Shown in pieces: positions 1-64,000 of a stretch of 64,000 nt of DNA. Made by a program: the position numbers and the translations under genes. This DNA comes from Clostridia bacterium (GTDB lineage: Bacteria; Bacillota; Clostridia; Christensenellales; CAG-138). Positions within the stretch are counted from its first letter, which is position 1. Every line of letters starts with the position of its first letter. Where the stretch lies: the NCBI GenBank assembly GCA_036677445.1, contig JAVBWI010000006.1, forward strand, positions 15,462 to 79,461. The letters are read 5' to 3'. The notes below the pieces were generated by a model. The model searched no databases, was not told where the DNA came from, and saw nothing but the letters and a program-made list of their open reading frames with translations.

Positions 1-860
1 TCGAGGGGCTCAAGGCATATCGCGCCAAAAACGATGATATTCTTCTGTTCCGCGCGCGAGACAATGCACGCAGGCTGAACCAGAGCGCGGAGCGCATGTG
101 CATGCCGCAGATCGACGTGGAAATGAATTATGAGGCGATGGCGACGCTCATTGATATCGAGCGCGACTGGGTACCGCACAGCCCCGGCACCACACTGTAT
201 ATCCGACCCACCATGATTGCCGACGGCTCGGAATTGGGCGTGCATGCCGCGCATAAGTATATCTATTATATCATCTGCTCTCCTTCGGGCGCATATTATG
301 CTACCGGTCTAGCACCCATTCGCATATATGTTGAAGATGAATATGTCCGTGCGGTCAAGGGCGGTACGGGTTACGCGAAAACGGGCGGCAACTATGCCTC
401 CAGCCTCAAAGCTGCGGAAGTTGCGGCGAAAAAGGGTTTCGATCAGGTGCTGTGGCTTGACGGCGCCGAGCGCAAGTATATTGAGGAAGTGGGCGCCATG
501 AACATGATGTTCGTCATCGGCGACACCCTTTGCACCGCCGCGCTGCAGGGCAGCATACTCCCCGGCATCACCCGTATGTCCATACTCGCACTCGCGCGCG
601 AAATGGGGATGAAGGTGGAAGAGCGCAAGATCTCCGTAGCGGAACTGATGGAAGCCGGCGAAAGCGGCGACCTTAAGGAAGCTTTTGGCACCGGCACTGC
701 CGCCGTTGTTTCCCCCGTTGGCGAATTGACTTATAAAGACAAGAGCGTCGTTGTGAACGGCAATAAGATCGGAACGCTGACCCAGAAGTTCTACGATACG
801 CTCACAGGCATCCAACTGGGCGAAATCGAGGATACATACGGCTGGGTCACTCGTGTATAA
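1..860 (+). CDS. ilvE: Branched-chain amino acid aminotransferase (class IV), 5' end outside window
   Basis: Frame 3 is open from base 3 (EGLKAYRAKNDDILLFRARDNARRLNQSAERM) and runs into the 96..860 ORF. BCAT-like motifs LYIRP, GGTGYAKTGGNYASSL and GTGTAAVVSPV are present. Confidence 0.85.
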   Translation, partial: EGLKAYRAKNDDILLFRARDNARRLNQSAERMCMPQIDVEMNYEAMATLIDIERDWVPHSPGTTLYIRPTMIADGSELGVHAAHKYIYYIICSPSGAYYATGLAPIRIYVEDEYVRAVKGGTGYAKTGGNYASSLKAAEVAAKKGFDQVLWLDGAERKYIEEVGAMNMMFVIGDTLCTAALQGSILPGITRMSILALAREMGMKVEERKISVAELMEAGESGDLKEAFGTGTAAVVSPVGELTYKDKSVVVNGNKIGTLTQKFYDTLTGIQLGEIEDTYGWVTRV

Positions 861-874
861 GAATTGGGATTTTA

Positions 875-911
875 AGGAAGCATGGAGAGTAGGATACTCT
901 TCGTGCTTCCT
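875..911 (+). terminator. Long imperfect hairpin just after ilvE (possible terminator, no clear U-tract)
   Basis: AGGAAGCA..GGAGAGTA-gga-TACTCTTC..TGCTTCCT starts 15 nt after the ilvE stop. It is followed by ATAGATCG rather than a T-run. Confidence 0.3.
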
Positions 912-940
912 ATAGATCGTAAAGGAGAATCCATAGACCC

Positions 941-2860
941 ATGAGAAGAGTGATTTCAGCCATATGCATCCTTGTGATGATGATGGCAGCCAGCACAACG
1001 GCGCTTGCTGCGACTGTTCAGGTTGCAACAGAGCCCGCGCAATTGACTTCAGCCGGTACGGTGAAGATCAAGTTCTCCATAGCAAATGATTCGGCCTATG
1101 AAATGAGAAATATCAACATCAGCGGTTTCGGGATCTCCGGTTCGGATACATTATCCAGTCAGGTCGTTCCCCCCAACGGCGCTTTGAATTTCTCACTTAA
1201 TGGCATAGAGATCTCGGAGGATATGCTGGGCCAGACATTGACATATACCCTCACATGGACCGAAAACGGTCAGCAGAAATCCAAAGATGTCGGCGTTAAA
1301 GTCGGTACGCAGCAGGCTTTGGAGATGACTGCGACACGTACAGCAAGCAAGACTTCCGGCAAGGAAGGCGATAAGATCATACTTACGTACACCCTGAACA
1401 ACCCGGGTACGCTGAGCATGACGGATATTACCGTCAAAGACAGCATTGCGGGCAACACGGCGGTTGCAAGCGGCTTATCCATCGAGCCGGGCGCATCAAA
1501 AACGGTAACATATGAATATACGCTGGGCAAGCAGGATGCCTCCAGCCAGCCCACCGTTACATACAAGCTCAACGGCGAAGGCAAAGCGCTTACCATTGAC
1601 GCCTTGGCAATTTTAGTGGTAAACGTGCAGCTGGATGTCGCCGTTGCCACCAACGACCCGACCCCTGAAGGCGTGCTGTTCACACTGGTGCTGACGAATA
1701 AAGGCAACCAAACGATTAATAAGATCGTTGTCAAAGACGAATTGGGCAACAGCGTTAATGAGGATAGTTTTACGCTTGAAGCCGGTAAAGAGAAGACGCT
1801 CAGCTATACTGTACCGACGACAGAGCTTCGCAATGTTTCGTTCACCATCACAGGCACGGATGCGTCGGGGCAGCCATACGAAAACAAGACGACAAGTTAC
1901 GAAGTAAAGCCGTATGTAGACCCCGGCAATGTATCGCTCTCGCTGGTAGCGACGGTGCTTCAGCCGTTGTCGGACAGCGGACGCATGCAGGTGCGCTTTG
2001 CTGTTCAAAACAATTCCAATGTGGATATCACGGATGCGGTCATATCCGAAACGGAACTTGGCACCTTGGAAACGATCGATATATTGCCGCTGGGCGAAAC
2101 TGTCGTTGAAAAGGAACTGTTGGTCGGCGACCCGAGAGAGCTGGAGTTTACGCTTACCGCTTCAGACCCTTCCGGCGCGCAGCATATCAATCAGGCGAAG
2201 GTGACGGCCGCATACGTTGCGCTCGCTTCGCCCACGCCCGTGGTCACTGACGATGAAGGAGAGGAAGGTGCCGCAGCGGGCGGCATGAGCGATACGCTCA
2301 TTACGGTTCTGATCGTGCTGGCGGCGCTGATGGCGGTAGCGGGGATCGCTCTGCTGGCGTTGTCGATCTATGAACGCAAGCGCAACGCCGCAATGGAGGA
2401 CGACGACGAACCGGATGAGCTCCCGCGCGCCCGTATGGGCACACAGCCCCGTGGGGATGTGATTGGAAGAAGGGAAGCGGACATCCCATCCGCACGGTTC
2501 GCGCAGCGGCCCGGCCAGGCACCCATTCCTTCACAGCGGCCCGGCCAGGCGCCCATACCACAGCGCCCCCCGCAGCCGGTTCAGAGTACAGCCCCGACGG
2601 CACAGGCGCGTCCCGCGGCGCAGCAGCCGTATCCGCCGGTAAAGGCGGGGCAGCCGCCGCAGGCGCCGGTCCAGCCGCAGGGTTCCGTTCAGCGGCCGCC
2701 GCAAAATATGCAGTATCAGCAACAGCAACAAAATGCGCAGTATCAGCCGCAGGCAAAGGTGGCGCCGCAGGCAGCGCCGGTAGTTCCGCCAATACCGCAG
2801 GCTTCCCCGGAAATTCGCAACCGTGTGCATCGAGTACGCCCGGCGGATAAGGATCAATAA
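941..2860 (+). CDS. Membrane-anchored surface protein with repeated beta-rich (CARDB/DUF11-like) modules and a Pro/Gln-rich tail; function unknown
   Basis: Signal peptide MRRVISAICILVMMMAASTTALA. Several roughly 100-aa modules carry recurring TYT/TYEYTL and NxG motifs. One TM helix (LITVLIVLAALMAVAGIALLAL) is followed by a roughly 170-aa P/Q-rich tail. SD AAAGGAG lies upstream. Confidence 0.6.
   Translation: MRRVISAICILVMMMAASTTALAATVQVATEPAQLTSAGTVKIKFSIANDSAYEMRNINISGFGISGSDTLSSQVVPPNGALNFSLNGIEISEDMLGQTLTYTLTWTENGQQKSKDVGVKVGTQQALEMTATRTASKTSGKEGDKIILTYTLNNPGTLSMTDITVKDSIAGNTAVASGLSIEPGASKTVTYEYTLGKQDASSQPTVTYKLNGEGKALTIDALAILVVNVQLDVAVATNDPTPEGVLFTLVLTNKGNQTINKIVVKDELGNSVNEDSFTLEAGKEKTLSYTVPTTELRNVSFTITGTDASGQPYENKTTSYEVKPYVDPGNVSLSLVATVLQPLSDSGRMQVRFAVQNNSNVDITDAVISETELGTLETIDILPLGETVVEKELLVGDPRELEFTLTASDPSGAQHINQAKVTAAYVALASPTPVVTDDEGEEGAAAGGMSDTLITVLIVLAALMAVAGIALLALSIYERKRNAAMEDDDEPDELPRARMGTQPRGDVIGRREADIPSARFAQRPGQAPIPSQRPGQAPIPQRPPQPVQSTAPTAQARPAAQQPYPPVKAGQPPQAPVQPQGSVQRPPQNMQYQQQQQNAQYQPQAKVAPQAAPVVPPIPQASPEIRNRVHRVRPADKDQ
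2504..2563 (+). repeat. Tandem 30-nt direct repeat (x2) inside the P/Q-rich tail coding region
   Basis: CAGCGGCCCGGCCAGGC(A/G)CCCAT(T/A)CC occurs at 2504 and again at 2534. It encodes QRPGQAPIPS / QRPGQAPIPQ. Confidence 0.8.
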
Positions 2861-2879
2861 AGCCGCGCATGGCGCGTTA

Positions 2880-2905
2880 GGGAGGCGTAGAGCCTCCCTT
2901 TTATT
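2880..2905 (+). terminator. Intrinsic terminator after the surface-protein gene
   Basis: GGGAGGC-gtaga-GCCTCCC followed by TTTTATT. Confidence 0.7.
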
Positions 2906-2990
2906 GCGAGACTTTACTTTTCGGTCGGCTTTTGATTTTTCACAGCTTGCAGGCGCTCGGCTGATACTATGAAGGAAAGGGACAAGCAGT

Positions 2991-3659
2991 ATGGATACAT
3001 TTCGCGGTTTAACGGAGGATACCTATCGCTTTTTCTGGGAATTGGCGTTTCATAATGATTCCGTATTTTTTGAAGAGAATCGCAAACGTTATGAGACGGT
3101 AGTGAAAAAGCCGATGCTGCAGATTGCCGCCGCGCTTGCGGATACGGCGTTGCAGGTGGATCCTTCGTTTAATGTGCGCCCTGCCGCAGTGGTCTCGCGT
3201 ATCCGGCGGGATACGCGCTATACCAAGGATAAATCGCCGTATCGGGACCATGCTTTTCTGTCTTACAAATACCCGGGTATGTCCACGGGGGAAAGCTTCG
3301 TGCTTTACGCCGAGTTTGAGCGCGACGCTTACGGCTACGGTATGGGGATGTATTGCCCTTTGCCGCAGTATATGGCGGATGTGCGCAAGCGTATGCTGGC
3401 GCAGCCCAGCCGGTTTCTCTCACTGGTCAACGACCAGTCGGTAAGCGGAAAATTTGAAGTGCACGGCGAAGACTATAAGCGCCCAAGGTTTCCGGATGCC
3501 CCAAAGGAGCTGCAGCCGTGGCTTAATAAACGGGGCCTGGCATTCTGTTATTCCTCCAAGGCGCTGCCTAACACCATGAAGCCGGAGCTGGTCGAGGAAA
3601 TAAAAGAGGGCTTCCTAATATTGAAGCCGCTGTACCGTTTCATTCAGGGGATCGAATAA
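2991..3659 (+). CDS. DUF2461 (TIGR02453) family protein
   Basis: N-terminal FFWELAFHNDSVFFEENRKRYE and central VSRIRRDTRYTKDKSPYRDH match the DUF2461 pattern (NN..WF...Y ... RI.RD.RF..DK.PYK) as I recall it. Confidence 0.7.
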   Translation: MDTFRGLTEDTYRFFWELAFHNDSVFFEENRKRYETVVKKPMLQIAAALADTALQVDPSFNVRPAAVVSRIRRDTRYTKDKSPYRDHAFLSYKYPGMSTGESFVLYAEFERDAYGYGMGMYCPLPQYMADVRKRMLAQPSRFLSLVNDQSVSGKFEVHGEDYKRPRFPDAPKELQPWLNKRGLAFCYSSKALPNTMKPELVEEIKEGFLILKPLYRFIQGIE

Positions 3660-3675
3660 GCAAAAAAACCATAAA

Positions 3676-3711
3676 GGAGGCGGGTTACTCAATACTGAGT
3701 AACCCGCCTCC
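3676..3711. terminator. Bidirectional terminator between convergent genes
   Basis: Perfect 15-bp stem GGAGGCGGGTTACTC-aatact-GAGTAACCCGCCTCC. An A-run lies upstream and a T-rich stretch downstream. Confidence 0.8.
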
Positions 3712-3728
3712 TCTGTTTGACCATTACA

Positions 3729-5612
3729 TTAGGGTATACTGTAAATTCGCACCGAATCGTTCTCGAAAACAATGGGGAACTGCGCATAATACGCTTCGTC
3801 AACCGCAAAGGAATATCGTTCGCTGTTGCCAAGCAATACGTAGTCAATGCCGTATTGCTCCTGCAGCATCGCAAAATACTCTTCCGGCTGCTCATACAAC
3901 AGGCGTACCTGCTGCTCACGCGTTTCGTAGTCGATACCATGATAAAAGAGATACGCGCCGGTACCGCAGAATATGTCGCGGCCGGTCAGGGAGGAAACGG
4001 CGTTGTTGTGGTTGGTGGCTGTCAAAAACAACGAGTCTGCCTCGGTATTCGTTTGGATGTAAGCCGCGGCCTCCACTTCGTCGGCGCTGAACAGCTCATA
4101 ATCGCTTATGCATTCGCGTCCCAGCGTCAATACGCCCGAAAGGAAAAGCACGCATAGGGTACAAACCGCCAGGTATCTGCGCCCGCCAAAGCCTTGCAGC
4201 AGGGCGTACAGCTCCATAAGCAGCTTGGCGACGATCCCGCAGGTAAAGGCGAACCAAATAAAAAGCAGCTTATTGTTGTCGTAGGGGTTGGGCTGAAACT
4301 GTATAAACTCCCCAAGCAGCCAAATGAGCGCAGCGCCGCCGTAAAAAACGCGTTCCTCTTTTGAAAGCCGGAAAAACGCGATGGGCAGCAGTACGAAAAG
4401 AAGCCCCAAATTCTTGATATAGAACCATAAAAAGGAATCGGTCTCATTTCCCCAATTGAAGTGCGGCTGCAAAAAGTCGCCCGACTGGCGGAAGGTAAAC
4501 AGCAACAGCTGCGGCGCGGCGATGGCCGCGGTAATCAGAGCATAAAAAAGCCAGCCGCGAAGCAGCGTGCGTGGCTGCTGCTTTATAAGCGCATACAGCA
4601 CATACACGATGCTGATGATGCCCAGCGCAAGGAAGGAGTGCGTATGCACAAGCGGCATACAGCCGGCGATGATTCCCAGGTACAGGAACAGCTTTGGCTC
4701 GTTTTCAAAAGCGGCGCGCCGAAGCAGATACAGGCAGGGGAATAGCAACGCCCAGCCAAACAACGTCGCGCGCTGCGGGATGAGCATATCCGCAATGGGG
4801 TTGACCCACCGAAGGCCGCCGAACGTGTAGTTTGTGGGCGTGTGATAAAATTCCGTGAATATACGTGAAAAGTTATCCGGACTTTCCCTGATCAGGTCAA
4901 AGAAATACCAGAAGCCGAAACCGCCGCCTATAAAGAACAGCAGTGTGGCAAGTATCGCCGTGCCACGCCGCTTAAACCACTGCTCAAAAAAGAAATACAC
5001 CCCCAGCAACACCAACGAAAACGCAAGCAGCGCGGGCAGCAGCATGGAGAACCGCAAAGAGGCGCCCAGCACATGAAATGTGGCGCTCACGCTGTCGCAA
5101 AGGAATGGATAACCTACCGCCATACCGGGGAAAATGGAATATTCCGGCGGGAACATGCCCTGTTCGGAGATACTGGTCACAAGGCCAAGATGCAGCGGAA
5201 GATCGCCGAATGTGGATTGTCCCACATGCAGCGCGCCCTGCTGCGGCTCAATATAATGCGTTAAAAACAGGAATATGCCAAGCGCCAAGAGAGGCAGCAG
5301 CGTATAGAACACACTGCGTTCATCCTTCCAGGCGCTGTGCCGGATTTCACGTTTGCGCGATAAGCTGTATGAAAAGAGACCGACGCATGCACAAACAAAA
5401 AGCGCGATGCATTGCGAAAGCACCGTAAAGCCGAGCACAAAGCTGGTAAGAGCGGGCAGCCAAAGCAAAAGCAGCAGAGCGAAAACGCCCCCCAGCCATA
5501 AGCGAACCAAAGTCCGCTCATGTGCAAAAGAGACGCGCGCTATGCAGTGCCCGGCGGCGAGATATAAGCAAAGGCAGAGGAATGAAACGATATTCAGCAA
5601 CAGCATTGGCAT
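3729..5612 (-). CDS. Large polytopic membrane protein with C-terminal soluble domain (GT-C-like glycosyltransferase architecture, tentative)
   Basis: 627 aa with 12 or more hydrophobic helices by eye, then a roughly 130-aa hydrophilic C-terminus. The start codon shares one base with the stop of the upstream PH-domain gene (TAATG). Confidence 0.6.
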   Translation of the reverse strand: MPMLLLNIVSFLCLCLYLAAGHCIARVSFAHERTLVRLWLGGVFALLLLLWLPALTSFVLGFTVLSQCIALFVCACVGLFSYSLSRKREIRHSAWKDERSVFYTLLPLLALGIFLFLTHYIEPQQGALHVGQSTFGDLPLHLGLVTSISEQGMFPPEYSIFPGMAVGYPFLCDSVSATFHVLGASLRFSMLLPALLAFSLVLLGVYFFFEQWFKRRGTAILATLLFFIGGGFGFWYFFDLIRESPDNFSRIFTEFYHTPTNYTFGGLRWVNPIADMLIPQRATLFGWALLFPCLYLLRRAAFENEPKLFLYLGIIAGCMPLVHTHSFLALGIISIVYVLYALIKQQPRTLLRGWLFYALITAAIAAPQLLLFTFRQSGDFLQPHFNWGNETDSFLWFYIKNLGLLFVLLPIAFFRLSKEERVFYGGAALIWLLGEFIQFQPNPYDNNKLLFIWFAFTCGIVAKLLMELYALLQGFGGRRYLAVCTLCVLFLSGVLTLGRECISDYELFSADEVEAAAYIQTNTEADSLFLTATNHNNAVSSLTGRDIFCGTGAYLFYHGIDYETREQQVRLLYEQPEEYFAMLQEQYGIDYVLLGNSERYSFAVDEAYYAQFPIVFENDSVRIYSIP

Positions 5613-6061
5613 TAATCGGGAATTCCGTCTCCATTGACATCCGCAAACACCTGATCGGCAACGTTGTCATCATGTATCAGGCCGGCTGCCCCATATATTT
5701 CGCGGCCGGTAATGCCCTTCGCGGTACGCTCCCGCTCGACGATACGGCTTAAAAACTTGCGTACGGCGTCGGACTTTTTGATGTTTTTAATCTCGAAGGT
5801 ATTGTTCGATTGGTCGGCGCTGAAAAGCGTAATTGTGCCAACGCCGCATAGCTTCTGGCCCAACGTGCGCACCAATTTGAGATCCAGAATACGATAGAGC
5901 AGTATCTCATTGGTTTCGGTGCGGAAAAATCCTGTACGGGTCGTGAAGCGGTCGTTGTCCACCTCATAAACGGTGAAGCTTAGAGGCAGGCCCAGTATCC
6001 GCTTGCGGTCACGCCAGAGTATTTTTTCTTCAACATTTTCAAAATCGGGCTTTCTCGCCAT
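5612..6061 (-). CDS. Bacterial PH-domain (bPH_2/YdbT-like) protein
   Basis: ILWRDRKRILGLPLSFTVYEVDNDRFTTRTGFF..ILLYRILDLKL..GVGTITLFSAD fits the bPH_2 pattern. The start was moved to MARKPDF because GGAGGA lies 6 nt upstream of that ATG. Confidence 0.7.
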   Translation of the reverse strand: MARKPDFENVEEKILWRDRKRILGLPLSFTVYEVDNDRFTTRTGFFRTETNEILLYRILDLKLVRTLGQKLCGVGTITLFSADQSNNTFEIKNIKKSDAVRKFLSRIVERERTAKGITGREIYGAAGLIHDDNVADQVFADVNGDGIPD

Positions 6062-6173
6062 ACAATATCCTCCGTTCTCATGCTTATTGAGGCTATTATA
6101 CTCCATCAAGTATCAAGAGGAAAGAGGTTGGGCATACATAAACAAGAACAGCACGCGATCAGGAGGTGAAGCG

Positions 6174-6737
6174 ATGCAGTGGTTCAAGAATAACGTAAGG
6201 ATGCTGCTGTACATGATCCTTATCCTCGCTTTGGGGGTATGGGGCGGCTTTACGTTGCGCGATATGCAGATGCCAAAAAGCGAGACGCCGGTGCAGACGC
6301 CCATCGCGGAGCCTGTGAGTCAGATCGGGGAGGCGAGTATACTGCCGGATACGGAGGTAACGATGCGCTATACCTTCCTTCTGTGCGGGCATACGCTTGA
6401 GCAGCATCAGACCGGCGGGCCTCTTATAGGAAATACGCTGGAGGATATTACAACATCCTTTCCGGATGCGCGCGTGCAGGAATTGAACGGCAAGCGTGCG
6501 ATCATCGAGCGTGAGCTGGAACGCTATTGTCCCGCGCATATTCTGCTGTTCCTGGATGGCGCGGGTAACTTGTGCATTTCCCATACGGATGAGACGGATT
6601 ATGAAAAGGACGTTGTTACCACGCTTACATACGATGTATCGGGTTTGCCTGAGGAGGTCATTTCACTGTTGGAGGAAGGCATGGTATTTGACAGCCTTGA
6701 GCAGGTGAACGCATATTTGGAGGATGTCGAAAGTTAG
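6174..6737 (+). CDS. Membrane-anchored hypothetical protein
   Basis: AGGAGG lies 7 nt upstream of the ATG at 6174, and the N-terminal anchor is MQWFKNNVRMLLYMILILALGVWGG. The longer 5973 start would overlap the opposite-strand PH-domain gene. Confidence 0.55.
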   Translation: MQWFKNNVRMLLYMILILALGVWGGFTLRDMQMPKSETPVQTPIAEPVSQIGEASILPDTEVTMRYTFLLCGHTLEQHQTGGPLIGNTLEDITTSFPDARVQELNGKRAIIERELERYCPAHILLFLDGAGNLCISHTDETDYEKDVVTTLTYDVSGLPEEVISLLEEGMVFDSLEQVNAYLEDVES

Positions 6738-6762
6738 ATTTCGCGATGTGAATAAAGGCGCA

Positions 6763-6972
6763 GATAAACTCCTTGGGGATCAGGGATCAGCCCAGGGAGG
6801 CTTCCAACCGCCGCCAGCGACATGTGCGGTGGCGGGCGTCGCAAGGCTTTCCTTGCAGGAACAACCGCCCGTGCCATAGGCACAGGTTGTTCTTGTAATC
6901 TTCGAAGAAGTGCCGCAAGGCACTTCTTCGACTGAAAGGCGCTGTATCTCCAACGGGATACAGGCCTTTTTT
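6763..6972 (+). repeat. Structured intergenic element, copy A (candidate ncRNA or 3'UTR element ending in its own terminator)
   Basis: Shares four conserved blocks with 34285..34553. It contains hairpins CCGCCGCC/GGTGGCGG, CAGGAACAACC/GGTTGTTCTTG and CGAAGAAGTGCC-gcaa-GGCACTTCTTCG. It ends in the terminator CTGTATC..GATACAGGCCTTTTTT (6935-6972). Confidence 0.7.
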
Positions 6973-6974
6973 CG

Positions 6975-7003
6975 TTGCATACGCCGCACGCAGGTTGTAT
7001 ACT
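6975..7003 (+). promoter_or_regulatory. Sigma-A-type promoter for proA
   Basis: TTGCAT-17 nt-TATACT, located between the element-A terminator and the proA SD and ATG. Confidence 0.55.
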
Positions 7004-7030
7004 TGACTATAACAAGGGGAGGCGAGGGAT

Positions 7031-8272
7031 ATGGAATTATTGGAACAGGCACAAGCGGCAAGGGCGTCTTCGTATGCGATGATGACTTCGCCATCCCCCG
7101 TCAGGGATGCCGCGCTCTATGCCATGGCGGATGCGCTGGAGCAGAACGCGCCGTACATATTGGAACAAAATGAAAGGGATATTGAGGCTTCCCGTCAGGC
7201 AGGCAGGGGAGAGGCGCTGCTGGACAGATTGCGGCTGAATACGGCGCGCATCCAAGGGATGGCGAACGGCCTGCGCAAGGTGGCCGCATTGCCCGACCCT
7301 ATCGGCGGCGAGGATTTTGTGATCAAACGCCCCAACGGGCTTTCTATTGGGAAACGGCGCGTACCGCTTGGCGTGATCGGCATCATTTACGAAGCGCGCC
7401 CGAACGTTACGTCCGACGCCATCGGCCTGTGCGTCAAATCCGGCAATGCGGTGCTGCTGCGCGGAGGCTCTGAGGCTATCCATTCCAATGTAGCGGTGGC
7501 GGAAGTCGTATCCCGCGCGGCGTATGCGGCGGGGCTGCCCGAAGGCAGCATACAGCTTATACGTGACACCTCGCGTGAAACCGCCACGCAGATGATGCGC
7601 CTGAACGGTTATATCGATGTTCTCATTCCGCGCGGCGGCGCACAGCTCATCCGTTCCGTGGTGCAGAACGCTACCGTACCCGTCATAGAAACGGGCTTGG
7701 GCAACTGCCACACCTATGTGGATAACACGGCGAATGTCGCTATGGCAGCGAGTATCGTATTCAATGCCAAGGTTTCCCGTCCGGCGGTCTGCAACGCTAT
7801 GGAAACATTGTTGGTGCAGGAAGGTATGGCGAACGCGCACTTGCAAGAGATCGCTGCGCCTATGCTGGATCGCGGCGTTGAACTGCGCGGTTGCCCGCGT
7901 GCCTGCGCGCTGCTGCCCGGCATTAAGGAAGCCACAGAAGCGGATTGGGAAACGGAATATCACGACTATATACTTGCTGTGCGCGTGGTGGACAGCTTGG
8001 ATGAAGCTATCGCGCATATCAACCGCTACGGGACCCGCCACAGCGAATGCATTATAACGAGCGACTATACCGCTGCAGAGCGTTTTTTGAACGAGGTGGA
8101 CGCTGCCGCCGTTTATGTCAACGCCTCCACCCGGTTTACCGATGGCGAGGAATTCGGCTTTGGGGCGGAGATAGGCATCAGCACGCAAAAGCTGCACGCG
8201 CGCGGCCCCATGGGGCTTTTTGAGCTGACGACAGTCAAATATGTGGTTCGGGGGGACGGTCAGGTCCGCTGA
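7031..8272 (+). CDS. proA: Gamma-glutamyl phosphate reductase (glutamate-5-semialdehyde dehydrogenase)
   Basis: 413 aa. Motifs PLGVIGIIYEARPNVT, GNAVLLRGGSEA and NASTRFTDGEEFGFGAEIGISTQKLHARGPMG are present. Confidence 0.95.
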   Translation: MELLEQAQAARASSYAMMTSPSPVRDAALYAMADALEQNAPYILEQNERDIEASRQAGRGEALLDRLRLNTARIQGMANGLRKVAALPDPIGGEDFVIKRPNGLSIGKRRVPLGVIGIIYEARPNVTSDAIGLCVKSGNAVLLRGGSEAIHSNVAVAEVVSRAAYAAGLPEGSIQLIRDTSRETATQMMRLNGYIDVLIPRGGAQLIRSVVQNATVPVIETGLGNCHTYVDNTANVAMAASIVFNAKVSRPAVCNAMETLLVQEGMANAHLQEIAAPMLDRGVELRGCPRACALLPGIKEATEADWETEYHDYILAVRVVDSLDEAIAHINRYGTRHSECIITSDYTAAERFLNEVDAAAVYVNASTRFTDGEEFGFGAEIGISTQKLHARGPMGLFELTTVKYVVRGDGQVR

Positions 8273-8285
8273 CGAATAGAGCAAC

Positions 8286-9092
8286 ATGGATCAAAGTGCG
8301 AAGCATTGCAACAACAGGGGTTCCTGCCGCCGATGGATGCGTGCGGGTATGCTGGTCTGTTGTCTGCCGGCCATTTTGACGCTTTGCGCCTGTACGCCGC
8401 AGGTACCGGCGGAAACGACAATTATGCCGGAGGAAACGCCGACGGTGCAAACACCGGCGCCACAGCGGGAGGACAATCCTGTAGAGGTATTTTGGAACAG
8501 GTTTGAAGAGGCATATGTTCCCTATCGGACGGCGATGGATATGGCGGCGGGCACGCCGGAGCGGATCGGGCTATTGGATAAGGCGCTGACGTTAGATCTC
8601 CATTTACAGCGGCTGCAGCAGATGTTTCTCGCTCTCACAAGCCTGCGGCAGAATGACGATAACAGAGAACTATGGGATGGCATGCTTTTTGGCGCAATGG
8701 AAGGAACGGGCAGCGTAGCCGGAACGGCGGGTAACTGTACGTTTTCCTGTACGTTTTCGGATACAAGCCAACTAAGGGGAGAATTGAAAAACGATAAGCT
8801 GGAGAGCGTCTGGCAGGGCGAAGGCTGGACAGTCCGTCGGGGAGAAATACTGCATACGGATGCCGGCTGGTATGCATTGGTGGTATGGGAAGACACGAAC
8901 AGCCTGCTTAATATTGCGGAGGACGCGCTTTGGTTTCGCGAGAACTTGGCCGACATATCGATATCGGATATGCCTCTGCCGCCTGCCGAATGGGCGGATT
9001 GGGGATATCAAAACGGTTCTTTCTTAGAAAGCGACGGAAGTACAATGAATGATCGCGGCAACGCAGTGGAAAATGGCGGCGATGTATTTTAA
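8286..9092 (+). CDS. Putative lipoprotein, unknown function (start uncertain)
   Basis: MRAGMLVCCLPAILTLCAC looks like a lipoprotein signal with a lipobox. No clear SD precedes either the ATG at 8286 or the one at 8337. Confidence 0.5.
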   Translation: MDQSAKHCNNRGSCRRWMRAGMLVCCLPAILTLCACTPQVPAETTIMPEETPTVQTPAPQREDNPVEVFWNRFEEAYVPYRTAMDMAAGTPERIGLLDKALTLDLHLQRLQQMFLALTSLRQNDDNRELWDGMLFGAMEGTGSVAGTAGNCTFSCTFSDTSQLRGELKNDKLESVWQGEGWTVRRGEILHTDAGWYALVVWEDTNSLLNIAEDALWFRENLADISISDMPLPPAEWADWGYQNGSFLESDGSTMNDRGNAVENGGDVF

Positions 9093-9118
9093 AGCAGCAC
9101 ATCGGAAGGAGAAGAGAC

Positions 9119-9613
9119 ATGAAGAATAAAATCGTAGTGTTTTCCTGGACCGGAAATACGGCGGCATGCGCGGTTGCACTGCAGCAGGCGTTGGATACCG
9201 AGGCGTTTCTGCTGGTGGAGGAAAAGGAGCGCGCCGGCAACAAAGGCTTTGCGCTTGGCGGCTTTCAGGCCAGCATAGGCGCGGGCACAAAGGTCAAAGA
9301 GCTGCCCGATATTTCCGATGTGGATGTTCTGTTGCTCGGCATGCCGGTTTGGGCAGGCACCACGCCGCCTGCAATCAATACATTTATGAAGCATTGCAGT
9401 TGCAGCGGCAAAAGCGTTTATGCGTTTACGACGCAGCAGAGTGATGAAGTACCGAAAAAGCTGGAAAGGAAACTGCAAAAGCTGATAGAAAGGCAAGGCG
9501 GACGCTTTGTGCATCTGTTTGTATTGCGTGTGCCGCATGGCAAGCAATTGAGCGTTGAGGAAGCGCTCTCACGCGTAGCAAAATGGACCGAGCGGATACA
9601 ATCCGGGGAATAA
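9119..9613 (+). CDS. Flavodoxin-family protein
   Basis: N-terminal KIVVFSWTGNT is an FMN-binding loop-like motif. Length is 164 aa and SD GGAGAAG lies upstream. Confidence 0.7.
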   Translation: MKNKIVVFSWTGNTAACAVALQQALDTEAFLLVEEKERAGNKGFALGGFQASIGAGTKVKELPDISDVDVLLLGMPVWAGTTPPAINTFMKHCSCSGKSVYAFTTQQSDEVPKKLERKLQKLIERQGGRFVHLFVLRVPHGKQLSVEEALSRVAKWTERIQSGE

Positions 9614-9706
9614 CGGCGTGCGCTTCCATGCTTCGGTGTTATGATATATAACCTTCTTGGCAATACTCGTTTGTGAAATGTGTGTTACCAAGGAGGATTC
9701 AGCCTC

Positions 9707-10120
9707 GTGAAAAAGATTTGGAACCATTACGATTCCATGGATTTCAGCGATTCCGGCGAAGAAGCGGGCTATGCCCCGCAGACTCAGCAAAACCGTCCCG
9801 AAGCGCCTCATAAACGCAGCGGCTGGGATCGATTCTACTCCTGGCTGTTTCATGCGGAAGAGGAGACGGAACAGCCTTACGGTGAAATTCCGCTGATTGC
9901 GGCGGATACCCCGGCCGAGCGTGCCCTGCAGGCGCAGCAGCGCGAGCAAATTCAGCAGGCGCTGCGCGATTGGAAAAACGCTGCCGCATATTTTGAGAAT
10001 GTGGCGGATCCTGAACTTGTAGATTTTGCCGTCTACGATATGGAGGCTGCGCAGAGGCGATACGTTTATTTGCTGCGTAACGCAAGAAACGGGGGAAACA
10101 CCATAGACTTCCCAAAATGA
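9707..10120 (+). CDS. YaaL-like (DUF2508) protein with N-terminal extension
   Basis: The C-terminal ALRDWKNAAAYFENVADPELVDFAVYDMEAAQRRYVYLLRNAR matches the DUF2508 pattern, and the gene lies next to bofA as in Bacillus. A GTG start was chosen because AAGGAGG lies 10 nt upstream. Confidence 0.55.
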   Translation: MKKIWNHYDSMDFSDSGEEAGYAPQTQQNRPEAPHKRSGWDRFYSWLFHAEEETEQPYGEIPLIAADTPAERALQAQQREQIQQALRDWKNAAAYFENVADPELVDFAVYDMEAAQRRYVYLLRNARNGGNTIDFPK

Positions 10121-10201
10121 TACAAAGCGCATAGACGTAATTTGCAGCGCATATGCTAACACGGGGACCCTTCACAAGAATCCCATAAATGGAGGAACAC
10201 C

Positions 10202-10468
10202 ATGGATCTTGTCGGCCTATTGTTTGCTTTTGCTGCAGGATTGCTGCTGTTATACCTGCTCGCGTCACTGCTTGTTGTACCGCTCAAGTGGCTAGGCAAG
10301 CTGATTATCAGCAGCGTGGTGGGGTTTCTGATACTGGCGGCGCTGAATTTGGTGGGCGGCGCACTGTTTGGGTTTACCATTGCATTGAACCCCATCAATG
10401 CGCTGATTGCAGGCATACTTGGCATTCCCGGCGTTGTGCTGTTGATCATATTTCGTTTGTTTCTCTAA
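10202..10468 (+). CDS. bofA: Pro-sigma-K processing inhibitor BofA
   Basis: 88 aa with two TM helices. The sequence LKWLGKLIISSVVGFLILAALNLVG...LNPINALIAGILGIPGVVLL is typical of BofA. Confidence 0.8.
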   Translation: MDLVGLLFAFAAGLLLLYLLASLLVVPLKWLGKLIISSVVGFLILAALNLVGGALFGFTIALNPINALIAGILGIPGVVLLIIFRLFL

Positions 10469-10572
10469 AGTGCGAATGCTCCGAATCCGAACCGTTTGGA
10501 TCACAGGCGGTTCTTTTATTTTGCAACGACATTTATATATTCCACAGTGAGACTTCTTGCAGAAATATATTT

Positions 10573-11784
10573 TCATCGGGCGGCGCCGCCATCACGCGGG
10601 TTGACCTCCATATATCTCAAAAAAGCAAGCTGCCATTCCTTCAAATTCTCTTCGCACGTGTCATACGCAAGATCCTCCTGAATCCTGTCGCTGAGCAGTT
10701 GGCGCTCGGCGGGGTGGAGCAGGAAAAACACTTGATCATATTCCTCCTTGTCAAAGCATTCGGCCAACACTTCCGTCAAATCGGCAACGCTATGGATACA
10801 ACGCTGCAGCATGGCGAGTTTATCGGAAGTATATCTGCAGGCGGAAAGCTCGGATATCATCTCGCGCAACTCTTCGTCCGGCATCATAGGGCCATCCAAG
10901 AATTCGGTTCGCGGCGGCGCAGAGCTCCGCATACAGACAAACAGCCCCTCCAGCGTACCGAACGTAAGCCGCTGCCGCAGTTGTGCGCAAAACGACAAGG
11001 CGGCAGCTTCATAATAACGCACATGCCGCGCATCGGTAAGCTGCATTCCTTGCAGAACCTCCGTAAGGGAACTTCGTACGGTCGCGTGCATTTCTTTGTC
11101 TGTCAGCTGGGATAATTTGCTGTTGAGCGAAGCTGTATCCGGTTGCGTAAGACACAGCGTGCCATATGCCTTGCCAAGCATCTGTAGTCCAAGGGCGTTG
11201 TGCATCACAAGCTCGAATATATTGACCAGCAGCGCCTCATACTCGGTACTGTAAGCGCGAAGCAGCGCTTCGATTGCTTCCGAAGTAAAATTGCCGATAA
11301 AATTCGCCTCTATCTGCAGCCTTGTGAGATATTCCAACATGGCTTCTATTCCGGAAAGTTCCGTGACCGGCGCGGCCAGTGGATAATCAATACTCCCGCC
11401 GTCCAGATGCGCGGCAAACTGCACATCATACTGCCGAAAAAAGAGCGGGATGCCATGCTGCAGCGTGTCCCGGTAAGCCGCATTTGCAGTGGGAAGCATG
11501 GATGACTGTAAATCGGTGAGCAGCGCCTTTGCAGCTTTGATGTTGCCTTCTTCTATTTTCAGTCCCTTTTGAAAACATGTTTCCACAGACTCTTTTGATA
11601 AAAGCATATTCTTATCCGGCCCTTGAACCGGTGACATTTTGCGGTAGCCGTTCAGGCAATACCGTATGGAAAGCAATATTTGCTCCGCCGTTTCCATCGG
11701 CACGGAAGTGCTGTCGCCGCCCGTGAATATGCTCATTCGCTTTTTGAACAGCAATGCGAGTTCGTCGATTTGGCTCCTATTCAT
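10573..11784 (-). CDS. Conserved hypothetical all-alpha protein (I recall DUF6179-like; unverified)
   Basis: 403-aa ORF with no TM helix or signal peptide. Its start overlaps the upstream gene's stop by 4 nt (ATGA). Confidence 0.6.
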   Translation of the reverse strand: MNRSQIDELALLFKKRMSIFTGGDSTSVPMETAEQILLSIRYCLNGYRKMSPVQGPDKNMLLSKESVETCFQKGLKIEEGNIKAAKALLTDLQSSMLPTANAAYRDTLQHGIPLFFRQYDVQFAAHLDGGSIDYPLAAPVTELSGIEAMLEYLTRLQIEANFIGNFTSEAIEALLRAYSTEYEALLVNIFELVMHNALGLQMLGKAYGTLCLTQPDTASLNSKLSQLTDKEMHATVRSSLTEVLQGMQLTDARHVRYYEAAALSFCAQLRQRLTFGTLEGLFVCMRSSAPPRTEFLDGPMMPDEELREMISELSACRYTSDKLAMLQRCIHSVADLTEVLAECFDKEEYDQVFFLLHPAERQLLSDRIQEDLAYDTCEENLKEWQLAFLRYMEVNPRDGGAAR

Positions 11785-12215
11785 CTGCTTTCACCATAAC
11801 GCACCGCGCGGCAGATTTGCTCCAACGCCGTCTCCTGCAAATACTCGATGGAACCCTGCGCATAGCCGTCGAAATATTCCTTCATAACAGCAATCAGATC
11901 ATCGTCACCCAATTCCTCCAGCGATTCGTTTTTGAAATAGTAAAATATCTCCTGCAGCGCCATAAGCGTTTCCACATAATTTTCCTGAAAAATGTAGGGC
12001 GAATCGCAGAACGCATAAATGAGCTTGGGCAGTATACCGCCATCCCACTCGATCCTGCCGTGCGCGGTCAGCATTTGCATGCGGTGTTCCGCAAGCGCAA
12101 ACGCATCCTCGTCGGAGAGCACAACGCCATACCGCGAGGTGTATGCGTTGCAGGCTCTAATTTCCAGGCTCGCCTGCCGGTTTTGCATGGCTATAAGGTT
12201 TTGCAGTTTATCCAT
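11781..12215 (-). CDS. Conserved hypothetical protein (I recall DUF6323-like; unverified)
   Basis: Start set at MDKLQNL because GGAGGAGG lies 8 nt upstream. The gene is translationally coupled to the 403-aa gene. Confidence 0.6.
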   Translation of the reverse strand: MDKLQNLIAMQNRQASLEIRACNAYTSRYGVVLSDEDAFALAEHRMQMLTAHGRIEWDGGILPKLIYAFCDSPYIFQENYVETLMALQEIFYYFKNESLEELGDDDLIAVMKEYFDGYAQGSIEYLQETALEQICRAVRYGESR

Positions 12216-12246
12216 GAACGGTACCTCCTCCAGCTTGGTAACCGTT

Positions 12247-12275
12247 AGTATATGCGCCTGAAGAGCACAGTACAA
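12247..12275 (-). promoter_or_regulatory. Sigma-A-type promoter for the two-gene unknown operon
   Basis: On the minus strand: TTGTAC-17 nt-TATACT, about 30 nt upstream of the ATG at 12215. Confidence 0.45.
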
Positions 12276-12313
12276 GTCTTGCTTTTTCTTGCATTTTGTG
12301 GTATAGTACAAGT

Positions 12314-12353
12314 GAAAAGAAGGCGGCGTACACCGGAAAAATGTGTACGCCGC
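12314..12353 (-). terminator. Intrinsic terminator after the lipoprotein gene
   Basis: On the minus strand: GCGGCGTACAC-atttttccg-GTGTACGCCGC followed by CTTCTTTTC. Confidence 0.65.
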
Positions 12354-12382
12354 TTTGCGTTGCTAGCAAGTCTGCATATATC

Positions 12383-13006
12383 TTAAGGCCAGTATACTTG
12401 TTCGACGGATATCACAGTTCCGTCTGTGACGTGGACCTTGTAGAAGAATGAATCCAATACCAGCGAAGAATCAAGCGCATACAGTGCATTCAAATCTGCG
12501 ATGGTCGCATTGAAGGACTTAACATAGTCATCCATGTTGCCGTTTTTGTCATACATCAGTTTAAGGGGAAGACCGCTCAAATCGATCGTCCGAAGCTGAG
12601 GGTTGGTGTTTTTCTCGATAAACTCGGAATCTGCAAAGTCTGCTACGACCTTTTCCGCTTCGGCCTGCGAATACCCTTCTTGACTGACCAGCCATTTCAC
12701 GGCGTCCTTTCCCTGTAACAAATCAAAGTAGTCAAAATCTGCGTATCCTGTCGATGGATTATAGGAGACCATATAGGCATAGCTTGTATACAGCGCCGGC
12801 CCTGTATACGGTGTGGGCGTACCGGCCGCCGGTGTAGCTGCCGGCAGGAAAGACGAAGCTGACGGCGATGGCATGGGGCTGGCGGTGCTTATTGCAGTAG
12901 CCGCGGGCGTTGCGGTGACGGGGGAAACAGGTACCGCGTATATCTTGACACAGGCGGCCAGCAGCAGGGGGATGAGCAGGCAAAACAATACGGCAATCTT
13001 TTTCAT
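12383..13006 (-). CDS. Lipoprotein, unknown function
   Basis: MKKIAVLFCLLIPLLLAAC is a lipobox signal. It is followed by a Pro/Ala/Thr-rich linker and then a globular domain. Confidence 0.65.
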   Translation of the reverse strand: MKKIAVLFCLLIPLLLAACVKIYAVPVSPVTATPAATAISTASPMPSPSASSFLPAATPAAGTPTPYTGPALYTSYAYMVSYNPSTGYADFDYFDLLQGKDAVKWLVSQEGYSQAEAEKVVADFADSEFIEKNTNPQLRTIDLSGLPLKLMYDKNGNMDDYVKSFNATIADLNALYALDSSLVLDSFFYKVHVTDGTVISVEQVYWP

Positions 13007-13283
13007 AGAAGACTTCTCCTTGTCATAATGTGTTAAAGTGCCATAGACAGGGACGTGTATTGTGGAAATATTATACTACGGACTGCCGACCTATGCATTA
13101 AAAAAATGGAACTTTGGGCGCAATTCAATATGCCGGTAAAGTGATGCATCTTTTTCCAAGTATATTTTTATATGGGCGATATGAATGTTGCGGCGACGGC
13201 TGTTAATTCCGTACAGAGTGGGAATGATAGTGAATAGCACGTCGATCCCAAATGGATCGCGCTATGCAGGCAGGGGAGGCTAA

Positions 13284-15662
13284 ATGACATTGCGCAAAGA
13301 CAAACAAAAAGATAAAACCCAGAGCAAAGAAAAGCGCCTGCGCCGCAGGCGGATTTTGAAGCGTACGCTGCTGGGGTTAACGCTCATCTGTCTGTCCTTT
13401 GTATTATTTGGGGCAGTGTATGTTTTGCGGTTGGATGCATGGAGGGAGTTTGACCCTGAACGCATACTCGGCGCGCCGCAGTCGTTGCTGATATATGATG
13501 CCGAGGGCGAGCAGGTCAGTTGTCTTTCCGCGCAGGAAACACGCATTGCCATACCGCTCGAGCAAGTACCGCAGTATGTGCGGCAAGCGTTTATTTCTGC
13601 GGAGGACGCGCGGTTTTATGAGCATATCGGCGTGGATTTCATTCGCATACTGGGCGCGGCGTGGGAGGATATCAAAGCCGGGGGCTATGTGCAAGGCGCA
13701 TCCACCATCAGCCAGCAATTGGTCAAGCTTAGTCATTTGACCGCCGAAAAGGTTATGACCCGCAAACTGGAAGAGGCGGTGCTCGCCTATCAAATGGAGC
13801 AGCAGTTCTCCAAGGATCAAATATTGGAGATGTATTTGAACTACGTGTATTTCGGCGGCGGCTTTTACGGAATCGAAGCGGCGGCGCGCGGATACTTTGG
13901 CGTACACGCAAGCGAACTCACAGTGGCGCAGGGTGCGATGCTGGCGGGCATACTCAAGTCGCCCTCCAGGTATGCGCCGCATTTGAATATGGAGGCGAGC
14001 ACGGAACGAAGGAATCTGGTACTGCGGCTGATGGAAGAGTACGGATATTTGGATTCGGCGGCCTGTACGGCGGCGCAGGCGGAGACGGTCGTGCTTAATA
14101 ACAGCTTGCGGCAGGAGCACCGCGGATATTATATCGACCTTGCGCTGGAGCAGGCCTGCGCGGTACTGGATGTTTCCATGTCGGAACTGCTGACCGACGG
14201 CTACCGCATACAGACCGCGATGGACAGCGAACTACAGGCCTATTGCGAAACCATATTGCAGGACGATGCGCATTTTCCGGAGGAAGCGAAGGATGCGCAG
14301 GCGGCGCTTGTGGTGGTGGACGTGGATACCGGCGGTGTTGCGGCGCTTATGGGCGGCAGGGAAAGCACGACCGCCTTGGGGTACAATCGCGCAACACGCA
14401 TACGGCGGCAGCCTGGCTCCGTCATAAAGCCTATCATCGCCTATGCACCCGCGCTGGAAAACTACCGTTATACGACCGTTACCATGCTGCTTGACGAGCC
14501 GACAGATTTCAACGGTTATCAACCGGAAAACTTCGGCCAAAAATATCACGGATGGGTAACGTTACGCGAAGCTGTGTCGGATTCCCTCAACGTGCCCGCC
14601 GTTAAGGTGCTTTCGAGCATAGGTGTAGAAACAGGCAAACGCTTTGCCCAAGAGGTGGGCATCACATTCGATGGGCAGGATAACAGTCTGGCGCTCGCTC
14701 TTGGCGGTTTCACGTACGGGGTATCGCCCTATCAGATTGCGGGGGCGTATGCGACCTTTGCTTCGGGCGGACTATATTCGACCCCATCTTTAATATCGTC
14801 CATTACAGACAGCGAGGGAGAAGCGCTTTTTACCTATACGCCTGAAAAAAACCGTGTGATGAGCGAGGCGAATGCGTATATACTCAACGACATGCTGCAA
14901 AGCGCAATCAAGGAAGGCACCGGTCACAGGCTGGGTGAACTGGAATTTGCGCTGGCCGGGAAAACGGGCACTACGGGCGAAGGAGAAGGCAATCGGGACG
15001 CCTGGATGGCGGCATATAATCCGGAATATGCCGCAGCAGTATGGATGGGTTATGACGATTCCGCCGATGGCCGCACATTGCCGCATGCGGCTACAGGCGG
15101 CACATATCCTGCCATGATACTTTCCGACATATTCACTAAGCTTTACGAAGGGAAAGCAGCGCCGGCATTCGCTATGCCGGAAGGCGTTTTGGAGGTAAAG
15201 CTGGATGCCTATACATTGGAAAACGCGCATGTGGCCACGCTTGCAAGCGCGCTGACGCCGTCGTCTTCCGTCGTGCGTGAAGTGTTTGCAGCGGGAACGG
15301 AACCAAACAATATGAACGAATACTGGATCATACCATCGCCCCCCGCATCGTTTGCTGCAGAATTGAACGAGGATGGGTTGCCTGCGCTTACCTTCCAGCC
15401 AAAAGAGAGCTTTGTGCTTTACCGTCTATATCGCGAGGATCGACAGGGCAGCACGCAAATGCTTGGCGAGTGGCCGGGCAGCAATGGTACGGTGTACTAT
15501 TCCGATACAAGCGCGCAAGCCGGGGAAACCTACACTTATTATATTATTCCGGCCCACCCGCAGCTGGAAATCGGTGGAAAACAAGTGGTTGGCCCTTCCT
15601 CAAAACGGATAGAGCTTAAAATACCAACGAATCCGTTTATTGCGAATGGGGAAGGGGAGTAA
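13284..15662 (+). CDS. Class A penicillin-binding protein (transglycosylase/transpeptidase, PBP1A family)
   Basis: GT51 motifs EDARFYEH, GASTISQQL and RKLEE. Transpeptidase motifs SVIKP (SxxK), SLN (SxN) and KTGT. There is an N-terminal TM anchor. Confidence 0.9.
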   Translation: MTLRKDKQKDKTQSKEKRLRRRRILKRTLLGLTLICLSFVLFGAVYVLRLDAWREFDPERILGAPQSLLIYDAEGEQVSCLSAQETRIAIPLEQVPQYVRQAFISAEDARFYEHIGVDFIRILGAAWEDIKAGGYVQGASTISQQLVKLSHLTAEKVMTRKLEEAVLAYQMEQQFSKDQILEMYLNYVYFGGGFYGIEAAARGYFGVHASELTVAQGAMLAGILKSPSRYAPHLNMEASTERRNLVLRLMEEYGYLDSAACTAAQAETVVLNNSLRQEHRGYYIDLALEQACAVLDVSMSELLTDGYRIQTAMDSELQAYCETILQDDAHFPEEAKDAQAALVVVDVDTGGVAALMGGRESTTALGYNRATRIRRQPGSVIKPIIAYAPALENYRYTTVTMLLDEPTDFNGYQPENFGQKYHGWVTLREAVSDSLNVPAVKVLSSIGVETGKRFAQEVGITFDGQDNSLALALGGFTYGVSPYQIAGAYATFASGGLYSTPSLISSITDSEGEALFTYTPEKNRVMSEANAYILNDMLQSAIKEGTGHRLGELEFALAGKTGTTGEGEGNRDAWMAAYNPEYAAAVWMGYDDSADGRTLPHAATGGTYPAMILSDIFTKLYEGKAAPAFAMPEGVLEVKLDAYTLENAHVATLASALTPSSSVVREVFAAGTEPNNMNEYWIIPSPPASFAAELNEDGLPALTFQPKESFVLYRLYREDRQGSTQMLGEWPGSNGTVYYSDTSAQAGETYTYYIIPAHPQLEIGGKQVVGPSSKRIELKIPTNPFIANGEGE

Positions 15663-15700
15663 AGGTTGTTTTGCTCTATGGATTTTGCCGCCGGAACGGC

Positions 15701-15742
15701 TTGCAGCATAACCCTATATCATATATACTATAGATATAGTAT
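15701..15742 (+). promoter_or_regulatory. Candidate promoter (TTGCAG-17-TATACT) overlapped by a perfect inverted repeat, a probable GntR operator
   Basis: The -35 is at 15701-06 and the -10 at 15724-29. The palindrome ATACTATA-GA-TATAGTAT spans 15725-15742, directly upstream of the GntR gene. Confidence 0.45.
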
Positions 15743-15865
15743 TTTCCCAATATGTTCATCCATCATTTTGTGCGTAAAGACGCGTACAGGCAAACGATAT
15801 ATAAAAAGCATGTGGAATACGATGGAATAGGGGGATGCGCGCCACGTGTTGGCGTCGCGATAGCT

Positions 15866-16549
15866 ATGAAAGAGCATGTCACTTTGGATCTGGGGCAGAT
15901 TGCGAGCGAGATGCAGCCGCGCTCCATGGCGGCGAGAGATTGGGTGTTTCAGGTGCTGCGCGCGGCGATTGTTCGCGGTATATTGCCGGGAGGAATGCCG
16001 CTTAGGCAGGATGAGATATCGGCGGCACTCAGCGTGAGTCATATCCCCGTACGAGAGGCCTTCCGTCAGCTTGAAGCGCAGGGGCTGGTACGCATTTACC
16101 CCAACCGCGGCGCGATCGTAACAAAATTGACGCTCGAAGAGATGGAAGACATTATGGACGTACGCGCTTTGCTTGAAGTAGGCGCGCTTCGCGTTGCTAT
16201 CCCTATTATGACAATCGAGACCATTGAGACTGCCCAAGCTATTATCAACGATTCACTGCTGGAGACATCGCCTAACCGTCTGGAGGAGCTGAATTCCTGC
16301 TTCCATTTCACGTTATACGAGCCGGTGCAGAATCAAATGCTGTTCCGGCTGATCGAGCAGATGCACGCGAACGTCGACCGCTACATCCGCGTATATTACA
16401 GCGAACCGGTGTATTACGAGGAAACCAAGCGGCAGCATGCCGAACTGCTGGATGCATGCAGGGCGCACGATACAGAACGTGCCTGCGCGATACTGCACGA
16501 GCATATCTCCAGTACCAAAGCATTGCTGGAGCCCCGCCTGAACGATTGA
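15866..16549 (+). CDS. GntR-family transcriptional regulator (FadR/FCD type); start uncertain
   Basis: The wHTH is LRQDEISAALSVSHIPVREAFRQLEAQGLV, followed by an all-alpha C-terminal FCD-like domain. None of the candidate starts has a good SD. Confidence 0.8.
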   Translation: MKEHVTLDLGQIASEMQPRSMAARDWVFQVLRAAIVRGILPGGMPLRQDEISAALSVSHIPVREAFRQLEAQGLVRIYPNRGAIVTKLTLEEMEDIMDVRALLEVGALRVAIPIMTIETIETAQAIINDSLLETSPNRLEELNSCFHFTLYEPVQNQMLFRLIEQMHANVDRYIRVYYSEPVYYEETKRQHAELLDACRAHDTERACAILHEHISSTKALLEPRLND

Positions 16550-16618
16550 GTATAAACCAGCATAGTGCAACAAAAAGAGCTCCTTTTGCGTCATAAAGAC
16601 AAAAAAGGAGCTTTTGTT

Positions 16619-18460
16619 ATGAAGCGCATATTGGTAGTAGTATTTGTAATATTGCTGCTGTTTATGGCATTCCCATCCTTGGCGGAGACTGGCGAAGGAG
16701 AAACAATCACGGTCGATACCCATGGGAAGCTGGTATCCGGCGGCGCGATAAGAACGGGTCAAGCCGTTCGTTACCTATCCGCCGATACAAACGCGGAAAT
16801 CGACGCACTCATCAAAAAGGCGGCGCTTATTATACGGTGTGTTGTAGAATATGCGCCGCAAACGCCGCCGCAGAAGCTGAAAAACGGCGGTATCCAGGAA
16901 CATTCGCTGCAGCTAAGCTTTTTGTATAAGGGTAAGACCTACGGCGGTTCAGAATTCTGGCTGGATATTGACCGTACGAAATTCCTGCCCGGCAAGCAGG
17001 TCGACCTCAGGGCTGGCGACCGTGTGCTGCTGTTTTTGGGGCAGGAAGATGATAACGGTTCCCTGGAACCGCTTTATTTTGCTTATGATAGCGCGACCAA
17101 CGACGCCGCAGGCAACGAAGCCTATGCGCGGGTGCTTGACCGAGTAGAGCAAAAATGTAAAAAGCAGCTTTTCTTTTCCGATGACGCCGGTATGGTTTAC
17201 GGCATGGAAAAGGGAACCCCGGGCGCGCGCTTTGTATTTCCCACCGCGTCGGTGACGGATAAGACCTTGTATTGGCTCGGCCAATCCGGTGCGAAGAGGG
17301 TAACCATCTACCACTTTCAAAATGAAAAGGATTTCGCAGTCTGCTTTGATATGGTTAAGGGCTATGGGCTAAGCTATAAAGGGCAGCTCGTATATCCTGA
17401 TTCCAATATTCCCTACACCTGGTACGTAAACAAAGAAGCGTATGTGCTGGCACTGTACTGCGGCACAAATGAGGATATGCATCGTGACGCGGGTGAAAAA
17501 GCTTTTACGGCTTTGGACGGATTTTCTGTTCTGAGCGGCTATTTTAAAGATAATGTGCATACCCAATATCCTTTTGATCCCGTTTTTAAGAACAGGGCGG
17601 GAGAGACGGTCGTGATTTCTCCCCCGCCGGTCAAGCATGTCGGTACAATACGTGAGGTGCTCCAAAATACCGACGGGGTTTGTATTGCCAAAGTAAAAAA
17701 GGCGCCTGTGTGGCCTGAAAATAGCAACCGAATGCTTATGGAAGATTTTACTGCGCTCTCTCTCAAAATGAAATATGAGCTTGAAGTGTTGGAAGAAATC
17801 AAAAACGCGGGGACGGGATATATAACAATCTTCGCAGAGCCCGGCAGGCTGGCGGAAGGCAGAACCTACTTGCTGTTCCTTAGGGAAGGGATATCTGCGG
17901 ACGGAGAAGACTATTGCGCCATGCTTGCGTCCGGCGGAGCGGGCCCCTTTGCGCTGGAACTGGACGATCACGGCCGTGTGCTGCCGTTGTACCAATACGG
18001 CATGAAAGCCATACAGTCAAAGGAAGCATTTCTTAAAACGCTGCAGCGCAACAGGTATTATAAAGCCGTACCGGCGGATCATATGCAGCGTATGGTGCGG
18101 GAACTCCCCGCGCTGGCGGATGTCGGCGCGGAAGCCTTTGCATTTATAGGGGAAGTGGTACCGCCCGGAGGGGGCGGCAGGCCCGACGGCACACATGTAT
18201 ACTGCGCGGAGTTGAAGCTCCGCAAGGGCGTGCAAGCGCTTGAGTTTCAGTATTTCCCCTCTCCCGAAGCAGCACGAAAACGATGCGAGGCCATAAAGAA
18301 AAACGGCTCCGGCGGCAACATGCGGTATTATTCGCGTGGATATATCGTCGCTACGTACCACGGTCTGCAGGCGGATGAAAAGCAAACGGAGGCGCTTGTC
18401 AAACTGGATACGAAGATTTGTGTGGCGCTCACATCATATTTTGGCGAGCCAATCATGTAG
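16619..18460 (+). CDS. Secreted hypothetical protein (613 aa)
   Basis: AAGGAG lies 8 nt upstream of the ATG at 16619. Signal peptide is MKRILVVVFVILLLFMAFPSLA. I recognised no family motif. Confidence 0.6.
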   Translation: MKRILVVVFVILLLFMAFPSLAETGEGETITVDTHGKLVSGGAIRTGQAVRYLSADTNAEIDALIKKAALIIRCVVEYAPQTPPQKLKNGGIQEHSLQLSFLYKGKTYGGSEFWLDIDRTKFLPGKQVDLRAGDRVLLFLGQEDDNGSLEPLYFAYDSATNDAAGNEAYARVLDRVEQKCKKQLFFSDDAGMVYGMEKGTPGARFVFPTASVTDKTLYWLGQSGAKRVTIYHFQNEKDFAVCFDMVKGYGLSYKGQLVYPDSNIPYTWYVNKEAYVLALYCGTNEDMHRDAGEKAFTALDGFSVLSGYFKDNVHTQYPFDPVFKNRAGETVVISPPPVKHVGTIREVLQNTDGVCIAKVKKAPVWPENSNRMLMEDFTALSLKMKYELEVLEEIKNAGTGYITIFAEPGRLAEGRTYLLFLREGISADGEDYCAMLASGGAGPFALELDDHGRVLPLYQYGMKAIQSKEAFLKTLQRNRYYKAVPADHMQRMVRELPALADVGAEAFAFIGEVVPPGGGGRPDGTHVYCAELKLRKGVQALEFQYFPSPEAARKRCEAIKKNGSGGNMRYYSRGYIVATYHGLQADEKQTEALVKLDTKICVALTSYFGEPIM

Positions 18461-18541
18461 CCGACATTAAGATATTGAAAATAACCCATTCTGAATCCAA
18501 GAGGAGAGACTGCAAATAACAACCTGCGCAAAGCACCTGTG

Positions 18542-19615
18542 TTACAAATTCACGATTTCTTTGATGGTGATGTGGAGCGTGGAAAAATCCTGGGCCAGGT
18601 TTATGAACTCATCGGTCGGCTTTTTATCTCGTATGAGCCGTATCCTGGGGCGCAGGCAGGCGGATTCAAAGTTATTCACAACGATGCCGATGTCCCCGGT
18701 GCTAAGCTTCACACAGGTACCGATGGGGTAGGGCGCTATCCGCCGTGTGAACGCCGCGACGATGTCGGGATCAAACATGGTGTTGTAACCGCACATAATG
18801 TATTCCATGGCGTCGGAGGGAAGCATGGCGCGCCGGTATGGTCTGTCGGAAACAAGCGCATCGTACACGTCTACGATGCAGACGATACGGCTGTTGATGT
18901 GTATCTGATTGCCCGAGAGGCCGGAGGGGTAACCGCATCCGCTATATTGCTCGTGGTGGGTAAGCGCGACCAGCTTCGCCTCTTCCGGCAGGCCCTTGTT
19001 CGCGCAAAGATAATTGTACCCTAAAAGGCTGTGCCGGTGGGCCTGCTCAAGCTCTTCCGGCGTGAGTTTTCCGGGCTTGTTGATGATCTTTTTATCGATA
19101 AATACCTTTCCGATATCATGCATCAGCGCGCCCATGGTCAGGTCATTGAGCGCACGCGGGCTGAAGCCGAGCACCGTGCCCAGCACACACGAAAGCACGG
19201 CCACGTTGATGCTGTGGCTGAACGTATAATCGTCATATGTGCGAATATCCACAACGTTGACCATGGCGTTGCGGTTATGCATGATCTCTTCAACGATATT
19301 ACTGATAACGTCCCTGAGTCTGTCTGTATTGGATAAAGACCGGCGTCCAAAGCTGGATTCCGCATCCACGAACATGGCGCGGACCTCGCGTTTGGCCTTT
19401 TGCTTTAACTCGTCGCTGATGACGTGCGCGATTTGGATATCCGCAGATATATCGTCGTCGATATATACGCCCTGAAAGCCAAGCTGACGAATCTTGAGAA
19501 TTTGCGAGGCGGTAAGCGCAACGCCTTTGCGAAGAAGAAGGCGGTTCTTATCTAACACAAGATTGTTGGCAAGTATTTGTCCTACGCGCAAACAGTTCGC
19601 GGGAATATATCTCAT
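18542..19615 (-). CDS. HD-GYP domain c-di-GMP phosphodiesterase
   Basis: HSINVAVL, HDIGK and HHEQYSGCGYPSGL form the HD-GYP signature. Start set at MRYIPAN because AGGGAGA is upstream. The gene has the same orientation as cheA and lies 97 nt downstream of it. Confidence 0.85.
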   Translation of the reverse strand: MRYIPANCLRVGQILANNLVLDKNRLLLRKGVALTASQILKIRQLGFQGVYIDDDISADIQIAHVISDELKQKAKREVRAMFVDAESSFGRRSLSNTDRLRDVISNIVEEIMHNRNAMVNVVDIRTYDDYTFSHSINVAVLSCVLGTVLGFSPRALNDLTMGALMHDIGKVFIDKKIINKPGKLTPEELEQAHRHSLLGYNYLCANKGLPEEAKLVALTHHEQYSGCGYPSGLSGNQIHINSRIVCIVDVYDALVSDRPYRRAMLPSDAMEYIMCGYNTMFDPDIVAAFTRRIAPYPIGTCVKLSTGDIGIVVNNFESACLRPRIRLIRDKKPTDEFINLAQDFSTLHITIKEIVNL

Positions 19616-19712
19616 GCTGGTCTCCCTTGTACATGGATGTTGCACATATATCGCTCATCGCAGAACTGAACACGTCCAATGCGATGAATAGAATACGGAC
19701 GCATCACTTATT

Positions 19713-21719
19713 TTATTCTAACAGACCGTTTACGTCAAGAATCAGACTGATGCTGCCGTCGCCGAGTATCGTGCAGCCGGCGATGCCGCGAAGCCAGCCG
19801 AGTGAACGCGAAATGTACGAGGGAAGAGGCTTAATGACCGTTTGCTGTTCGCCTATTAGGCTGTCTACAAACAGACAGTATGTCTTTTCGTCGCCCTCGA
19901 GGAGCACAAGTATGCCATCCTCAAATGCCGTAACGGCATCGTCGAGGCCAAACAGTCGGTGCAGCCGCAGCACGGGATAGCACTTGCCCCGGATGAGTAT
20001 CATTTCATTCCCATCGGGGTCCATGAATACCTCGCCATGGGAAGGCTTGAAGGATTTGGTGATGTTTAAAAGCGGCAATATAAATATGGAACCGCCCACA
20101 GCCACCTGCATGCCTGTGATAATAGCGAGCGTAAGGGGTATACGGAACTGCACGCTCATGCCTTCGCCGGGTACGCTGTCAATAGAAAGGGATCCCCCCA
20201 TTTTCTCGACATTCCTTTGCACGACATCCATTCCGACGCCTCTGCCGGAAAATTCCGTTACGATTTCGTTGGTGGAAAAGCCGGGGGTGAATATGAGCGC
20301 ATAAGCTTCCTTATCCGATATTTCGTTTTCCGGTTTTTTCACAAGCCCCCGCTCAATGCCTTTTTTAATGAGCTTTTCGCGATCAAGACCGCATCCGTCG
20401 TCAGATATGACGATTACGACGTCGCCGCCCGTGTTGCGCGCATCTACCGTGATTTTTCCGACGGCAGGCTTGCCCGCCGAAATGCGCTCTTCTGCTGATT
20501 CAATGCCGTGATCTATCGAGTTTCGGATAATATGCATAAGCGGATCGCCGAGGTTATCGATGACGCTTTTGTCCATTTCCGTATCTTCGCCGCTGATGAT
20601 CAATTCCGCCTGCTTGTCTGTTTTCTTGCAAATGTCCCGGAGTATGCGTTCAAGCCTGTGAAATGTCGCGGATATGGGTATCATGCGTATAGACATAACG
20701 GTATCCTGCAATTCATCGGTGAGCTTACGAAGCTGACGGGATGCCTTTTCAAATGAGTCGATGTGCATGGAAGATACTTCAGGGTTCTTGGTGACCGTGG
20801 TTTCCGTAATCACGATTTCTCCCACGAGGTCCATAAGCTTGTCCAGCTTTTCCAACCGTACGCTCATATAACTTTGATTTTGGTGTGCGTTCAGCTTTTC
20901 ATCGACTTGTTCGGTTTCTGCGGGGGTATCCCGCAGAATCTGCTTGTCGGCATGCAGGGGCGTGCCGGAAGCATCGGCAAGCTCCTCGAATGTCAGCGAA
21001 GCGATAAAGAAATTCGCGGTTATCTTCTCCTTTAAGATGCGAGCATCTGCGGCAGATTCCATAAACAGCGTGAAGCCGTTTTCAATGATAAAATCATCGC
21101 TGTTTACCTTCAGTACATCCTCAGGTACGGTAACGATGCTTGAACAAAGCGCCTCAATGGATTTTACGATGCCGAAGGCGCGGACGTTTTCCATTTTGCA
21201 ATCCGGCTCGAATACAACCTTCGCCTTATAATGCCTGCAGTCCGGGCAGGCAGACGCATTGACGGCTGCGCCTGCGGCTTGCGGAACCGCTTCGGCATCC
21301 TCTTCCACGGCAGCTTCATCGGATTTTAGCTGCTGGTGGAATTTCGCGATCTTGTCAAGCAGTGCTTGCGGGTTGCTTGCAGGCGGTACGCCCTCCTGCA
21401 GCTTTTCGATTTCGCTCTTTAAAAAATCCTGTGCCGCAAAAACAAGATCGCACACCTTGCGGTGGTGATATGGCTTGCTCTTATTGTCGCGAATAAAGGA
21501 AAAAAGATCTTCCATGGCATGAGAGAGCCTTGCCAAACCATCATAGCTCATCATTCCGGACGACCCTTTAATCGTATGCAAGATGCGGAATATCGCATCT
21601 ACCTGTTTTTCCGTGAAACGCTTCGCCTTTTCGGCGGTGAGCATCAGCGTTTCAAGCTGTTCGAGCAACTGGAGATTTTCAAAAATATAGACTTCCAACA
21701 GCGAATCATTCTGGGACAT
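19713..21719 (-). CDS. cheA: Chemotaxis histidine kinase CheA
   Basis: The HPt domain carries ILHTIKGSSGMM. Kinase motifs are HIIRNSIDHG, DDGCGLD and GRGVGMDVV, and there is a C-terminal CheW-like domain. Start at MSQND has SD AGAGGGG. Confidence 0.95.
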   Translation of the reverse strand: MSQNDSLLEVYIFENLQLLEQLETLMLTAEKAKRFTEKQVDAIFRILHTIKGSSGMMSYDGLARLSHAMEDLFSFIRDNKSKPYHHRKVCDLVFAAQDFLKSEIEKLQEGVPPASNPQALLDKIAKFHQQLKSDEAAVEEDAEAVPQAAGAAVNASACPDCRHYKAKVVFEPDCKMENVRAFGIVKSIEALCSSIVTVPEDVLKVNSDDFIIENGFTLFMESAADARILKEKITANFFIASLTFEELADASGTPLHADKQILRDTPAETEQVDEKLNAHQNQSYMSVRLEKLDKLMDLVGEIVITETTVTKNPEVSSMHIDSFEKASRQLRKLTDELQDTVMSIRMIPISATFHRLERILRDICKKTDKQAELIISGEDTEMDKSVIDNLGDPLMHIIRNSIDHGIESAEERISAGKPAVGKITVDARNTGGDVVIVISDDGCGLDREKLIKKGIERGLVKKPENEISDKEAYALIFTPGFSTNEIVTEFSGRGVGMDVVQRNVEKMGGSLSIDSVPGEGMSVQFRIPLTLAIITGMQVAVGGSIFILPLLNITKSFKPSHGEVFMDPDGNEMILIRGKCYPVLRLHRLFGLDDAVTAFEDGILVLLEGDEKTYCLFVDSLIGEQQTVIKPLPSYISRSLGWLRGIAGCTILGDGSISLILDVNGLLE

Positions 21720-21766
21720 GAGAACACCCCTCTTGCCTTCGTTATGTTGCACACATCGGTGTGCCT

Positions 21767-22123
21767 TTACTTGATGTTAGCGAGTGCGCTGACGATGACG
21801 TCTTCCTTAAAAGGCTTGACAATAAAACCCTTTGCGCCCGCCATGATTGCCTCGCGCACCATGCTTTCCTGGCCCATTGCGGAGACCATAATGACATTTG
21901 CCTGCGGCTTGTAGGTGAGAATTGCCTTCAGGCTTGCCAACCCGTCCATCTCAGGCATGGTGATATCCATTGTGACGATGTCCGGCGACAGCTCCTTATA
22001 ACGCTGCAAGCCGATTTCACCGTTTTCGGCTTCCCCGCAAACCTCGTAACCGTGCTTTGCAAGGATGTTTTTGATGGATATCCTCATAAAAGCAGCATCA
22101 TCCACCACGAGAACCCTTTTCAT
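21767..22123 (-). CDS. cheY: Chemotaxis response regulator CheY
   Basis: 118 aa REC domain with VLVVDDAAFMR, DITMPEMDG and AKGFIVKPF. AGGAGG lies upstream of MKRV. Confidence 0.9.
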   Translation of the reverse strand: MKRVLVVDDAAFMRISIKNILAKHGYEVCGEAENGEIGLQRYKELSPDIVTMDITMPEMDGLASLKAILTYKPQANVIMVSAMGQESMVREAIMAGAKGFIVKPFKEDVIVSALANIK

Positions 22124-22173
22124 AACGAACCTCCTGTTGCTAAACAATTTGTTTCATAAAGGTATTTGTATAG

Positions 22174-22659
22174 TTAAAGCGTCTTTTCCGATTTTGGCCA
22201 AGCAGTGCGCACGTTCAACGCACCCGTACTGCAATCGAATATAATGGTTCGCCCTATGTTGCCGCCCGTATCTTCATTTAATATGGAAATAGACCGCCGC
22301 TTCAGTACCGCACGGCACATTTCAACATTTCGCCTGCCTACCTGCATAATATCGGTATTTGTGGCCGTATTGAACATACTTGCGCCGCCCGCGAGCTTTG
22401 CAACAAGCGTATGCGCACAGGCCCCGGCGGCAACCATACGGCGGATCAGCTCGTCTATGGCGGTGTCCGCATATTTGGCCTTATTCAATTCCGCATCTCC
22501 TCCGGGCGCTGCCGGAAGCAATATATGGGAAAGCCCGCCGATTTTGTTTGTTCTGTCGTATAATACAACGCCGACACAGGAACCAAGCCCCAGCGTTGTC
22601 AAAGTATCCGGCGATTTGGCAAGCGCCATATCGGCGATACCGATGATTGTGTTCGCCAT
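22174..22659 (-). CDS. cheD: Chemoreceptor glutamine deamidase CheD
   Basis: GIADMALAK..LTTLGLGSCVGVVLYD and GGASMF are CheD motifs. Confidence 0.9.
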   Translation of the reverse strand: MANTIIGIADMALAKSPDTLTTLGLGSCVGVVLYDRTNKIGGLSHILLPAAPGGDAELNKAKYADTAIDELIRRMVAAGACAHTLVAKLAGGASMFNTATNTDIMQVGRRNVEMCRAVLKRRSISILNEDTGGNIGRTIIFDCSTGALNVRTAWPKSEKTL

Positions 22660-22660
22660 A

Positions 22661-23323
22661 TTACGCTATTCCCATCTTATGCATAAGTAAATCGTGTGAT
22701 TCGATATCCGGTATCAGGAAAAAATGACCGGATATATATTCATTGCGGTCCACGAATACGGTTTCTAGAAGTAGAACGGTGTCTCCGAACGTACCATACA
22801 TGGCGGCAGGCAGATTCATCATGGCGCCGGCCATGTCGATAGCGAAGCCTGGGACGGAACAATTGATGTAGAGGTCTGTGAGCGAAGCGATGGCGTTGAC
22901 ATATGCACCGCATAGTATATTGGCAATTTCCATAAGTGCCGAACGCTGCATTTCTGAAGGGAATTCCGGCTCATCGTTTTCTTCCACGCCCATCGTACAC
23001 AGCAATGCTTTGGAAAGCTTCCGGGAATCTTCCAGCGTTTGTACAAACAATATAGCGCCGCGCAAGTCGCCGCACATTTCCACAAGCGAACCGGTAACAA
23101 GCTGCTCGGCGCCGCCGAGCAGCTCGCCCATCTTTGAAAAATCGCAGAAGCACGCACTTGGTACGTTTAGCCCGATCTGACGATCCAGCATGTTTGCCAG
23201 TGCGGTTGCAGCATTGCCTGCGCCTATGTTTTCCAACTCCCGCAGGAAATCCATTTGTATCGTATTTAATCCGCCAATATGTATGACGACCACCCTTTCA
23301 TGTACATGCGGACGCTCTATCAA
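22661..23323 (-). CDS. cheC: CheY-P phosphatase CheC (start uncertain; the true start may be a few codons downstream)
   Basis: LRELENIGAGNAATALANML and EIANILCGAY are the duplicated CheC motifs. The ORF-track start is TTG at 23323. Confidence 0.85.
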   Translation of the reverse strand: MIERPHVHERVVVIHIGGLNTIQMDFLRELENIGAGNAATALANMLDRQIGLNVPSACFCDFSKMGELLGGAEQLVTGSLVEMCGDLRGAILFVQTLEDSRKLSKALLCTMGVEENDEPEFPSEMQRSALMEIANILCGAYVNAIASLTDLYINCSVPGFAIDMAGAMMNLPAAMYGTFGDTVLLLETVFVDRNEYISGHFFLIPDIESHDLLMHKMGIA

Positions 23324-23378
23324 TAAACCTCAGACCCGCAGGCATTCTGTCGGCTTATCATAAAAGCAGCCCGCCACG

Positions 23379-23405
23379 TTTGCGGCCAAGGATGCCGACA
23401 ATTTA
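23379..23405 (-). promoter_or_regulatory. Weak sigma-28-like promoter candidate facing cheC
   Basis: On the minus strand: TAAA-15 nt-GCCGCAAA, compared with the B. subtilis SigD consensus TAAA-N15-GCCGATAT. The -10 matches 5/8 positions against GCCGATAT, or 6/8 if GCCGATAA is used. Confidence 0.3.
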
Positions 23406-23430
23406 TATATCGTGATTTTGATAAAAAGGG

Positions 23431-23457
23431 TTAATGTTTTCTGATAAAATCCGATAA
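23431..23457 (+). promoter_or_regulatory. Sigma-28 (FliA/SigD)-like promoter candidate for the 23560.. operon
   Basis: TTAA-15 nt-TCCGATAA. The -10 matches GCCGATAA at 7 of 8 positions. It lies about 100 nt upstream of the ATG at 23560. Confidence 0.45.
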
Positions 23458-23559
23458 ATGATTGTCGGCATAGTAAAAGCAGGATGCGAATTTGCTTTGC
23501 CGGTGCAAGCTTCCATGCAAGAAGGAAGGATCCTATTACTTGTAACGGAGGAAAAAGCA

Positions 23560-24618
23560 ATGAAAATAGCAAACTATAGCGTAAATGCACAAAGCGAGCA
23601 TTTATTGGAGAAAACAAGCTTTTCTGCGGAGCGGCTCGACATTTGGGCGGGCGAGGGCCCTGCGCTTACGGCGCAGGAAGAGGAGTCTTCTTTTATTGTG
23701 GAGCTTGGTTCGGCAGGCGCAAAACATCAGTTTGTATCAAGCAGCAGTTCTGCAGCAGGCACGCAGGGGGAAGGCGGCAGCGCGGTAAATGAATTGGATA
23801 TCAAGATCAGGCTGATCGAATCTTTAGTATATGCACTCACGGGCAAGCGTATCAGGTTGAGCACGCCTTCTCTGGATATAAAAAGCCTGCGTATGGAACG
23901 CAGCGGAGTGTCATCCTTCTCATTTGTGGACGCAGCGCCGGATGCGGGCGTGGGCTGGGGCATCGCCTACGACAAATTCGAAAGTTACTCTGAAACGGAG
24001 CAGATACGTTATACCTCTTCGGGCAGCGTGCAAACGGCGGACGGAAGAAATATTTCGTTTCACATGGACTTCTCCATGTCGCGCAGTTATTATGAAGCAA
24101 ACAGTCTGAGCATCCGCCTGGGCGATGCGGTACGGATGGATCCGCTTGTGATTGCATATGCAGGTACGGGGCCGCGGTTAAGTAAGGAAAAATATAGCTT
24201 CGACCTCAATGGCGACGGAAAAAACGAAAACATCTCCTTTGCAACAGGCGGCAGCGGCTTCCTGGCGCTTGATAAAAACGGAGATGGTAAGATCAACGAT
24301 GGTACGGAGCTTTTTGGCACACAAAGCGGCAACGGCTTTGCGGACCTTCGGGCATACGACGTGGACAAGAACGGCTGGATAGATGAATCCGACCCCGTAT
24401 TCAGCATGCTTTCGGTATTTACCATCGGAGCAGACGGAGAAAAGACTCTGTTTTCGCTGGGCGAAGCGGGCGTGGGCGCGATTTATCTCAACGAGACCGC
24501 AACACAGTTTGCGTTTACCGATGGTCGTGCGAGCGACGGAATGATGCAATCCAGCTCGGTTTTCTTAAGGGAAAACGGTACGGCAGGTACGATCCATCAT
24601 ATCGACCTGACGATATAG
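23560..24618 (+). CDS. Hypothetical protein with three EF-hand-like Ca-binding loops
   Basis: GGAGG lies upstream of the ATG at 23560. The loops are DLNGDGKNE, DKNGDGKINDGTE and DVDKNGWIDESD (24202-24393). There is no signal peptide. Confidence 0.6.
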   Translation: MKIANYSVNAQSEHLLEKTSFSAERLDIWAGEGPALTAQEEESSFIVELGSAGAKHQFVSSSSSAAGTQGEGGSAVNELDIKIRLIESLVYALTGKRIRLSTPSLDIKSLRMERSGVSSFSFVDAAPDAGVGWGIAYDKFESYSETEQIRYTSSGSVQTADGRNISFHMDFSMSRSYYEANSLSIRLGDAVRMDPLVIAYAGTGPRLSKEKYSFDLNGDGKNENISFATGGSGFLALDKNGDGKINDGTELFGTQSGNGFADLRAYDVDKNGWIDESDPVFSMLSVFTIGADGEKTLFSLGEAGVGAIYLNETATQFAFTDGRASDGMMQSSSVFLRENGTAGTIHHIDLTI

Positions 24619-24677
24619 CTATATACCGGATAAGAAATGTGCTTCTGGGCTGAACATACCGACGAAAGAGATCTGCA

Positions 24678-26369
24678 ATGAGGGTTGAACCGATCGCGCG
24701 GCAGGGCGCTCTGACCGACGTACAGGCTGAACAAAGGCCTGCTCTGCCGCAAAAGGGAGATGTCATCCGGGCGACCGTGCTCTCGCAGGAAGGCGAAAGC
24801 GTTTCGTTGAAGGGCGAGGACGGGCGTGTGTTCAATGCGCGGCTTGCTTCCGAGACTATGCTTCTTCCCAACGATATCGCCGAGCTCATGGTCATCGAGA
24901 GTATGACGGACAAGCTTATACTGCGGCTGGTTTTTGTAGAGCCCGCGCCGCAGGGCGGGGTGGCGGCGGAGACCGTTCGTACAGCACAAACTGCCACATG
25001 CAATACGGATACGGCCGCGCTTATCGACGTATTTGCAAGCCTGCATATAAAGCCCTCCGCACAAACGCTCGCAACCGCGGCATATGTGATGGAAAAATAC
25101 GGGGCGGATGAAAAAACAGCCGTGTTCTTTGCCGCAAACGATATTGTGGCAACCGGTGAAAGTATAAAGGCGTTTCAGTCGCTTACCGAAGGAAAAACGA
25201 TCGGGAAAACGCTGTATGCGATCTCACAGAGCATAGAGGGCGCGTTTGCCGAAGCCGCAGGGCAGGCCGGCGGCGTAAAACCGGCGTTACCGCAACCGGC
25301 TGTAAACACGCAGGAAACGGTACCGCAGGATATAGCGACGGCGGACAAGAACGCGGCGCAAAATACAGTGGCTGACGGCGTGAAAGAGGTCTCACCGCAG
25401 ACAACTGCGAACGTATCGGAAACAGTGCCGCAGCAGGATATGGCGGCGAAGGATACAGCACAAAACGCAACCCCGAACGCCGCGCCGCGCGAAGGGACGC
25501 CTATGCCGGACGGCGGTGCGCAAATGTCCGATAATGAGGTAAATACGGCCGGGGCGGGCGGCATGCAAGGTAAGGCTGCAAACACAGCCCAACCCCCTGC
25601 CGCACAAACAGGCATCAATGTGCAAGCGGCTTCCGCCGAACCTGCCGATGCTACGCACGATGCAAGGGGTGACGCCTTGCTGACAAATAAATCTGTTGAA
25701 GTGGAAGACGCTGCCGCATACACTTCAAAGGAACCGCCGGTTACGGGCGGGCAATCGCAGGGTGTGCAAAGCCTTGCGGAAAAGATTCTCTTGGTTTTTA
25801 CTAAAGTGGATGAGAGCCTGGATGCGCAAACGCTGAAAACCGCCGCCGAACAGACGCCGTACAAGCTTGCACAGCTTCAGAAGCTCATAAAAAATATCGA
25901 AATAGGTAATAAGGAAACGGTCTCCTCACAGTTATCGGAGGTAAATGCGCAGGCGAAGCTCACCCAGGATATTTCCAGATTCATTTGCATGCAGATACCT
26001 ATCCGCCAAAACGGGTATGACTCGGCGGAACTGTATATCTATAAGCGAAACAGGAAGGGCGCGCGGATCGATGCCGAAAACACGTCTGTGATATTGGGTC
26101 TCTCCACACAAAACATAGGCCGTGTGGAAGCGCTGATAAGGGTGGAGAACCGGAGCATATCCTTAACGTTTGGCGTTGAGAACGAGGCTGCGATACCGGC
26201 TTTTCGCGAGAGGTCCATGGAACTGTACAAGACGCTAAGCGGTATGCGCTATTCGCTCGCCGAGTTCAAGGTATCCGCGCTCAGCGAGCCTACCACGCCC
26301 GCCAACGCGGAGGAGTTTTTGACGGCGTCCATGCAAAAGACCGGCGCGTCGATTGATTACAGAGTATGA
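24678..26369 (+). CDS. FliK-like (flagellar hook-length control-like) protein
   Basis: It has a long low-complexity Ala/Gln/Thr/Pro centre. The C-terminal region (LGLSTQNIGRVEALIRVENRSISLTFGVENE...LYKTLSGMRYSLAEFKV) resembles the Flg_hook domain pattern. It is coupled by ATGA to a FlhB-C paralog. Confidence 0.5.
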   Translation: MRVEPIARQGALTDVQAEQRPALPQKGDVIRATVLSQEGESVSLKGEDGRVFNARLASETMLLPNDIAELMVIESMTDKLILRLVFVEPAPQGGVAAETVRTAQTATCNTDTAALIDVFASLHIKPSAQTLATAAYVMEKYGADEKTAVFFAANDIVATGESIKAFQSLTEGKTIGKTLYAISQSIEGAFAEAAGQAGGVKPALPQPAVNTQETVPQDIATADKNAAQNTVADGVKEVSPQTTANVSETVPQQDMAAKDTAQNATPNAAPREGTPMPDGGAQMSDNEVNTAGAGGMQGKAANTAQPPAAQTGINVQAASAEPADATHDARGDALLTNKSVEVEDAAAYTSKEPPVTGGQSQGVQSLAEKILLVFTKVDESLDAQTLKTAAEQTPYKLAQLQKLIKNIEIGNKETVSSQLSEVNAQAKLTQDISRFICMQIPIRQNGYDSAELYIYKRNRKGARIDAENTSVILGLSTQNIGRVEALIRVENRSISLTFGVENEAAIPAFRERSMELYKTLSGMRYSLAEFKVSALSEPTTPANAEEFLTASMQKTGASIDYRV

Positions 26370-26686
26370 GCAGCAGAAAAGAACCACAAACGATTCAGGC
26401 AGCCGCCCTGAAATATGAAGCGGGCAAACATTCAGCGCCATGCATCGTGGGCCTGGGCGAAGGGTATGTCGCGAAAAAGATGCTTGAGACTGCTGAAGAA
26501 AACCGTATACCGGTGGTCGAGGATCAGTCGCTTGTGGATATACTCAGTCATCTAAGCGTAGGCGACGAAATACCCGTGGAGTTATACCATGTAATCGCAC
26601 AGGTGCTTGCATTCATCGGCAGGCTGGACAACGAAACGGCCGGGCGCTATAAACTTGAGGATATTAAAAAGGAAAGACGCAGATGA
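26366..26686 (+). CDS. Stand-alone FlhB C-terminal-domain protein (YlqH / EscU-YscU-HrcU switch-domain family)
   Basis: QAAALKYEAGKHSAPCIVGLGEGYVAKKMLETAEENRIPVVEDQSLVDIL..ELYHVIAQVLAFI aligns residue for residue with FlhB 41025..42113 after its NPTQ site. It has no TM segments. Confidence 0.8.
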   Translation: MSSRKEPQTIQAAALKYEAGKHSAPCIVGLGEGYVAKKMLETAEENRIPVVEDQSLVDILSHLSVGDEIPVELYHVIAQVLAFIGRLDNETAGRYKLEDIKKERRR

Positions 26687-27687
26687 GTTCTCTCTCTATT
26701 GACCAGATGCTGCCATTGTTAGGAAATACGGAATACAAACCGACTGTACAGGACGCTTCGACATCGTTCGCGTCGCTGCTTTCGGCGCAGCTTGCCGCAA
26801 ACACAACGGAGAATACGGGGCTCGGAGGCGGGGTGTCGTTGGCATCGATGCTTTCGAATATGGCGTCGCTCATAGGGTCGGTGGATGGTGAAAGCGATCT
26901 CAAAGGCGCATTGATGATGTTTTGCATGATGGTGAGCTCGGGCGCCTCGGGCAGTTCGCTTGGCGCGGCAATGTCCAGCCTTTCGGCGGCGCTTTCTTCC
27001 GTATCCGGCGGCACATTTGAAAACCTTCGTTACGACATGCTTGCAAGCGGCTATGACAGACCCGTGCTCGAAAGGGTGAACGATACCTTCTTTAGCAACA
27101 GTACGGCGGAAGCAATTACGCCGTTTAGCGCTTCCAAGGCAGTCACGCCCGCGATTGCAAGCAGCCAGGGAAGCAGAAGCCCCGCGCTTTATCGCAGCGT
27201 CATCGATCAGTTTGATGTGAAAAACAATCCGCGCTACGCGGTGAACAAAAACGGCAACAATGATACCTATTGCAACATATTCCTGTGGGATGTAACGCGG
27301 GCGATGAATGCCGAGATACCCCATTATGTCGATCCCGCCACACTGGAGGCGCGTTCTTATCCGAATGTGAGCGGTGCAAAGGAACTCAATGCGAACGGCA
27401 TATACGACTGGCTGGCCCAAAAGGGCGCAAGCTACGGTTGGGTGCAGGTAAGTCCGGAACAGGCGCAGATGTATGCCAATCAGGGCAAGCCCGTGGTGAC
27501 CGCATGGAAGAACACAAGCGGCGGACACGGGCATGTACAGGTGGTGTGTCCCTCCAGCGACGGGCGGTATGATCCGGAGCGGGGTGTGACCATCGCGCAG
27601 GCCGGAAGAAGGCTTATGAACTATGCGCCGATCACCGATGTGTACAATGATAGCCTTTCCAGCGTCGTATATTATGCGCACGCCTAA
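26683..27687 (+). CDS. Hypothetical protein with C-terminal Cys/His papain-fold-like (CHAP/NlpC-P60-like) signature, tentative
   Basis: It has a Ser/Ala-rich N-terminal half. The C-terminal half carries NDTYCNIFLWDV (Cys197) and SGGHGHVQVVCP. Its start overlaps the previous stop (ATGA). Confidence 0.55.
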   Translation: MSSLSIDQMLPLLGNTEYKPTVQDASTSFASLLSAQLAANTTENTGLGGGVSLASMLSNMASLIGSVDGESDLKGALMMFCMMVSSGASGSSLGAAMSSLSAALSSVSGGTFENLRYDMLASGYDRPVLERVNDTFFSNSTAEAITPFSASKAVTPAIASSQGSRSPALYRSVIDQFDVKNNPRYAVNKNGNNDTYCNIFLWDVTRAMNAEIPHYVDPATLEARSYPNVSGAKELNANGIYDWLAQKGASYGWVQVSPEQAQMYANQGKPVVTAWKNTSGGHGHVQVVCPSSDGRYDPERGVTIAQAGRRLMNYAPITDVYNDSLSSVVYYAHA

Positions 27688-27722
27688 GAAAAGTAAAAAA
27701 TATGTACTTATGTGAATAAGCC

Positions 27723-27749
27723 TAAAGTCCGGCAGTGTTTTGACGATTA
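27723..27749 (+). promoter_or_regulatory. Sigma-28-like promoter candidate upstream of fliD
   Basis: TAAA-15 nt-GACGATTA, a 6/8 match to GCCGATAA, about 80 nt upstream of the fliD ATG. Confidence 0.4.
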
Positions 27750-27829
27750 TTATAATAACAGCTTTACGCTGCGGGCGGTTTAAAGGGATAACGGCTTTTC
27801 GTGCGTTGAAAAGGTAAGGAGTGAAAATC

Positions 27830-29356
27830 ATGTCATCTGTGAGCGAATTAAACAGGTCAATGCTGAGAATCACCGGGATTGCATCCGGGCTTGATACGGA
27901 ATCCATCGTCAACGACCTGCTCAAGGTGGACCAGTACAAGGTCGATAAACAGTTTAAGATCGCAACAAAGCTGGAGTGGAAGGGCGACGCTTACCGCGAG
28001 GTGAACCTGGCGCTCAAGAATTTCCGCGAGAAATATATGAGCGTATTAAGCCCGGATACGAACATGTACTCTTCTAACGCATACAAGGCATTTTCGGCGA
28101 CATTGAGTACGCAAACGAGCGCTGTGAGCATCACTGCGGGAAGTACGGCCACAGCGGGCTCCATGACGATCAATAAGATCACGCAGCTTGCCGCTTCGGC
28201 AACGATCAGCAGCAGTTCCGGTATGTTTACCGAAGGTACGATCAATTCCACGCTCAAAGAGGCGTTTGGCGAGGGTATGTTCGACGAAGAAGGGAACATC
28301 TCGTTCTCCATTAACGGCGAGGAATTCACTTTCAGTGAGGATACGACGATTGGGTCGATGGTTAGCACCATCAACTCCAATTCAAACGTCGGCGTGACCG
28401 TGAGTTTCAGCAGCCTGAAGAAGAATTTCACTTTCTCCGGAAAGGCAACGGGGGAAAGCAATACGTTTACAATCGTCAATTTGAGCGGTACCGCTTTTGC
28501 GGAGAGCGCGGACGACGCAGCCTTTAAAATTGCCGCCGGCACTTATAAAGGTAAAAACGCCAAATTACAGATTGAGGGGGTTGACGTGGAGAGATCCTCC
28601 AATACCTTCACGATCGACGGAATCACGTATTCATTAAAGGAATCCTCCGATTCGGAAATCAAGTTTAACATCGCGCGGGATATCGACTCAACTTACAAAA
28701 AAATCGTTGAGTTCATAGACGCGTATAATACGCTGATCGCAGATCTGCAGGCGAGAATTGATGAGAAAGTATACTCGGATTATAGCCCGCTCACCGAAAG
28801 CGAACGTGAGGAACTGACCGATACGCAGGCTACCCAATGGGAGGCGAAGGCCAAAAGCGGAATTCTAAAAGGGGACAGCGGAATCAGTACGCTGCTTCAG
28901 AATTTACGCAGCGCTTTTTACACAGCCGTAGCCGATACGGGGAAAAGCCCGGCAAGTATCGGGCTTAAGACAGGCGCGTATGCGACCACCGGCAAGATTG
29001 TCATAGATGAAAAACAACTGCGTACAGCGCTGGAAAATAATCCGGATGAAGTCGCAAAAATTTTCACAAATATCAGCACATCCACGGATGCCAAAACGAA
29101 GAACAGCGAGTCCGGCCTTGTGGTACGGCTGTCCAATGCGCTGAATCAGTATGTAGAGACGAGCACCAGCGTCACTCTCGCGAATAATGCCAACGCGATT
29201 ACGCAAGCGAATAACCGATTGGATCAGCTTGAGGACTGGCTGGCAAACAACGAAGAGAAATACTGGGCTAAATTTACGGCAATGGAGACCGCGCTTGCCT
29301 CATTAAACAGCCAGTCCAGTTGGCTCTCTTCTCTGTTGAGCGGCGTAAACGGCTGA
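27830..29356 (+). CDS. fliD: Flagellar filament capping protein FliD
   Basis: ITGIASGLDTESIVNDLLKVD at the N-terminus and a C-terminal coiled-coil region. AAGGAG lies 8 nt upstream of the ATG at 27830. Confidence 0.9.
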   Translation: MSSVSELNRSMLRITGIASGLDTESIVNDLLKVDQYKVDKQFKIATKLEWKGDAYREVNLALKNFREKYMSVLSPDTNMYSSNAYKAFSATLSTQTSAVSITAGSTATAGSMTINKITQLAASATISSSSGMFTEGTINSTLKEAFGEGMFDEEGNISFSINGEEFTFSEDTTIGSMVSTINSNSNVGVTVSFSSLKKNFTFSGKATGESNTFTIVNLSGTAFAESADDAAFKIAAGTYKGKNAKLQIEGVDVERSSNTFTIDGITYSLKESSDSEIKFNIARDIDSTYKKIVEFIDAYNTLIADLQARIDEKVYSDYSPLTESEREELTDTQATQWEAKAKSGILKGDSGISTLLQNLRSAFYTAVADTGKSPASIGLKTGAYATTGKIVIDEKQLRTALENNPDEVAKIFTNISTSTDAKTKNSESGLVVRLSNALNQYVETSTSVTLANNANAITQANNRLDQLEDWLANNEEKYWAKFTAMETALASLNSQSSWLSSLLSGVNG

Positions 29357-29410
29357 TGTGTTGTTGCGCTCTCAATACTTTGTTACTATATCACCGTCGG
29401 AGGAAGACGC

Positions 29411-29809
29411 ATGTACGCAATGAACAATGCTTTTCAGGCATATAAGCAACAGGGAATACTCACGGCCAATCCCGTCGAGCTGATCATACTGCTATATGAC
29501 GGATGCATCAAACAGTTGAAGATCGCAACGATGGCAATCGAAGAAAAAGAATACGAGCGTGCCAACGAAAGCATGCAGAAGGCGCAAAGAATTATAATGG
29601 AGTTATTGAACAGCCTGGATTTGCGCTATTCGATCGCCAAAGATTTGATGATGCTCTACGAATTTCTGATTCGGCAAATCATGGACAGCAATGCCGCCAA
29701 AAATGAGCAGAAGCTGGCGGATGTCATCCGCATACTCGGCGAGCTTCGCGAATCCTGGGTGCAGCTTTCCAAAAGCGGGATCAGCTCTGTTGCACAAATG
29801 GGGGAATAG
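29411..29809 (+). CDS. fliS: Flagellin-specific export chaperone FliS
   Basis: AYKQQGILTANPVELIILLYDG....A...I is typical of FliS. Length is 132 aa. Confidence 0.9.
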   Translation: MYAMNNAFQAYKQQGILTANPVELIILLYDGCIKQLKIATMAIEEKEYERANESMQKAQRIIMELLNSLDLRYSIAKDLMMLYEFLIRQIMDSNAAKNEQKLADVIRILGELRESWVQLSKSGISSVAQMGE

Positions 29810-29815
29810 AGTACG

Positions 29816-30253
29816 GTGGAACAAATAAGAGCGGCGCTTACGAAAACCAAACAAGAAAAACGCGATCTGCTTGCGCAGATGCTTTGCATTGCAAATATCC
29901 AGATGGCGAAGCTTGAGGAAGACGGTGCGGAAGCTTTCATGCAGTTGCTCAGTCAGCGAGAGCAGCTGATTCAACGCGTCGATCAGCTGGAGGAAACGAT
30001 ACACACACTTTCCTTGCAGTTGTCAAAAGAGCGTCAGGATGTTCTGCCCGAGGCTGATTCGGTCGACAGGGAGATACGGGATACGGTGGAAAAGATTTTA
30101 TCTCTTGACAAAGCGTGCAGCGCCGTGGCAAACGAAAAGCTTTTAAAGTACAAATCGGAATTCAAAAGTCTGAAAAAATCAGGTCAGCAACTCAATATAT
30201 ATGCGCAGTCATACGCTACGACCGGCGGCATTTATATAGATACAAAGAAATAA
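29816..30253 (+). CDS. FliT/FlgN-like flagellar chaperone (positional and compositional call)
   Basis: A 145-aa all-alpha, coiled-coil-like protein immediately after fliS, the fliT position in B. subtilis. It has a GTG start. Confidence 0.45.
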   Translation: MEQIRAALTKTKQEKRDLLAQMLCIANIQMAKLEEDGAEAFMQLLSQREQLIQRVDQLEETIHTLSLQLSKERQDVLPEADSVDREIRDTVEKILSLDKACSAVANEKLLKYKSEFKSLKKSGQQLNIYAQSYATTGGIYIDTKK

Positions 30254-30392
30254 TCTGTCGGTACTGGCATGTAATACGCGGGTATGCACTCCTGTAATGG
30301 TAAGGGTTTGTACGGTGCCTTGTATCGCTGATACTTTTGTAAAAAGAAAATCGAATTTATCGAGATATCAAAAATATCGGAGGTAATATACC

Positions 30393-30881
30393 ATGACATT
30401 GAACCAGGAGTTCTCGGAAGAACTGGAAGATACGCAGCACGGACGTTTTCTTACTTTTGCCTTGGGCGAAGAAACCTATGGAATTGAAATCAGGTATGTG
30501 ACGGAGATCATCGGCATACAACCGATCACGCCGTTGCCGGAAACAGCCGATTATATCAAAGGCGTCATCAACCTGCGCGGCAAAGTGATACCGGTGGTGG
30601 ATGTACGGCTGAAGTTTAAAAAGCCCGCCGTCGGCTATGACGACAGGACCTGTATTATTGTGATAGAAACGCAGGATATTTTCGCTGGCCTTATTGTCGA
30701 TAACGTAGCGGAAGTGGTTTTTATTGAAGATGAGGATATCGTGCCGCCGCCTTCCTACAGCACCGGCATACAGAACAGATATATCAGCGGTATCGGTAAA
30801 ACGGGCGGGAATGTAAAGCTTCTGCTGGATTGTGAACAGCTGTTTAAGGCCGATGAAGTACAGGCTTTGCTGAATATCTGA
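30393..30881 (+). CDS. cheW: Chemotaxis coupling protein CheW (paralog 1)
   Basis: [37 protein letters not shown] and GLIVDNVAEV are CheW motifs. Confidence 0.9.
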   Translation: MTLNQEFSEELEDTQHGRFLTFALGEETYGIEIRYVTEIIGIQPITPLPETADYIKGVINLRGKVIPVVDVRLKFKKPAVGYDDRTCIIVIETQDIFAGLIVDNVAEVVFIEDEDIVPPPSYSTGIQNRYISGIGKTGGNVKLLLDCEQLFKADEVQALLNI

Positions 30882-30985
30882 CGGAATACAGAACGTCTGA
30901 AGACGCTGCCGCGGTTGCGGAAGAGATTTCCGATCAAGCGGATTTGCGTAGAGAAATGGTCGGACAGCTCAAGATCATAGCATAG
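30881..30985 (+). pseudogene. 3'-terminal remnant of a methyl-accepting chemotaxis protein gene
   Basis: It translates to TEYRTSEDAAAVAEEISDQADLRREMVGQLKIIA*. This parallels the C-terminus of the intact MCP ([32 protein letters not shown]). It has no start codon or upstream body, and begins at the last base of the cheW stop. Confidence 0.55.
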
Positions 30986-31010
30986 AAAGTCAAACGAAAA
31001 CGATCATTTT

Positions 31011-31046
31011 AAGGGCAAGGTCTTGCGTGGCTTTGCCCTTTGTTTC
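31011..31046 (+). terminator. Intrinsic terminator after the mcp remnant
   Basis: AAGGGCAA-14 nt loop-TTGCCCTT followed by TGTTT. Confidence 0.7.
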
Positions 31047-31294
31047 CGCATGTAAATGTCCAAAATCCTTCGAATAATATACATTTTTTCACACAACTTG
31101 TTATTATGCCGGAATTGAAATGAACGATATATAGAATGTAGCGCTTTTTCGCCCTTTATAATAAATTTGATAAATGCGCGCTGCTGCCCTGTAAGTGTTC
31201 AGGCGGTGCGCGTACAAGGCGTGGAAGCAGTGTGGCGGAATGACATTTGTATAATCCGAATCCCTGGCCAACGAAAAATGTGAGGATGAGTGCC

Positions 31295-31747
31295 GTGAAA
31301 ATCAAGGATGTGCGTCAAATACCGGCCGGATCCCAAAGGATCGGCGGCATTGATGAAAAGAGGAGCACAGATGGCTTTGAGCAGGAGTTTCAGCGTCATA
31401 AGCATGATACAAGTACAGCGGAATACGAACGGTATATTCGCGAGCTGACACAAAAGATTCAGCGGCAAGGCGAACTGGTAAGCAACAAAGCGGATTTGGC
31501 GGAATTTCAAAAATACAGGGAGCTGATCAGCGAACTGCTCAATGAAACGGTCAGCAATTCGTATGCATTTTGCAAGACCAGCCAATTCGATGCAAGGGGC
31601 AGGCACAAGGTGTTTGCGCTTATTCGGAGGGTGAACAAACAGTTGGATGAGCTTGCGGCAGAGATACTCAAGCATGAAGCCGATACGATCAAGCTGCTGG
31701 CAATTGTGGATGACATTCGAGGGTTGCTTGTGGATCTGTTTTTTTAG
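31295..31747 (+). CDS. DUF327 (YaaR) family protein
   Basis: The coiled-coil-rich sequence ends ...LDELAAEILKHEADTIKLLAIVDDIRGLLVDLF, typical of DUF327 as I recall it. A GTG start (VKIKD) was chosen for the GAGGA 8 nt upstream. ATG 31286 is the alternative. Confidence 0.65.
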   Translation: MKIKDVRQIPAGSQRIGGIDEKRSTDGFEQEFQRHKHDTSTAEYERYIRELTQKIQRQGELVSNKADLAEFQKYRELISELLNETVSNSYAFCKTSQFDARGRHKVFALIRRVNKQLDELAAEILKHEADTIKLLAIVDDIRGLLVDLFF

Positions 31748-31806
31748 GTAATGGTTAAAAGACCGGCAATTACATTTCCTTACAGAACAGCGAAAGGGGT
31801 ATGCAT

Positions 31807-32313
31807 ATGGCATTGAGGCAGTTGAATGATACAGGGGAACTGGAAGACACGCAGCGGGGCCGCTATCTCACGTTTGCTTTAGGCGAAGAGATTTTTGGCA
31901 TCGAGATACGTCATGTACTCGAGATCATCGGTATTCTGCCAATTACCCGGCTGCCAGGCGCGCCGGATTATATCAAGGGTATCATCAACCTTAGGGGCAG
32001 AATCATACCCGTGGTGGATGTCCGGCTGAAATTCAAAAAACCTGCCGCCGCTTATGACGACAGAACCTGCATTATTGTGACGGAAACGCAGGATATCTCG
32101 GTGGGATTGATCATAGACCACGTGACGGAGGTCGTGACAATAGAAGATGAGGATATCGTGCCGCCACCGCAATATGCCGATGGACAGGCCCGCTACATTC
32201 AAGGCATCAGCAAGGCGGACGGCAAGGTGGTACTCCTGCTGGATTGCGTAACGCTTTTCAGCGAAGAGGCGGAAGCCCATTCGCATACACCAAGAAAGGA
32301 GGGTGTACTGTGA
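31807..32313 (+). CDS. cheW: Chemotaxis coupling protein CheW (paralog 2)
   Basis: [37 protein letters not shown] and [10 protein letters not shown]. It is roughly 65-70 percent identical by eye to paralog 1. Confidence 0.9.
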
Positions 32314-34268
32314 AGAAGCTTAACGTGAGTTTCAAGGCAAAGATCGTAATCGGCTTTCTCATCGTAGCATTGCTTGTTGCGGCGGCGGGAGCGCTGGGGA
32401 TCAATAACCAAATGGATATGGCGCGGCGAAACCAGGCGATGTACGAAGACTCTATCAAGCCGCTGATGATGGTCTCGAACGCTTCGCAATTATGCCAAAA
32501 AAGCAGAATTGCGCTGGGCAACGCGGTGCTGGGCAATGACGGACTGCACAGGATGAAGCAGGTTGAAGAACTAAACGTGCAGCTGCAATCTCTCAAAACA
32601 CAGCTTCAGATGCTTTCGGACCAGTTTGGCGGAGAGGAGTATGAAATCGTCTCCACCGTTATGCAGTCTGCGGAAGCATACGAGGCGGCGTTTGGAAACA
32701 GTACGGAGCTAGCAAAGCTGGGGGCCGTTGCTGCAAGCGACCTGCTGCTGGAGGCGGACACGTTGGCGGCGAATATTCAGTCCGGCCTTATGTCGCTGGA
32801 GGTTCGGCTGAACAATAGGGCGATCGAGAATTATAATCTTGCAAATGCTTCGACCCAAAGAGCGAAGGTTTATCTGGTGGCGCTGATAGCGGTCGGCGTA
32901 GTGTTGTCCGTGATCATGGGGATATCCATTGCGCGCATGATTATAAAGCCCATCCGGGAGGCTTCCGCGCAACTGGAAAAGGTTGCGGCAGGCGACATGC
33001 AGGGCGATATGAACGCAGCCATTTTCAAGAGCGAATTCAAAGTGATTGGATCGGATCTCCAACGGGTACGGGGTTCGCTGAATTTGCTGCTTGAACAAGT
33101 ACAGCATCTTTCCAATGCAGCTATCGAGGGCAGACTTTCCGAACGGGCGGATACACAGGAGCTTCGGGGCGAATACCGTGAGATCGTAGAAGGCATCAAC
33201 CACACGCTTGACGCTATCATAGCGCCTATCACTACTGCTACGGATGTGATGAACATTATGTCGGACGGTGAGTACAACATAAGCGTGGAGGGCGATTTCC
33301 AGGGTGATCATGCGATTATCAAGAATGCGCTGAATTCCTCAATTGATACAATAAACAGATGCTTTGGGGAAATCAATGCAGTACTCAACAAAATTGCGCA
33401 GGGCGATATGCGGACCGGGATTACTTCGCAGTTCCCCGGTAACTTTGTAAAGATTCAACAAGCCATTAATGCGATTATTACCTCGCTCAACGGCGTGCTT
33501 TCGGATATTGCAGGCGCCTCGGAACAGGTCGCGTCCGGCAGCAAGCAGGTATCGGACAGCAGCCAGACGATATCCAATGGTGCAAATACACAGGCATGCG
33601 CGCTCGAACAGCTTACGGCATCCATCACGCAGATTGCAGAGCAAACCAAGCAAAACGCTGTAAATGCCAATAAAGCCAACGAGCTTTCCATTTCCGCAAG
33701 AGAAGATGCGCTCACGGGCAACGAACGGATGAAAGGCATGCAAATTGCCATGACGGAGATCGACGATGCGTCAAGAAGCATTTCCAAAGTGATCAAAGTC
33801 ATCGACGACATTGCATTCCAAACCAACATACTTGCGCTCAACGCCGCGGTGGAAGCCGCAAGGGCGGGTATGCACGGCAAAGGTTTTGCCGTAGTAGCCG
33901 AGGAAGTTCGAAACCTGGCCATAAGGAGCGCGAAGGCTGCGCAGGAGACGACCGAGCTCATAGAAAGATCGATTAAAAAAACAAGCGCAGGTACGAAAAT
34001 TGCGGATGAAACAGCGCTTGCGCTGACGAATATCGTAAACAGCGTGGAACGGGCGGTAGAACTTGTGGGTGATATCGCCAAGGCATCCAACGAGCAGGCG
34101 GCGGCAATTGCGCAGATAGACAACGGAATCACACAGATGTCAGAGATCGTACAGACCAATTCCGCCATTTCCGAGGAAACAGCGGCCGCGGCCACAGAGC
34201 TTTCGGATCTGGCGGAGCTGTTGAAGGAAAAGGTCGGGCAGTTCAAGCTGCAGTCTTATGAAATCTGA
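32310..34268 (+). CDS. Methyl-accepting chemotaxis protein
   Basis: The GTG start has AAGGAGGG upstream and overlaps the cheW stop (GTGA). There is an N-terminal TM sensor region. The signalling hairpin is [39 protein letters not shown]. Confidence 0.9.
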
Positions 34269-34284
34269 ACCCAAATATCACGTC

Positions 34285-34553
34285 GATAAACCCCTTGGTG
34301 ATTCGGGGGCCACGGCCCCCGGAGGCTTCCAACCGCCGCCAGCGACATGCGCGGTGGTGGCGGAAAGCCTTGCGGCGCAAGGCTTTCCTTGCAGGAACAA
34401 CCGGTCCTCGGCGGGAGACGCCTCGGACACTAGGCCTGCGGGCCGTCGCCGTCACCGTAGGCACAGGGTGTTCCTGTAATCCTCGAAAAAGTGCCTCATA
34501 AGGCACTTTTCGACAAGTTTGGCACTTGGCGGTATAGCCGCCAAGTGCCTTTT
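34285..34553 (+). repeat. Structured intergenic element, copy B (candidate ncRNA or 3'UTR element ending in its own terminator)
   Basis: It has the same four conserved blocks as copy A. It adds hairpins GGGGGCC-ac-GGCCCCC and GGAAAGCCTTGC-ggc-GCAAGGCTTTCC, and a 63-nt insertion inside the CAGGAACAACC/GGGTGTTCCTG helix. It ends with the terminator GGCACTTGGCGG-tata-GCCGCCAAGTGCC-TTTT (34521-34553). Confidence 0.7.
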
Positions 34554-34708
34554 GGCCGTAACAACGATATTCTAATTTTCGGCATACGCGTATCCGGGCG
34601 TATCCTGTCAAAATCCATATCATGCTTAATCGAAAAAACACGATATAAATATAAAGGCAATATACAAAGGAATGGTTAATCGTGGAAGACGTTACAAAAG
34701 GCAGAGAC

Positions 34709-35524
34709 ATGATCAAACTCAGCGACCAGGAATTTGCGACGCTGACGGAATATCTTCGCCGTGGGTATGGTATTAACCTGAGCAAAAAGCGCACGCTCAT
34801 CGAAGGCCGTATGAACCATTATTTGATCAAGCATGGCTTCAACGATTATTCGACCTATTTTAAGGTTCTTTTCAACGATCCCTCCGGCTCGGAAATGAGC
34901 AACGTGATCAATGTGCTCACTACGAATTATTCGTATTTCATGCGTGAATGGGCGCATTTTGAGTATTACCGGAATACTCTTTTGCCGCAGATCAAGGCAG
35001 CTGCGACGGATCATGACATTAGGGTTTGGAGCGCAGGCTGCTCTACAGGGGAGGAGCCATATACGCTTGCCATGCTCAATAACGAATTTTTCGGTCACGA
35101 GAGCAGGCTTTGGGATAAACGGATACTTGCAACGGATATCTCGGAGAAGGTGCTCAATTCAGCGCAATCGGGGATATATGCCAGCGAGGCATTGGAAAAC
35201 GTACCCAAAGTATGGCAGATGCAGTATTTTGATCGCCTGGATGATGGAAATATGCAAGTGAAGCAGTCCTTGAAAAACGAGGTGATCTTCAGAAGATTTA
35301 ATCTTATGGAGAAGGTGTTTCCGTTTAAAAAGAAGTTCCATGTAATATTTTGCCGCAATGTCATGATCTATTTCGACAGCAAAACGAAGAACGAGCTTGT
35401 GAATAGATTCTACGAGTCGTTGGAGAAAGGCGGCTATCTGTTGGTAGGACATTCCGAATCGGTAGATCGGGCAACTACAAAATTTTCGTATGTCATGCCG
35501 TCAGTTTATAAAAAAGGTCAGTGA
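34709..35524 (+). CDS. cheR: Chemotaxis protein methyltransferase CheR
   Basis: SDQEFATLTEYL, VWSAGCSTGEEPYTLAM and IFCRNVMIYFD are CheR motifs. An alternative GTG start is at 34682. Confidence 0.9.
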   Translation: MIKLSDQEFATLTEYLRRGYGINLSKKRTLIEGRMNHYLIKHGFNDYSTYFKVLFNDPSGSEMSNVINVLTTNYSYFMREWAHFEYYRNTLLPQIKAAATDHDIRVWSAGCSTGEEPYTLAMLNNEFFGHESRLWDKRILATDISEKVLNSAQSGIYASEALENVPKVWQMQYFDRLDDGNMQVKQSLKNEVIFRRFNLMEKVFPFKKKFHVIFCRNVMIYFDSKTKNELVNRFYESLEKGGYLLVGHSESVDRATTKFSYVMPSVYKKGQ

Positions 35525-35530
35525 AAAGAG

Positions 35531-36580
35531 ATGGTAACAAAGAAAACAAGAGTTTTGATCGTAGACGATTCTCTGTTCATGCGCCAGTTCATCAGCAACG
35601 CCGTATCAATGGATCCGGGTATCGAGGTGGTGGGTACGGCAGGCGATCCGTACGATGCGCGTGATAAAATACTGGAACTCAACCCGGACGTGATGACGCT
35701 CGATGTTGAAATGCCCAAGATGAACGGCATCGAATTCCTGAAAAAGCTGATGCCGCAATATCCGCTTCCGGTTCTGGTGGTAAGCTCGGCAGCCAATATC
35801 GTATTCGACGCTATGCAGGCGGGCGCGGTGGATTTTGTGAACAAGCCTTCAACGATGAATGAGAATGAACGAAATACGTTTATCTCCGAGCTGATTATTA
35901 AGATCAAGATCGCATCCATTGCAAAGGTAGGGCGGCACAAACACAGTGCGCATCGGAGCGAGACGACGAAAAGCGCCGATGCAGGCAATGCCGAACGTTT
36001 GATCGCGGCGATCGGCGCTTCAACAGGGGGTACGGAAGCGACGGCGGATATACTGATGAATCTGAAAAACTGTACGCTTGGAATCGTTGTGGTGCAGCAT
36101 ATGCCGCCCGTATTTACAAGGCTGTATGCAGAGAGGCTGAATAACTCCTGTATGATGGAGGTGAAAGAAGCGGTCGATGGCGACGCCGTAACGCCCGGAA
36201 GAGTACTGATCGCACCGGGCGACTATCATATGCAGGTCGAAAAGTACGGCTCGGGATACCGCGTCAAATGTTTCAAGGGCGAAAAGGTGAGCGGACATTG
36301 TCCTTCCGTCGATGTTCTGTTTGAATCCGTAGCAAAGGCTGCGGGCGCAAATGCGATGGGCATCATACTCACGGGCATGGGCAGCGACGGTGCAAACGGC
36401 CTTTTAAGCATGCGCAAGAAGGGAGCCGCAACAATAGGCCAAAACAAGGAGACCTGTGTGGTGTATGGCATGCCGATGGTTGCAAACAAAATCGGAGCTG
36501 TGCAAATCGAAACGCCGTTGACGGAAATACCCGCTCGGATGTGCCAGTGGTACAACGAAAAGCTCAATCAAAATCGATGA
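35531..36580 (+). CDS. cheB: Chemotaxis response regulator protein-glutamate methylesterase CheB
   Basis: REC domain (RVLIVDDSLFMR, DVEMPKMNG) plus esterase motifs IGASTGG, HMP and GMGSDG. Confidence 0.95.
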   Translation: MVTKKTRVLIVDDSLFMRQFISNAVSMDPGIEVVGTAGDPYDARDKILELNPDVMTLDVEMPKMNGIEFLKKLMPQYPLPVLVVSSAANIVFDAMQAGAVDFVNKPSTMNENERNTFISELIIKIKIASIAKVGRHKHSAHRSETTKSADAGNAERLIAAIGASTGGTEATADILMNLKNCTLGIVVVQHMPPVFTRLYAERLNNSCMMEVKEAVDGDAVTPGRVLIAPGDYHMQVEKYGSGYRVKCFKGEKVSGHCPSVDVLFESVAKAAGANAMGIILTGMGSDGANGLLSMRKKGAATIGQNKETCVVYGMPMVANKIGAVQIETPLTEIPARMCQWYNEKLNQNR

Positions 36581-36709
36581 GCACACGCCTGTAGTGCCTG
36601 CTGTATGGGTCGTATATACAAAAGCAAACATTTCCCGCATGTTTTCTGCGTATTTCCGGGTATATAGCAATCATACCCCGCGGTTACACGCGAAACAGCG
36701 AATAAAATG

Positions 36710-36739
36710 TTGAATATACGATTTTAAGTATGATATACT
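36710..36739 (+). promoter_or_regulatory. Sigma-A-type promoter for the SLT-flgB... operon
   Basis: TTGAAT-18 nt-TATACT, about 27 nt upstream of the ATG at 36766. Confidence 0.5.
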
Positions 36740-36765
36740 CGATTTGTATAAGAAGGATAAGTTGC

Positions 36766-37335
36766 ATGGATACGGTTACGGGTATATATTTAACCAAACT
36801 GAATGAAGTACAGTCTGTATTGGACGGATGCGCTTCCAGAGCGGGATTGGCTGCGCCGCAATTCTCCGCACTGCTGTCCGGTGCGGTAGCTTCGCAAGGC
36901 GGTGTAGACGAAGTAAGCCGGGATGGCACCTTTGATACCATCATCGACCAGGCCGCTGCCGATCACGGGTTGGACGCAAACCTTATAAAAGCGGTCATTC
37001 AGGTGGAGTCCAGTTTTCGACCGGATGCGGTCTCCGGCGCGGGTGCAGAAGGACTGATGCAGTTGATGCCCTCGACGGCGGCGTCGCTGGGTGTAAAAAA
37101 TTCCTTCGATCCGGTACAGAACATCGGCGGCGGCACGGAGTATCTCTCTAAATTGCTGGATCGTTTCGGCGACCTGCGGCTGGCGCTTGCCGCATACAAT
37201 ACAGGCCCAAGCCGTGTAGCGGGGTTAAACATTGCTGATCCGGATAATGCATCGGATTATGCAAAATTGAGTGAGCGTGTGCGCGGCTATGTTTCAAAAG
37301 TACTGTCCTGTTACGAAACGTACAGTGTGCTTTAA
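36766..37335 (+). CDS. Lytic transglycosylase (SLT domain) leading the rod operon
   Basis: IQVESSFRPDAVSGAGAEGLMQLMPSTA and AYNTGP are goose-lysozyme-like SLT motifs. Confidence 0.85.
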   Translation: MDTVTGIYLTKLNEVQSVLDGCASRAGLAAPQFSALLSGAVASQGGVDEVSRDGTFDTIIDQAAADHGLDANLIKAVIQVESSFRPDAVSGAGAEGLMQLMPSTAASLGVKNSFDPVQNIGGGTEYLSKLLDRFGDLRLALAAYNTGPSRVAGLNIADPDNASDYAKLSERVRGYVSKVLSCYETYSVL

Positions 37336-37353
37336 CTCGAGGAGGCATGGAAT

Positions 37354-37764
37354 ATGTTGGATAAGGTATTTCGCAGCACGGATCTGCTCCAAAAGGGCCT
37401 TGATGCGGCATGGCTCCGCAATGAGGTGATTTCAAACAATATTGCCAATGCGGAGACGCCTAACTTTAAGAGTTCCAACGTGGAGTTTGAGACCGTTTTT
37501 CAATCGGCGCTGGAAAACAGCGGAACGGCTTTCGAAACCAAGCGAACCAGGGACAAGCATATCTCCTTTGACGGGGATTTAGACGATGTTTCCGCGATTG
37601 TAACAAAGAGCGGAAACACATCCATGCGTATGGATGGAAACAATGTGGATATTGAAGCTGAAAACGTCGGACTTGCGCGAAACACCATCTATTATTACAC
37701 GCTTACGGAAAAAATCAACAGCGAATTTGCACGCCTGAGCATGGCGATCAACGAAGGGAAGTGA
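37354..37764 (+). CDS. flgB: Flagellar basal-body rod protein FlgB
   Basis: VISNNIANAETPNFK is present. Length is 136 aa and GAGGAGG lies upstream. Confidence 0.9.
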   Translation: MLDKVFRSTDLLQKGLDAAWLRNEVISNNIANAETPNFKSSNVEFETVFQSALENSGTAFETKRTRDKHISFDGDLDDVSAIVTKSGNTSMRMDGNNVDIEAENVGLARNTIYYYTLTEKINSEFARLSMAINEGK

Positions 37765-37769
37765 GTAAA

Positions 37770-38204
37770 ATGCCTTTTTTAAGCTCCCTTGATATCAGCG
37801 GTTCCGCCCTTACGGCGCAGAGGCTGCGCATGGATGTCATCAGTCAGAATATTGCCAACGCAACAACCACCCGCACAGCGGGCGGGGAGCCGTACAGACG
37901 CAGGGTTGCCGTTTTTAGCGAACGGCGCGGCGCAACATTTTCCTCCTATTTCGATCATGCAAAAGCAACTGCGGGCAGCGGGGTGATTGTGTCCTCCATC
38001 GCGACGGATATGTCGGATTTCAAGAGTGAATATAATCCCGATCATCCCGATGCGGATGAAAATGGATATGTACAATACCCGAATGTGGATGAGGTAACGG
38101 AACTGGTGGATATGATGGCGGCGACGCGGGCCTATGAAGCGAACGTTACGGCGCTCAACGCCACAAAAAGCATGGCGCTTAAAGCGCTGGAGATAGGCCA
38201 GTGA
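37770..38204 (+). CDS. flgC: Flagellar basal-body rod protein FlgC
   Basis: LDISGSALTAQRLRMDVISQNIANATTTR, then YPNVD..E...MMAATRAYEANV. Confidence 0.9.
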   Translation: MPFLSSLDISGSALTAQRLRMDVISQNIANATTTRTAGGEPYRRRVAVFSERRGATFSSYFDHAKATAGSGVIVSSIATDMSDFKSEYNPDHPDADENGYVQYPNVDEVTELVDMMAATRAYEANVTALNATKSMALKALEIGQ

Positions 38205-38237
38205 ATTTGGTTTAAAGGATAATAAGGGGTGGACATT

Positions 38238-38531
38238 ATGCAGATACAGTCCGTATCCAATGTTGCGTCGATGCTGGGTACAGCATCGGCTGCCGAAAAA
38301 AAAACAAGCGGCGCAAGCTTCACCGATATCTTAAACAACGCCTTGCAGGATGCGCGGGAGACGGAAGCCGCCAATGACGTAAATACGCTTGCGTTGTTGG
38401 CGGGCGAGAGTACCGACATCCATACCGCGACAACGGAAGCGAAGAGGGCGGAGTTGGCGCTGAATTTGGCCATTCAGATCAGGAACAAGGTCATCGACGC
38501 CTACAACGAAGTGATGAGGATGCAGGTGTAA
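38238..38531 (+). CDS. fliE: Flagellar hook-basal body complex protein FliE
   Basis: About 97 aa, positioned after flgC. The C-terminus is AELALNLAIQIRNKVIDAYNEVMRMQV. Confidence 0.8.
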   Translation: MQIQSVSNVASMLGTASAAEKKTSGASFTDILNNALQDARETEAANDVNTLALLAGESTDIHTATTEAKRAELALNLAIQIRNKVIDAYNEVMRMQV

Positions 38532-38612
38532 AACAGGTGCCGCAAGGAGGATTTCCTCTTCTGTGGCATTTTGTTATGCACATGGATACATGCAGCAGCG
38601 GGGAGTTTGCTT

Positions 38613-38978
38613 ATGCTTGAGGATTCAACCGGTTCTACGGTCGTACTTATGTTCGTACTCCTGCTTGTGATTGCCGCCGCTTATTTCACAACGAAATTTT
38701 TGTCTGTGAAGGGCGGCAATCTCATGAAAGGGAAATACATGCAGGTGAAGGACCGCCTGATTTTGAGCCGTGACAAGCAAATAATTCTTTGCCAGGCAGG
38801 GAACCGCTTTTTTTTACTTGGGGTAACCAATCAGTCGGTTCAGCTCATAGGTACGGTTGAAAACGATGAACTGGTTCCGATTTCGCAGGATTCCCCGCAT
38901 GCGGCGTTCCCCTCGTTCAAGGATCTGCTTGCAAAGCTAAGCAAAAACGATGGTTCGAATGAAGATGAACCGCAGTAA
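38613..38978 (+). CDS. fliO: Flagellar biosynthesis protein FliO/FliZ
   Basis: A single TM helix (VVLMFVLLLVIAAAYFTTKFL) is followed by MQVKDRLILSRDKQIILCQAGNRFFLLGVT. It lies immediately upstream of fliP. Confidence 0.65.
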   Translation: MLEDSTGSTVVLMFVLLLVIAAAYFTTKFLSVKGGNLMKGKYMQVKDRLILSRDKQIILCQAGNRFFLLGVTNQSVQLIGTVENDELVPISQDSPHAAFPSFKDLLAKLSKNDGSNEDEPQ

Positions 38979-39062
38979 CGGCGACTATCCTCTTGCGGAC
39001 GGTGTTTTGAGCAATCAGCGCGCAGATCTGCTTAGCAGGAAGAAGAAGGATGAGTATATGCA

Positions 39063-39899
39063 ATGATGGCTCCGGTAAAAGACAGTATATTTGAAAAGCC
39101 GGCATTGTTGAGCAAACGGACAAAAGAAAAAAAACGCCAAAGTATCAGCAAGGCCAAAAGGATTGGCCTGGTTGTATTGATTGTTATGGTGGTTGTTTTG
39201 GCGTGCGGCTGTTCGGCTCTTTCAGAGGATACTTCCTCCGAAAACGGGCCTTTTGGCGGTCTGCTGGGTGATCGTTCCGAAACGATCGACATACTGCTGC
39301 TGCTTACGGTTCTGACCTTGCTGCCGTCGATATTAATCATGCTGACCGGCTTTACAAGGATCATTATCGTACTTTCGCTGGTGAGGAACGGGCTGGGCCT
39401 GCAGCAGATGCCGCCGAATCAGGTGCTCATTGGTCTTGCTTTGTTTCTTACGCTGTTTGTGATGTCGCCGGTGGTGAAAACGATTGAAACGACGGCATAT
39501 CAGCCCTATGTGGATGAGCTTATTACGCAGGATGAGGCGGTAGAACGTGCCATGAAACCGCTTCGGGAGTTCATGTTTAAGCAGACATATAAGTCCGATT
39601 TAAAATTCTTTATGACCGCGGCGGGCGGCGAGCAAACGGTGGATTCTCTTGAAAGCATTCCCAACACGACGCTTATTCCGGCATTTATTACAAGCGAAAT
39701 AAAACATGGCTTTGAAATAGGCTTTTTCATATATATCCCTTTCATTGTGATCGATATGGTGGTGGCAAGCACGCTGATGGCAATGGGTATGATGATGCTG
39801 CCGCCTGTCGTGATTTCGCTTCCCTTTAAGCTGCTGCTTTTTGTAGTAGTGGATGGGTGGACGCTTACGGTGCAATCGCTATTAACCAGTTTTGGGTAA
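39063..39899 (+). CDS. fliP: Flagellar export gate protein FliP
   Basis: LLPSILIMLTGFTRIIIVLSLVRNGLGLQQMPPNQVLIGLALFLTLFVMSPV. Confidence 0.95.
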   Translation: MMAPVKDSIFEKPALLSKRTKEKKRQSISKAKRIGLVVLIVMVVVLACGCSALSEDTSSENGPFGGLLGDRSETIDILLLLTVLTLLPSILIMLTGFTRIIIVLSLVRNGLGLQQMPPNQVLIGLALFLTLFVMSPVVKTIETTAYQPYVDELITQDEAVERAMKPLREFMFKQTYKSDLKFFMTAAGGEQTVDSLESIPNTTLIPAFITSEIKHGFEIGFFIYIPFIVIDMVVASTLMAMGMMMLPPVVISLPFKLLLFVVVDGWTLTVQSLLTSFG

Positions 39900-39963
39900 A
39901 TAGGCGGAGGTTGGCTTATGGCACGTAATGCGCGAAAAATGAGATGGGGAGGAGTGATGAAGG

Positions 39964-40233
39964 ATGGAACAGTCAGAGATCATCAAGGTGATTCAGGATG
40001 CGGTGATTACGATTATGCTTGTATCCGCGCCTCCGTTGCTCATGGGTATGATCGTGGGTATCATTGTTTCAATATTCCAGGCCACCACGCAGATCAATGA
40101 ACAGACGCTTGCGTTTGTTCCTAAAATCATCGCAATATTCCTTGCACTTTTGGTTTTCGGCGGCTGGATGCTGACGAACCTTTCCGATTTCAGCTATCGG
40201 ATGTTCGGATACATCGGCACCATGATCCAATAA
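39964..40233 (+). CDS. fliQ: Flagellar export gate protein FliQ
   Basis: 89 aa with two TM helices. The sequence SAPPLLMGMIVGIIVSIFQATTQINEQTLAFVPKI is present. Confidence 0.9.
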   Translation: MEQSEIIKVIQDAVITIMLVSAPPLLMGMIVGIIVSIFQATTQINEQTLAFVPKIIAIFLALLVFGGWMLTNLSDFSYRMFGYIGTMIQ

Positions 40234-40236
40234 GTC

Positions 40237-41028
40237 ATGGAGAAAATCGTTAACGACGTACTCGTCAATCTCGAGTATTTCGTGCTGATATTCATGCGGA
40301 TAACGGCGCTGATATTCTCATCGCCCATATTTGGACGAAAGAACCTCCCGAACTCGCTGAAGATATGTCTGTGCCTGGCGCTCACCTATGTGATATTCAC
40401 CGCGTATCCGAACGTACCGGCGATCAGCTACAACAGCGTTCTGGAGTACGCGCTTTTGTGCATTAAGGAACTGCTTTTCGGGCTGGTGCTCGGCTATGTG
40501 ACGACACTGTTCTTTTCCGTCGTGCAGGTTGCAGGGCATGTAATCGATATGCAGATGGGCTTCGGCATGGTGAACATCTTTGATGTGCAGAACAATGTAA
40601 GCGTACCTGTAACGGGCAATTTCCTGTATGCCGTTACGATGCTCTCCTTCTTTGCGGTGGACGGGCATCAGCAGTTAATATATATTATGAATAGTACTTT
40701 CTCATATGTGCCTGTTGGCACGGTGACGCTCAACCCCGCTATTGGAATATCCGCGCTGGAGGTTTTTGTTCTTTCCTTTACGATGGCGCTCAATGTGGCG
40801 ATGCCAATTGTGGCGTCAGGGCTGATGGGTGAAGTGCTCATGGGCGTGATCGTCCGTACAACGCCGCAAATGAACGTGTTTGTTGTGGGCATCCCGCTCA
40901 AAATCATTCTTGGTCTCTTGGCGCTGTTTATTATATTGCCGGTTTACGTCTCCTACACCAATACTTTGTTCCGCGAAATGTTTACCTCTATCGACTATAT
41001 GCTGCGCGGGCTGGTGGGTGCGGCATGA
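40237..41028 (+). CDS. fliR: Flagellar export gate protein FliR
   Basis: A 263-aa polytopic protein located between fliQ and flhB. The sequence FVLIFMRITALIFSSPIFG is present. Confidence 0.9.
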   Translation: MEKIVNDVLVNLEYFVLIFMRITALIFSSPIFGRKNLPNSLKICLCLALTYVIFTAYPNVPAISYNSVLEYALLCIKELLFGLVLGYVTTLFFSVVQVAGHVIDMQMGFGMVNIFDVQNNVSVPVTGNFLYAVTMLSFFAVDGHQQLIYIMNSTFSYVPVGTVTLNPAIGISALEVFVLSFTMALNVAMPIVASGLMGEVLMGVIVRTTPQMNVFVVGIPLKIILGLLALFIILPVYVSYTNTLFREMFTSIDYMLRGLVGAA

Positions 41029-42113
41029 GCGCACAGCAGGGCAGCGGCGAAAGAACGGAAAAAGCAACCCCTAAAAAGCGACGCGAGGCGCGTGAGAAGG
41101 GTCAAGTATTCAAAAGTACGGATCTCGTTACGGCATTTTCGCTGCTTGTGATGTTTGGGCTTCTGGCCATTGCAGGTGAATCGCTGATAGACGGGCTGCA
41201 GAAACTGCTCACAAACTATTTCAATGTGGGTGATGCGCTGCCGGAGGTGATGGACGGCGCCGCGGCGCAAGTTATACTGCATAATGCGTATATCCGGTTT
41301 ATATTCATCATGCTGCCCGTATTGGGGGCGGCGTTGGCAGCAGGGCTGGTGTTCAATTTGCTGCAGGTAGGGTTTCTGTTTTCTTCGAAAGCGATGCAGC
41401 CCAAGATGTCCCGAATCAGCATGGTGGAGGGCTTCAAACGGATTTTTTCGAAGAAAACGCTGATAGACCTTATTAAATCGTTGATCCGGCTGGCGGTGCT
41501 TATAAAGGTCGCATATGACGAGTTTTCCAGCCAGCTGCAAAATATTCCGACATTAATGCAAGGAGAACTGGTTTCCTCTGCGAAAGCAAGCTGGAATATT
41601 ATACTCGCCATCGCTTTTAAGCTTGCGATCGCACTTGCCATACTTGCTCCCTTTGATTATTTGTTCCAGTGGTGGCAGTATGAAAAAGACCTGAGGATGA
41701 CCAAGCAGGAAGTAAAGGATGAGTACAAGCTTACCGAAGGCGACCCCCAGATCAAGGGAAGGATTCGCCAGAAGCAGCGGCAAATGAGCAGCATGCGCAT
41801 GATGCAGGCCGTGGCGGATGCGGATGTGATCATCACCAACCCAACGCAGTTCGCCGTTGCACTATCCTATAAAGAAGGCGTAAACAACGCGCCTGTAATC
41901 GTTGCAAAAGGGCAGGATTATCTTGCTAAAAAGATTCGTGAAAAGGCTGCGGAGCTGAAAGTGGAGATTGTGGAGAACAAGGCGCTTGCAAGACATTTAT
42001 ACTTTTTTTGTGAAATAGGGGACGAGGTGCCTGAAGAGCTTTATCAGGCGGTCGCAGAGATTTTGGCGTATGTATATCGCTTGAAGCATCCGCAAGGGGA
42101 GGTGAAACGATGA
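41025..42113 (+). CDS. flhB: Flagellar export switch protein FlhB
   Basis: N-terminal EKATPKKRREAREKGQV, four TM helices, and the autocleavage region VIITNPTQFAVAL (NPTQ at 41838-41849). Confidence 0.95.
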   Translation: MSAQQGSGERTEKATPKKRREAREKGQVFKSTDLVTAFSLLVMFGLLAIAGESLIDGLQKLLTNYFNVGDALPEVMDGAAAQVILHNAYIRFIFIMLPVLGAALAAGLVFNLLQVGFLFSSKAMQPKMSRISMVEGFKRIFSKKTLIDLIKSLIRLAVLIKVAYDEFSSQLQNIPTLMQGELVSSAKASWNIILAIAFKLAIALAILAPFDYLFQWWQYEKDLRMTKQEVKDEYKLTEGDPQIKGRIRQKQRQMSSMRMMQAVADADVIITNPTQFAVALSYKEGVNNAPVIVAKGQDYLAKKIREKAAELKVEIVENKALARHLYFFCEIGDEVPEELYQAVAEILAYVYRLKHPQGEVKR

Positions 42114-44152
42114 AATTGACGGATATACTGATTGCTGTACTGGTGCTTGCGATCATATTTCTCATCATCGTTCCGCTTTCGCCGGGCTTGCTGGACGTTC
42201 TTTTGATCGTGAACATATCGCTCTCGCTGCTGATATTGCTGATTTCGCTGTATGTGAAGGAAACGCTGGAGTTTTCCACGTTTCCCACCATGCTTTTGCT
42301 GCTGACGCTGTTCCGGCTGTCGCTCAATATTTCGTCTACCCGCCTGATACTGGGAAACAGCGGGGATGCCGGCTCCGTAATAGAAACCTTCGGCAATTTT
42401 GTCGTAGGCAGCAACCTTGTTGTCGGCTTTGTAATATTCCTGATCATCGTCATTATACAGTTCATCGTCATCACAAAGGGTTCCGAACGCGTGGCGGAGG
42501 TTGCCGCAAGGTTTACGCTCGACGCCATGCCGGGCAAACAGATGGCGATCGACGCGGATCTTAATACCGGTGTAATTAACGAAGCAGAAGCAAAAAAACG
42601 AAGGGAAATCATTCAGCGCGAGGCGGATTTTTATGGGTCGATGGACGGCGCATCCAAGTTCGTAAAGGGCGACGCAATCGTCGGTATCATCATCACGGTG
42701 ATCAACCTGGTTGGCGGCATTATCATAGGCGCGCTTGGCGTCGGCGGCAAGGTTATGCCTATGGATCAGGTGATCGAGGTGTATGCGCTTGCTACGGTGG
42801 GAGACGGCCTTGTCAGCCAGATACCTGCGCTTTTGGTTTCGACTTCCGCAGGTATTATCGTGACGCGTTCTGCGAGCGATAACAGCTTTGGCGCGGATCT
42901 GACCGGCCAGCTGTTTGCCAAACCCCAGGTACTGTTTATTATGGGCGGCATGCTTGCGCTGATCAGCCTGATCCCCGGCTTGCCAACTGTGCCGATTCTT
43001 ATTCTGGCGGCGGGCTTGCCGCTAGCGGCATATTTCTCAATGAGCGCACGCAAAAAGCAGGCGGCGCAGCAGGCTGACGATACCGCCGAACTGGCTGCAC
43101 AGGAGAAGCGCAAGCCGGAAAGCGTCACTTCGCTTTTGCAGGTCTATCCCATCGAGATGGAATTTGGATACGGCATTATATCGCTGGTGGACGCTTCCCA
43201 GGGCGGAGATCTTCTGGACCGTATCGTAATGATACGCCGTCAGTGCGCGATGGAGCTTGGTATCATCGTACCTGTCGTACGCGTACGGGACAACATTCAA
43301 TTGGGCACCAATGCGTATTCCATTAAGATCAAAGGGTTGGAGGTTGCAGGCGGAGAAGTCATGCCGGACCATTTCATGGCGCTGCGTCCTGCCGGCCTGG
43401 AAGCGAAAATTGACGGCATTGATACCGTGGATCCCGCGTTCGGGCTGCCTGCCGTATGGATAACAGAGAGCGATCGCGAACGGGCGGAGCTCAAGGGGTT
43501 TACAACCATTGATTCGCCCTCGGTCATAGCGACACATTTGATGGAGGTCATCAAGCATCATGCGCACGAGCTGATGGGGCGGCAGCAGGTGCAGGTGCTT
43601 ATCGACAATATCAAAACGCAGCAGCCGGCGTTGGTGGATGAGGTGGTTCCCAAGCTGTTTTCTATCGGCGAGCTGCAAAAAGTACTGGCCAATCTCCTGA
43701 AAGAGGGTATCTCCATACGCGATATGGCATCCATCTTGGAAATATTGGGGGATTACGGCACGCTGACGAGAGACTTGGAGATTTTGACGGAGTATGTCAG
43801 GCAGAACCTGAAGAGGGCAATTACCCAGCGTTACATTCCAAACAATAAGGCAAGGGTCATTACGCTGGACCCTGCGCTGGAGCAGCTGATTGCAAACAAT
43901 ATCCGGCAGACCGAGAAAGGCTCCTACGCCGCCATTGAGCCTGTACAAATCCAGAAGATTTTGGTCAATACAAAAAAAGCGGTGGAAGAATCCATTGGCT
44001 CGGGCGGGTCGCCTATTATACTGACAGCGCCCGCCGTGCGCAGGTATTTCAAGCAGATTACCGAGCAGTTGAATCCCGATTTGGTGGTGCTTTCGTATAA
44101 CGAATTGGAGCGGGATGTCGAAGTCTACTCAGATGGGGTGGTGAGCGTATAA
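42110..44152 (+). CDS. flhA: Flagellar export gate protein FlhA
   Basis: IVIIQFIVITKGSERVAEVAARFTLDAMPGKQMAIDADL is the FHIPEP signature. Length is 680 aa. Confidence 0.97.
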   Translation: MKLTDILIAVLVLAIIFLIIVPLSPGLLDVLLIVNISLSLLILLISLYVKETLEFSTFPTMLLLLTLFRLSLNISSTRLILGNSGDAGSVIETFGNFVVGSNLVVGFVIFLIIVIIQFIVITKGSERVAEVAARFTLDAMPGKQMAIDADLNTGVINEAEAKKRREIIQREADFYGSMDGASKFVKGDAIVGIIITVINLVGGIIIGALGVGGKVMPMDQVIEVYALATVGDGLVSQIPALLVSTSAGIIVTRSASDNSFGADLTGQLFAKPQVLFIMGGMLALISLIPGLPTVPILILAAGLPLAAYFSMSARKKQAAQQADDTAELAAQEKRKPESVTSLLQVYPIEMEFGYGIISLVDASQGGDLLDRIVMIRRQCAMELGIIVPVVRVRDNIQLGTNAYSIKIKGLEVAGGEVMPDHFMALRPAGLEAKIDGIDTVDPAFGLPAVWITESDRERAELKGFTTIDSPSVIATHLMEVIKHHAHELMGRQQVQVLIDNIKTQQPALVDEVVPKLFSIGELQKVLANLLKEGISIRDMASILEILGDYGTLTRDLEILTEYVRQNLKRAITQRYIPNNKARVITLDPALEQLIANNIRQTEKGSYAAIEPVQIQKILVNTKKAVEESIGSGGSPIILTAPAVRRYFKQITEQLNPDLVVLSYNELERDVEVYSDGVVSV

Positions 44153-44155
44153 GCC

Positions 44156-45313
44156 ATGTTTGTAAAGAGCTATATTGCAAAAGAAATGCCGGAGGCAATC
44201 GAAAGGATACGCAAAGAACTTGGGCCGGATGCCGTAATACTCAGCAACAGGCAAATACGCGGCAAAGGCTTTGCGGGCTTCTTTGGGAAAAAGCTTATTG
44301 AGGTGACGGTAGCGTATGAACCCGCGCCGGGCAGAAGCATCATCCCCGAACGTAAAGCGGAGCACATGCCGGCCTTGGTTCCGCCTGCGGAAAAAAAGTC
44401 CGCCCCGGATCAGCAGGCGGCGCCGGATAACGGAAGGATGGATCAGCTTTATGATCAACTGGCCCAGATAAAGGGCGCTGTGCAGTCTATTTCGGATAAA
44501 AAGGCGCCGGAGCGTAAAAGCCCGGGCAAATTTACGCCGGAAGCGGAGGAGATGCTAAATCGTTTGACGGAGCGGGAAGTTCATTCGGCGCTCGCAAAGA
44601 AAATTGTCAACCAGATGCAGGAAATTATCGCACGGTTCGATGACGATCCGAAGAAGGTGGCAGAAAGCCTTGTTCTGGATATGCTTGGCGAACCCGCCGT
44701 GATTAAGCTCAAGAAATACAGAATGAATATATTGATGCTGCTGGGTCCGACAGGCGTAGGCAAGACTACCACCATCGTGAAGCTTGCGGGAATGTATGCG
44801 TTGGATCAAGGACTTAAGGTAGGTTTTATCAATACGGATACTTATCGGGTGGCTGCGCAGGAACAGCTAAGGACCTATGCGGATATCATGGGGCTGCCCA
44901 TATGCACCATTTATTCACCCGACCAAATGGAAACCGCGCTGCTTACACTGCAGGACAGGGATGTGGTGCTCATCGATACCGCGGGCAAGTGCGCCGCGGA
45001 TAAAAAATACCGCGAGGAGATCGAGACTTATATCAGGCAAAGCGGCGCAGACGACATTTTGCTGGCTGTAAGCGCATCGATGAGTTATAGCGCGTGCAGG
45101 GAGCTTATAAGCAATTATTCATTCCTGAAAAACTACAAGCTCATCATTACAAAGCTGGACGAGGTCAGCGCGTGGGGCAGTGTGCTCAATATCGCAACTC
45201 TTGCGAAGGGTCCGATCGCATTTGTAACTACAGGGCAGAACGTACCCTATGATATTGCGGCCCCCGATGCGAAAAAAATGGCAAAAAATGTATTGGGAAG
45301 TGCGGATGTATGA
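44156..45313 (+). CDS. flhF: Flagellar SRP-type GTPase FlhF
   Basis: LLGPTGVGKTTTIVKLA, DTYRVAA and DTAG are present. Confidence 0.9.
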   Translation: MFVKSYIAKEMPEAIERIRKELGPDAVILSNRQIRGKGFAGFFGKKLIEVTVAYEPAPGRSIIPERKAEHMPALVPPAEKKSAPDQQAAPDNGRMDQLYDQLAQIKGAVQSISDKKAPERKSPGKFTPEAEEMLNRLTEREVHSALAKKIVNQMQEIIARFDDDPKKVAESLVLDMLGEPAVIKLKKYRMNILMLLGPTGVGKTTTIVKLAGMYALDQGLKVGFINTDTYRVAAQEQLRTYADIMGLPICTIYSPDQMETALLTLQDRDVVLIDTAGKCAADKKYREEIETYIRQSGADDILLAVSASMSYSACRELISNYSFLKNYKLIITKLDEVSAWGSVLNIATLAKGPIAFVTTGQNVPYDIAAPDAKKMAKNVLGSADV

Positions 45314-46158
45314 TGGATCAGGCCCAATCGCTTCGTGATATCATGAAGTCTAGAACTGTCCGCAGCATGAAGGCGATCACGATTACCAGTGCTAAGGGAG
45401 GCGTGGGCAAATCGAGCGTGGCCTTGAATCTTGCTATTGCGCTTAATAAGCTTGGCAAGCGTACGTTGGTCGTGGATATGGATTTGGGCCTTGCCAATAT
45501 CGACGTAATGCTGGGCGCGAAATCGGAATATGACTTTTTGAGCGTGATTCGTGATAACAGGGATATCCGCGATATCATAGGAACCGGGCTTTGCGGCGTG
45601 AAGTTCATTTCCGGAGGATCCGGCGTGGAAGAGATGATCAATCTCAATGAACAGGCTGTGAAAAGGATTATCCGCCAGCTTATGTGCCTCGAGGATATTG
45701 CCGATACCATTATATTCGATACGGGCGCGGGAATTTCGGATAATATATTGCGGTTGATCTGCGCAAGCAACGATACCATACTGGTCACTACGCCGGAACC
45801 GACCTCATTTATGGATGCCTATGCGCTGGTGAAAATCATAGGCCAGCGGGACATGCAGCCCAGCATACAGCTCGTTGTCAATAAGGCGGAGACGGAACGT
45901 GAGGCAAATGCGGCGATTTCCGGATTCATACGTATCGCGCAGAAGTATACCGGAATCCCCGTAAAAGGCCTTGGTTACATTTTAAACGACGACCATATGG
46001 TCAGGGCGGTCAAGCTTCAGGTTCCGCTGCTCGTCAGTTTTCCGGGGTCCAGAGCGGCAATGAATTTCGAGCGGCTGGCCGTTACGTACCTTGAAATCCC
46101 GGATTCCGGCGAGCCGGGTATTTCGGGTTTCCTAAAGAGATTGTTGGGTGGTGCTTAG
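45310..46158 (+). CDS. flhG: MinD-type ATPase FlhG (YlxH)
   Basis: The deviant Walker A is ITSAKGGVGKSS. The gene follows flhF with a 4-nt overlap. Confidence 0.9.
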   Translation: MMDQAQSLRDIMKSRTVRSMKAITITSAKGGVGKSSVALNLAIALNKLGKRTLVVDMDLGLANIDVMLGAKSEYDFLSVIRDNRDIRDIIGTGLCGVKFISGGSGVEEMINLNEQAVKRIIRQLMCLEDIADTIIFDTGAGISDNILRLICASNDTILVTTPEPTSFMDAYALVKIIGQRDMQPSIQLVVNKAETEREANAAISGFIRIAQKYTGIPVKGLGYILNDDHMVRAVKLQVPLLVSFPGSRAAMNFERLAVTYLEIPDSGEPGISGFLKRLLGGA

Positions 46159-46818
46159 ATGTCCGAAATGAGTTTTGAACAAATTGCCCAGTTGGGCGAA
46201 ACAATGGAGATACGGGCAGGAAATATATCGACAAAAACGACGTTGCAGGATATTTTGGACGCAAATCGGTTTGTGATGCTCCAGCCCACATACAAGCTGG
46301 CGCCTGTCATGATTGATTATGAAGAGCCGGTAAGGTTTTTTCTATTCAGGCCGAATGGCGTTTTCAGTTTGGATGCAGTGTTGGAGGAACGGTATAAGCA
46401 GGATGAAATCGCACTCTGCCGTTTCCGTGCCGTTTCCGGCGTAAAAAGGATACAACGCCGCTACTCGTACAGACTGGCGGTGGTGCTGGATGTTGTCATC
46501 AGGCCAATGACTCTTGATATGAACATGAAGGAACCTGGTATTCCGGGGAAAACACTGAATATTTCCGAAAAGGGGGTTTGCTTTGTCTGCCACGAACGCT
46601 TCGCAAGAGGCCGGAAACTTTCCCTGCAGCTTGATCTTATATCGGATGGAGTCATGACGCTCAATGCCGAGGTGCTTCGCTGTGAGCTGCCGATGCAGAA
46701 GAATGATCCATATATCATCGGCGCACAATTTATCGATCCGCCGGAGTGGGAGCAGGTCTATCTGCGCAAGTTTATCATCAAACGGCAGGTATTCCAACGC
46801 AAATACTGTAAGGACTAG
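46159..46818 (+). CDS. PilZ-domain c-di-GMP receptor (YcgR/MotI-like flagellar brake)
   Basis: RxxxR appears as QRRYSYR, and (D/N)xSxxG appears as NISEKG. There is an N-terminal PilZN-like region. The ATG directly abuts the flhG stop. Confidence 0.8.
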   Translation: MSEMSFEQIAQLGETMEIRAGNISTKTTLQDILDANRFVMLQPTYKLAPVMIDYEEPVRFFLFRPNGVFSLDAVLEERYKQDEIALCRFRAVSGVKRIQRRYSYRLAVVLDVVIRPMTLDMNMKEPGIPGKTLNISEKGVCFVCHERFARGRKLSLQLDLISDGVMTLNAEVLRCELPMQKNDPYIIGAQFIDPPEWEQVYLRKFIIKRQVFQRKYCKD

Positions 46819-46834
46819 TATGCGGCGGCAGGAA

Positions 46835-46863
46835 TTGCATATATGCCTTTACTATGCTAATAT
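46835..46863 (+). promoter_or_regulatory. Internal sigma-A-type promoter upstream of fliA
   Basis: TTGCAT-17 nt-TAATAT. Confidence 0.45.
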
Positions 46864-46925
46864 GAGAAATGTATAAAGTGAATTTTTTTGGCACTTATTG
46901 AGGGATTTAGTCGGGAGGGTGCGGC

Positions 46926-47684
46926 ATGCCTGATGTAGGGAATGCAGCTGCGCAGCGGATTTGGGAAAAATATGCGCAGGATAACTCGCAGGAAAGCAAA
47001 AACGAGATTGTCCTGCACTATATGTATCTTGTCAAGCGCATCGTATACCGATTGCTTCCCACCTATGAGGGATACAGTAATTTTGACGACCTGTTGAGCT
47101 GCGGCGTATTGGGGCTGATCGACGCGATCAATAAGTTTGATCTTAAACGTGAGATTCAGTTCGAGAACTATGCCTCGCTGCGTATACGGGGAGAGATCAT
47201 CGACCATATGCGCAAGCAGGACTGGGCGCCATCGAGCTTAAGGCGCAAAATACAGGCTATCAGCAGCGCATACGGTGATTTGGAAAAGGAGCTGTCCAGG
47301 GAACCGACTGATTCGGAGGTTGCGGATTATCTCGGCATGAGCGACAAGGAAATGCAGAAGATCGTTGGCAAAATGCACATGTTCAATGTCATGCATTTTG
47401 AAGAACTGCTTACAAGCGACTGCTCGTTGGCGCAGGTCGTCCAGGATAAGGGAGAGACGCCCGAGGAAAGCCTGGAGAACAACGAAATGAAGAAGATACT
47501 CGCTGATATGATTGAAACGCTGCCCGAAAAAGAACGACTCGTGATTACGCTGTACTATTATGAAGAACTGACGCTCAAGGAAATTGCAGGGATGCTCGGT
47601 GTATCCGAATCACGCGCTTCACAGATACATTCCAAGGTGATTATGAAATTTCGCACAAAGCTGCAACTGATTTTGAACCAATAA
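46926..47684 (+). CDS. fliA: Flagellar sigma factor sigma-28 (FliA/SigD)
   Basis: Regions 2-4 are present. LITLYYYEELTLKEIAGMLGVSESRASQIHSKV is the region 4.2 HTH. Confidence 0.9.
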   Translation: MPDVGNAAAQRIWEKYAQDNSQESKNEIVLHYMYLVKRIVYRLLPTYEGYSNFDDLLSCGVLGLIDAINKFDLKREIQFENYASLRIRGEIIDHMRKQDWAPSSLRRKIQAISSAYGDLEKELSREPTDSEVADYLGMSDKEMQKIVGKMHMFNVMHFEELLTSDCSLAQVVQDKGETPEESLENNEMKKILADMIETLPEKERLVITLYYYEELTLKEIAGMLGVSESRASQIHSKVIMKFRTKLQLILNQ

Positions 47685-47705
47685 GCAAGGAAGAGGGGAT
47701 TGGAA

Positions 47706-49397
47706 ATGGAAGGCAGCTTGGATAGTGCAAGAGAAAGGATACAGAATCCTGCCGAAAACAGCACGAACTTAGACTTTCAGAAGATAGCATCCGTATCCGG
47801 AAAAAGATGGTATGAAGTCGAGTATACGGAAGAGGGTGTCTTTTTGAATCTGTATTATAAGGCGAATGCAGGTTCACAGCTGAAACCGGAATTGGTTCTG
47901 TACGATCTGCAGAGAAGAGGATTGTCCCTGCAAAACCCGGGCAATGTTGTTCTTCGTATGCGCACCGGAGACACGAGAATTAAATTATGTGAAAGCAGTC
48001 CTGAGAATGATGCGGATCTCGATGTATTCATTACGACCACCCGTGACGAAATGACTGCATATTTGCAACTCCTGCCGGCATGCGGCGCGGGCGGTGTGAA
48101 GGATATCGAGAGCATCCGCAAGGAAATCGAGCAGCGCTATGGCATTGTGTACAACCTCAATATCGAAAGTATTATCGGTGCGATTGAACGGGGGCGTTAC
48201 TTCGAACCGATCGTTATCGCCGAAGGCAGACCGCCGCAAAAGGGCAAGGATGGTTTTTTGACCTTCCTGTTCAAGATTGAGCATGATTTCGCGCCCAAGC
48301 TTCTTGAAGACGGAAGTGCCGATTATAAGGAACTCAACATGTTTGCAGACATTGCCCAGGGCGATGTGCTGGTGGTCAGCGTCCCGCCTGAAGACGGTAT
48401 TGACGGCATGACGGTCAAGGGCGTGGCGGTTGCTGCGCAAAGGGGTAAGGAAGCGCCTCTTCCAGCAGGTAAGAACGTAGTGGTTTCCGAAGATGGAAGA
48501 AACCTTGTCGCTGCCAAAAGCGGCCGGGTCGATTATGTTAATGGCCGTGTCGAAGTCTCTGACACATATATAATTCGCGGCAATATGGATATGGGAATAG
48601 GCAACATTGATTTTGCCGGCGATGTCACCGTGATGGGAAATGTAATTTCGGGATTGACGCTCAAGGCGCAGGGCGATGTGGAAGTCCACGGTTTGGTAGA
48701 AGCCGCAACGGTGATTGCAGGAGGCAATATCGTCATCAAAGGCGGCATGCAGGGCATGGACAAGGGCGTTCTGCAGGCCGGCGGCAGCGTCATTTCCCGT
48801 TTTATTGAGCGGAGTGCCGTAGAAGCGGGCGAAAGCGTCTATTCGGATTACATCGCGCATTCCAGCGTAACCGCGCAGGATTCTGTCGTGATGAAAGGAA
48901 GGCGCGCCAAGATCATAGGCGGCCTGACCCGCGCCGGCAGGCAGATCAGCGCCAGAACCATCGGCTCTCCTTCAGGAGATAAAACAGTCATAGAGATTGG
49001 GATATCGCCAAAGCGACGACAAGTATTGATTATGCTGGAAGAGGAGCGCAGCCAGCTCAAGAGCCAGCTGGAAAAGGTTTCGAACTTCACCAGAATATCC
49101 CCGTCCCGCAACGAATCAGCGGAAAGAGTGGCCATGCGCCAAAAGCTGATTGAAACATACGGAAATTTGAGCGCTCAAATGGAGGAGCTGAACGCTAAAA
49201 TCGAGCAGGCAAAGCAGGAACTCATGACCTTTTCGGATGGAAAGGTACATGCATCCGTAGAGGCCTATCAGGATGTAAAAATCACGATTGATTTTGCGAC
49301 ATTCACAACCCGATCCAGTATAAAGTTCGTCACGTTTAAATATCAGAATGGTGAAGTCGTGTTTACTTCCTGTGAAGCAACCCCGGAGGGGAGGTGA
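47706..49397 (+). CDS. FapA (DUF342) family flagellar-assembly-associated protein
   Basis: The central beta-helix-like repeats (GNIDFAGDVTVMGNVISGLTLKAQGDVEVHGLVEAATVIAGGNIVIKGG) and C-terminal coiled coil are typical of DUF342. Confidence 0.7.
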   Translation: MEGSLDSARERIQNPAENSTNLDFQKIASVSGKRWYEVEYTEEGVFLNLYYKANAGSQLKPELVLYDLQRRGLSLQNPGNVVLRMRTGDTRIKLCESSPENDADLDVFITTTRDEMTAYLQLLPACGAGGVKDIESIRKEIEQRYGIVYNLNIESIIGAIERGRYFEPIVIAEGRPPQKGKDGFLTFLFKIEHDFAPKLLEDGSADYKELNMFADIAQGDVLVVSVPPEDGIDGMTVKGVAVAAQRGKEAPLPAGKNVVVSEDGRNLVAAKSGRVDYVNGRVEVSDTYIIRGNMDMGIGNIDFAGDVTVMGNVISGLTLKAQGDVEVHGLVEAATVIAGGNIVIKGGMQGMDKGVLQAGGSVISRFIERSAVEAGESVYSDYIAHSSVTAQDSVVMKGRRAKIIGGLTRAGRQISARTIGSPSGDKTVIEIGISPKRRQVLIMLEEERSQLKSQLEKVSNFTRISPSRNESAERVAMRQKLIETYGNLSAQMEELNAKIEQAKQELMTFSDGKVHASVEAYQDVKITIDFATFTTRSSIKFVTFKYQNGEVVFTSCEATPEGR

Positions 49398-49402
49398 CCT
49401 TC

Positions 49403-49732
49403 ATGTCGTTTCAAGGCATTGGCGCCAAAATTATGATCCATAAGGTAACGGATTTCGCAAAGGAAGCAAGCAGTCTGCAGAAAAGCGGCGAATTGGCACA
49501 GGCAAATATTCACAATAAAGCGGCGGCGGATACTCTGGCGAAGCAGCAGCAGGTGCAGGATATATATGAGCCCTCATATGCTGAAATACAACGGGAGAAG
49601 GAACATAAACAGGAAGAAAGAAAAGACAGGCGTTCGAAGGACGGGCAGCAAAAAAACGAAAAAAGCGATAATTCGTTGTATGGAGGTACGGTTGGGCAAA
49701 GCGAACCGAGAAAGATCGATATCCGCATTTAG
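49403..49732 (+). CDS. Small Lys/Glu/Gln-rich hypothetical protein
   Basis: GGAGGGGAGG lies 8 nt upstream of the ATG. It is 109 aa with no recognisable motif. Confidence 0.4.
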   Translation: MSFQGIGAKIMIHKVTDFAKEASSLQKSGELAQANIHNKAAADTLAKQQQVQDIYEPSYAEIQREKEHKQEERKDRRSKDGQQKNEKSDNSLYGGTVGQSEPRKIDIRI

Positions 49733-49843
49733 CGGTTGATATGTGAGGCTTAGATAGTGCGACACATCCTTTATGCGGCATGTTGCAACGCAAAGGGGTG
49801 TGCCGCGCTCGTATACTGCTTGAACTCATATGTGAGGTGAATT

Positions 49844-50392
49844 ATGGATTATACACATTATATGTTTGCATCTTTTGTATTCCTGTTGGTATGTGCAGCG
49901 ATATTTATTAACAACAGGCTGAAGAAAACACGCGAGACAGAGCCACAAAAAGATGACCGGGAACAAATAAAAACGGATCGGGAACGTGTAGAGCAGGACA
50001 GCTATCGCCGGGAAGAACAGCTTATGACACTATATCGAAACCTTGAGGATGCTATGCGCAGTATGGAAGAGGAAATCCAGGAAGCGCGCGAGGAAATAAG
50101 CCGGCAGCGTGAGGAGGCCGCTTCCATGCTGGAAAGCATGGAACAGCTCAGCGCAGGTATACGTGGCGATATGACCCGACGGGGAAGAGGAAGGCCAAAA
50201 TCGGCCGGAAAAGAAACAACAAATGGGATAACCGTATCGCCTGAACGAAAAAAACCAGGACCCAAAAAGAAAAGCACGAGCGATAAAGTGCGGGATCTTC
50301 ATAAAGCGGGCTTAAACGCAGACCAAATCGCACAGGAGCTTACGATATCACGAGGCGAGGTAGATTTGGTGCTGGGATTGAACAAGGATTAA
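49844..50392 (+). CDS. TM / coiled-coil / C-terminal HTH-like protein (DUF6115/DUF2802-like architecture, from memory)
   Basis: N-terminal TM helix FASFVFLLVCAAIFI, a charged coiled coil, and C-terminal VRDLHKAGLNADQIAQELTISRGEVDLVLGL. Confidence 0.5.
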   Translation: MDYTHYMFASFVFLLVCAAIFINNRLKKTRETEPQKDDREQIKTDRERVEQDSYRREEQLMTLYRNLEDAMRSMEEEIQEAREEISRQREEAASMLESMEQLSAGIRGDMTRRGRGRPKSAGKETTNGITVSPERKKPGPKKKSTSDKVRDLHKAGLNADQIAQELTISRGEVDLVLGLNKD

Positions 50393-50485
50393 AAGTATCC
50401 GAAAAATTAACTAAAGTGCTGGCTGTTTTTTTCGATGTAATAGGTGTACGGGATTGGATATTTTTGCTCCCGTTCTGGAGGTCAT

Positions 50486-51244
50486 ATGCTGCGAAGCCTA
50501 TATCTGTCTGCGACCAATATGTTGGTGCAGCGCAAAAAAGTCGATGTGATTACAAATAACATCGCCAATATGGATACGACCGGGTATCGGTCTGACAGCC
50601 TGATCTCACGCTCGTTTGAGGATATGTTGCTGCAGCGGGTCAATGACCCTTCTGTGGTGAACCGCTACAATGAGGTGGGCGAACTCAATACGGGGGTGCA
50701 TATCGACGAGATTATTACATCCTTTACAGAAGGCAGTGTCGAGTTTACTGACCGGACCTCTGACCTTGCAATCGCAGGGGAAGGATTTTTTGCCATAGCA
50801 ACCACGGCAGGCGAACGCTATACGCGTGATGGAAACTTTGCTGTAGACAACGAGGGGTATCTCGTAACGAGCGACGGCAACCGCGTGGCAGGAAGAAACG
50901 GTTTCCTGCGGGTGAATTCTTTGGACTTTACCGTGGATACGCAAGGAAATATAACAAATGCGGAAGGCGATAATGTCGGCAGTCTCAAGATTGTGACATT
51001 TGCGGATACCGGCGGGCTGCGCAAAGCCGGAAACGGCCTTTTCGTGAATTATACAAATCAGGCGACGCGGGTCGCGGAAGACCCTGTAGTGCAGCAGGGT
51101 TGCTTGGAAACCTCCAACACGGACATTACAAGCGAGATATTGGATATGATGTCAGCTTCAAGAACCTATGAGACGAGCCAGCGTATGGTCAAGATGATTG
51201 ATGAAACGCTGGGCAAGGCTGTAAATGAAATCGGAAAGGTATAG
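50486..51244 (+). CDS. Flagellar basal-body rod protein (FlgF/FlgG family; FlhO-like)
   Basis: ITNNIANMDTTGYR at the N-terminus and LETSNTDITSEILDMMSASRTYETSQRM at the C-terminus. Confidence 0.85.
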   Translation: MLRSLYLSATNMLVQRKKVDVITNNIANMDTTGYRSDSLISRSFEDMLLQRVNDPSVVNRYNEVGELNTGVHIDEIITSFTEGSVEFTDRTSDLAIAGEGFFAIATTAGERYTRDGNFAVDNEGYLVTSDGNRVAGRNGFLRVNSLDFTVDTQGNITNAEGDNVGSLKIVTFADTGGLRKAGNGLFVNYTNQATRVAEDPVVQQGCLETSNTDITSEILDMMSASRTYETSQRMVKMIDETLGKAVNEIGKV

Positions 51245-51255
51245 GTAAGAAGGTT

Positions 51256-52020
51256 ATGATGCAATCCACGCTTTCGGCTAAGAGCGCCGTGATCGCACAG
51301 CAGCGGCGCTTGGATACGATTGCAAACAATATCGCAAACGTAAACACAACGGGGTTTAAAGCAAGCAACGTTAACTTTAAGGATACGCTTTATAACACCC
51401 TCACCAGACCGGTTGAACCGCAGGATACAAATCTGCAGCGGGGTACGGGCGTTATGATTTCCGCCATCACGCGCTCGTTTGTGAGCGGTACGCCGATACC
51501 GACCAATGTGTTTCTGGATGCCTGCATTACGGGCGACGGGTTCTTTACGGTGCAGAATGCGCAGGGCGATACGCTCTATACGAGAAACGGAAGTTTTGCT
51601 GTTTCCTCTGAATCGGGAGAGCGATATCTGGTTACCGGCGAGGGATATTATGTGCTGGATGACGACGGCGACAAGATAGAGTTGCCTAATGGGGATATTA
51701 CTACATTGAAAATAAGCGGGATAGGCGAGCTTTCTATTGGCAACGAGGCTCCGTTTGCTACACTGGGAATTTCCTGCTTTGACAACAACGAAGGGCTGGA
51801 GGCGGTAGGCCAAAGCTGCTTCCGGGCAACCGTAGCATCGGGCGAAGCGCAGGCAAAAGAGGATCCGGTTGTGCTACAGGGCTTTCTTGAAAGTTCGAAT
51901 GTGGATCTTGCAACGGAGATGACAAAGCTGATTCGGGCGCAAAAGGCATTTGCGTTTGCGGCCACCGCGCTAACGACTGCGGATGAAATGGATGCCATTG
52001 CGAATAATATGCGCACATGA
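51256..52020 (+). CDS. flgG: Flagellar distal rod protein FlgG (FlhP-like)
   Basis: IANNIANVNTTGFK at the N-terminus and LESSNVDLATEMTKLIRAQKAFAFAA at the C-terminus. Confidence 0.85.
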   Translation: MMQSTLSAKSAVIAQQRRLDTIANNIANVNTTGFKASNVNFKDTLYNTLTRPVEPQDTNLQRGTGVMISAITRSFVSGTPIPTNVFLDACITGDGFFTVQNAQGDTLYTRNGSFAVSSESGERYLVTGEGYYVLDDDGDKIELPNGDITTLKISGIGELSIGNEAPFATLGISCFDNNEGLEAVGQSCFRATVASGEAQAKEDPVVLQGFLESSNVDLATEMTKLIRAQKAFAFAATALTTADEMDAIANNMRT

Positions 52021-52060
52021 TCGCGTGTACCTGTTGAAGTGACAAGGAGGAGTATGGAAC

Positions 52061-52495
52061 ATGCAGGTTAAGCAATGCAGATCCTGTGGAAAGCTATTTC
52101 AATCTCTGGGCAGTCCTCTCTGCATGGAATGTAATGAGCAGTTGGATGAACGGTTTCGGTTGGTTCGTGATTACCTTTACTCCCATCCGAGCGCGAGCGT
52201 AATTCAGCTCTCGAAGGCGACGGGCGTAAGCGAGAGAGACATACTGACGTTTTTGAAGGAAGACAGGCTTGCGCTGAACCAGGAAAGCGAATTGATGCGT
52301 TGCGAGAAATGCGGTAAGGCGATTGCATCGGGAAGACTTTGCGAACACTGCAAAGAAGAATTATCGAGGGTTCTGTCGTCCAAAGCGAAGGAAACTGCAC
52401 CCGGATCTGCGCCCGGACCTGTGCCCGGCATGGAAGAAAGAAAATCAGTATCGTACGGCAGGCTGGGGAAGATGCATCTGGATTATAAGGAGTAA
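52061..52495 (+). CDS. Flagellar operon zinc-ribbon protein (YvyF / TIGR03826-like)
   Basis: CRSCGKLF...CMEC at the N-terminus, a second pair CEKCG...CEHC, and a position upstream of flgM as in B. subtilis. Confidence 0.7.
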   Translation: MQVKQCRSCGKLFQSLGSPLCMECNEQLDERFRLVRDYLYSHPSASVIQLSKATGVSERDILTFLKEDRLALNQESELMRCEKCGKAIASGRLCEHCKEELSRVLSSKAKETAPGSAPGPVPGMEERKSVSYGRLGKMHLDYKE

Positions 52496-52525
52496 GCGCC
52501 AAAAAATAAGTTGGGAAGTGATAGT

Positions 52526-52804
52526 ATGAGAATCAATTCGATCCCTCCGAAGGAAATCTACAGCCGGTATGTATGCGCCCGGGAACTGCAGCCTATGGTA
52601 ATGCAGCAATCGTTTGGCACGGACAAAGTAGAATTGTCGGATACCGCAAAGACATTTTCATCGGCGTTAAAAGCTGCAAAAGAATCGTTCGCCAGTGCTG
52701 ACGTTTCCAGAAACGAGAAAATCGAAGCCATCAAAAAACAGATCAGCGAGAACACCTACTTTGTGCCCGCCTATAAAGTAGCCGAAAAAATGCTGGGTGA
52801 ATGA
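52526..52804 (+). CDS. flgM: Anti-sigma-28 factor FlgM
   Basis: 92 aa. The C-terminus is EKIEAIKKQISENTYFVPAYKVAEKML. It lies between the yvyF-like gene and flgN. Confidence 0.75.
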   Translation: MRINSIPPKEIYSRYVCARELQPMVMQQSFGTDKVELSDTAKTFSSALKAAKESFASADVSRNEKIEAIKKQISENTYFVPAYKVAEKMLGE

Positions 52805-52852
52805 TCGAAGAATGCGATTGTGCCCAAACGCATGGGAATTGAGGTAATTTGC

Positions 52853-53356
52853 TTGCAGAACCTTATGCATGAATTAGAATACGCAATGGCCGGGGAACTG
52901 GAGAATTATGTCGGCCTTTTGCAGTATGCGAAGGAAAAGAAAGCAGCGTTGATTAACAATGATGTAGATGAATTGAGCATGCTCGTTAAGCTGGAAGATG
53001 AAATTTTAACCCGGCTGAAAACAGCTGTCGCCAAGAGAGAAGGCCTCTTTGAAGCCATCGCAATCGAAGATGGCTTCGACGACAAAGTCGATTTGGAATA
53101 CGTAATGCAAAAGTTGTCCGCGACGGAGCGTGGAAGAATTGAACAATTGAGGGACCGATACAAAGATATCATTAGAGAGCTTACCGCTTTGAACAGTTTA
53201 AACCAGAACCTTCTGCAAACGCAATTGCAGTATACCGAGTTCTGCATAGATATTATAACAAAATCAAGTTCCGTAAGTAACAATATGTATGGAAGCACAG
53301 GCTTCGTGAATAAGGAGAATGTGGCGATACGAAGGCTAATCGACCAGGAAGCGTGA
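52853..53356 (+). CDS. flgN: FlgN-family export chaperone (start uncertain)
   Basis: An all-alpha protein upstream of flgK. TTG 52853 was chosen for the GAGG 8 nt upstream. ATG 52865 and 52832 are alternatives. Confidence 0.65.
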   Translation: MQNLMHELEYAMAGELENYVGLLQYAKEKKAALINNDVDELSMLVKLEDEILTRLKTAVAKREGLFEAIAIEDGFDDKVDLEYVMQKLSATERGRIEQLRDRYKDIIRELTALNSLNQNLLQTQLQYTEFCIDIITKSSSVSNNMYGSTGFVNKENVAIRRLIDQEA

Positions 53357-53363
53357 GGAAGTT

Positions 53364-54887
53364 ATGTCATTCTATGGATTGGAAATTGCCAAGACGGCTA
53401 TATTTATCAGCCAAAAGGGCATAAATCTGGCGGGACACAACATCGCGAATGCCAGTACCGAAGGCTATACACGGCAGCGCATTATCATTGAATCTGTCGA
53501 TCCGGCCGTTCTCGCAGGACGCTTTGGCGCGATAGCCAAAGGCGCTGTTGGCGGGGGCGCTGTTACGCAATCGGTCGAACAGGTGCGTAATGAATATATC
53601 GACCGCGCACTCAGGAAAGAGAACTCGGATATGGGGCAATGGGCAACACGTACCGATGAGATGGAATATATAGAAGCGCTGTTCAATCCAACGGGCAATT
53701 CGAGCATCTCGTCCACGCTTGCGGCGTTTTTTGACAGCATTCAAGAGCTTTCCAAGGATCCGGTGAGCAAGGAAATCCGTACAAACGTGCAGCAAACCGC
53801 TATCACGCTGACGGAAACATTCAATCATTACTATTCGCAGCTTTCCGAACTGCAAAGCAATATGAACGATTCCATGAAGGTTACGGTGGATCGTATCAAT
53901 GAAATTGTTCAATCCATCGCCGCCTATAATAAGAGTATCTATTCCTATGAGTTGAGCGGCGAAAAAGCGAATGACTTAAAGGATAAAAGAAATCTCCTGC
54001 TGGATGAGCTTTCAACGCTTGTAGATATGGACTACTCGGAAGATGCGCAAGGCCGGCTTTCGGTTTCAATCGGCGGAACGCAGGTGGTAAATCATACAAG
54101 CTTTACCCTGCTCGAAGTGGTAGCGGATCAGACGGGCGTGGTTACAGGTAAGACAGGCTTTTACCGCGTATGCGTCGCAGGCGCTGTGGATGCGGATGGC
54201 AATCCGGTGGAGCTAAATTATTCAAGCGGTGAACTGGAAGCTTACCGTCAGTTACGCGACGGTAATTCGGCGGATGACAGCGGTATTCCGTATCTGATTG
54301 ATGGCTTGAACACGCTTGCAAGAAGTATTGCCGAGCAGTTTAACGCGATACACGAAACGGGTTTTACTATGGCATACGATTCGGTAGCTTCCGAAACCGG
54401 CATCCGCCTTTTTGATGTGCCGCTGGATGGATCGGGGGACCCGGATTATTCAAAGCTTACGGCGGGGAATTTCCGCCTTTCGAGCGATGTGCTCAATGAC
54501 GTTTATAAGATTGCCGCATCGGATATGCTGATCGATCTCTCCGCAAGCAATACACAAACGGCGAACAACATCAGAGCGCTGGAACTTGCCGCCCTCACGA
54601 CACAGGCCGATATCGTAGCGGGGACCAGCTTTGAGGGCTACCTGAAAAACATGACTACCGAGTTGGCGGTAGACAGCGCGCATTGCCAAAATATGCTTGA
54701 TAGTCAGCAGGCGGTGGTAAGTAACCTCGAAACACGCAAGGAATCTGTTTCCGGCGTGTCTGTGGATGAAGAGATGATTACCCTTATGCAATACCAGCAT
54801 ATGTTTTCCGCTGCATCCAGAGTAATCAATGCCATCGATGAGGCGTTGGATAAGCTGATCAACGGCACAGGTTTGGTTGGAAGATAA
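53364..54887 (+). CDS. flgK: Hook-associated protein 1 FlgK
   Basis: GINLAGHNIANASTEGYTRQ at the N-terminus and VSVDEEMITLMQYQHMFSAASRVI at the C-terminus. Confidence 0.9.
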   Translation: MSFYGLEIAKTAIFISQKGINLAGHNIANASTEGYTRQRIIIESVDPAVLAGRFGAIAKGAVGGGAVTQSVEQVRNEYIDRALRKENSDMGQWATRTDEMEYIEALFNPTGNSSISSTLAAFFDSIQELSKDPVSKEIRTNVQQTAITLTETFNHYYSQLSELQSNMNDSMKVTVDRINEIVQSIAAYNKSIYSYELSGEKANDLKDKRNLLLDELSTLVDMDYSEDAQGRLSVSIGGTQVVNHTSFTLLEVVADQTGVVTGKTGFYRVCVAGAVDADGNPVELNYSSGELEAYRQLRDGNSADDSGIPYLIDGLNTLARSIAEQFNAIHETGFTMAYDSVASETGIRLFDVPLDGSGDPDYSKLTAGNFRLSSDVLNDVYKIAASDMLIDLSASNTQTANNIRALELAALTTQADIVAGTSFEGYLKNMTTELAVDSAHCQNMLDSQQAVVSNLETRKESVSGVSVDEEMITLMQYQHMFSAASRVINAIDEALDKLINGTGLVGR

Positions 54888-54928
54888 TAATAATCTGTTC
54901 ATGATCTGGAAAGGGCAAGGTTTATTTC

Positions 54929-55864
54929 ATGCGTATTACAAATGCGATGATATCAAGTACGTACTTGAAAAATCTCAATACCAATTTAACAGCGCTGAAC
55001 AAATATTCGGCTCAGCTTGCCACAGGCAAGCGTATCACCAAGCTTTCGGACGATCCTGTGGGCGTGTTGGGCAGCATGCAGGCGCGCGTAAAGTTGAGCA
55101 GGCTTGCGCAATATCAAAGCAATGTAGAGACGGCGCAGGATTGGCTGACGGAAACGGAAACCTCTTTGACGGAGCTGAACAGCATATTGAAAACCGCATA
55201 TGAGAGAACCAATGAGGCTTCAAGCGACACATTAAGCGATTCTGACCGGCAGGCGATCGCCGAGGAAATCGGGCAGCTTCGTGATCAGGTCCTCAATTTG
55301 GCAAACAGCAAGATTTCGAACAAATATATTTTTGGCGGATATAACACCTCAACATCGCCATTTAAAGTGGATGAAGCGACTGGAAAGCTGCTCTATAACG
55401 GTTTGGATGTGGCGCTGGAAACGCCTGCGCTGCTCGCTGAGAAGGAACAGAATATCAGCTTTGAAATCGGCTATGATATGACGATGGAGATTTCAATGAA
55501 CGGTCTTGAACTGCTGGGTTCGGGCGATTCGAATATTTACAATATTTTGAATGAGCTGTATAATGCATTGGAAAGCGGCAGCTCAGGCAAGAGTATTTCC
55601 CCCTATATAGAGCAGGTACAGAGCGCGCAGGAAGACGTGCTCTCACGCTTGGCCGAAGTCGGCGGCAAAACCAATCGGCTGGATTTGATCGAAAACCGGT
55701 ATGCCGAGGACAAACTCAACTATACCGAAATAAAATCAAGAGTGGAGGATACGGATCAGGCTGAAGCGATTATGCAATATAAAATGGCGGAAGCGGTGTA
55801 TCTTTTCGCGCTTCAGGTTGGTTCAAATATCATTCAGCCTACATTGGTGGATTATTTGAACTAG
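54929..55864 (+). CDS. flgL: Hook-associated protein 3 FlgL
   Basis: MRITNAMISSTYLKNLN with a flagellin-like N-terminus and C-terminus (QAEAIMQYKMAEAVYLFALQVGSNI). Confidence 0.85.
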   Translation: MRITNAMISSTYLKNLNTNLTALNKYSAQLATGKRITKLSDDPVGVLGSMQARVKLSRLAQYQSNVETAQDWLTETETSLTELNSILKTAYERTNEASSDTLSDSDRQAIAEEIGQLRDQVLNLANSKISNKYIFGGYNTSTSPFKVDEATGKLLYNGLDVALETPALLAEKEQNISFEIGYDMTMEISMNGLELLGSGDSNIYNILNELYNALESGSSGKSISPYIEQVQSAQEDVLSRLAEVGGKTNRLDLIENRYAEDKLNYTEIKSRVEDTDQAEAIMQYKMAEAVYLFALQVGSNIIQPTLVDYLN

Positions 55865-55883
55865 AAAGCTGAGATGTGATACT

Positions 55884-56474
55884 ATGAACTCGCTAAGCAT
55901 TCATACGGAACGCGCTGTAATAGAAGTCACGACGCGTCCGGCAAAGCTCATAGTAGAAAACAGCATGCCGAGGTTCAAAATCAGGCGTGAACCTCCTGTT
56001 ATGAAAATAAACAGGAAAATGCCTGAATTTGACGTGAACTGGGACTATGTGAATGCCACATCCGGGAAAATGTCCCCTGTACAACTCGCTAAGAACATGC
56101 TGGAGAAGGGAAGGTTTAAAACGCTCGAAGCGATCGGCTCCATCGTGCAGCGCGGGGATATTCTTAAGGATTCCACGGATGAATCGGCAATTACCAAGGT
56201 CGCAGTTTCCGTTACGGTAAAAGATATGCCGGAGTTGAATGTCGGCTTGATGCCCAAGGAAAGGGCGCGTATCGAGTGGGATCCGGGCTATTGCACCATC
56301 GAATGGACGGATCCGGTGCTGCAGATTGAATGGGACAGCGACTTCAGACCGACAATTGAATGGGAGCCTTATTCGGTAGAAGTGCGGCTTAGGAACCATC
56401 CTCTTGTACATATCAGGGTCAACATGGAAAATATACCGGAACATGTTGGCAGACGGGTCGATCGGAAAATATGA
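55884..56474 (+). CDS. YviE-position hypothetical protein (DUF6470-like from memory) with IEW repeats
   Basis: It lies between flgL and fliW as yviE does in B. subtilis. The C-terminal half has RIEWDPGY / TIEWTDPV / QIEWDSDF / TIEWEPYS. Confidence 0.55.
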   Translation: MNSLSIHTERAVIEVTTRPAKLIVENSMPRFKIRREPPVMKINRKMPEFDVNWDYVNATSGKMSPVQLAKNMLEKGRFKTLEAIGSIVQRGDILKDSTDESAITKVAVSVTVKDMPELNVGLMPKERARIEWDPGYCTIEWTDPVLQIEWDSDFRPTIEWEPYSVEVRLRNHPLVHIRVNMENIPEHVGRRVDRKI

Positions 56475-56510
56475 GTACGTATTTTCGCGTTTTTGAAGGG
56501 GAGGTAGTAC

Positions 56511-56993
56511 ATGTTTATTGAAACAGCAAGGTTCGGGAATTTCGATTTAAAAGACAGCAAAATTATCGAATTTCCGAGCGGGCTTCCAGGGTTTGAGGAG
56601 CTGCGTGACTTCATCATTCTGGAAATAAATGAAACAAAGCCAATGTATTGGTTGCAATCAACACAGAACAAATATATTTCGCTGCCTGTAATTATTCCTT
56701 TTGAATTGCTGGATGATTATTTTATAGAGATTCGGGAGAACGAACTCAAAGGCCTGCAGATTGAAAACAAGAACGATTTGCTTATACTCAATGTCGTTGT
56801 AGTACCGGATGACATGACCAAAATGACAGCGAATCTGGCGGCGCCCATCATCATCAATTTAAAGCTTGGAATTGGAAAGCAGTTGGTGATCGATGCAGCG
56901 GATCTTCCTATCAGGTATCCGATTTATCATATGATTATGAAGAAACTGAGAGGGGGCGATGCGGATGCTGGTTCTGTCAAGGAAAACGGGTGA
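56511..56993 (+). CDS. fliW: Flagellar assembly factor FliW
   Basis: IIEFPSGLPGFEELRDFIILE...YWLQS and ANLAAPIIIN are present. Confidence 0.9.
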   Translation: MFIETARFGNFDLKDSKIIEFPSGLPGFEELRDFIILEINETKPMYWLQSTQNKYISLPVIIPFELLDDYFIEIRENELKGLQIENKNDLLILNVVVVPDDMTKMTANLAAPIIINLKLGIGKQLVIDAADLPIRYPIYHMIMKKLRGGDADAGSVKENG

Positions 56994-57177
56994 GGTTCTT
57001 GCGATCGGGCAGGACATTACACTTGAAGTGATATCCATCGACGGTGACAGAGTACGTTTGGGCATCCAGGCGCCCAAAGATACCCGGATATTCCGTAAGG
57101 AATTGCTTGATGAAACGGTCGATATCAATAAATCTGCAGTCAATGCACCGGTGATATCCTTTCAAAAGGAACAGTAA
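56965..57177 (+). CDS. csrA: Carbon storage / translational regulator CsrA
   Basis: MLVLSRKTGEVLAIGQDITLEVISIDGDRVRLGIQAPKDTRIFRKEL. The start overlaps the fliW 3' end by 29 nt. Confidence 0.92.
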   Translation: MLVLSRKTGEVLAIGQDITLEVISIDGDRVRLGIQAPKDTRIFRKELLDETVDINKSAVNAPVISFQKEQ

Positions 57178-57262
57178 CCGATAATTTGGCCGCACAATAA
57201 GGTTCACCTTCACGCCGCAAGGTACCCACCAGCCTGAATGATATACAACATAAATGGCAAAA

Positions 57263-57292
57263 ACGGCCTGCCGCAGTCTTGCGGCAGGCCGT
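57263..57292. terminator. Bidirectional terminator between csrA and the convergent VanW gene
   Basis: Perfect 13-bp stem ACGGCCTGCCGCA-gtct-TGCGGCAGGCCGT. AAAA lies upstream and TTCT downstream. Confidence 0.8.
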
Positions 57293-57310
57293 TCTAAGTC
57301 CATGAAAATG

Positions 57311-58873
57311 TTATGCAATGGCGTCCACTGTCACGGCGCTTGGCCCCACAATGGTTTCTCCGGAATAAGCCTTGTATCGCGTAATATCGATGGTGACGGT
57401 TTTCACGACTTTGCCGTCTTTGAGGTAGGCAGCGTAGGATTGCCATACCGAGCCGGATTTACGCGCCACAAATACTTCCTTGTAGCCGACAGGCTTGGTC
57501 GTATCAACGGTGTACTGCATGGGCCCGGAAGGAGAGATGCTGCCCGTGTGCTTGGAAGAGAGCCTGATCTCATCATATTCATCCGGGAAGGGCTCGCCGT
57601 ATATTTCAAAATGGATGGTTTTATCCGTTTCATCCACCCAGCAAAACAAATAGACGGGAGAATTGGTATTGTTCTTCCATTTGAAATCAATGCGCCCGCT
57701 GTCGATGGTGGCGTCCAGACCGCCGTCTACATATGTAAGGCGGCCGGAATGCCCCTGCCGGTATACGACTTCAAGGTTGGACTTGAGCACACAAAGATAC
57801 ATGGTGGTAGAAACCTGGCATACGCCGCCGCCAGCCTGATCTTCGGTGCGCCCCTGCACAATGGCGGGAGCGGCTTGCCACCCTCCGCTGAATGTACGGT
57901 GGCCCAGCGTGCCGTTGGTGGAGAACTCTTCACCCGGCTGCAATACGGTACCATTGATCAGCCCTACTGCCTTTTTGATATTATACACGCGGCTCTTGCG
58001 GTTGTATGGAGACTTATTGAAGGAGGTATAAGAGCTGGCGCGCAGCACCACCTTGCTTTGCACATCTTCAAGCGTTACGGCTGCCGGGGTCGTATGGAAG
58101 GGGATCTCCATATCCTGATATTCGCCGCTTTGCGCCATTGCCAACAAGGTGTCGCAGAGCGACGGCTGATCGACCTGCATGCCATCTTCATCGGGCGTGT
58201 AGGCAAAGCGCTGCTCGGGCGTAGTGGTAGCCGCTGCCTGTACATATGCGCTTTTCTTTTTTTCCTCTTCTGAGACAGATTCTTTATCGATGAGCACTGT
58301 AAATTGCGCATCAACCGGCAGCGTATCCAGTTTTTCCGCAAGGCCTGCAACATAAGCCTCTACCGCTTGCTCGCTGGGGGTGCAGGATGTATAGAATGTG
58401 CGTTTGTTGGTGCCGATATCCAGCAGCTCGTCCTGCAGTTCACCAAGCGTACCTTGGCGTCCGAGCGCCATCGCTTCCTGCAGAATGGCTTGGGTATTAA
58501 ATTGCATGCCAAATATTTGCGCATCAGCGGGGTAGGCGTTGCCCTGAAAAGTCAGAGTGAACGCAATCTCATCCAGCATAGCCTGCTCTGTGGGCGCAAT
58601 GGCGGCGGCCGCCTCTTCAGGCGTCATGCCGCCTATGGATACATCGTTGACCAATATGCCTTCATGAAACACGCCTGAGCTTATGATGCTTTGGCGAAGC
58701 GCTTCATCCTGTTTGATTTTATTGGAATAAAAAATCCCGGCAGCAGCGAGCACCAAAACAATCGCGATCATTGTGATCCAGACGGCCTTTTTTTTAGAAC
58801 CGGGCGCCTTTTTCGGTGACTCGATGGATACATGGTCATTTTGGGTTAAACTGAATTCGTTCGGCGTTTCCAT
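57311..58873 (-). CDS. VanW-family protein with N-terminal TM anchor
   Basis: INGTVLQPGEEFSTNGTLG, GGGVCQVSTTMY and HSGRLTYVDGGLDATI are VanW motifs. Start set at METPNE with GGAGG upstream. Confidence 0.8.
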   Translation of the reverse strand: METPNEFSLTQNDHVSIESPKKAPGSKKKAVWITMIAIVLVLAAAGIFYSNKIKQDEALRQSIISSGVFHEGILVNDVSIGGMTPEEAAAAIAPTEQAMLDEIAFTLTFQGNAYPADAQIFGMQFNTQAILQEAMALGRQGTLGELQDELLDIGTNKRTFYTSCTPSEQAVEAYVAGLAEKLDTLPVDAQFTVLIDKESVSEEEKKKSAYVQAAATTTPEQRFAYTPDEDGMQVDQPSLCDTLLAMAQSGEYQDMEIPFHTTPAAVTLEDVQSKVVLRASSYTSFNKSPYNRKSRVYNIKKAVGLINGTVLQPGEEFSTNGTLGHRTFSGGWQAAPAIVQGRTEDQAGGGVCQVSTTMYLCVLKSNLEVVYRQGHSGRLTYVDGGLDATIDSGRIDFKWKNNTNSPVYLFCWVDETDKTIHFEIYGEPFPDEYDEIRLSSKHTGSISPSGPMQYTVDTTKPVGYKEVFVARKSGSVWQSYAAYLKDGKVVKTVTIDITRYKAYSGETIVGPSAVTVDAIA

Positions 58874-59035
58874 CCTAACCTCCATACGCATATGCAAGCT
58901 TAAAAAAAACTTTACGTACCCATTATAGTAGCACAATAAATCCGTGTAAAGCACGCTTTTATAAAGAAGCACTTATTAAATTGACATGGCCTAAGTGCCG
59001 TCTTGTGTGCCGCTGCCGATTTCTTTCGGGCTGTG

Positions 59036-59065
59036 TTGACTATTAAGGGCGCTCAGAAGTACAAT
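59036..59065 (+). promoter_or_regulatory. Sigma-A-type promoter for nadE
   Basis: TTGACT-18 nt-TACAAT, about 100 nt upstream of nadE. Confidence 0.45.
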
Positions 59066-59169
59066 ACTGATAGTAAAAGCAAGTCTGGCGGGGCAATATA
59101 TCAACAGCGTTACACGCTTAAGGTATTTAAGTAAAAATACCTGGTACTTAAGTATACATGGAGGGAATT

Positions 59170-61092
59170 ATGCGGCATGGTTTTGTGAAGGTTGCGGCGG
59201 GCACTCCGCACATTCGTGTGGGGGATTGCACATATAACGCTTCGCGTATCCATGAATTGATGGAACAGGCGGCAGAGCGGGATGTATGCGTGCTGGTTCT
59301 TCCCGAGCTCTGCATTACCGGCTATACCTGCTCGGATCTCTTCCTGCATGATGTATTGCTGGACGCTGCGGAACACGCGCTTATCCGGCTTATTGCACAA
59401 AGCAAGGGGCTGGACATGCTCGTAGCCGTGGGCGCGCCGCTTCGGCATGACGGCAAGCTGTATAACTGCGCCGCTATATTTTATGACGGCAGACTGTTAG
59501 GGGTGGTTCCCAAAACACACTTGCCAAACTATGGAGAATTTTACGAGCTCCGCCAATTTACGCCGGCGCCGGCGGTGCAAGGCGAGATTACACTGGGCGA
59601 ACAGCGTGCGGTATTCGGCACTAAGCAGTTATTTCGCTGTGAGACTATGCCGGATCTTTGCGTGGGCGTAGAGATCTGCGAGGATTTATGGGTGCCTTCG
59701 CCGCCATCCACGGCGCTTGCAAACCAAGGCGCCACGGTGATACTCAATCTCTCCGCAAGCGATGAAACCATTGGCAAGGATGCTTACCGCCGCCTGTTGC
59801 TGCAAAGCCAAAGTTCGCGGCTGTGCTGCGCTTACCTCTATGCGGATGCAGGGCACGGAGAATCCACTACGGATATGGTATTTGCCGGCCACAACCTCAT
59901 AGCGGAAAATGGCGCGATACTTACACAAAGCGACCCCTTTGCGCCGGGCCCCGTGCTCGCTGTGGCCGAGATCGACTCTAAGCGATTGGTGCATGAGCGC
60001 CGCAAGCTGACCACGTTCAGCCTGACCAGAGACGCCAATCAGCCCGCTTATGTTGTAAGCAAATTTCCGCTCGCCATACGGGAGACACGGCTCACCCGTG
60101 AAATATCCCCCACACCCTTTATTCCTGCCGATATCAGAGACCGGAACGCCCGCTGCGAAGGCATATTGCGCATACAGGCGCAGGGGCTTAAAAAACGCAT
60201 ACAGCACACCAACTGCAAAACCGCGGTGGTGGGCGTTTCCGGCGGGCTTGATTCCACACTGGCGCTGCTTGTTGCCGCGCGGGCGATGGAGCTTGCCGGC
60301 CGTACCTCTGCGGATGTGCTGGCCGTAACCATGCCCTGCTTTGGCACGACAAAACGCACGCGCTCCAATGCCGAGCGGTTGTGTGATTGCATGGGTATCC
60401 CCTGCAGGACGGTGGACATCACCGCGGCCGTGCAGCAGCACTTTTCCGATATCGGCCAGCCTCAGGAGCAGCTGGATACTACATTCGAAAACGGTCAGGC
60501 GCGCGAACGTACGCAGGTGCTGATGGATATCGCCAACCAAAACGGCGGCCTTGTCATCGGTACGGGCGACTTGTCGGAGCTTGCGTTGGGCTGGGCTACC
60601 TACAACGGCGATCATATGTCCATGTATGCTGTCAATGCTTCCGTACCCAAGACGCTGATCCGGCATATCGTGAAATATCTGGCGGATACCGCAAAAACGG
60701 ATACGTTACGCGAGGTGTTGTTGGATATACTCAATACCCCGGTAAGCCCGGAACTGCTGCCCGCCGAAAACGGCGAGATTTCGCAGCAGACGGAAGATAT
60801 TGTGGGCCCCTATGAGTTGCATGACTTCTTTCTTTATCACATGATCCGCTGGGGTGCGGAGCCGGGAAAAATCTTGCGTATGGCTGTTTATGCTTTTGAG
60901 GGCAAGTACAGCGAGGATACTATCCGTCATTGGCTCAAGGTGTTCTGCAGCCGGTTCTTCAGCCAGCAGTTTAAGCGTTCCTGCCTGCCGGATGGCCCCA
61001 AGGTTGGTTCCGTTACGCTTTCGCCCCGTAGCGACTGGCGCATGCCCAGTGATGCCGTCAATACGGTATGGCTTAGTCAGTTAGATTGCTAG
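59170..61092 (+). CDS. nadE: Glutamine-dependent NAD+ synthetase
   Basis: N-terminal CN-hydrolase domain (VLPELCITGY, EICEDLW) plus a synthetase domain with VVGVSGGLDSTL. ATG 59158 is an alternative start. Confidence 0.92.
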   Translation: MRHGFVKVAAGTPHIRVGDCTYNASRIHELMEQAAERDVCVLVLPELCITGYTCSDLFLHDVLLDAAEHALIRLIAQSKGLDMLVAVGAPLRHDGKLYNCAAIFYDGRLLGVVPKTHLPNYGEFYELRQFTPAPAVQGEITLGEQRAVFGTKQLFRCETMPDLCVGVEICEDLWVPSPPSTALANQGATVILNLSASDETIGKDAYRRLLLQSQSSRLCCAYLYADAGHGESTTDMVFAGHNLIAENGAILTQSDPFAPGPVLAVAEIDSKRLVHERRKLTTFSLTRDANQPAYVVSKFPLAIRETRLTREISPTPFIPADIRDRNARCEGILRIQAQGLKKRIQHTNCKTAVVGVSGGLDSTLALLVAARAMELAGRTSADVLAVTMPCFGTTKRTRSNAERLCDCMGIPCRTVDITAAVQQHFSDIGQPQEQLDTTFENGQARERTQVLMDIANQNGGLVIGTGDLSELALGWATYNGDHMSMYAVNASVPKTLIRHIVKYLADTAKTDTLREVLLDILNTPVSPELLPAENGEISQQTEDIVGPYELHDFFLYHMIRWGAEPGKILRMAVYAFEGKYSEDTIRHWLKVFCSRFFSQQFKRSCLPDGPKVGSVTLSPRSDWRMPSDAVNTVWLSQLDC

Positions 61093-61122
61093 CTTGAGTA
61101 GATACATAGTAAATTTGCTGTC

Positions 61123-61149
61123 GGCCGCACTTGTGCGGCCTGTATTTTT
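61123..61149 (+). terminator. Intrinsic terminator after nadE
   Basis: GGCCGCAC-tt-GTGCGGCC followed by TGTATTTTT. Confidence 0.7.
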
Positions 61150-61246
61150 CCCTAAACAAAGGATTTTTTAAATATATGGTGTATCTATAACATAGGAAAG
61201 CATACTTCTTTTTCGTGCACGTTTTTATTGGAAAGGAGACTACAGT

Positions 61247-62260
61247 TTGGACAGTTCCTGTGGCGCAAAATACAGGCAATATACGGAAGCGTGGGAAAGG
61301 GACAGGCTCTCGCCCTATGCCGTTCGTTCCGAGGACAGCAAGGGGCGTGAGATACCGCTTGATCCATGCGATATTCGAACGGTTTTCCAAAGGGATCGCG
61401 ACCGCATCATTCACTGTAAATCTTTTCGCAGACTCAAACATAAGACACAGGTGTTTCTTTCCCCGCAGGGGGACCATTACCGTACACGGCTTACGCATAC
61501 GCTGGAGGTTTCGCAGATCGCGCGCACCATTTCGCGTGCATTGCGGCTCAACGAGGATTTGACCGAGGCCATTGCCATGGGGCACGATCTTGGCCATACG
61601 CCCTTTGGGCATGCGGGGGAGGCGGTGCTGGATGAGCTGGTGCCGGGCGGATTCGAACATAACCGGCAGAGCCTGCGCGTGGTGGAAAAGCTGGAAAACG
61701 GTACCGGGCTTAACCTCACGTTCGAGGTGTGCGACGGCATACTCAACCATAAAAAATCCGGTGCTCCGGCCACGCTCGAAGGCTGTGTCGTCAGCCTTTC
61801 TGACCGCATCGCCTACATCAACCACGATATTGACGACGCCGTGCGCGCACATGTCATCTCGCTTGATGAACTGCCCAAAACGTGTGTGGAAATACTTGGC
61901 TTCGGCCACGGCGAGCGCATCAATGCGATGATCATCGACGTAGTGAATACGAGTTTCCTGCAGCCCTACGTGCGCATGACGCCCCAGGTGGATGAAGCGT
62001 TCAACATGCTCAGGGCATTTATGTTCAAGCATGTATACCTTAACACCGCTGCAAAACGCGAGGAAAACAAAGCGATGCATGTCGTCCGCACGCTATATAA
62101 TTATTACTTAAATAATATCGAGTTGTTGCCGGCGGAGTTTTTAGCGAACGTGGCGGCGGACGGCAAAGAGCGCGTAGCTGCGGATTGGATTGCATGCATG
62201 ACGGACCGGTACGCTGTCAACGACTACACGCGGTTGTTTGTGCCGCAGGAATGGTCCTGA
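61247..62260 (+). CDS. dgt: dGTP triphosphohydrolase-like HD-domain protein
   Basis: FQRDRDRIIH, RLTHTLEVSQIAR and GHDLGHTPFGHAGE are present. The TTG start has AAAGGAG 8 nt upstream. It lies immediately upstream of dnaG as in many Bacillota. Confidence 0.85.
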   Translation: MDSSCGAKYRQYTEAWERDRLSPYAVRSEDSKGREIPLDPCDIRTVFQRDRDRIIHCKSFRRLKHKTQVFLSPQGDHYRTRLTHTLEVSQIARTISRALRLNEDLTEAIAMGHDLGHTPFGHAGEAVLDELVPGGFEHNRQSLRVVEKLENGTGLNLTFEVCDGILNHKKSGAPATLEGCVVSLSDRIAYINHDIDDAVRAHVISLDELPKTCVEILGFGHGERINAMIIDVVNTSFLQPYVRMTPQVDEAFNMLRAFMFKHVYLNTAAKREENKAMHVVRTLYNYYLNNIELLPAEFLANVAADGKERVAADWIACMTDRYAVNDYTRLFVPQEWS

Positions 62261-62380
62261 AAGGTATGCGGATGAGCTGCACATCGGATTTTGACTAATA
62301 AGCAGGAATGTGCTCGAAAATGGCGAACATATATAGTCGTTGCCCAAAGGACGAGTATGTACGAAAAGGAAGGGGGAAGC

Positions 62381-64000
62381 ATGGCGCGGTTTAACGATGC
62401 ATGGATGGAAACGCTGTTAGCTAAAAATGACATCGTTTCAGTGGTTTCCGCCTATGTGCCGCTGCGCGCCAAAGGCCGCAACCTGTGGGGCCTGTGTCCC
62501 TTCCATAACGAAAAGACGCCCTCCTTTTCCGTCTCGCCGGACAAGCAGATGTATTATTGCTTCGGGTGCGGCGCCGGAGGCGGGACCGTACAGTTCGTAA
62601 TGGATATGGAACATCTTCCCTATTCGGAGGCGATCAATTTCCTGGCCCAGCGCGCGGGCATGGAACTGCCGCAGGAAATAGACGATACCGCCATGCAGCT
62701 TGAACGTGCAAAAAGGGAAAGACTATATGCGGCATGTAAAGCCGCGGCGCAGTTTTTCCACGATCAGCTTCTCAGCGAGACGGGCGCGCCGGCAAGGGCG
62801 TATCTGGCAAAACGTGGTTTGAATGCGGCTGTCGTGCAGCAATTTGGCTTGGGGTATGCGCCGAATTCATGGGATGCGCTGATGAACCATCTCAAGGCTG
62901 CCGCCTTCAGGGAAGACGAGCTTCTTGATGCCGGGCTGCTTGTAAAAAACGCCAAAACCGGGCGAGTGTATGATGCATACCGCAACAGGGTAACATTTCC
63001 CATCATAGGCGCCAATGCGCGCGTTTTGGGGTTTGGGGCGCGGGCAATGGGGGATGAGACCCCGAAATACATCAATACCGGGGACACGCTTATTTACAGC
63101 AAGCGGCGCAACCTTTATGCGCTCAACATGCTCAAAGGCGTCAAGACACCGGATATCGTGATGGTAGAAGGGTATATGGACGTGATCAGCCTCTATGCCG
63201 CGGGCGTCCATAACGCCGTCGCTTCACTCGGCACGTCGCTTACGCCCCAGCAGGCACGGCTTTTGAAGCGGTATGTGTCCACCGTCTATATCGCCTACGA
63301 CGGCGACTCGGCCGGACAGAATGCAACGCTTCGTGGTTTGGACATACTATCCGTCGAAGGGCTGAGCGTGCGGGTCATCGTAATCCCCGACGGGTTGGAT
63401 CCTGACGATTTCGTACGCAAGCACGGCAAGGAGGCTTTCGATACCCTGAGGGATAACGCGCTGGCGCTCAATGCCTTCAAGCTCATGCATTTGGCGGATG
63501 GACATGATCTTTCTACTGAGGATGGGCGGCAGGAGTATGCGCTGAAGGGGTGCCGCTTTATTGCAGGCCTGCAGCCGGTGGAGCAGGAACGGTATTATGC
63601 CGTGCTTTCGCGTAAAACGGGTTTTTCTGCCGAAGCATTGAAGGCGCAGGGCGCGCGCATGGATTCCGGGCCGGTCATCCAGCAGCGCAAACTACAGGCG
63701 GCCGACCGGCCGAGGCGCCGGCAGGAATCCGCGCCGAGACAGCGTGCGGAACTGATGCTTTTGCGGGCCATGCTGCACGCGCCGGAGGCGGTACGCGTTG
63801 TGGCCGAAAGTAGCGTGGAGGAGATATTTTCCCACGAAGTATACCGGAGCTTTGCCGCTGAGCTGATGGATGCATATAAACGGCAGGCAAAGCCGGATAT
63901 CGTTCTGCTTCTCAGTACGCTCTCCTCTGAGCAGGCGCAGCAGATGTCGGAGGTATTTGATACCGAGGCAACCGTGGCGGAACCGCTGAAATTTGCGCAG
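62381..64000 (+). CDS. dnaG: DNA primase DnaG, 3' end outside window
   Basis: This gene is not in the ORF track because there is no stop in the window. The frame is open from ATG 62381. Zinc ribbon CPFHNEKTPSFSVSPDKQMYYCFGCGAGG, Toprim EGYMDVI and YDGDSAG are present. Confidence 0.92.
   Translation, partial: MARFNDAWMETLLAKNDIVSVVSAYVPLRAKGRNLWGLCPFHNEKTPSFSVSPDKQMYYCFGCGAGGGTVQFVMDMEHLPYSEAINFLAQRAGMELPQEIDDTAMQLERAKRERLYAACKAAAQFFHDQLLSETGAPARAYLAKRGLNAAVVQQFGLGYAPNSWDALMNHLKAAAFREDELLDAGLLVKNAKTGRVYDAYRNRVTFPIIGANARVLGFGARAMGDETPKYINTGDTLIYSKRRNLYALNMLKGVKTPDIVMVEGYMDVISLYAAGVHNAVASLGTSLTPQQARLLKRYVSTVYIAYDGDSAGQNATLRGLDILSVEGLSVRVIVIPDGLDPDDFVRKHGKEAFDTLRDNALALNAFKLMHLADGHDLSTEDGRQEYALKGCRFIAGLQPVEQERYYAVLSRKTGFSAEALKAQGARMDSGPVIQQRKLQAADRPRRRQESAPRQRAELMLLRAMLHAPEAVRVVAESSVEEIFSHEVYRSFAAELMDAYKRQAKPDIVLLLSTLSSEQAQQMSEVFDTEATVAEPLKFAQ

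Follow-up and report, generated by a model that had tools for sequence, protein, structure and literature searches.

A probable new family of miniature inverted-repeat elements in uncultured Clostridia that duplicates the hairpins it targets

[quoted passage not shown] MITEs measure ~50-500 bp and lack coding capacity. The family of both copies, named E here, is a new MITE family of uncultured Clostridia, and its unusual trait is a hairpin-targeted insertion that duplicates the whole hairpin.

The first-pass annotation of this DNA had proposed a structured RNA. Its description of a conserved and strongly structured element of the 3' untranslated region (3' UTR) holds, but not the reading as a dedicated small RNA (sRNA) or 3'-UTR regulator, against which stand the dispersed copies, the inverted repeats and the duplications; E is probably not a dedicated regulatory RNA. 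The same annotation had named what would indicate a MITE instead, dozens of copies with terminal inverted repeats and target-site duplications, and this is what the family turned out to have.

Two copies in the window and the proA locus

Copy A (6762-6934, + strand; nhmmer E-value of 1e-46 against the family profile) and copy B (~34277-34519, + strand; 1e-52) were delimited with the profile, alignments and folding, and both are decayed. They are homologous, with five-hairpin folds and compensatory changes between them. The four blocks previously reported as common to 6763-6932 and 34285-34514 were all recovered, and the longest two (29 and 26 nt) occur nowhere else in the window beyond A and B, for a chance expectation of 0. 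Searching the window for further copies or partial modules retrieved only A and B. Compared with shuffled sequences, the + strand folds reached z-scores of -8.8 and -8.4 for the two copies, and the - strand folds were weaker (z about -6).

The three hairpins already named for these sequences are present in the copies, and the complete layout is as follows. Copy A contains P2 (6808-6835), a remnant of P3 (6841-6856), P4 (6856-6895, with an inner hairpin at 6871-6883), and P5 (6902-6931). Copy B contains P1 (34305-34320), P2 (34333-34360), P3 (34362-34388), P4 (34392-34476), and P5 (34483-34513). The arms are CCGCCGCC/GGTGGCGG for P2, GGAAAGCCTTGC/GCAAGGCTTTCC for P3 (5' half missing in copy A), CAGGAACAACC/GGTTGTTCYTG for P4, whose inner hairpin is GTGCC/GGCAC, and CGAARAAGTGCC/GGCACTTYTTCG for P5. 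P5 is the 12-bp stem for which a G:C to A:U double change had been described; the change is real, but the 3' arm given for copy B was wrong, since it reads GGCACTTTTCG, with four Ts and not five, which leaves one A bulged in B.

Decay took a different form in each copy. Copy A has lost part of its left inverted repeat (CAGATAAAC) and of its right end (TTCGACTG), along with the 5' half of P3. Copy B presents a diverged left end (CACGTCGATAAAC), a nested insert, the bulged A in P5, and an A/G mismatch in the P4 helix. In line with the first-pass annotation, the two copies differ in length within loops, with 48 nt inserted in that of P4 in B and 11 nt deleted from the P3 5' half in A, and they have no open reading frame (ORF) in common, with indels breaking every frame among the copies.

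Each copy follows a stop codon closely. These codons end at 6737 (before A) and 34268 (before B), and the distances are ~24 nt for A and ~9-16 nt for B (about 20 nt had been noted for both). An unrelated terminator hairpin after each copy was correctly noted too. The one after copy A (6935-6973, + strand) was found by terminator scan (stem at 6942-6963 plus T run) and is the host intrinsic terminator of the upstream 187-aa gene and the insertion target, in the same order as in the empty locus described below; it would now close the 3' UTR that holds copy A. After copy B, sequence and fold reveal a terminator-like hairpin with a 13-bp stem and a TTTT tail (34521-34555, hairpin at 34521-34549, + strand), which would end the transcript of the preceding gene and was missed by the scan because its tail has only four Ts. 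No terminator was found upstream of copy A or copy B. Since both copies sit between a stop codon and a terminator, they are presumably transcribed in the 3' UTR of the preceding gene, in transcripts that would end at the host terminator. Next to copy A, an 8-bp remnant of the upstream terminator duplicate (AAAGGCGC, 6754-6761, + strand) is found again at 6935-6942, opening the downstream terminator, and both occurrences abut the element ends. Copy B has no upstream target duplication left.

Regarding the neighboring genes, copy A lies between an unannotated 187-aa gene and proA, and copy B between a methyl-accepting chemotaxis protein (MCP) gene and cheR (Pfam). The surroundings of copy B (31247-36580) form a chemotaxis cluster of CheW-like, MCP, cheR, and CheB-like genes, as read from ORF translations, with Pfam assignments for MCP and cheR only.

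The proA locus could be compared among species. The window's ProA shares 80% identity with a protein from Feifaniaceae, and the gene order near proA is conserved in two related species (loci L221 and L219). In L221, a spacer of 143 nt holds only the stop codon, the terminator, and a TTGCAT/TATACT promoter, without the element; the window has the same arrangement with E interposed at the 5' foot of the terminator. The corresponding place in L219 holds a ~290-nt repeat of another family (X), with a 47-nt mini-repeat, between two diverged copies of that terminator. Because the species are only ~80% identical in ProA, the comparison shows presence and absence of E, with an insertion point that is not base-exact.

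Outside the element, a proA promoter-like site TTGCAT-17-TATACT was read from the sequence at 6975-7003 (+ strand) and is conserved in L221 and L219. A promoter of proA's own past the copy-A terminator had been claimed before; it is below the scan threshold, yet its conservation in the two orthologous loci backs the claim. Across the three species, the form TTGC(A/G)N-17-TATACT is kept (window 6975-7003; L221 2423-2451; L219 ~2426-2454), whereas the rest of the spacer is not. A proA leader or attenuator was ruled out by this conserved promoter downstream of the terminator and by the absence of the element at the orthologous locus, in agreement with the previous statement that the element is not a proA leader.

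Short-read contigs with identical or 98%-identical ProA stop inside the element, the usual effect of a dispersed repeat on assemblies. Two Logan contigs with the proA of the window (L217 1-90 and L218 1-95) come from independent short-read assemblies, one for this organism and one for a 98% relative, and they break exactly inside copy A at a block common to A and B.

The element family and its target duplications

Family E comprises ~60 copies overall (nhmmer, family profile) in at least 12 MAGs and metagenomes of uncultured, Feifaniaceae-like Clostridia. A first scan used the exact 17-mer GGAGGCTTCCAACCGCC against one genome per species. Besides chance matches, it retrieved true homologues in ~28 loci from 11 uncultured Bacillota MAGs, with eight loci in MAG OH_HFB_328, four in Eubacteriales bin.350, and others in a Feifaniaceae MAG and Christensenella sp. 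UBA7707; at least eight copies match the exact 17-mer in one MAG. A second scan, with a 21-mer from a different block against metagenomes, retrieved 33 loci, 31 of them from one metagenome sample. Three full copies and one deletion derivative lie on a single 11-kb metagenome contig.

Plasmid and phage collections gave no match to E. In viral contigs, a 14-mer scan found only chance matches and the 21-mer scan found none. The 18 matches of the 17-mer in viral contigs were discarded as coincidence: one is isolated, and 17 fall in one unrelated conserved phage region (L101, L114, L122, and 14 other IMG/VR loci) that contains GGAGGCTTCCAACCGCC and is otherwise unlike E. The seed alone is not diagnostic.

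Intact copies measure ~197 bp (range 189-198 bp) and present no conserved ORF. They end in 15-bp imperfect terminal inverted repeats, 5'-CAGACTGTCRAAAAA ... TTTTTCGACAAGCTG-3', with exact boundaries given by locus L248 and the alignment. The left terminus CAGACTGTCAAAAAA and the right terminus TTTTTCGACAAGCTG are conserved across loci, and the left end is decayed in both window copies. E thus has the features of a MITE: small and non-coding, with terminal inverted repeats, flanking duplications, and dispersed copies that differ in presence at orthologous sites. The literature search retrieved no description of this family, nor of MITEs that duplicate hairpins.

Several variants were found. One deletion derivative, without P2-P3, is flanked by a perfect hairpin duplication that is specific to it; L041 and L050 hold shorter forms, and some copies carry an extra module of ~40-100 nt inside the P1 loop. 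This alternative 5' module (…CTTCATCTGCCACTGGCAGCGCTCGGCTCCGGCTCC) was seen in L005 (~3205-3355), L047, L017, L016/L035, and L090 (5653-5735), and in copies with the P1-loop insertion the true left end (TGTCGAAAACTCCTTGGGGG…) lies further upstream.

The target duplications are the most distinctive trait of the family. In 16 of the 26 full copies, direct repeats of 22-37 bp abut both ends, and the median alignment score of the flanks was 38, whereas mismatched flank pairs, used as the null, scored 14 at the median and 20 at the 95th percentile. Each of the 16 duplicated flanks forms a hairpin that leaves 0-5 nt unpaired on either side, and these stem-loops are usually intrinsic terminators. Several targets are unique to their locus; others, from one metagenome, represent versions of a shared REP-like hairpin (GTATCGCCGCC...GGCGGCGAC). 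The remaining ten full copies, including copy B, have no flanking duplication. In locus L073, the target is a bidirectional terminator whose A run and T run stay outside the duplication; therefore, the stem-loop itself is the copied unit.

Two insertions of one MAG (L073 5960-6215 and L074 1660-1930) have duplicated terminators with identical stems and inverted loops (TTTTA vs. TAAAA, and TTAAA vs. TTTAA), unlike the other 14 E duplications, which are direct. Template switching within the hairpin, or opening of the hairpin at integration, could explain the inverted loops.

A sister family, Y, is a 234-bp repeat from the metagenome that has the 31 E loci, with ends (CAGGCCGTCGACAAA...TTTGTCGACACTCTG) similar to those of E. 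Its type copy is at L248 5271-5504, and about 12 further full copies are in L225, L226, L227, L229, L235, L239, L242, L246, and L250; copies are 92-99% identical. Eight of nine full Y copies have hairpin duplications of 18-25 bp, seven directly at the element ends and one within 2 nt, and all eight targets are distinct hairpins. Three Y copies are nested in E copies, where the duplicated sequence is P3, inner P4 or the P5 apex of E. In these cases, the uninterrupted E consensus is the pre-insertion sequence, so the empty site is exactly known. Stem-loop duplication on insertion is thus demonstrated for family Y.

Family X is a repeat of ~240-290 nt (L219 2105-2345) that starts with ...TGTCAAGAAG...GGTATCGGCGC-loop-GCGCCGA. 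Relatives are located just upstream of E in L061 and L083, and solo ends in L222 (~3470-3526) and L225 (~8483-8535). Its internal REP-like hairpin (GTATCGCCGCC...GGCGGCGAC) is also the duplicated target of several E copies.

The insert in the P4 loop of copy B (34403-34450, + strand) is a nested mini-repeat of 47-48 nt (GGTCCTCGGCGGGAGACGCCTCGGACACTAGGCCTGCGGGCCGTCGCC), with the same sequence at L010 6944-6991, L070 2884-2931, L219 2162-2206, L236 4388-4434, and L017 5251-5297. It is GC-rich and occupies the loops of hairpins in more than one type of repeat, in both orientations, as well as sites away from E. In L070 it sits in the P2 loop, reversed relative to its host E copy; in L219 it is within family X; in L017 and L236 it is apart from any E. 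A 3-bp GTC/GAC repeat possibly flanks it, and it looks like a separate tiny mobile unit.

Structural conservation and competing explanations

The fold is conserved beyond the two window copies. Among 21 copies of E, 97.6% of the cells pair, against 40-49% when the partners are slid, and ten pairs changed on both sides compared to 3.4 ± 1.5 in shuffles. The compensatory changes are significant. When 42 copies were inspected on the + strand, leaving out P1 and one fixed P2 wobble, G.U occupied 46 cells at 26 positions and A.C 11 cells at 8 positions; this excess indicates that the fold of one strand is favored. Such order in the hairpins exceeds the needs of a decaying selfish repeat; together with one orthologous pair in which E is better kept than the flanking genes, it would allow for an RNA- or single-strand-level role.

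Both results speak for E being primarily a functional structured RNA (an sRNA or a stabilizer or terminator module of the 3' UTR) that multiplied because it was useful and kept its hairpins for that role. They are joined by a terminator hairpin within ~5-10 nt past almost every copy and by the shape of P5, which is an A-tract, a GC-stem and a U-tract. Despite these points, we regard this explanation as unlikely in view of the genomic context and of the element's own architecture.

For the context, genes were called with a codon log-odds caller, since naive longest-ORF calls got strands wrong in GC-rich DNA. The 37 classifiable copies were 14 convergent, 5 divergent, 6 tandem-sense, and 12 tandem-antisense. 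Thirty-two of them abut a gene 3' end, without a sense bias, and the tandem copies are more often antisense than sense, which speaks against an RNA gene. The neighboring genes are functionally unrelated (proA, cheR, and others), and E does not hold the constant, co-oriented position upstream of a functionally coherent gene set that a riboswitch or cis-leader would have. A sigma-70-like promoter scan found no site inside copy A or B, nor in the intergenic DNA just upstream; its sole site (6688-6717) belongs to the coding sequence of the upstream gene, ~45 nt before copy A. Lastly, the inverted-repeat ends, hairpin duplications, deletion derivatives, nested insertions, and empty orthologous site are signatures of a transposon.

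Orthologous pairs of loci gave opposite answers. In L016/L035, E is 94% identical and the flanking genes 84-86%, which would favor selection on a functional RNA. In L065/L057, E is no better kept than its surroundings (94.7% vs. 95-100% for the flanks), and the two pairs thus disagree. In the first pair (L016 1688-2064 vs. L035 6191-6560), which come from two species, E together with 200 nt upstream is 94-98% identical, compared to the 84-86% of the flanking genes. The cause could be a tract gained by recombination or transfer, constraint on a promoter region, or selection acting on E.

E also lacks an Rfam family. The Rfam 15 covariance-model search of the whole window gave 0 matches at gathering thresholds and only noise at E<=10, in line with the earlier failure to recognize any family. 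The best sub-threshold matches were PyrR (21.5 bits vs. a threshold of 54) and FsrA (24.7 vs. 80), which merely cover the two terminal hairpins and are generic. Group II introns, retrons, and bridge RNA or omega-RNA were dropped as candidates: there was no Rfam signal, no adjacent gene for reverse transcriptase, IscB, TnpB or IS110, and the kind of footprint was wrong.

The one-strand bias of the hairpins, their abundance near both ends of E, and the hairpin nature of the targets would also suit a mobility as single-stranded DNA through an HUH/Y1 transposase, in the style of IS200/IS605-derived PATEs or of RAYT/REP, with hairpins read on one strand. Elements of the IS200/IS605 and REPIN types have neither target duplications nor terminal inverted repeats, and E has both. 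Moreover, the sequences of P1 and P5 are not related to each other as those of the left- and right-end hairpins of IS200/IS605 are, and no tnpA or RAYT gene was found near any copy, so we consider this route very improbable. Even less credible is a Cas1-like integrase (casposase) that would insert E and duplicate a palindromic repeat as in CRISPR spacer acquisition: a segment between two ~20-37 bp palindrome copies is formally like the repeat duplication of Cas1-Cas2, and casposons combine inverted-repeat ends with long duplications (PMC5137440), but the duplications of 18-37 bp track hairpin size and not a fixed ruler, and no locus contains a cas1 gene.

Proposed insertion route, related elements and meaning

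For the preferred explanation, a hairpin-targeting MITE, we propose the following route. A transposase acting in trans would recognize an extruded hairpin or cruciform by its shape and not its sequence. The 3' ends of the element would then be joined to both strands at the 5' feet of the stem-loop, ~0-3 nt from the stem base, and gap repair would copy the whole stem-loop to both sides, giving a target-E-target arrangement. Since the duplication is mostly without the U tract, the proximal hairpin would be a poor terminator, and transcription would continue through E, as an additional and tightly folded stretch of 3' UTR, until it reaches the distal hairpin. In the window, the upstream duplicate has been lost except for the 8 bp at A, so that A and B would now be immediate parts of the 3' UTRs that follow the 187-aa and MCP genes. 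Effects on mRNA stability or termination would be a by-product.

This route, which the footprints of E and Y match, corresponds to what is called pathway b in the model of structure-dependent transposition proposed for IS1272 (IS1182 family). In Staphylococcus, IS1272 and TnSha1 use hairpins as insertion sites, and many of these are proven terminators; the sites lack a sequence consensus, and insertions occur in either orientation (PMC4923244). In the cruciform model, pathway b predicts duplication of the entire stem-loop, and replacement is what was observed for IS1272 itself (PMC5678879). In the literature searched, we found no documented case of the whole-stem-loop duplication proposed on paper for IS1272.

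E resembles IS1272 and TnSha1 in its Firmicutes hosts, its stem-loop or terminator targets, the lack of a primary-sequence consensus, and the use of both orientations. Insertion at stem-loops or terminators without sequence consensus, as in IS1182-like elements, was seen for the 16 E targets and the 8 Y targets. Whereas IS1272 is a 1.9-kb autonomous element with 16-bp inverted repeats that deletes or replaces the hairpin, E is non-coding, has 197 bp, and duplicates it; and no IS1182-type transposase or matching inverted repeat is linked to E. An autonomous partner would be expected to be bounded by the end motifs CAGNCTGTCRAAAAA / TTTTTYGACANNCTG, and a search of the window and of ~1.08 Mb of fetched loci turned up no transposase-bearing element with E ends. 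The solo termini in L222 and L225 were rejected as such a partner, as they belong to other small repeats beside ordinary genes, and a looser scan for inverted-repeat pairs was uninformative because the pattern was too permissive. With no transposase partner found, we infer the mobility of E and its putative place in the IS1182 family from the footprints only.

Other small bacterial repeats share part of these features. Bacterial MITEs and mosaic repeats (Correia/NEMIS, RUP, BOX, SPRITE, bcr1, and ERIC) are likewise small, non-coding, multi-copy, and intergenic, with inverted-repeat ends, and they also have stable RNA folds, locations at gene 3' ends, and mutual insertion (PMC10969869, PMC3184786). 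They differ in having short fixed duplications (e.g., TA) or none, compared to the whole hairpin of 18-37 bp in E and Y, and E has no sequence similarity to any of the six. The IS1202 subgroup, first found in a Firmicute, is like E in its unusually long target duplications (16-28 bp; PMC10132070; bioRxiv 10.1101/2022.12.17.520857). However, within a subgroup that length does not vary, the element ends read 5'-TGT...ACA-3', and a hairpin target is not known for the long-duplication subgroup, whereas in E the length follows the hairpin. REP/BIME sequences, which stabilize mRNA 3' ends, are extragenic palindromes rich in GC that lie where genes end and serve as targets of insertion sequences (PMC1525189), and E joins 3' UTRs too. 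REPs are single palindromes of 20-40 nt mobilized by RAYT without duplication, unlike the five hairpins, 197 bp, and inverted-repeat ends of E.

A broader reading is possible, though we hold it as doubtful: E, Y, and probably X would form a MITE superfamily that integrates by shape alone at any stem-loop of 18-37 bp and duplicates it whole, with the + strand bias as the trace of a single-stranded RNA or DNA stage. If true, such a shape-guided superfamily could point to an undescribed transposase or mechanism and not to a plain IS1182 derivative.

For genome annotation, E-type elements are a tempting false positive that can now be removed, as they pass fold, covariation, and no-Rfam tests and yet are mobile repeats. 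The same repeats fragment short-read assemblies of a poorly known clade of gut and digester Clostridia. The footprints, with 16 E and 8 Y insertions, three of them with an exact empty site, and cuts that follow the hairpin base, support structure-dependent transposition, so far mainly represented by IS1272, with the hairpin deleted and not duplicated. They provide a concrete search image for the responsible transposase. With each insertion, the U tract of a terminator is cut off from its hairpin and a 3' UTR gains ~200 nt of folded RNA; thus, a burst of E-type insertions could rewire termination and mRNA stability at many genes.

Follow-up and report, generated by a model that had tools for sequence, protein, structure and literature searches.

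Analysis of a 64-kb window, the whole stretch of DNA under study, identified four + strand genes followed by fliD (Table 1), in which a FliK-like/FlhX pair of a known type is joined to a candidate cross-linker (gene 1) and a putative peptidoglycan hydrolase of a new type (gene 4). Our preferred explanation is that 23431–30253 constitutes a late, sigma-28-driven flagellar operon of an uncultured, gut-type Clostridia bacterium, related to Oscillospiraceae, Christensenellales and Feifaniaceae MAGs, with a conserved core of genes 2, 3 and 4 followed by fliD-fliS-fliT, where the pair would tune the export gate and genes 1 and 4 would leave through the flagellar type III system. Taken jointly, all parts of this scheme are given about an even chance of being correct.

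Table 1. Positions of the features discussed in the 64-kb window.
Feature	Position	Strand	Basis or remark
Sigma-28 (FliA/SigD)-like promoter	23431-23457	+	Motif TTAA-N15-TCCGATAA; sequence TTAATGTTTTCTGATAAAATCCGATAA
Conserved gene 1 5' leader	23458-23559	+	Leader alignment, RNAalifold consensus, 7 loci
Gene 1	23560-24618	+	ORF, 352 aa
Gene 2	24678-26369	+	ORF, 563 aa; FliK-like paralogue (FliK2 type)
Gene 3	26366-26686	+	ORF, 106 aa; FlhX/YlqH-type free FlhB-CC domain
Gene 4	26683-27687	+	ORF, 334 aa; putative peptidoglycan hydrolase
Gene 4 papain-like putative peptidoglycan-hydrolase domain	27115-27684	+	AF2 and Foldseek
fliD	27821-29356	+	Pfam and NCBIfam matches
fliS	29411-29809	+	Pfam and NCBIfam matches
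fliT-like gene	29816-30253	+	Pfam and NCBIfam matches
Full-length flhB	41025-42113	+	Bac_export_2 positions 1-335, E 1.8e-126
fliA (sigma-28)	46926-47684	+	Sigma70 r2/r3/r4 domains; after flhF-flhG-PilZ

An earlier note on this DNA had described four co-oriented genes behind the best sigma-28-like promoter of the window, the last three being translationally coupled, and all of these features were recovered. ATGA overlaps were read from the sequence at 26366 (gene 2/gene 3) and 26683 (gene 3/gene 4), by which gene 3 is judged to be coupled on both sides. The promoter was the sole intergenic + strand match in 64 kb to the strict motif T[AT]AA-N14-16-NCCGATAN, and the fliA product is its presumed regulator. 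Equivalent motifs occurred 100–130 nt upstream of gene 1 in related loci containing this gene, and in 23 of the 68 loci surveyed a strict motif fell no more than 300 nt before the module's first gene, where about 0.7 would be expected from a background rate of 0.036 per kb. Late sigma-28 control is thereby backed across species at motif level. Many loci carried no strict motif. Sigma-28-like motifs also preceded gene 4 where it stands alone (L005/L043, L038, L039). In the conserved leader of gene 1, the RNAalifold consensus of 7 loci pairs CUUCC with the GGAGG Shine-Dalgarno sequence and places GGAAGGA in the apical loop, with weak covariation (2 of 19 pairs), and the leader may possibly be a CsrA or translational control site.

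Sequence features of gene 2 are those of a divergent FliK paralogue, in line with the architecture first proposed for it. Its Flg_hook/T3S4 domain (residues 462–538, nt 26061–26291) scored 32.4 bits (cut-off 29.8) and follows a conserved N-terminal region (about 27–198) and a low-complexity middle rich in Ala, Gln, Thr and Pro; only 21 close homologues were found. Gene 3, previously read as the FlhB switch domain only, is by its sequence an FlhX, a free-standing FlhB-CC domain from which the cleavage motif is missing. Its match to Bac_export_2 is confined to the final 74 positions (262–335, E 1.7e-17). Gene 3 is 43% identical to residues 277–353 of the full-length FlhB of the window and starts just past the cleavage-motif position, with NPTH lacking in 69 of 69 orthologues. 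In the full-length FlhB, to which gene 3 presumably docks or of which it is presumably a paralogue, the motif reads NPTQ in place of NPTH.

Gene 1 had been called a Ca-binding protein with three EF-hand-like loops and no signal peptide, a description that stands as far as it goes and undersells a probable clip-and-link module. Sequence and model comparisons place it among FrpC-type proteins with a Ca2+-dependent Asp-Pro self-processing module (SPM), and it is composed of a 194-aa N-terminal passenger and a C-terminal SPM (PF26745, precomputed Pfam match). Cleavage is predicted at Asp194-Pro195 (nt 24139–24144), and D194-P195-L196 was invariant among 37 homologues. Three D-x-[DN]-x-[DN]-G loops are conserved (residues about 215–226, 238–250 and 267–278), and every match to the Pfam EF-hand, dockerin and FG-GAP models was sub-threshold. 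The AF2 model (pLDDT 73.9) had its best Foldseek matches in the FrpC SPM (6sjx/6sjw, E 2.7e-9, TM 0.71), and a profile match to 6sjw (E 6.9e-11) started at FrpC Pro415. At the Ca2+ levels of the cytosol the SPM is unfolded, and its activity requires more than about 100 uM (PMC7078468).

Gene 4 showed no sequence match in Pfam, NCBIfam, PHROG or the PDB, and its model predicts a Tae1/Tse1-like peptidoglycan hydrolase of a new type belonging to a family without a Pfam model. A disordered start precedes a helical N-terminal domain (about 26–145) and a papain-like domain (about 145–334), and the AF2 model (pLDDT 84.9) matched Tse1/Tae1 best in Foldseek (E 5e-5, TM 0.6–0.7). The Ser/Ala-rich N-terminal half, which is variable, and the C-terminal Cys and His pointed out before were confirmed, Cys197 and His284 being invariant among 40 homologues. 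In homologues, the C-terminal domain occurs in fusion with PG_binding_1, LysM, Glucosaminidase and SLT domains. None of the products of genes 1–4 showed a hydrophobic stretch of the sort expected for a signal peptide or membrane helix (maximum Kyte-Doolittle 19-mer score ≤1.36).

The arrangement is not a chance one, as it recurs across the 80 species-level genomes or loci of our synteny survey. Co-occurrence across genomes, suggested in the earlier note as a check, held for the FliK-like gene (67/80 loci) and FlhX (64/80) and failed for the complete set, since gene 1, and with it all four genes together, was present in 14/80. The pair is thus real and conserved, and FlhX coexists with full-length FlhB in the window; its novelty was rejected, as Pseudomonas putida fliK2-flhX and Helicobacter pylori FlhX are already in the literature. 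The proposal of a self-contained four-gene module did not survive. Gene 4 is tied to fliD, which directly follows it in 64 of the 70 loci having downstream sequence, and at least eight flagellated genomes keep gene 4-fliD without the pair. The pair is usually present and is inverted, split or absent in some loci; Papillibacter cinnamivorans (L068) lacks FlhX, and another locus (L173) keeps the pair and lacks gene 4. Gene 1-type SPM genes elsewhere sit at a non-flagellar HSP20-RadA locus. This distribution indicates that the pair is evolutionarily dispensable and that the parts have no strict functional dependence on one another.

In the scheme that we prefer, an SPM clip-and-link gene with its own sigma-28 promoter would have been placed ahead of the core in this lineage. 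FliA would become active on hook completion and the operon would be transcribed along with the filament cap genes. FlhX, as a soluble copy of already-cleaved FlhB-CC, would dock at the export gate and replace or stand beside FlhB-CC, while the T3S4 domain of gene 2 would engage FlhX so that both tune or hold the gate in the late-substrate state; we infer both this gate modulation and the identity of the substrates. Genes 4 and 1, which would qualify through disordered N-termini (seen for gene 4 in the AF2 model) and the lack of a Sec signal, would then be late substrates that leave by way of the flagellar type III channel. Outside the cell, gene 4 would cut peptidoglycan peptide stems, and Ca2+ would fold the SPM of gene 1 so that Asp194-Pro195 breaks, leaving an Asp anhydride that either undergoes hydrolysis or couples the N-terminal fragment of 194 residues to a lysine close by. 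The earlier suggestion that genes 1 and 4 are cargo is plausible in that neither has an export signal and their predicted activities would be useful only outside the cytoplasm, from which flagellar export is probable, although we infer the route itself.

Other explanations were considered for the pair. Gene 2 could be the only bona fide hook-length ruler of the organism, moved beside fliD, with gene 3 a redundant spare part of the kind that H. pylori FlhX can act as. The architecture of gene 2 is that of a FliK, its Flg_hook score exceeds the cut-off, one orthologue is named FliK by NCBI, and no further FliK was seen in the 64-kb window, where the fliF-to-fliN block, the usual fliK site, is absent between fliE and fliO and falls outside. 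However, a related metagenome contig (L091) encodes fliF-G-H-I-J, FliK (Flg_hook, 53.7 bits), flgD and flgE in addition to flhX and a gene-2-family gene (tblastn E 1e-67 with the L069 orthologue, E 1.6e-6 with the window protein). Because this separate FliK lies between fliJ and flgD, an order of FliK-FlgD-FlgE repeated in L090, gene 2 is probably not the only FliK. BLAST also showed no similarity between gene 2 and the canonical L091 FliK, a hook ruler under a sigma-28 promoter would be expressed too late, and at least eight flagellated relatives lack gene 2 at the gene 4-fliD locus, all of which makes this explanation quite improbable. Alternatively, the pair could be a negative regulator that limits export or flagellar number during filament building, soluble FlhX titrating T3S4 domains or late chaperone-substrate complexes off the gate. 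FlhX cannot itself form a gate since the membrane domain and cleavage motif are absent, which together with the late promoter motif and the dispensability expected of a modulator would suit such a role. We nevertheless regard it as improbable, as H. pylori FlhX supports export and does not block it, and a general brake would fit badly with co-transcription with fliD-fliS, whose products need export at that stage.

A less improbable alternative, which we still hold to be unlikely, is that genes 1 and 4 are ordinary sigma-28 regulon members found beside fliK2-flhX through co-regulation only, and are not type III cargo. On this reading gene 4 would serve as an autolysin of the motile phase, comparable to LytF, a SigD-dependent endopeptidase of Bacillus subtilis, in which SigD-dependent autolysins are established, and gene 1 would belong to the surface or the matrix. 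Release of the two would follow some other path, unless gene 4 works within the cell. This agrees with the sigma-28-like promoters that SPM genes keep at the non-flagellar HSP20-RadA locus (L007, L170, L171) and with the occurrence of gene 4 without the pair and of the pair without gene 4. Neither gene 1 nor gene 4 has a Sec/Tat signal, membrane anchor or wall-binding domain, however; long gene 4 homologues do have wall-binding domains. The position of gene 4 directly upstream of fliD, its coupling to flhX here and the need of the SPM for an unfolded, low-Ca2+ state before export, which fits a channel taking unfolded substrates, likewise favour type III export.

The SPM fold, EF-hand-like Ca2+ loops and Asp-Pro at the N-terminal edge of the SPM are common to gene 1 and the RTX proteins FrpC (Neisseria meningitidis) and ApxIVA (Actinobacillus). 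Gene 1 differs in having no RTX repeats or type I secretion signal, in its length of only 352 aa, in its Gram-positive-type lineage and in being preceded by a sigma-28-like promoter at sites within or close to flagellar loci; of the FrpC features, the third of three EF-hand motifs and the incomplete fourth Ca site (D419-G424) are not conserved, and Trp451 is replaced by Phe. The C-terminal domain of gene 4 has the predicted fold of Tse1/Tae1, the papain-like peptidoglycan amidase (NlpC/P60 superfamily) that Pseudomonas aeruginosa uses as a type VI secretion effector; a helix starts at an invariant Cys and a strand carries an invariant His. In contrast to Tse1/Tae1, gene 4 shows no sequence-level similarity, has no type VI or immunity genes nearby, and carries an extra 145-residue N-terminal domain in a flagellar context. 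FlgJ of Salmonella and E. coli (rod cap and muramidase) is likewise a signal-less, two-part flagellar-locus protein with a non-enzymatic N-terminal part and a C-terminal peptidoglycan hydrolase, as predicted for gene 4, and is exported through the flagellar type III system. Gene 4 is not homologous to FlgJ (hhalign probability 0.3%) and gave no Rod_binding or Glucosaminidase Pfam match. Its enzyme fold is different, its N-terminus is without similarity to FlgJ or any known type III substrate, and the gene to which it is tied, fliD, is a late gene and not a rod gene.

Gene 3 resembles H. pylori FlhX (HP1575) and the YlqH/TIGR00789 'flhB_rel' family, short soluble equivalents of processed FlhB-CC in genomes that also have FlhB, and the H. 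pylori protein can stand in for FlhB-CC in part (bioRxiv 10.1101/2021.08.29.457346). Gene 3 differs in being translationally coupled on both sides and in scoring 88 bits against TIGR00789, under the curated cut-off of 117. By analogy, the closest known system for the gene 2/gene 3 pair is the P. putida KT2440 fliK2-flhX operon (PP_4328-PP_4329), which is FliA-dependent, is described in the literature as having an uncharacterised function, and coexists with canonical fliK and flhB. As here, a gene for a Flg_hook-domain protein immediately precedes one for a free FlhB C-terminal homologue; the likeness is set by domains and gene order, FliA dependence here being a matter of motif only. Unlike the P. 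putida operon, the present pair belongs to Bacillota and not Pseudomonadota, its gene 2 has a conserved N-terminal region of its own, and it is linked to fliD and a putative peptidoglycan hydrolase.

All four co-oriented open reading frames (ORFs) that the earlier note had placed upstream of fliD were found on the forward strand, as were the two ATGA overlaps that join gene 2 to gene 3 and gene 3 to gene 4. The genes encode an SPM-type protein (gene 1), a FliK-like protein (gene 2), an FlhX (gene 3) and a Tae1/Tse1-like hydrolase (gene 4); a hydrophobic segment of the signal-peptide or membrane-helix type was detected in none of the four proteins, which bears out the claim that gene 1 has no signal peptide. 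This module is divergent from cheC-cheD-cheY-cheA and is followed by fliD, fliS and a fliT-like gene in a window that is overall a large flagellar and chemotaxis region, whose gene order runs cheW, an MCP gene, cheR, cheB, an SLT lytic transglycosylase gene, flgB and flgC, then fliO, fliP, fliR, full-length flhB and flhA, then flhF, flhG, a PilZ gene, fliA and FapA, and last flgF, flgG, flgN, flgK, flgL, fliW and csrA. Four relatives (L003, L004, L005 and L008) carry a DUF327 gene (150 aa) between the fliT-like gene and cheW or SLT that is absent from the corresponding stretch of the window. Downstream of csrA are two long overlapping ORFs, the forward one of odd composition and lacking a Pfam match.

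Coordinates of the module and of other features in the window
Feature	Position	Strand	Remark
Sigma-28-like promoter	23431-23457	+	TTAATGTTTTCTGATAAAATCCGATAA, read from sequence
Gene 1 leader	23458-23559		
Gene 1	23560-24618	+	352 aa ORF
Gene 1, residues 1-190	23560-24129		N-terminal passenger
Gene 2	24678-26369	+	563 aa ORF
Gene 3	26366-26686	+	106 aa ORF, ATGA overlap at 26366
Gene 4	26683-27687	+	334 aa ORF, ATGA overlap at 26683
Stretch corresponding to DUF327 gene	29816-30393		DUF327 gene absent
flgC/fliE-fliO break	38204-38571		fliF-to-fliN block absent
Full-length flhB	41025-42113		NPTQ at about residues 271-274
fliA	46926-47684		
fliW	56511-56993		
csrA	56959-57177		
ORF downstream of csrA	57254-58273	+	no Pfam match
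ORF downstream of csrA	57311-58972	-	

The Pfam match of gene 3 covered only the last 74 positions of the FlhB model (Bac_export_2 262-335; E 1.7e-17), and its best NCBIfam model was TIGR00789 'FlhB-like' (flhB_rel) with 88 bits, below the cut-off of 117.35. Gene 3 shares 43% identity with residues 277-353 of the full-length FlhB that coexists with it in the window. Alignment placed its start a few residues past the site of the FlhB cleavage motif, its membrane domain is absent, and a motif count recovered the NPTH autocleavage motif in 0 of 69 gene 3 orthologues. A match to the C-terminal end of FlhB only, a start after the cleavage site and the missing motif together indicate a free copy of processed FlhB-CC (the C-terminal piece of autocleaved FlhB), so that gene 3 is, judged on its sequence, an FlhX that comes already processed, and its earlier description as a soluble copy of the FlhB switch domain only was accurate. 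The FlhX of H. pylori is able to stand in partly for FlhB-CC (bioRxiv 10.1101/2021.08.29.457346). In the full-length FlhB of the window, NPTQ replaces the canonical NPTH (…IITNPTQFAVALSY…), a variant that may be relevant to the retention of a pre-cleaved FlhX.

The N-terminal region of gene 2 is conserved and specific to its family, a long middle part is rich in Ala, Gln, Thr and Pro, and the C-terminal part holds a Flg_hook/T3S4 domain (residues 462-538; 32.4 bits, cut-off 29.8), in agreement with the FliK-like architecture proposed for it. Such a protein might be a FliK paralogue or, as the earlier note had considered, the only FliK of the organism. Gene 2 lies between cheC and fliD and not beside the hook genes (fliJ-fliK-flgD-flgE). 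The fliF-fliG-fliH-fliI-fliJ-fliK-flgD-flgE-motAB-fliLMN block is absent between flgC/fliE and fliO of the window, a break also seen in the relatives L003, L004 and L005; in two other loci (L084 and L091) this block sits just upstream of the module. As the fliF-to-fliN block normally holds fliK-flgD-flgE, its absence means that the window alone gives no answer on another FliK, and the homologue search for gene 2, which returned only 21 close proteins, carries no information on a second one. The answer in a relative came from L091, a metagenome contig returned by a scan that used the hook protein of related loci as query. Its gene order is fliF, fliG, fliH, fliI, fliJ, a 229-aa gene, a 480-aa protein with a Flg_hook domain (53.7 bits), flgD, flgE, motA, motB, fliL, fliM, fliY, cheB and then flhX on the opposite strand, and it stops ~340 codons into a gene-2-family gene, recognised by tblastn against the L069 orthologue (E 1e-67) and, at E 1.6e-6, against the window protein. 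This layout puts a canonical FliK, FlhX and the N-terminal portion of a gene 2 family member on one contig; in L090, too, the canonical site is held by a different Flg_hook protein. Gene 2 is therefore probably not the only FliK, paralogue status in the window's own genome being inferred from orthology and synteny. A direct sequence link between gene 2 and the canonical FliK was sought and failed, as BLAST of gene 2 against the L091 FliK gave no similarity and an HMM of 65 family members missed that protein.

Gene 1 carries the precomputed Pfam label PF26745 'SPM', the Ca2+-dependent self-processing module of FrpC. Foldseek on AlphaFold models, a check that had been proposed earlier, was informative for both gene 1 and gene 4. 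The C-terminal half of the gene 1 model matched the SPM of N. meningitidis FrpC (6sjx/6sjw; E 2.7e-9, TM 0.71), and a profile of 37 homologues matched the 6sjw/6sjx chains by hmmsearch (E 6.9e-11) in an alignment that begins exactly at FrpC Pro415. Asp194-Pro195-Leu196 is invariant across these 37 sequences with Asp-Pro at the N-terminal edge of the module, and the three EF-hand-like loops noticed earlier proved to be conserved in the family alignment as D-x-[DN]-x-[DN]-G, two of them aligning with FrpC D462-E474 and D499-D511. Gene 1 is thus predicted, from sequence and model, to be a protein with an FrpC-type SPM and a scissile Asp194-Pro195 bond; more than 6,900 matches make this a large family. 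Identification as a generic EF-hand, dockerin or VCBS protein was rejected, all Pfam matches of these kinds being sub-threshold and the loops being explained by the SPM. In the model, residues 1-190 form very long beta-hairpins (strands 3-30, 133-159 and 164-188) and one helix, and this passenger gave weak Foldseek matches to pore-forming toxin hairpins.

Sequence searches with gene 4 found no match in Pfam, NCBIfam, PHROGs or PDB sequences, and comparison with the PDB by single sequence and by profile at E up to 10 returned only noise. Homology search gathered 377 proteins, all unnamed and from Clostridia MAGs, whose alignment shows a variable N-terminal half and a strongly conserved C-terminal domain of ~190 residues. 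Invariant residues include Cys197 (TYCNIFxWDV), His214, His284 (GHVQ), Gln286 and His333, which gives substance to the C-terminal Cys...His signature that had been read from the sequence. The AlphaFold model (mean pLDDT 84.9) has disordered residues 1-24, a helical domain and, after it, an alpha/beta domain in which Cys197 opens a helix and His284 lies within a strand. Structure comparison was the one approach that gave a usable match, Foldseek pairing this C-terminal domain with Tse1/Tae1 (E 5e-5, target TM 0.6-0.7, probability 1.0). A profile search of 1.84 billion representative proteins recovered 2,463 relatives with E of 0.001 or less, 1,573 of them with E of 1e-10 or less. Among ten long relatives scanned, seven (P0317, P0320, P0331, P0332, P0343, P0377 and P0393) are fusions to PG_binding_1, LysM, Glucosaminidase or SLT, which is independent evidence for a domain acting on peptidoglycan; gene 4 itself lacks both a wall-binding domain and a signal peptide. 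We predict from the model that gene 4 is a putative peptidoglycan hydrolase. In one further protein, P0351, the domain is fused to BACON domains. A relationship to FlgJ was considered and discarded, with no Rod_binding or Glucosaminidase Pfam match and an hhalign probability of 0.3% against E. coli FlgJ.

Conservation was surveyed in 80 loci from the gene 4 profile scan, with one genome per species and local annotation for the counts. Nearly all are uncultured Oscillospiraceae, Christensenellales or 'Bacillota' MAGs, the one cultured species being Papillibacter cinnamivorans, in whose strain DSM 12816 (L068) no FlhX ORF was detected beside the FliK-like gene, gene 4 and fliD. The locus L072 (JBLNCA010000037.1), labelled as a 'Burkholderiales bacterium' MAG, has a Clostridia-type flagellar locus in nearly the same order as L066, and the label is probably a binning or labelling error. 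The FliK-like gene, flhX and gene 4 occur in order at 40 loci and all four genes stand in order at 14, and the pair (FliK-like gene and flhX) is inverted or absent in others, so that the four genes cannot be called a self-contained module. Eight loci have the FliK-like gene and gene 4 with no flhX between, three have flhX and gene 4 (mostly on cut contigs), and 15 have gene 4 with no contiguous upstream pair gene, eight of these lacking a pair gene anywhere in the sequence available. Where sequence downstream of gene 4 is present (70 loci), fliD is the next gene in 64. One subclade has the pair, or only flhX, in inverted orientation beside the flgE-to-fliY operon, and L173 has SPM, FliK-like, FlhX and fliD genes with gene 4 absent. 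SPM genes were also found at a conserved HSP20-SPM-RadA locus (L007, L170 and L171; AsnC regulator, aminotransferase, HSP20, SPM, RadA), beside glycosyltransferase genes (L006) and, in a more distant genome (L172, 2235-6995), directly after flaG-fliD-fliS and a 112-aa gene; this last SPM gene is 43% identical and links SPM to the cap operon independently. These variable combinations indicate a modular unit with three components: the pair, gene 4 together with fliD, and a mobile late SPM gene.

The sigma-28-like promoter reported earlier was present and is the only intergenic forward-strand match to the strict sigma-28 pattern in the window. The strict motif was found in the 300 nt that precede the first module gene at 23 of 68 loci, where ~0.7 would be expected (background 0.036 per kb), and the relaxed pattern at 38 of 68. 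A TTAAT...CGATA-type element lies 100-130 nt before the start codon in every gene-1-containing locus with its upstream region read, and stand-alone gene 4 copies (L005, L038, L039) are also behind sigma-28-like promoters. These promoter motifs suggest that the module may be FliA-dependent. Stand-alone SPM genes likewise have sigma-28-like promoters 50-80 nt upstream (L007 7925-7952, L170 5922-5948, L171 5907-5933), and since these loci are non-flagellar the whole SPM family of these bacteria may be part of the flagellar regulon. Seven gene-1-containing loci share a conserved gene 1 leader, and in it CUUCC can pair with the Shine-Dalgarno sequence while GGAAGGA lies in a loop, with weak covariation; Rfam gave only sub-threshold chance matches on 23200-27900. 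The GGA-rich loops and anti-Shine-Dalgarno sequence recall CsrA-controlled flagellin leaders, and csrA and fliW are in the window; CsrA control of this leader is only an idea.

A strict motif, CTAAAG-N-CCGATA, also occurs inside 19 of 62 FliK-like genes, 493-502 nt before the stop and near the start of the C-terminal domain (L027-L036, L040, L044, L065, L066, L072, L074, L075, L078, L080, L086), and is absent from gene 2 of the window. It could be an internal promoter for flhX, gene 4 and fliD, or mere protein conservation: the motif is in frame with a conserved peptide, LK..[AST]D[INK], whose Leu is always CTA, and constraint at the DNA and protein levels is for this reason inseparable. As to what the module does, our analysis established gene identities, modular synteny, promoter motifs and, in a relative, paralogue status. 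The composite explanation is a late operon in which FlhX and the FliK paralogue would act late on the export gate and the gene 1 and gene 4 proteins would leave via the flagellar channel. Export is suggested because peptidoglycan cleavage and Ca2+-armed clip-and-link chemistry would be useful only extracellularly, no other export signal is present in either protein, and both genes are under late flagellar promoters beside fliD. We consider the chances of this composite explanation to be about even, its descriptive part being highly probable and its export and gate part tentative, with the odds somewhat against it. A bolder reading, which we regard as unlikely, is that in these Clostridia flagellar type III secretion exports late substrates of a third class, distinct from building blocks, namely a Ca2+-armed clip-and-link protein and a wall-cutting enzyme, with FliK2-FlhX as a dedicated gate-opening adaptor; the 194-residue N-terminal fragment of gene 1 would then be covalently attached to filament, cap, cell wall or host surface, and this would be the first function for FlhX and FliK2 and the first case of an SPM protein not tied to RTX type I secretion.

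The significance is that FlhX and FliK2 share one late operon with two proteins needing an export route, and that conservation of this operon over about 80 species provides specific candidate clients open to testing. Two elements count as new variants, an SPM protein placed in a flagellar-regulated context without RTX and the hydrolase family tied to fliD. Gene 4 defines a putative peptidoglycan-hydrolase domain family lacking a Pfam model. The 'clip-and-link' chemistry of FrpC, now used as the NeissLock protein-ligation tool, would be extended to small Clostridial proteins, thousands in number, that stand behind promoters of flagellar type. If confirmed, flagellar export would be a case, in gut-associated anaerobes of Gram-positive type, of non-structural enzymes secreted by the flagellum.

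In comparison with known systems, the FrpC module is unfolded at cytosolic Ca2+ levels, and Ca2+ folds it, upon which the Asp414-Pro415 bond breaks and the C-terminal Asp anhydride links to lysine (PMC7078468). Unlike FrpC, gene 1 does not conserve the incomplete fourth site D419-G424 or the EF-hand loop D521-E532, and at the FrpC Trp-Trp pair Trp451 aligns with Phe227; unlike RTX exoproteins, it has no RTX repeat family by Pfam and no adjacent type I secretion genes. Gene 4 resembles the Tae1/Tse1 type VI amidase effectors in its modelled papain-like fold and Cys-His dyad, and differs from them in lacking detectable sequence similarity (PDB, Pfam) and any type VI context or immunity gene, its neighbours being flagellar and chemotaxis genes in 80 loci. 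To our knowledge, FlhX and FliK2 have been recognised in genomes since 2005 and have no assigned function, and ylqG-ylqH of B. subtilis may be the same pair; the literature on ylqH and ylqG yielded nothing useful. In Pseudomonas putida, PP_4328-PP_4329 is fliK2-flhX, a FliA-dependent operon of unknown function beside canonical fliK and flhB (bioRxiv 10.1101/2021.08.29.457346). As in that operon, with PP_4328 compared by description only, a Flg_hook gene stands directly upstream of flhX and overlaps it here, and 54 of the 80 loci have the same order; the pair is a new member of a known but unexplained kind, the FliK2-FlhX type already in the literature.
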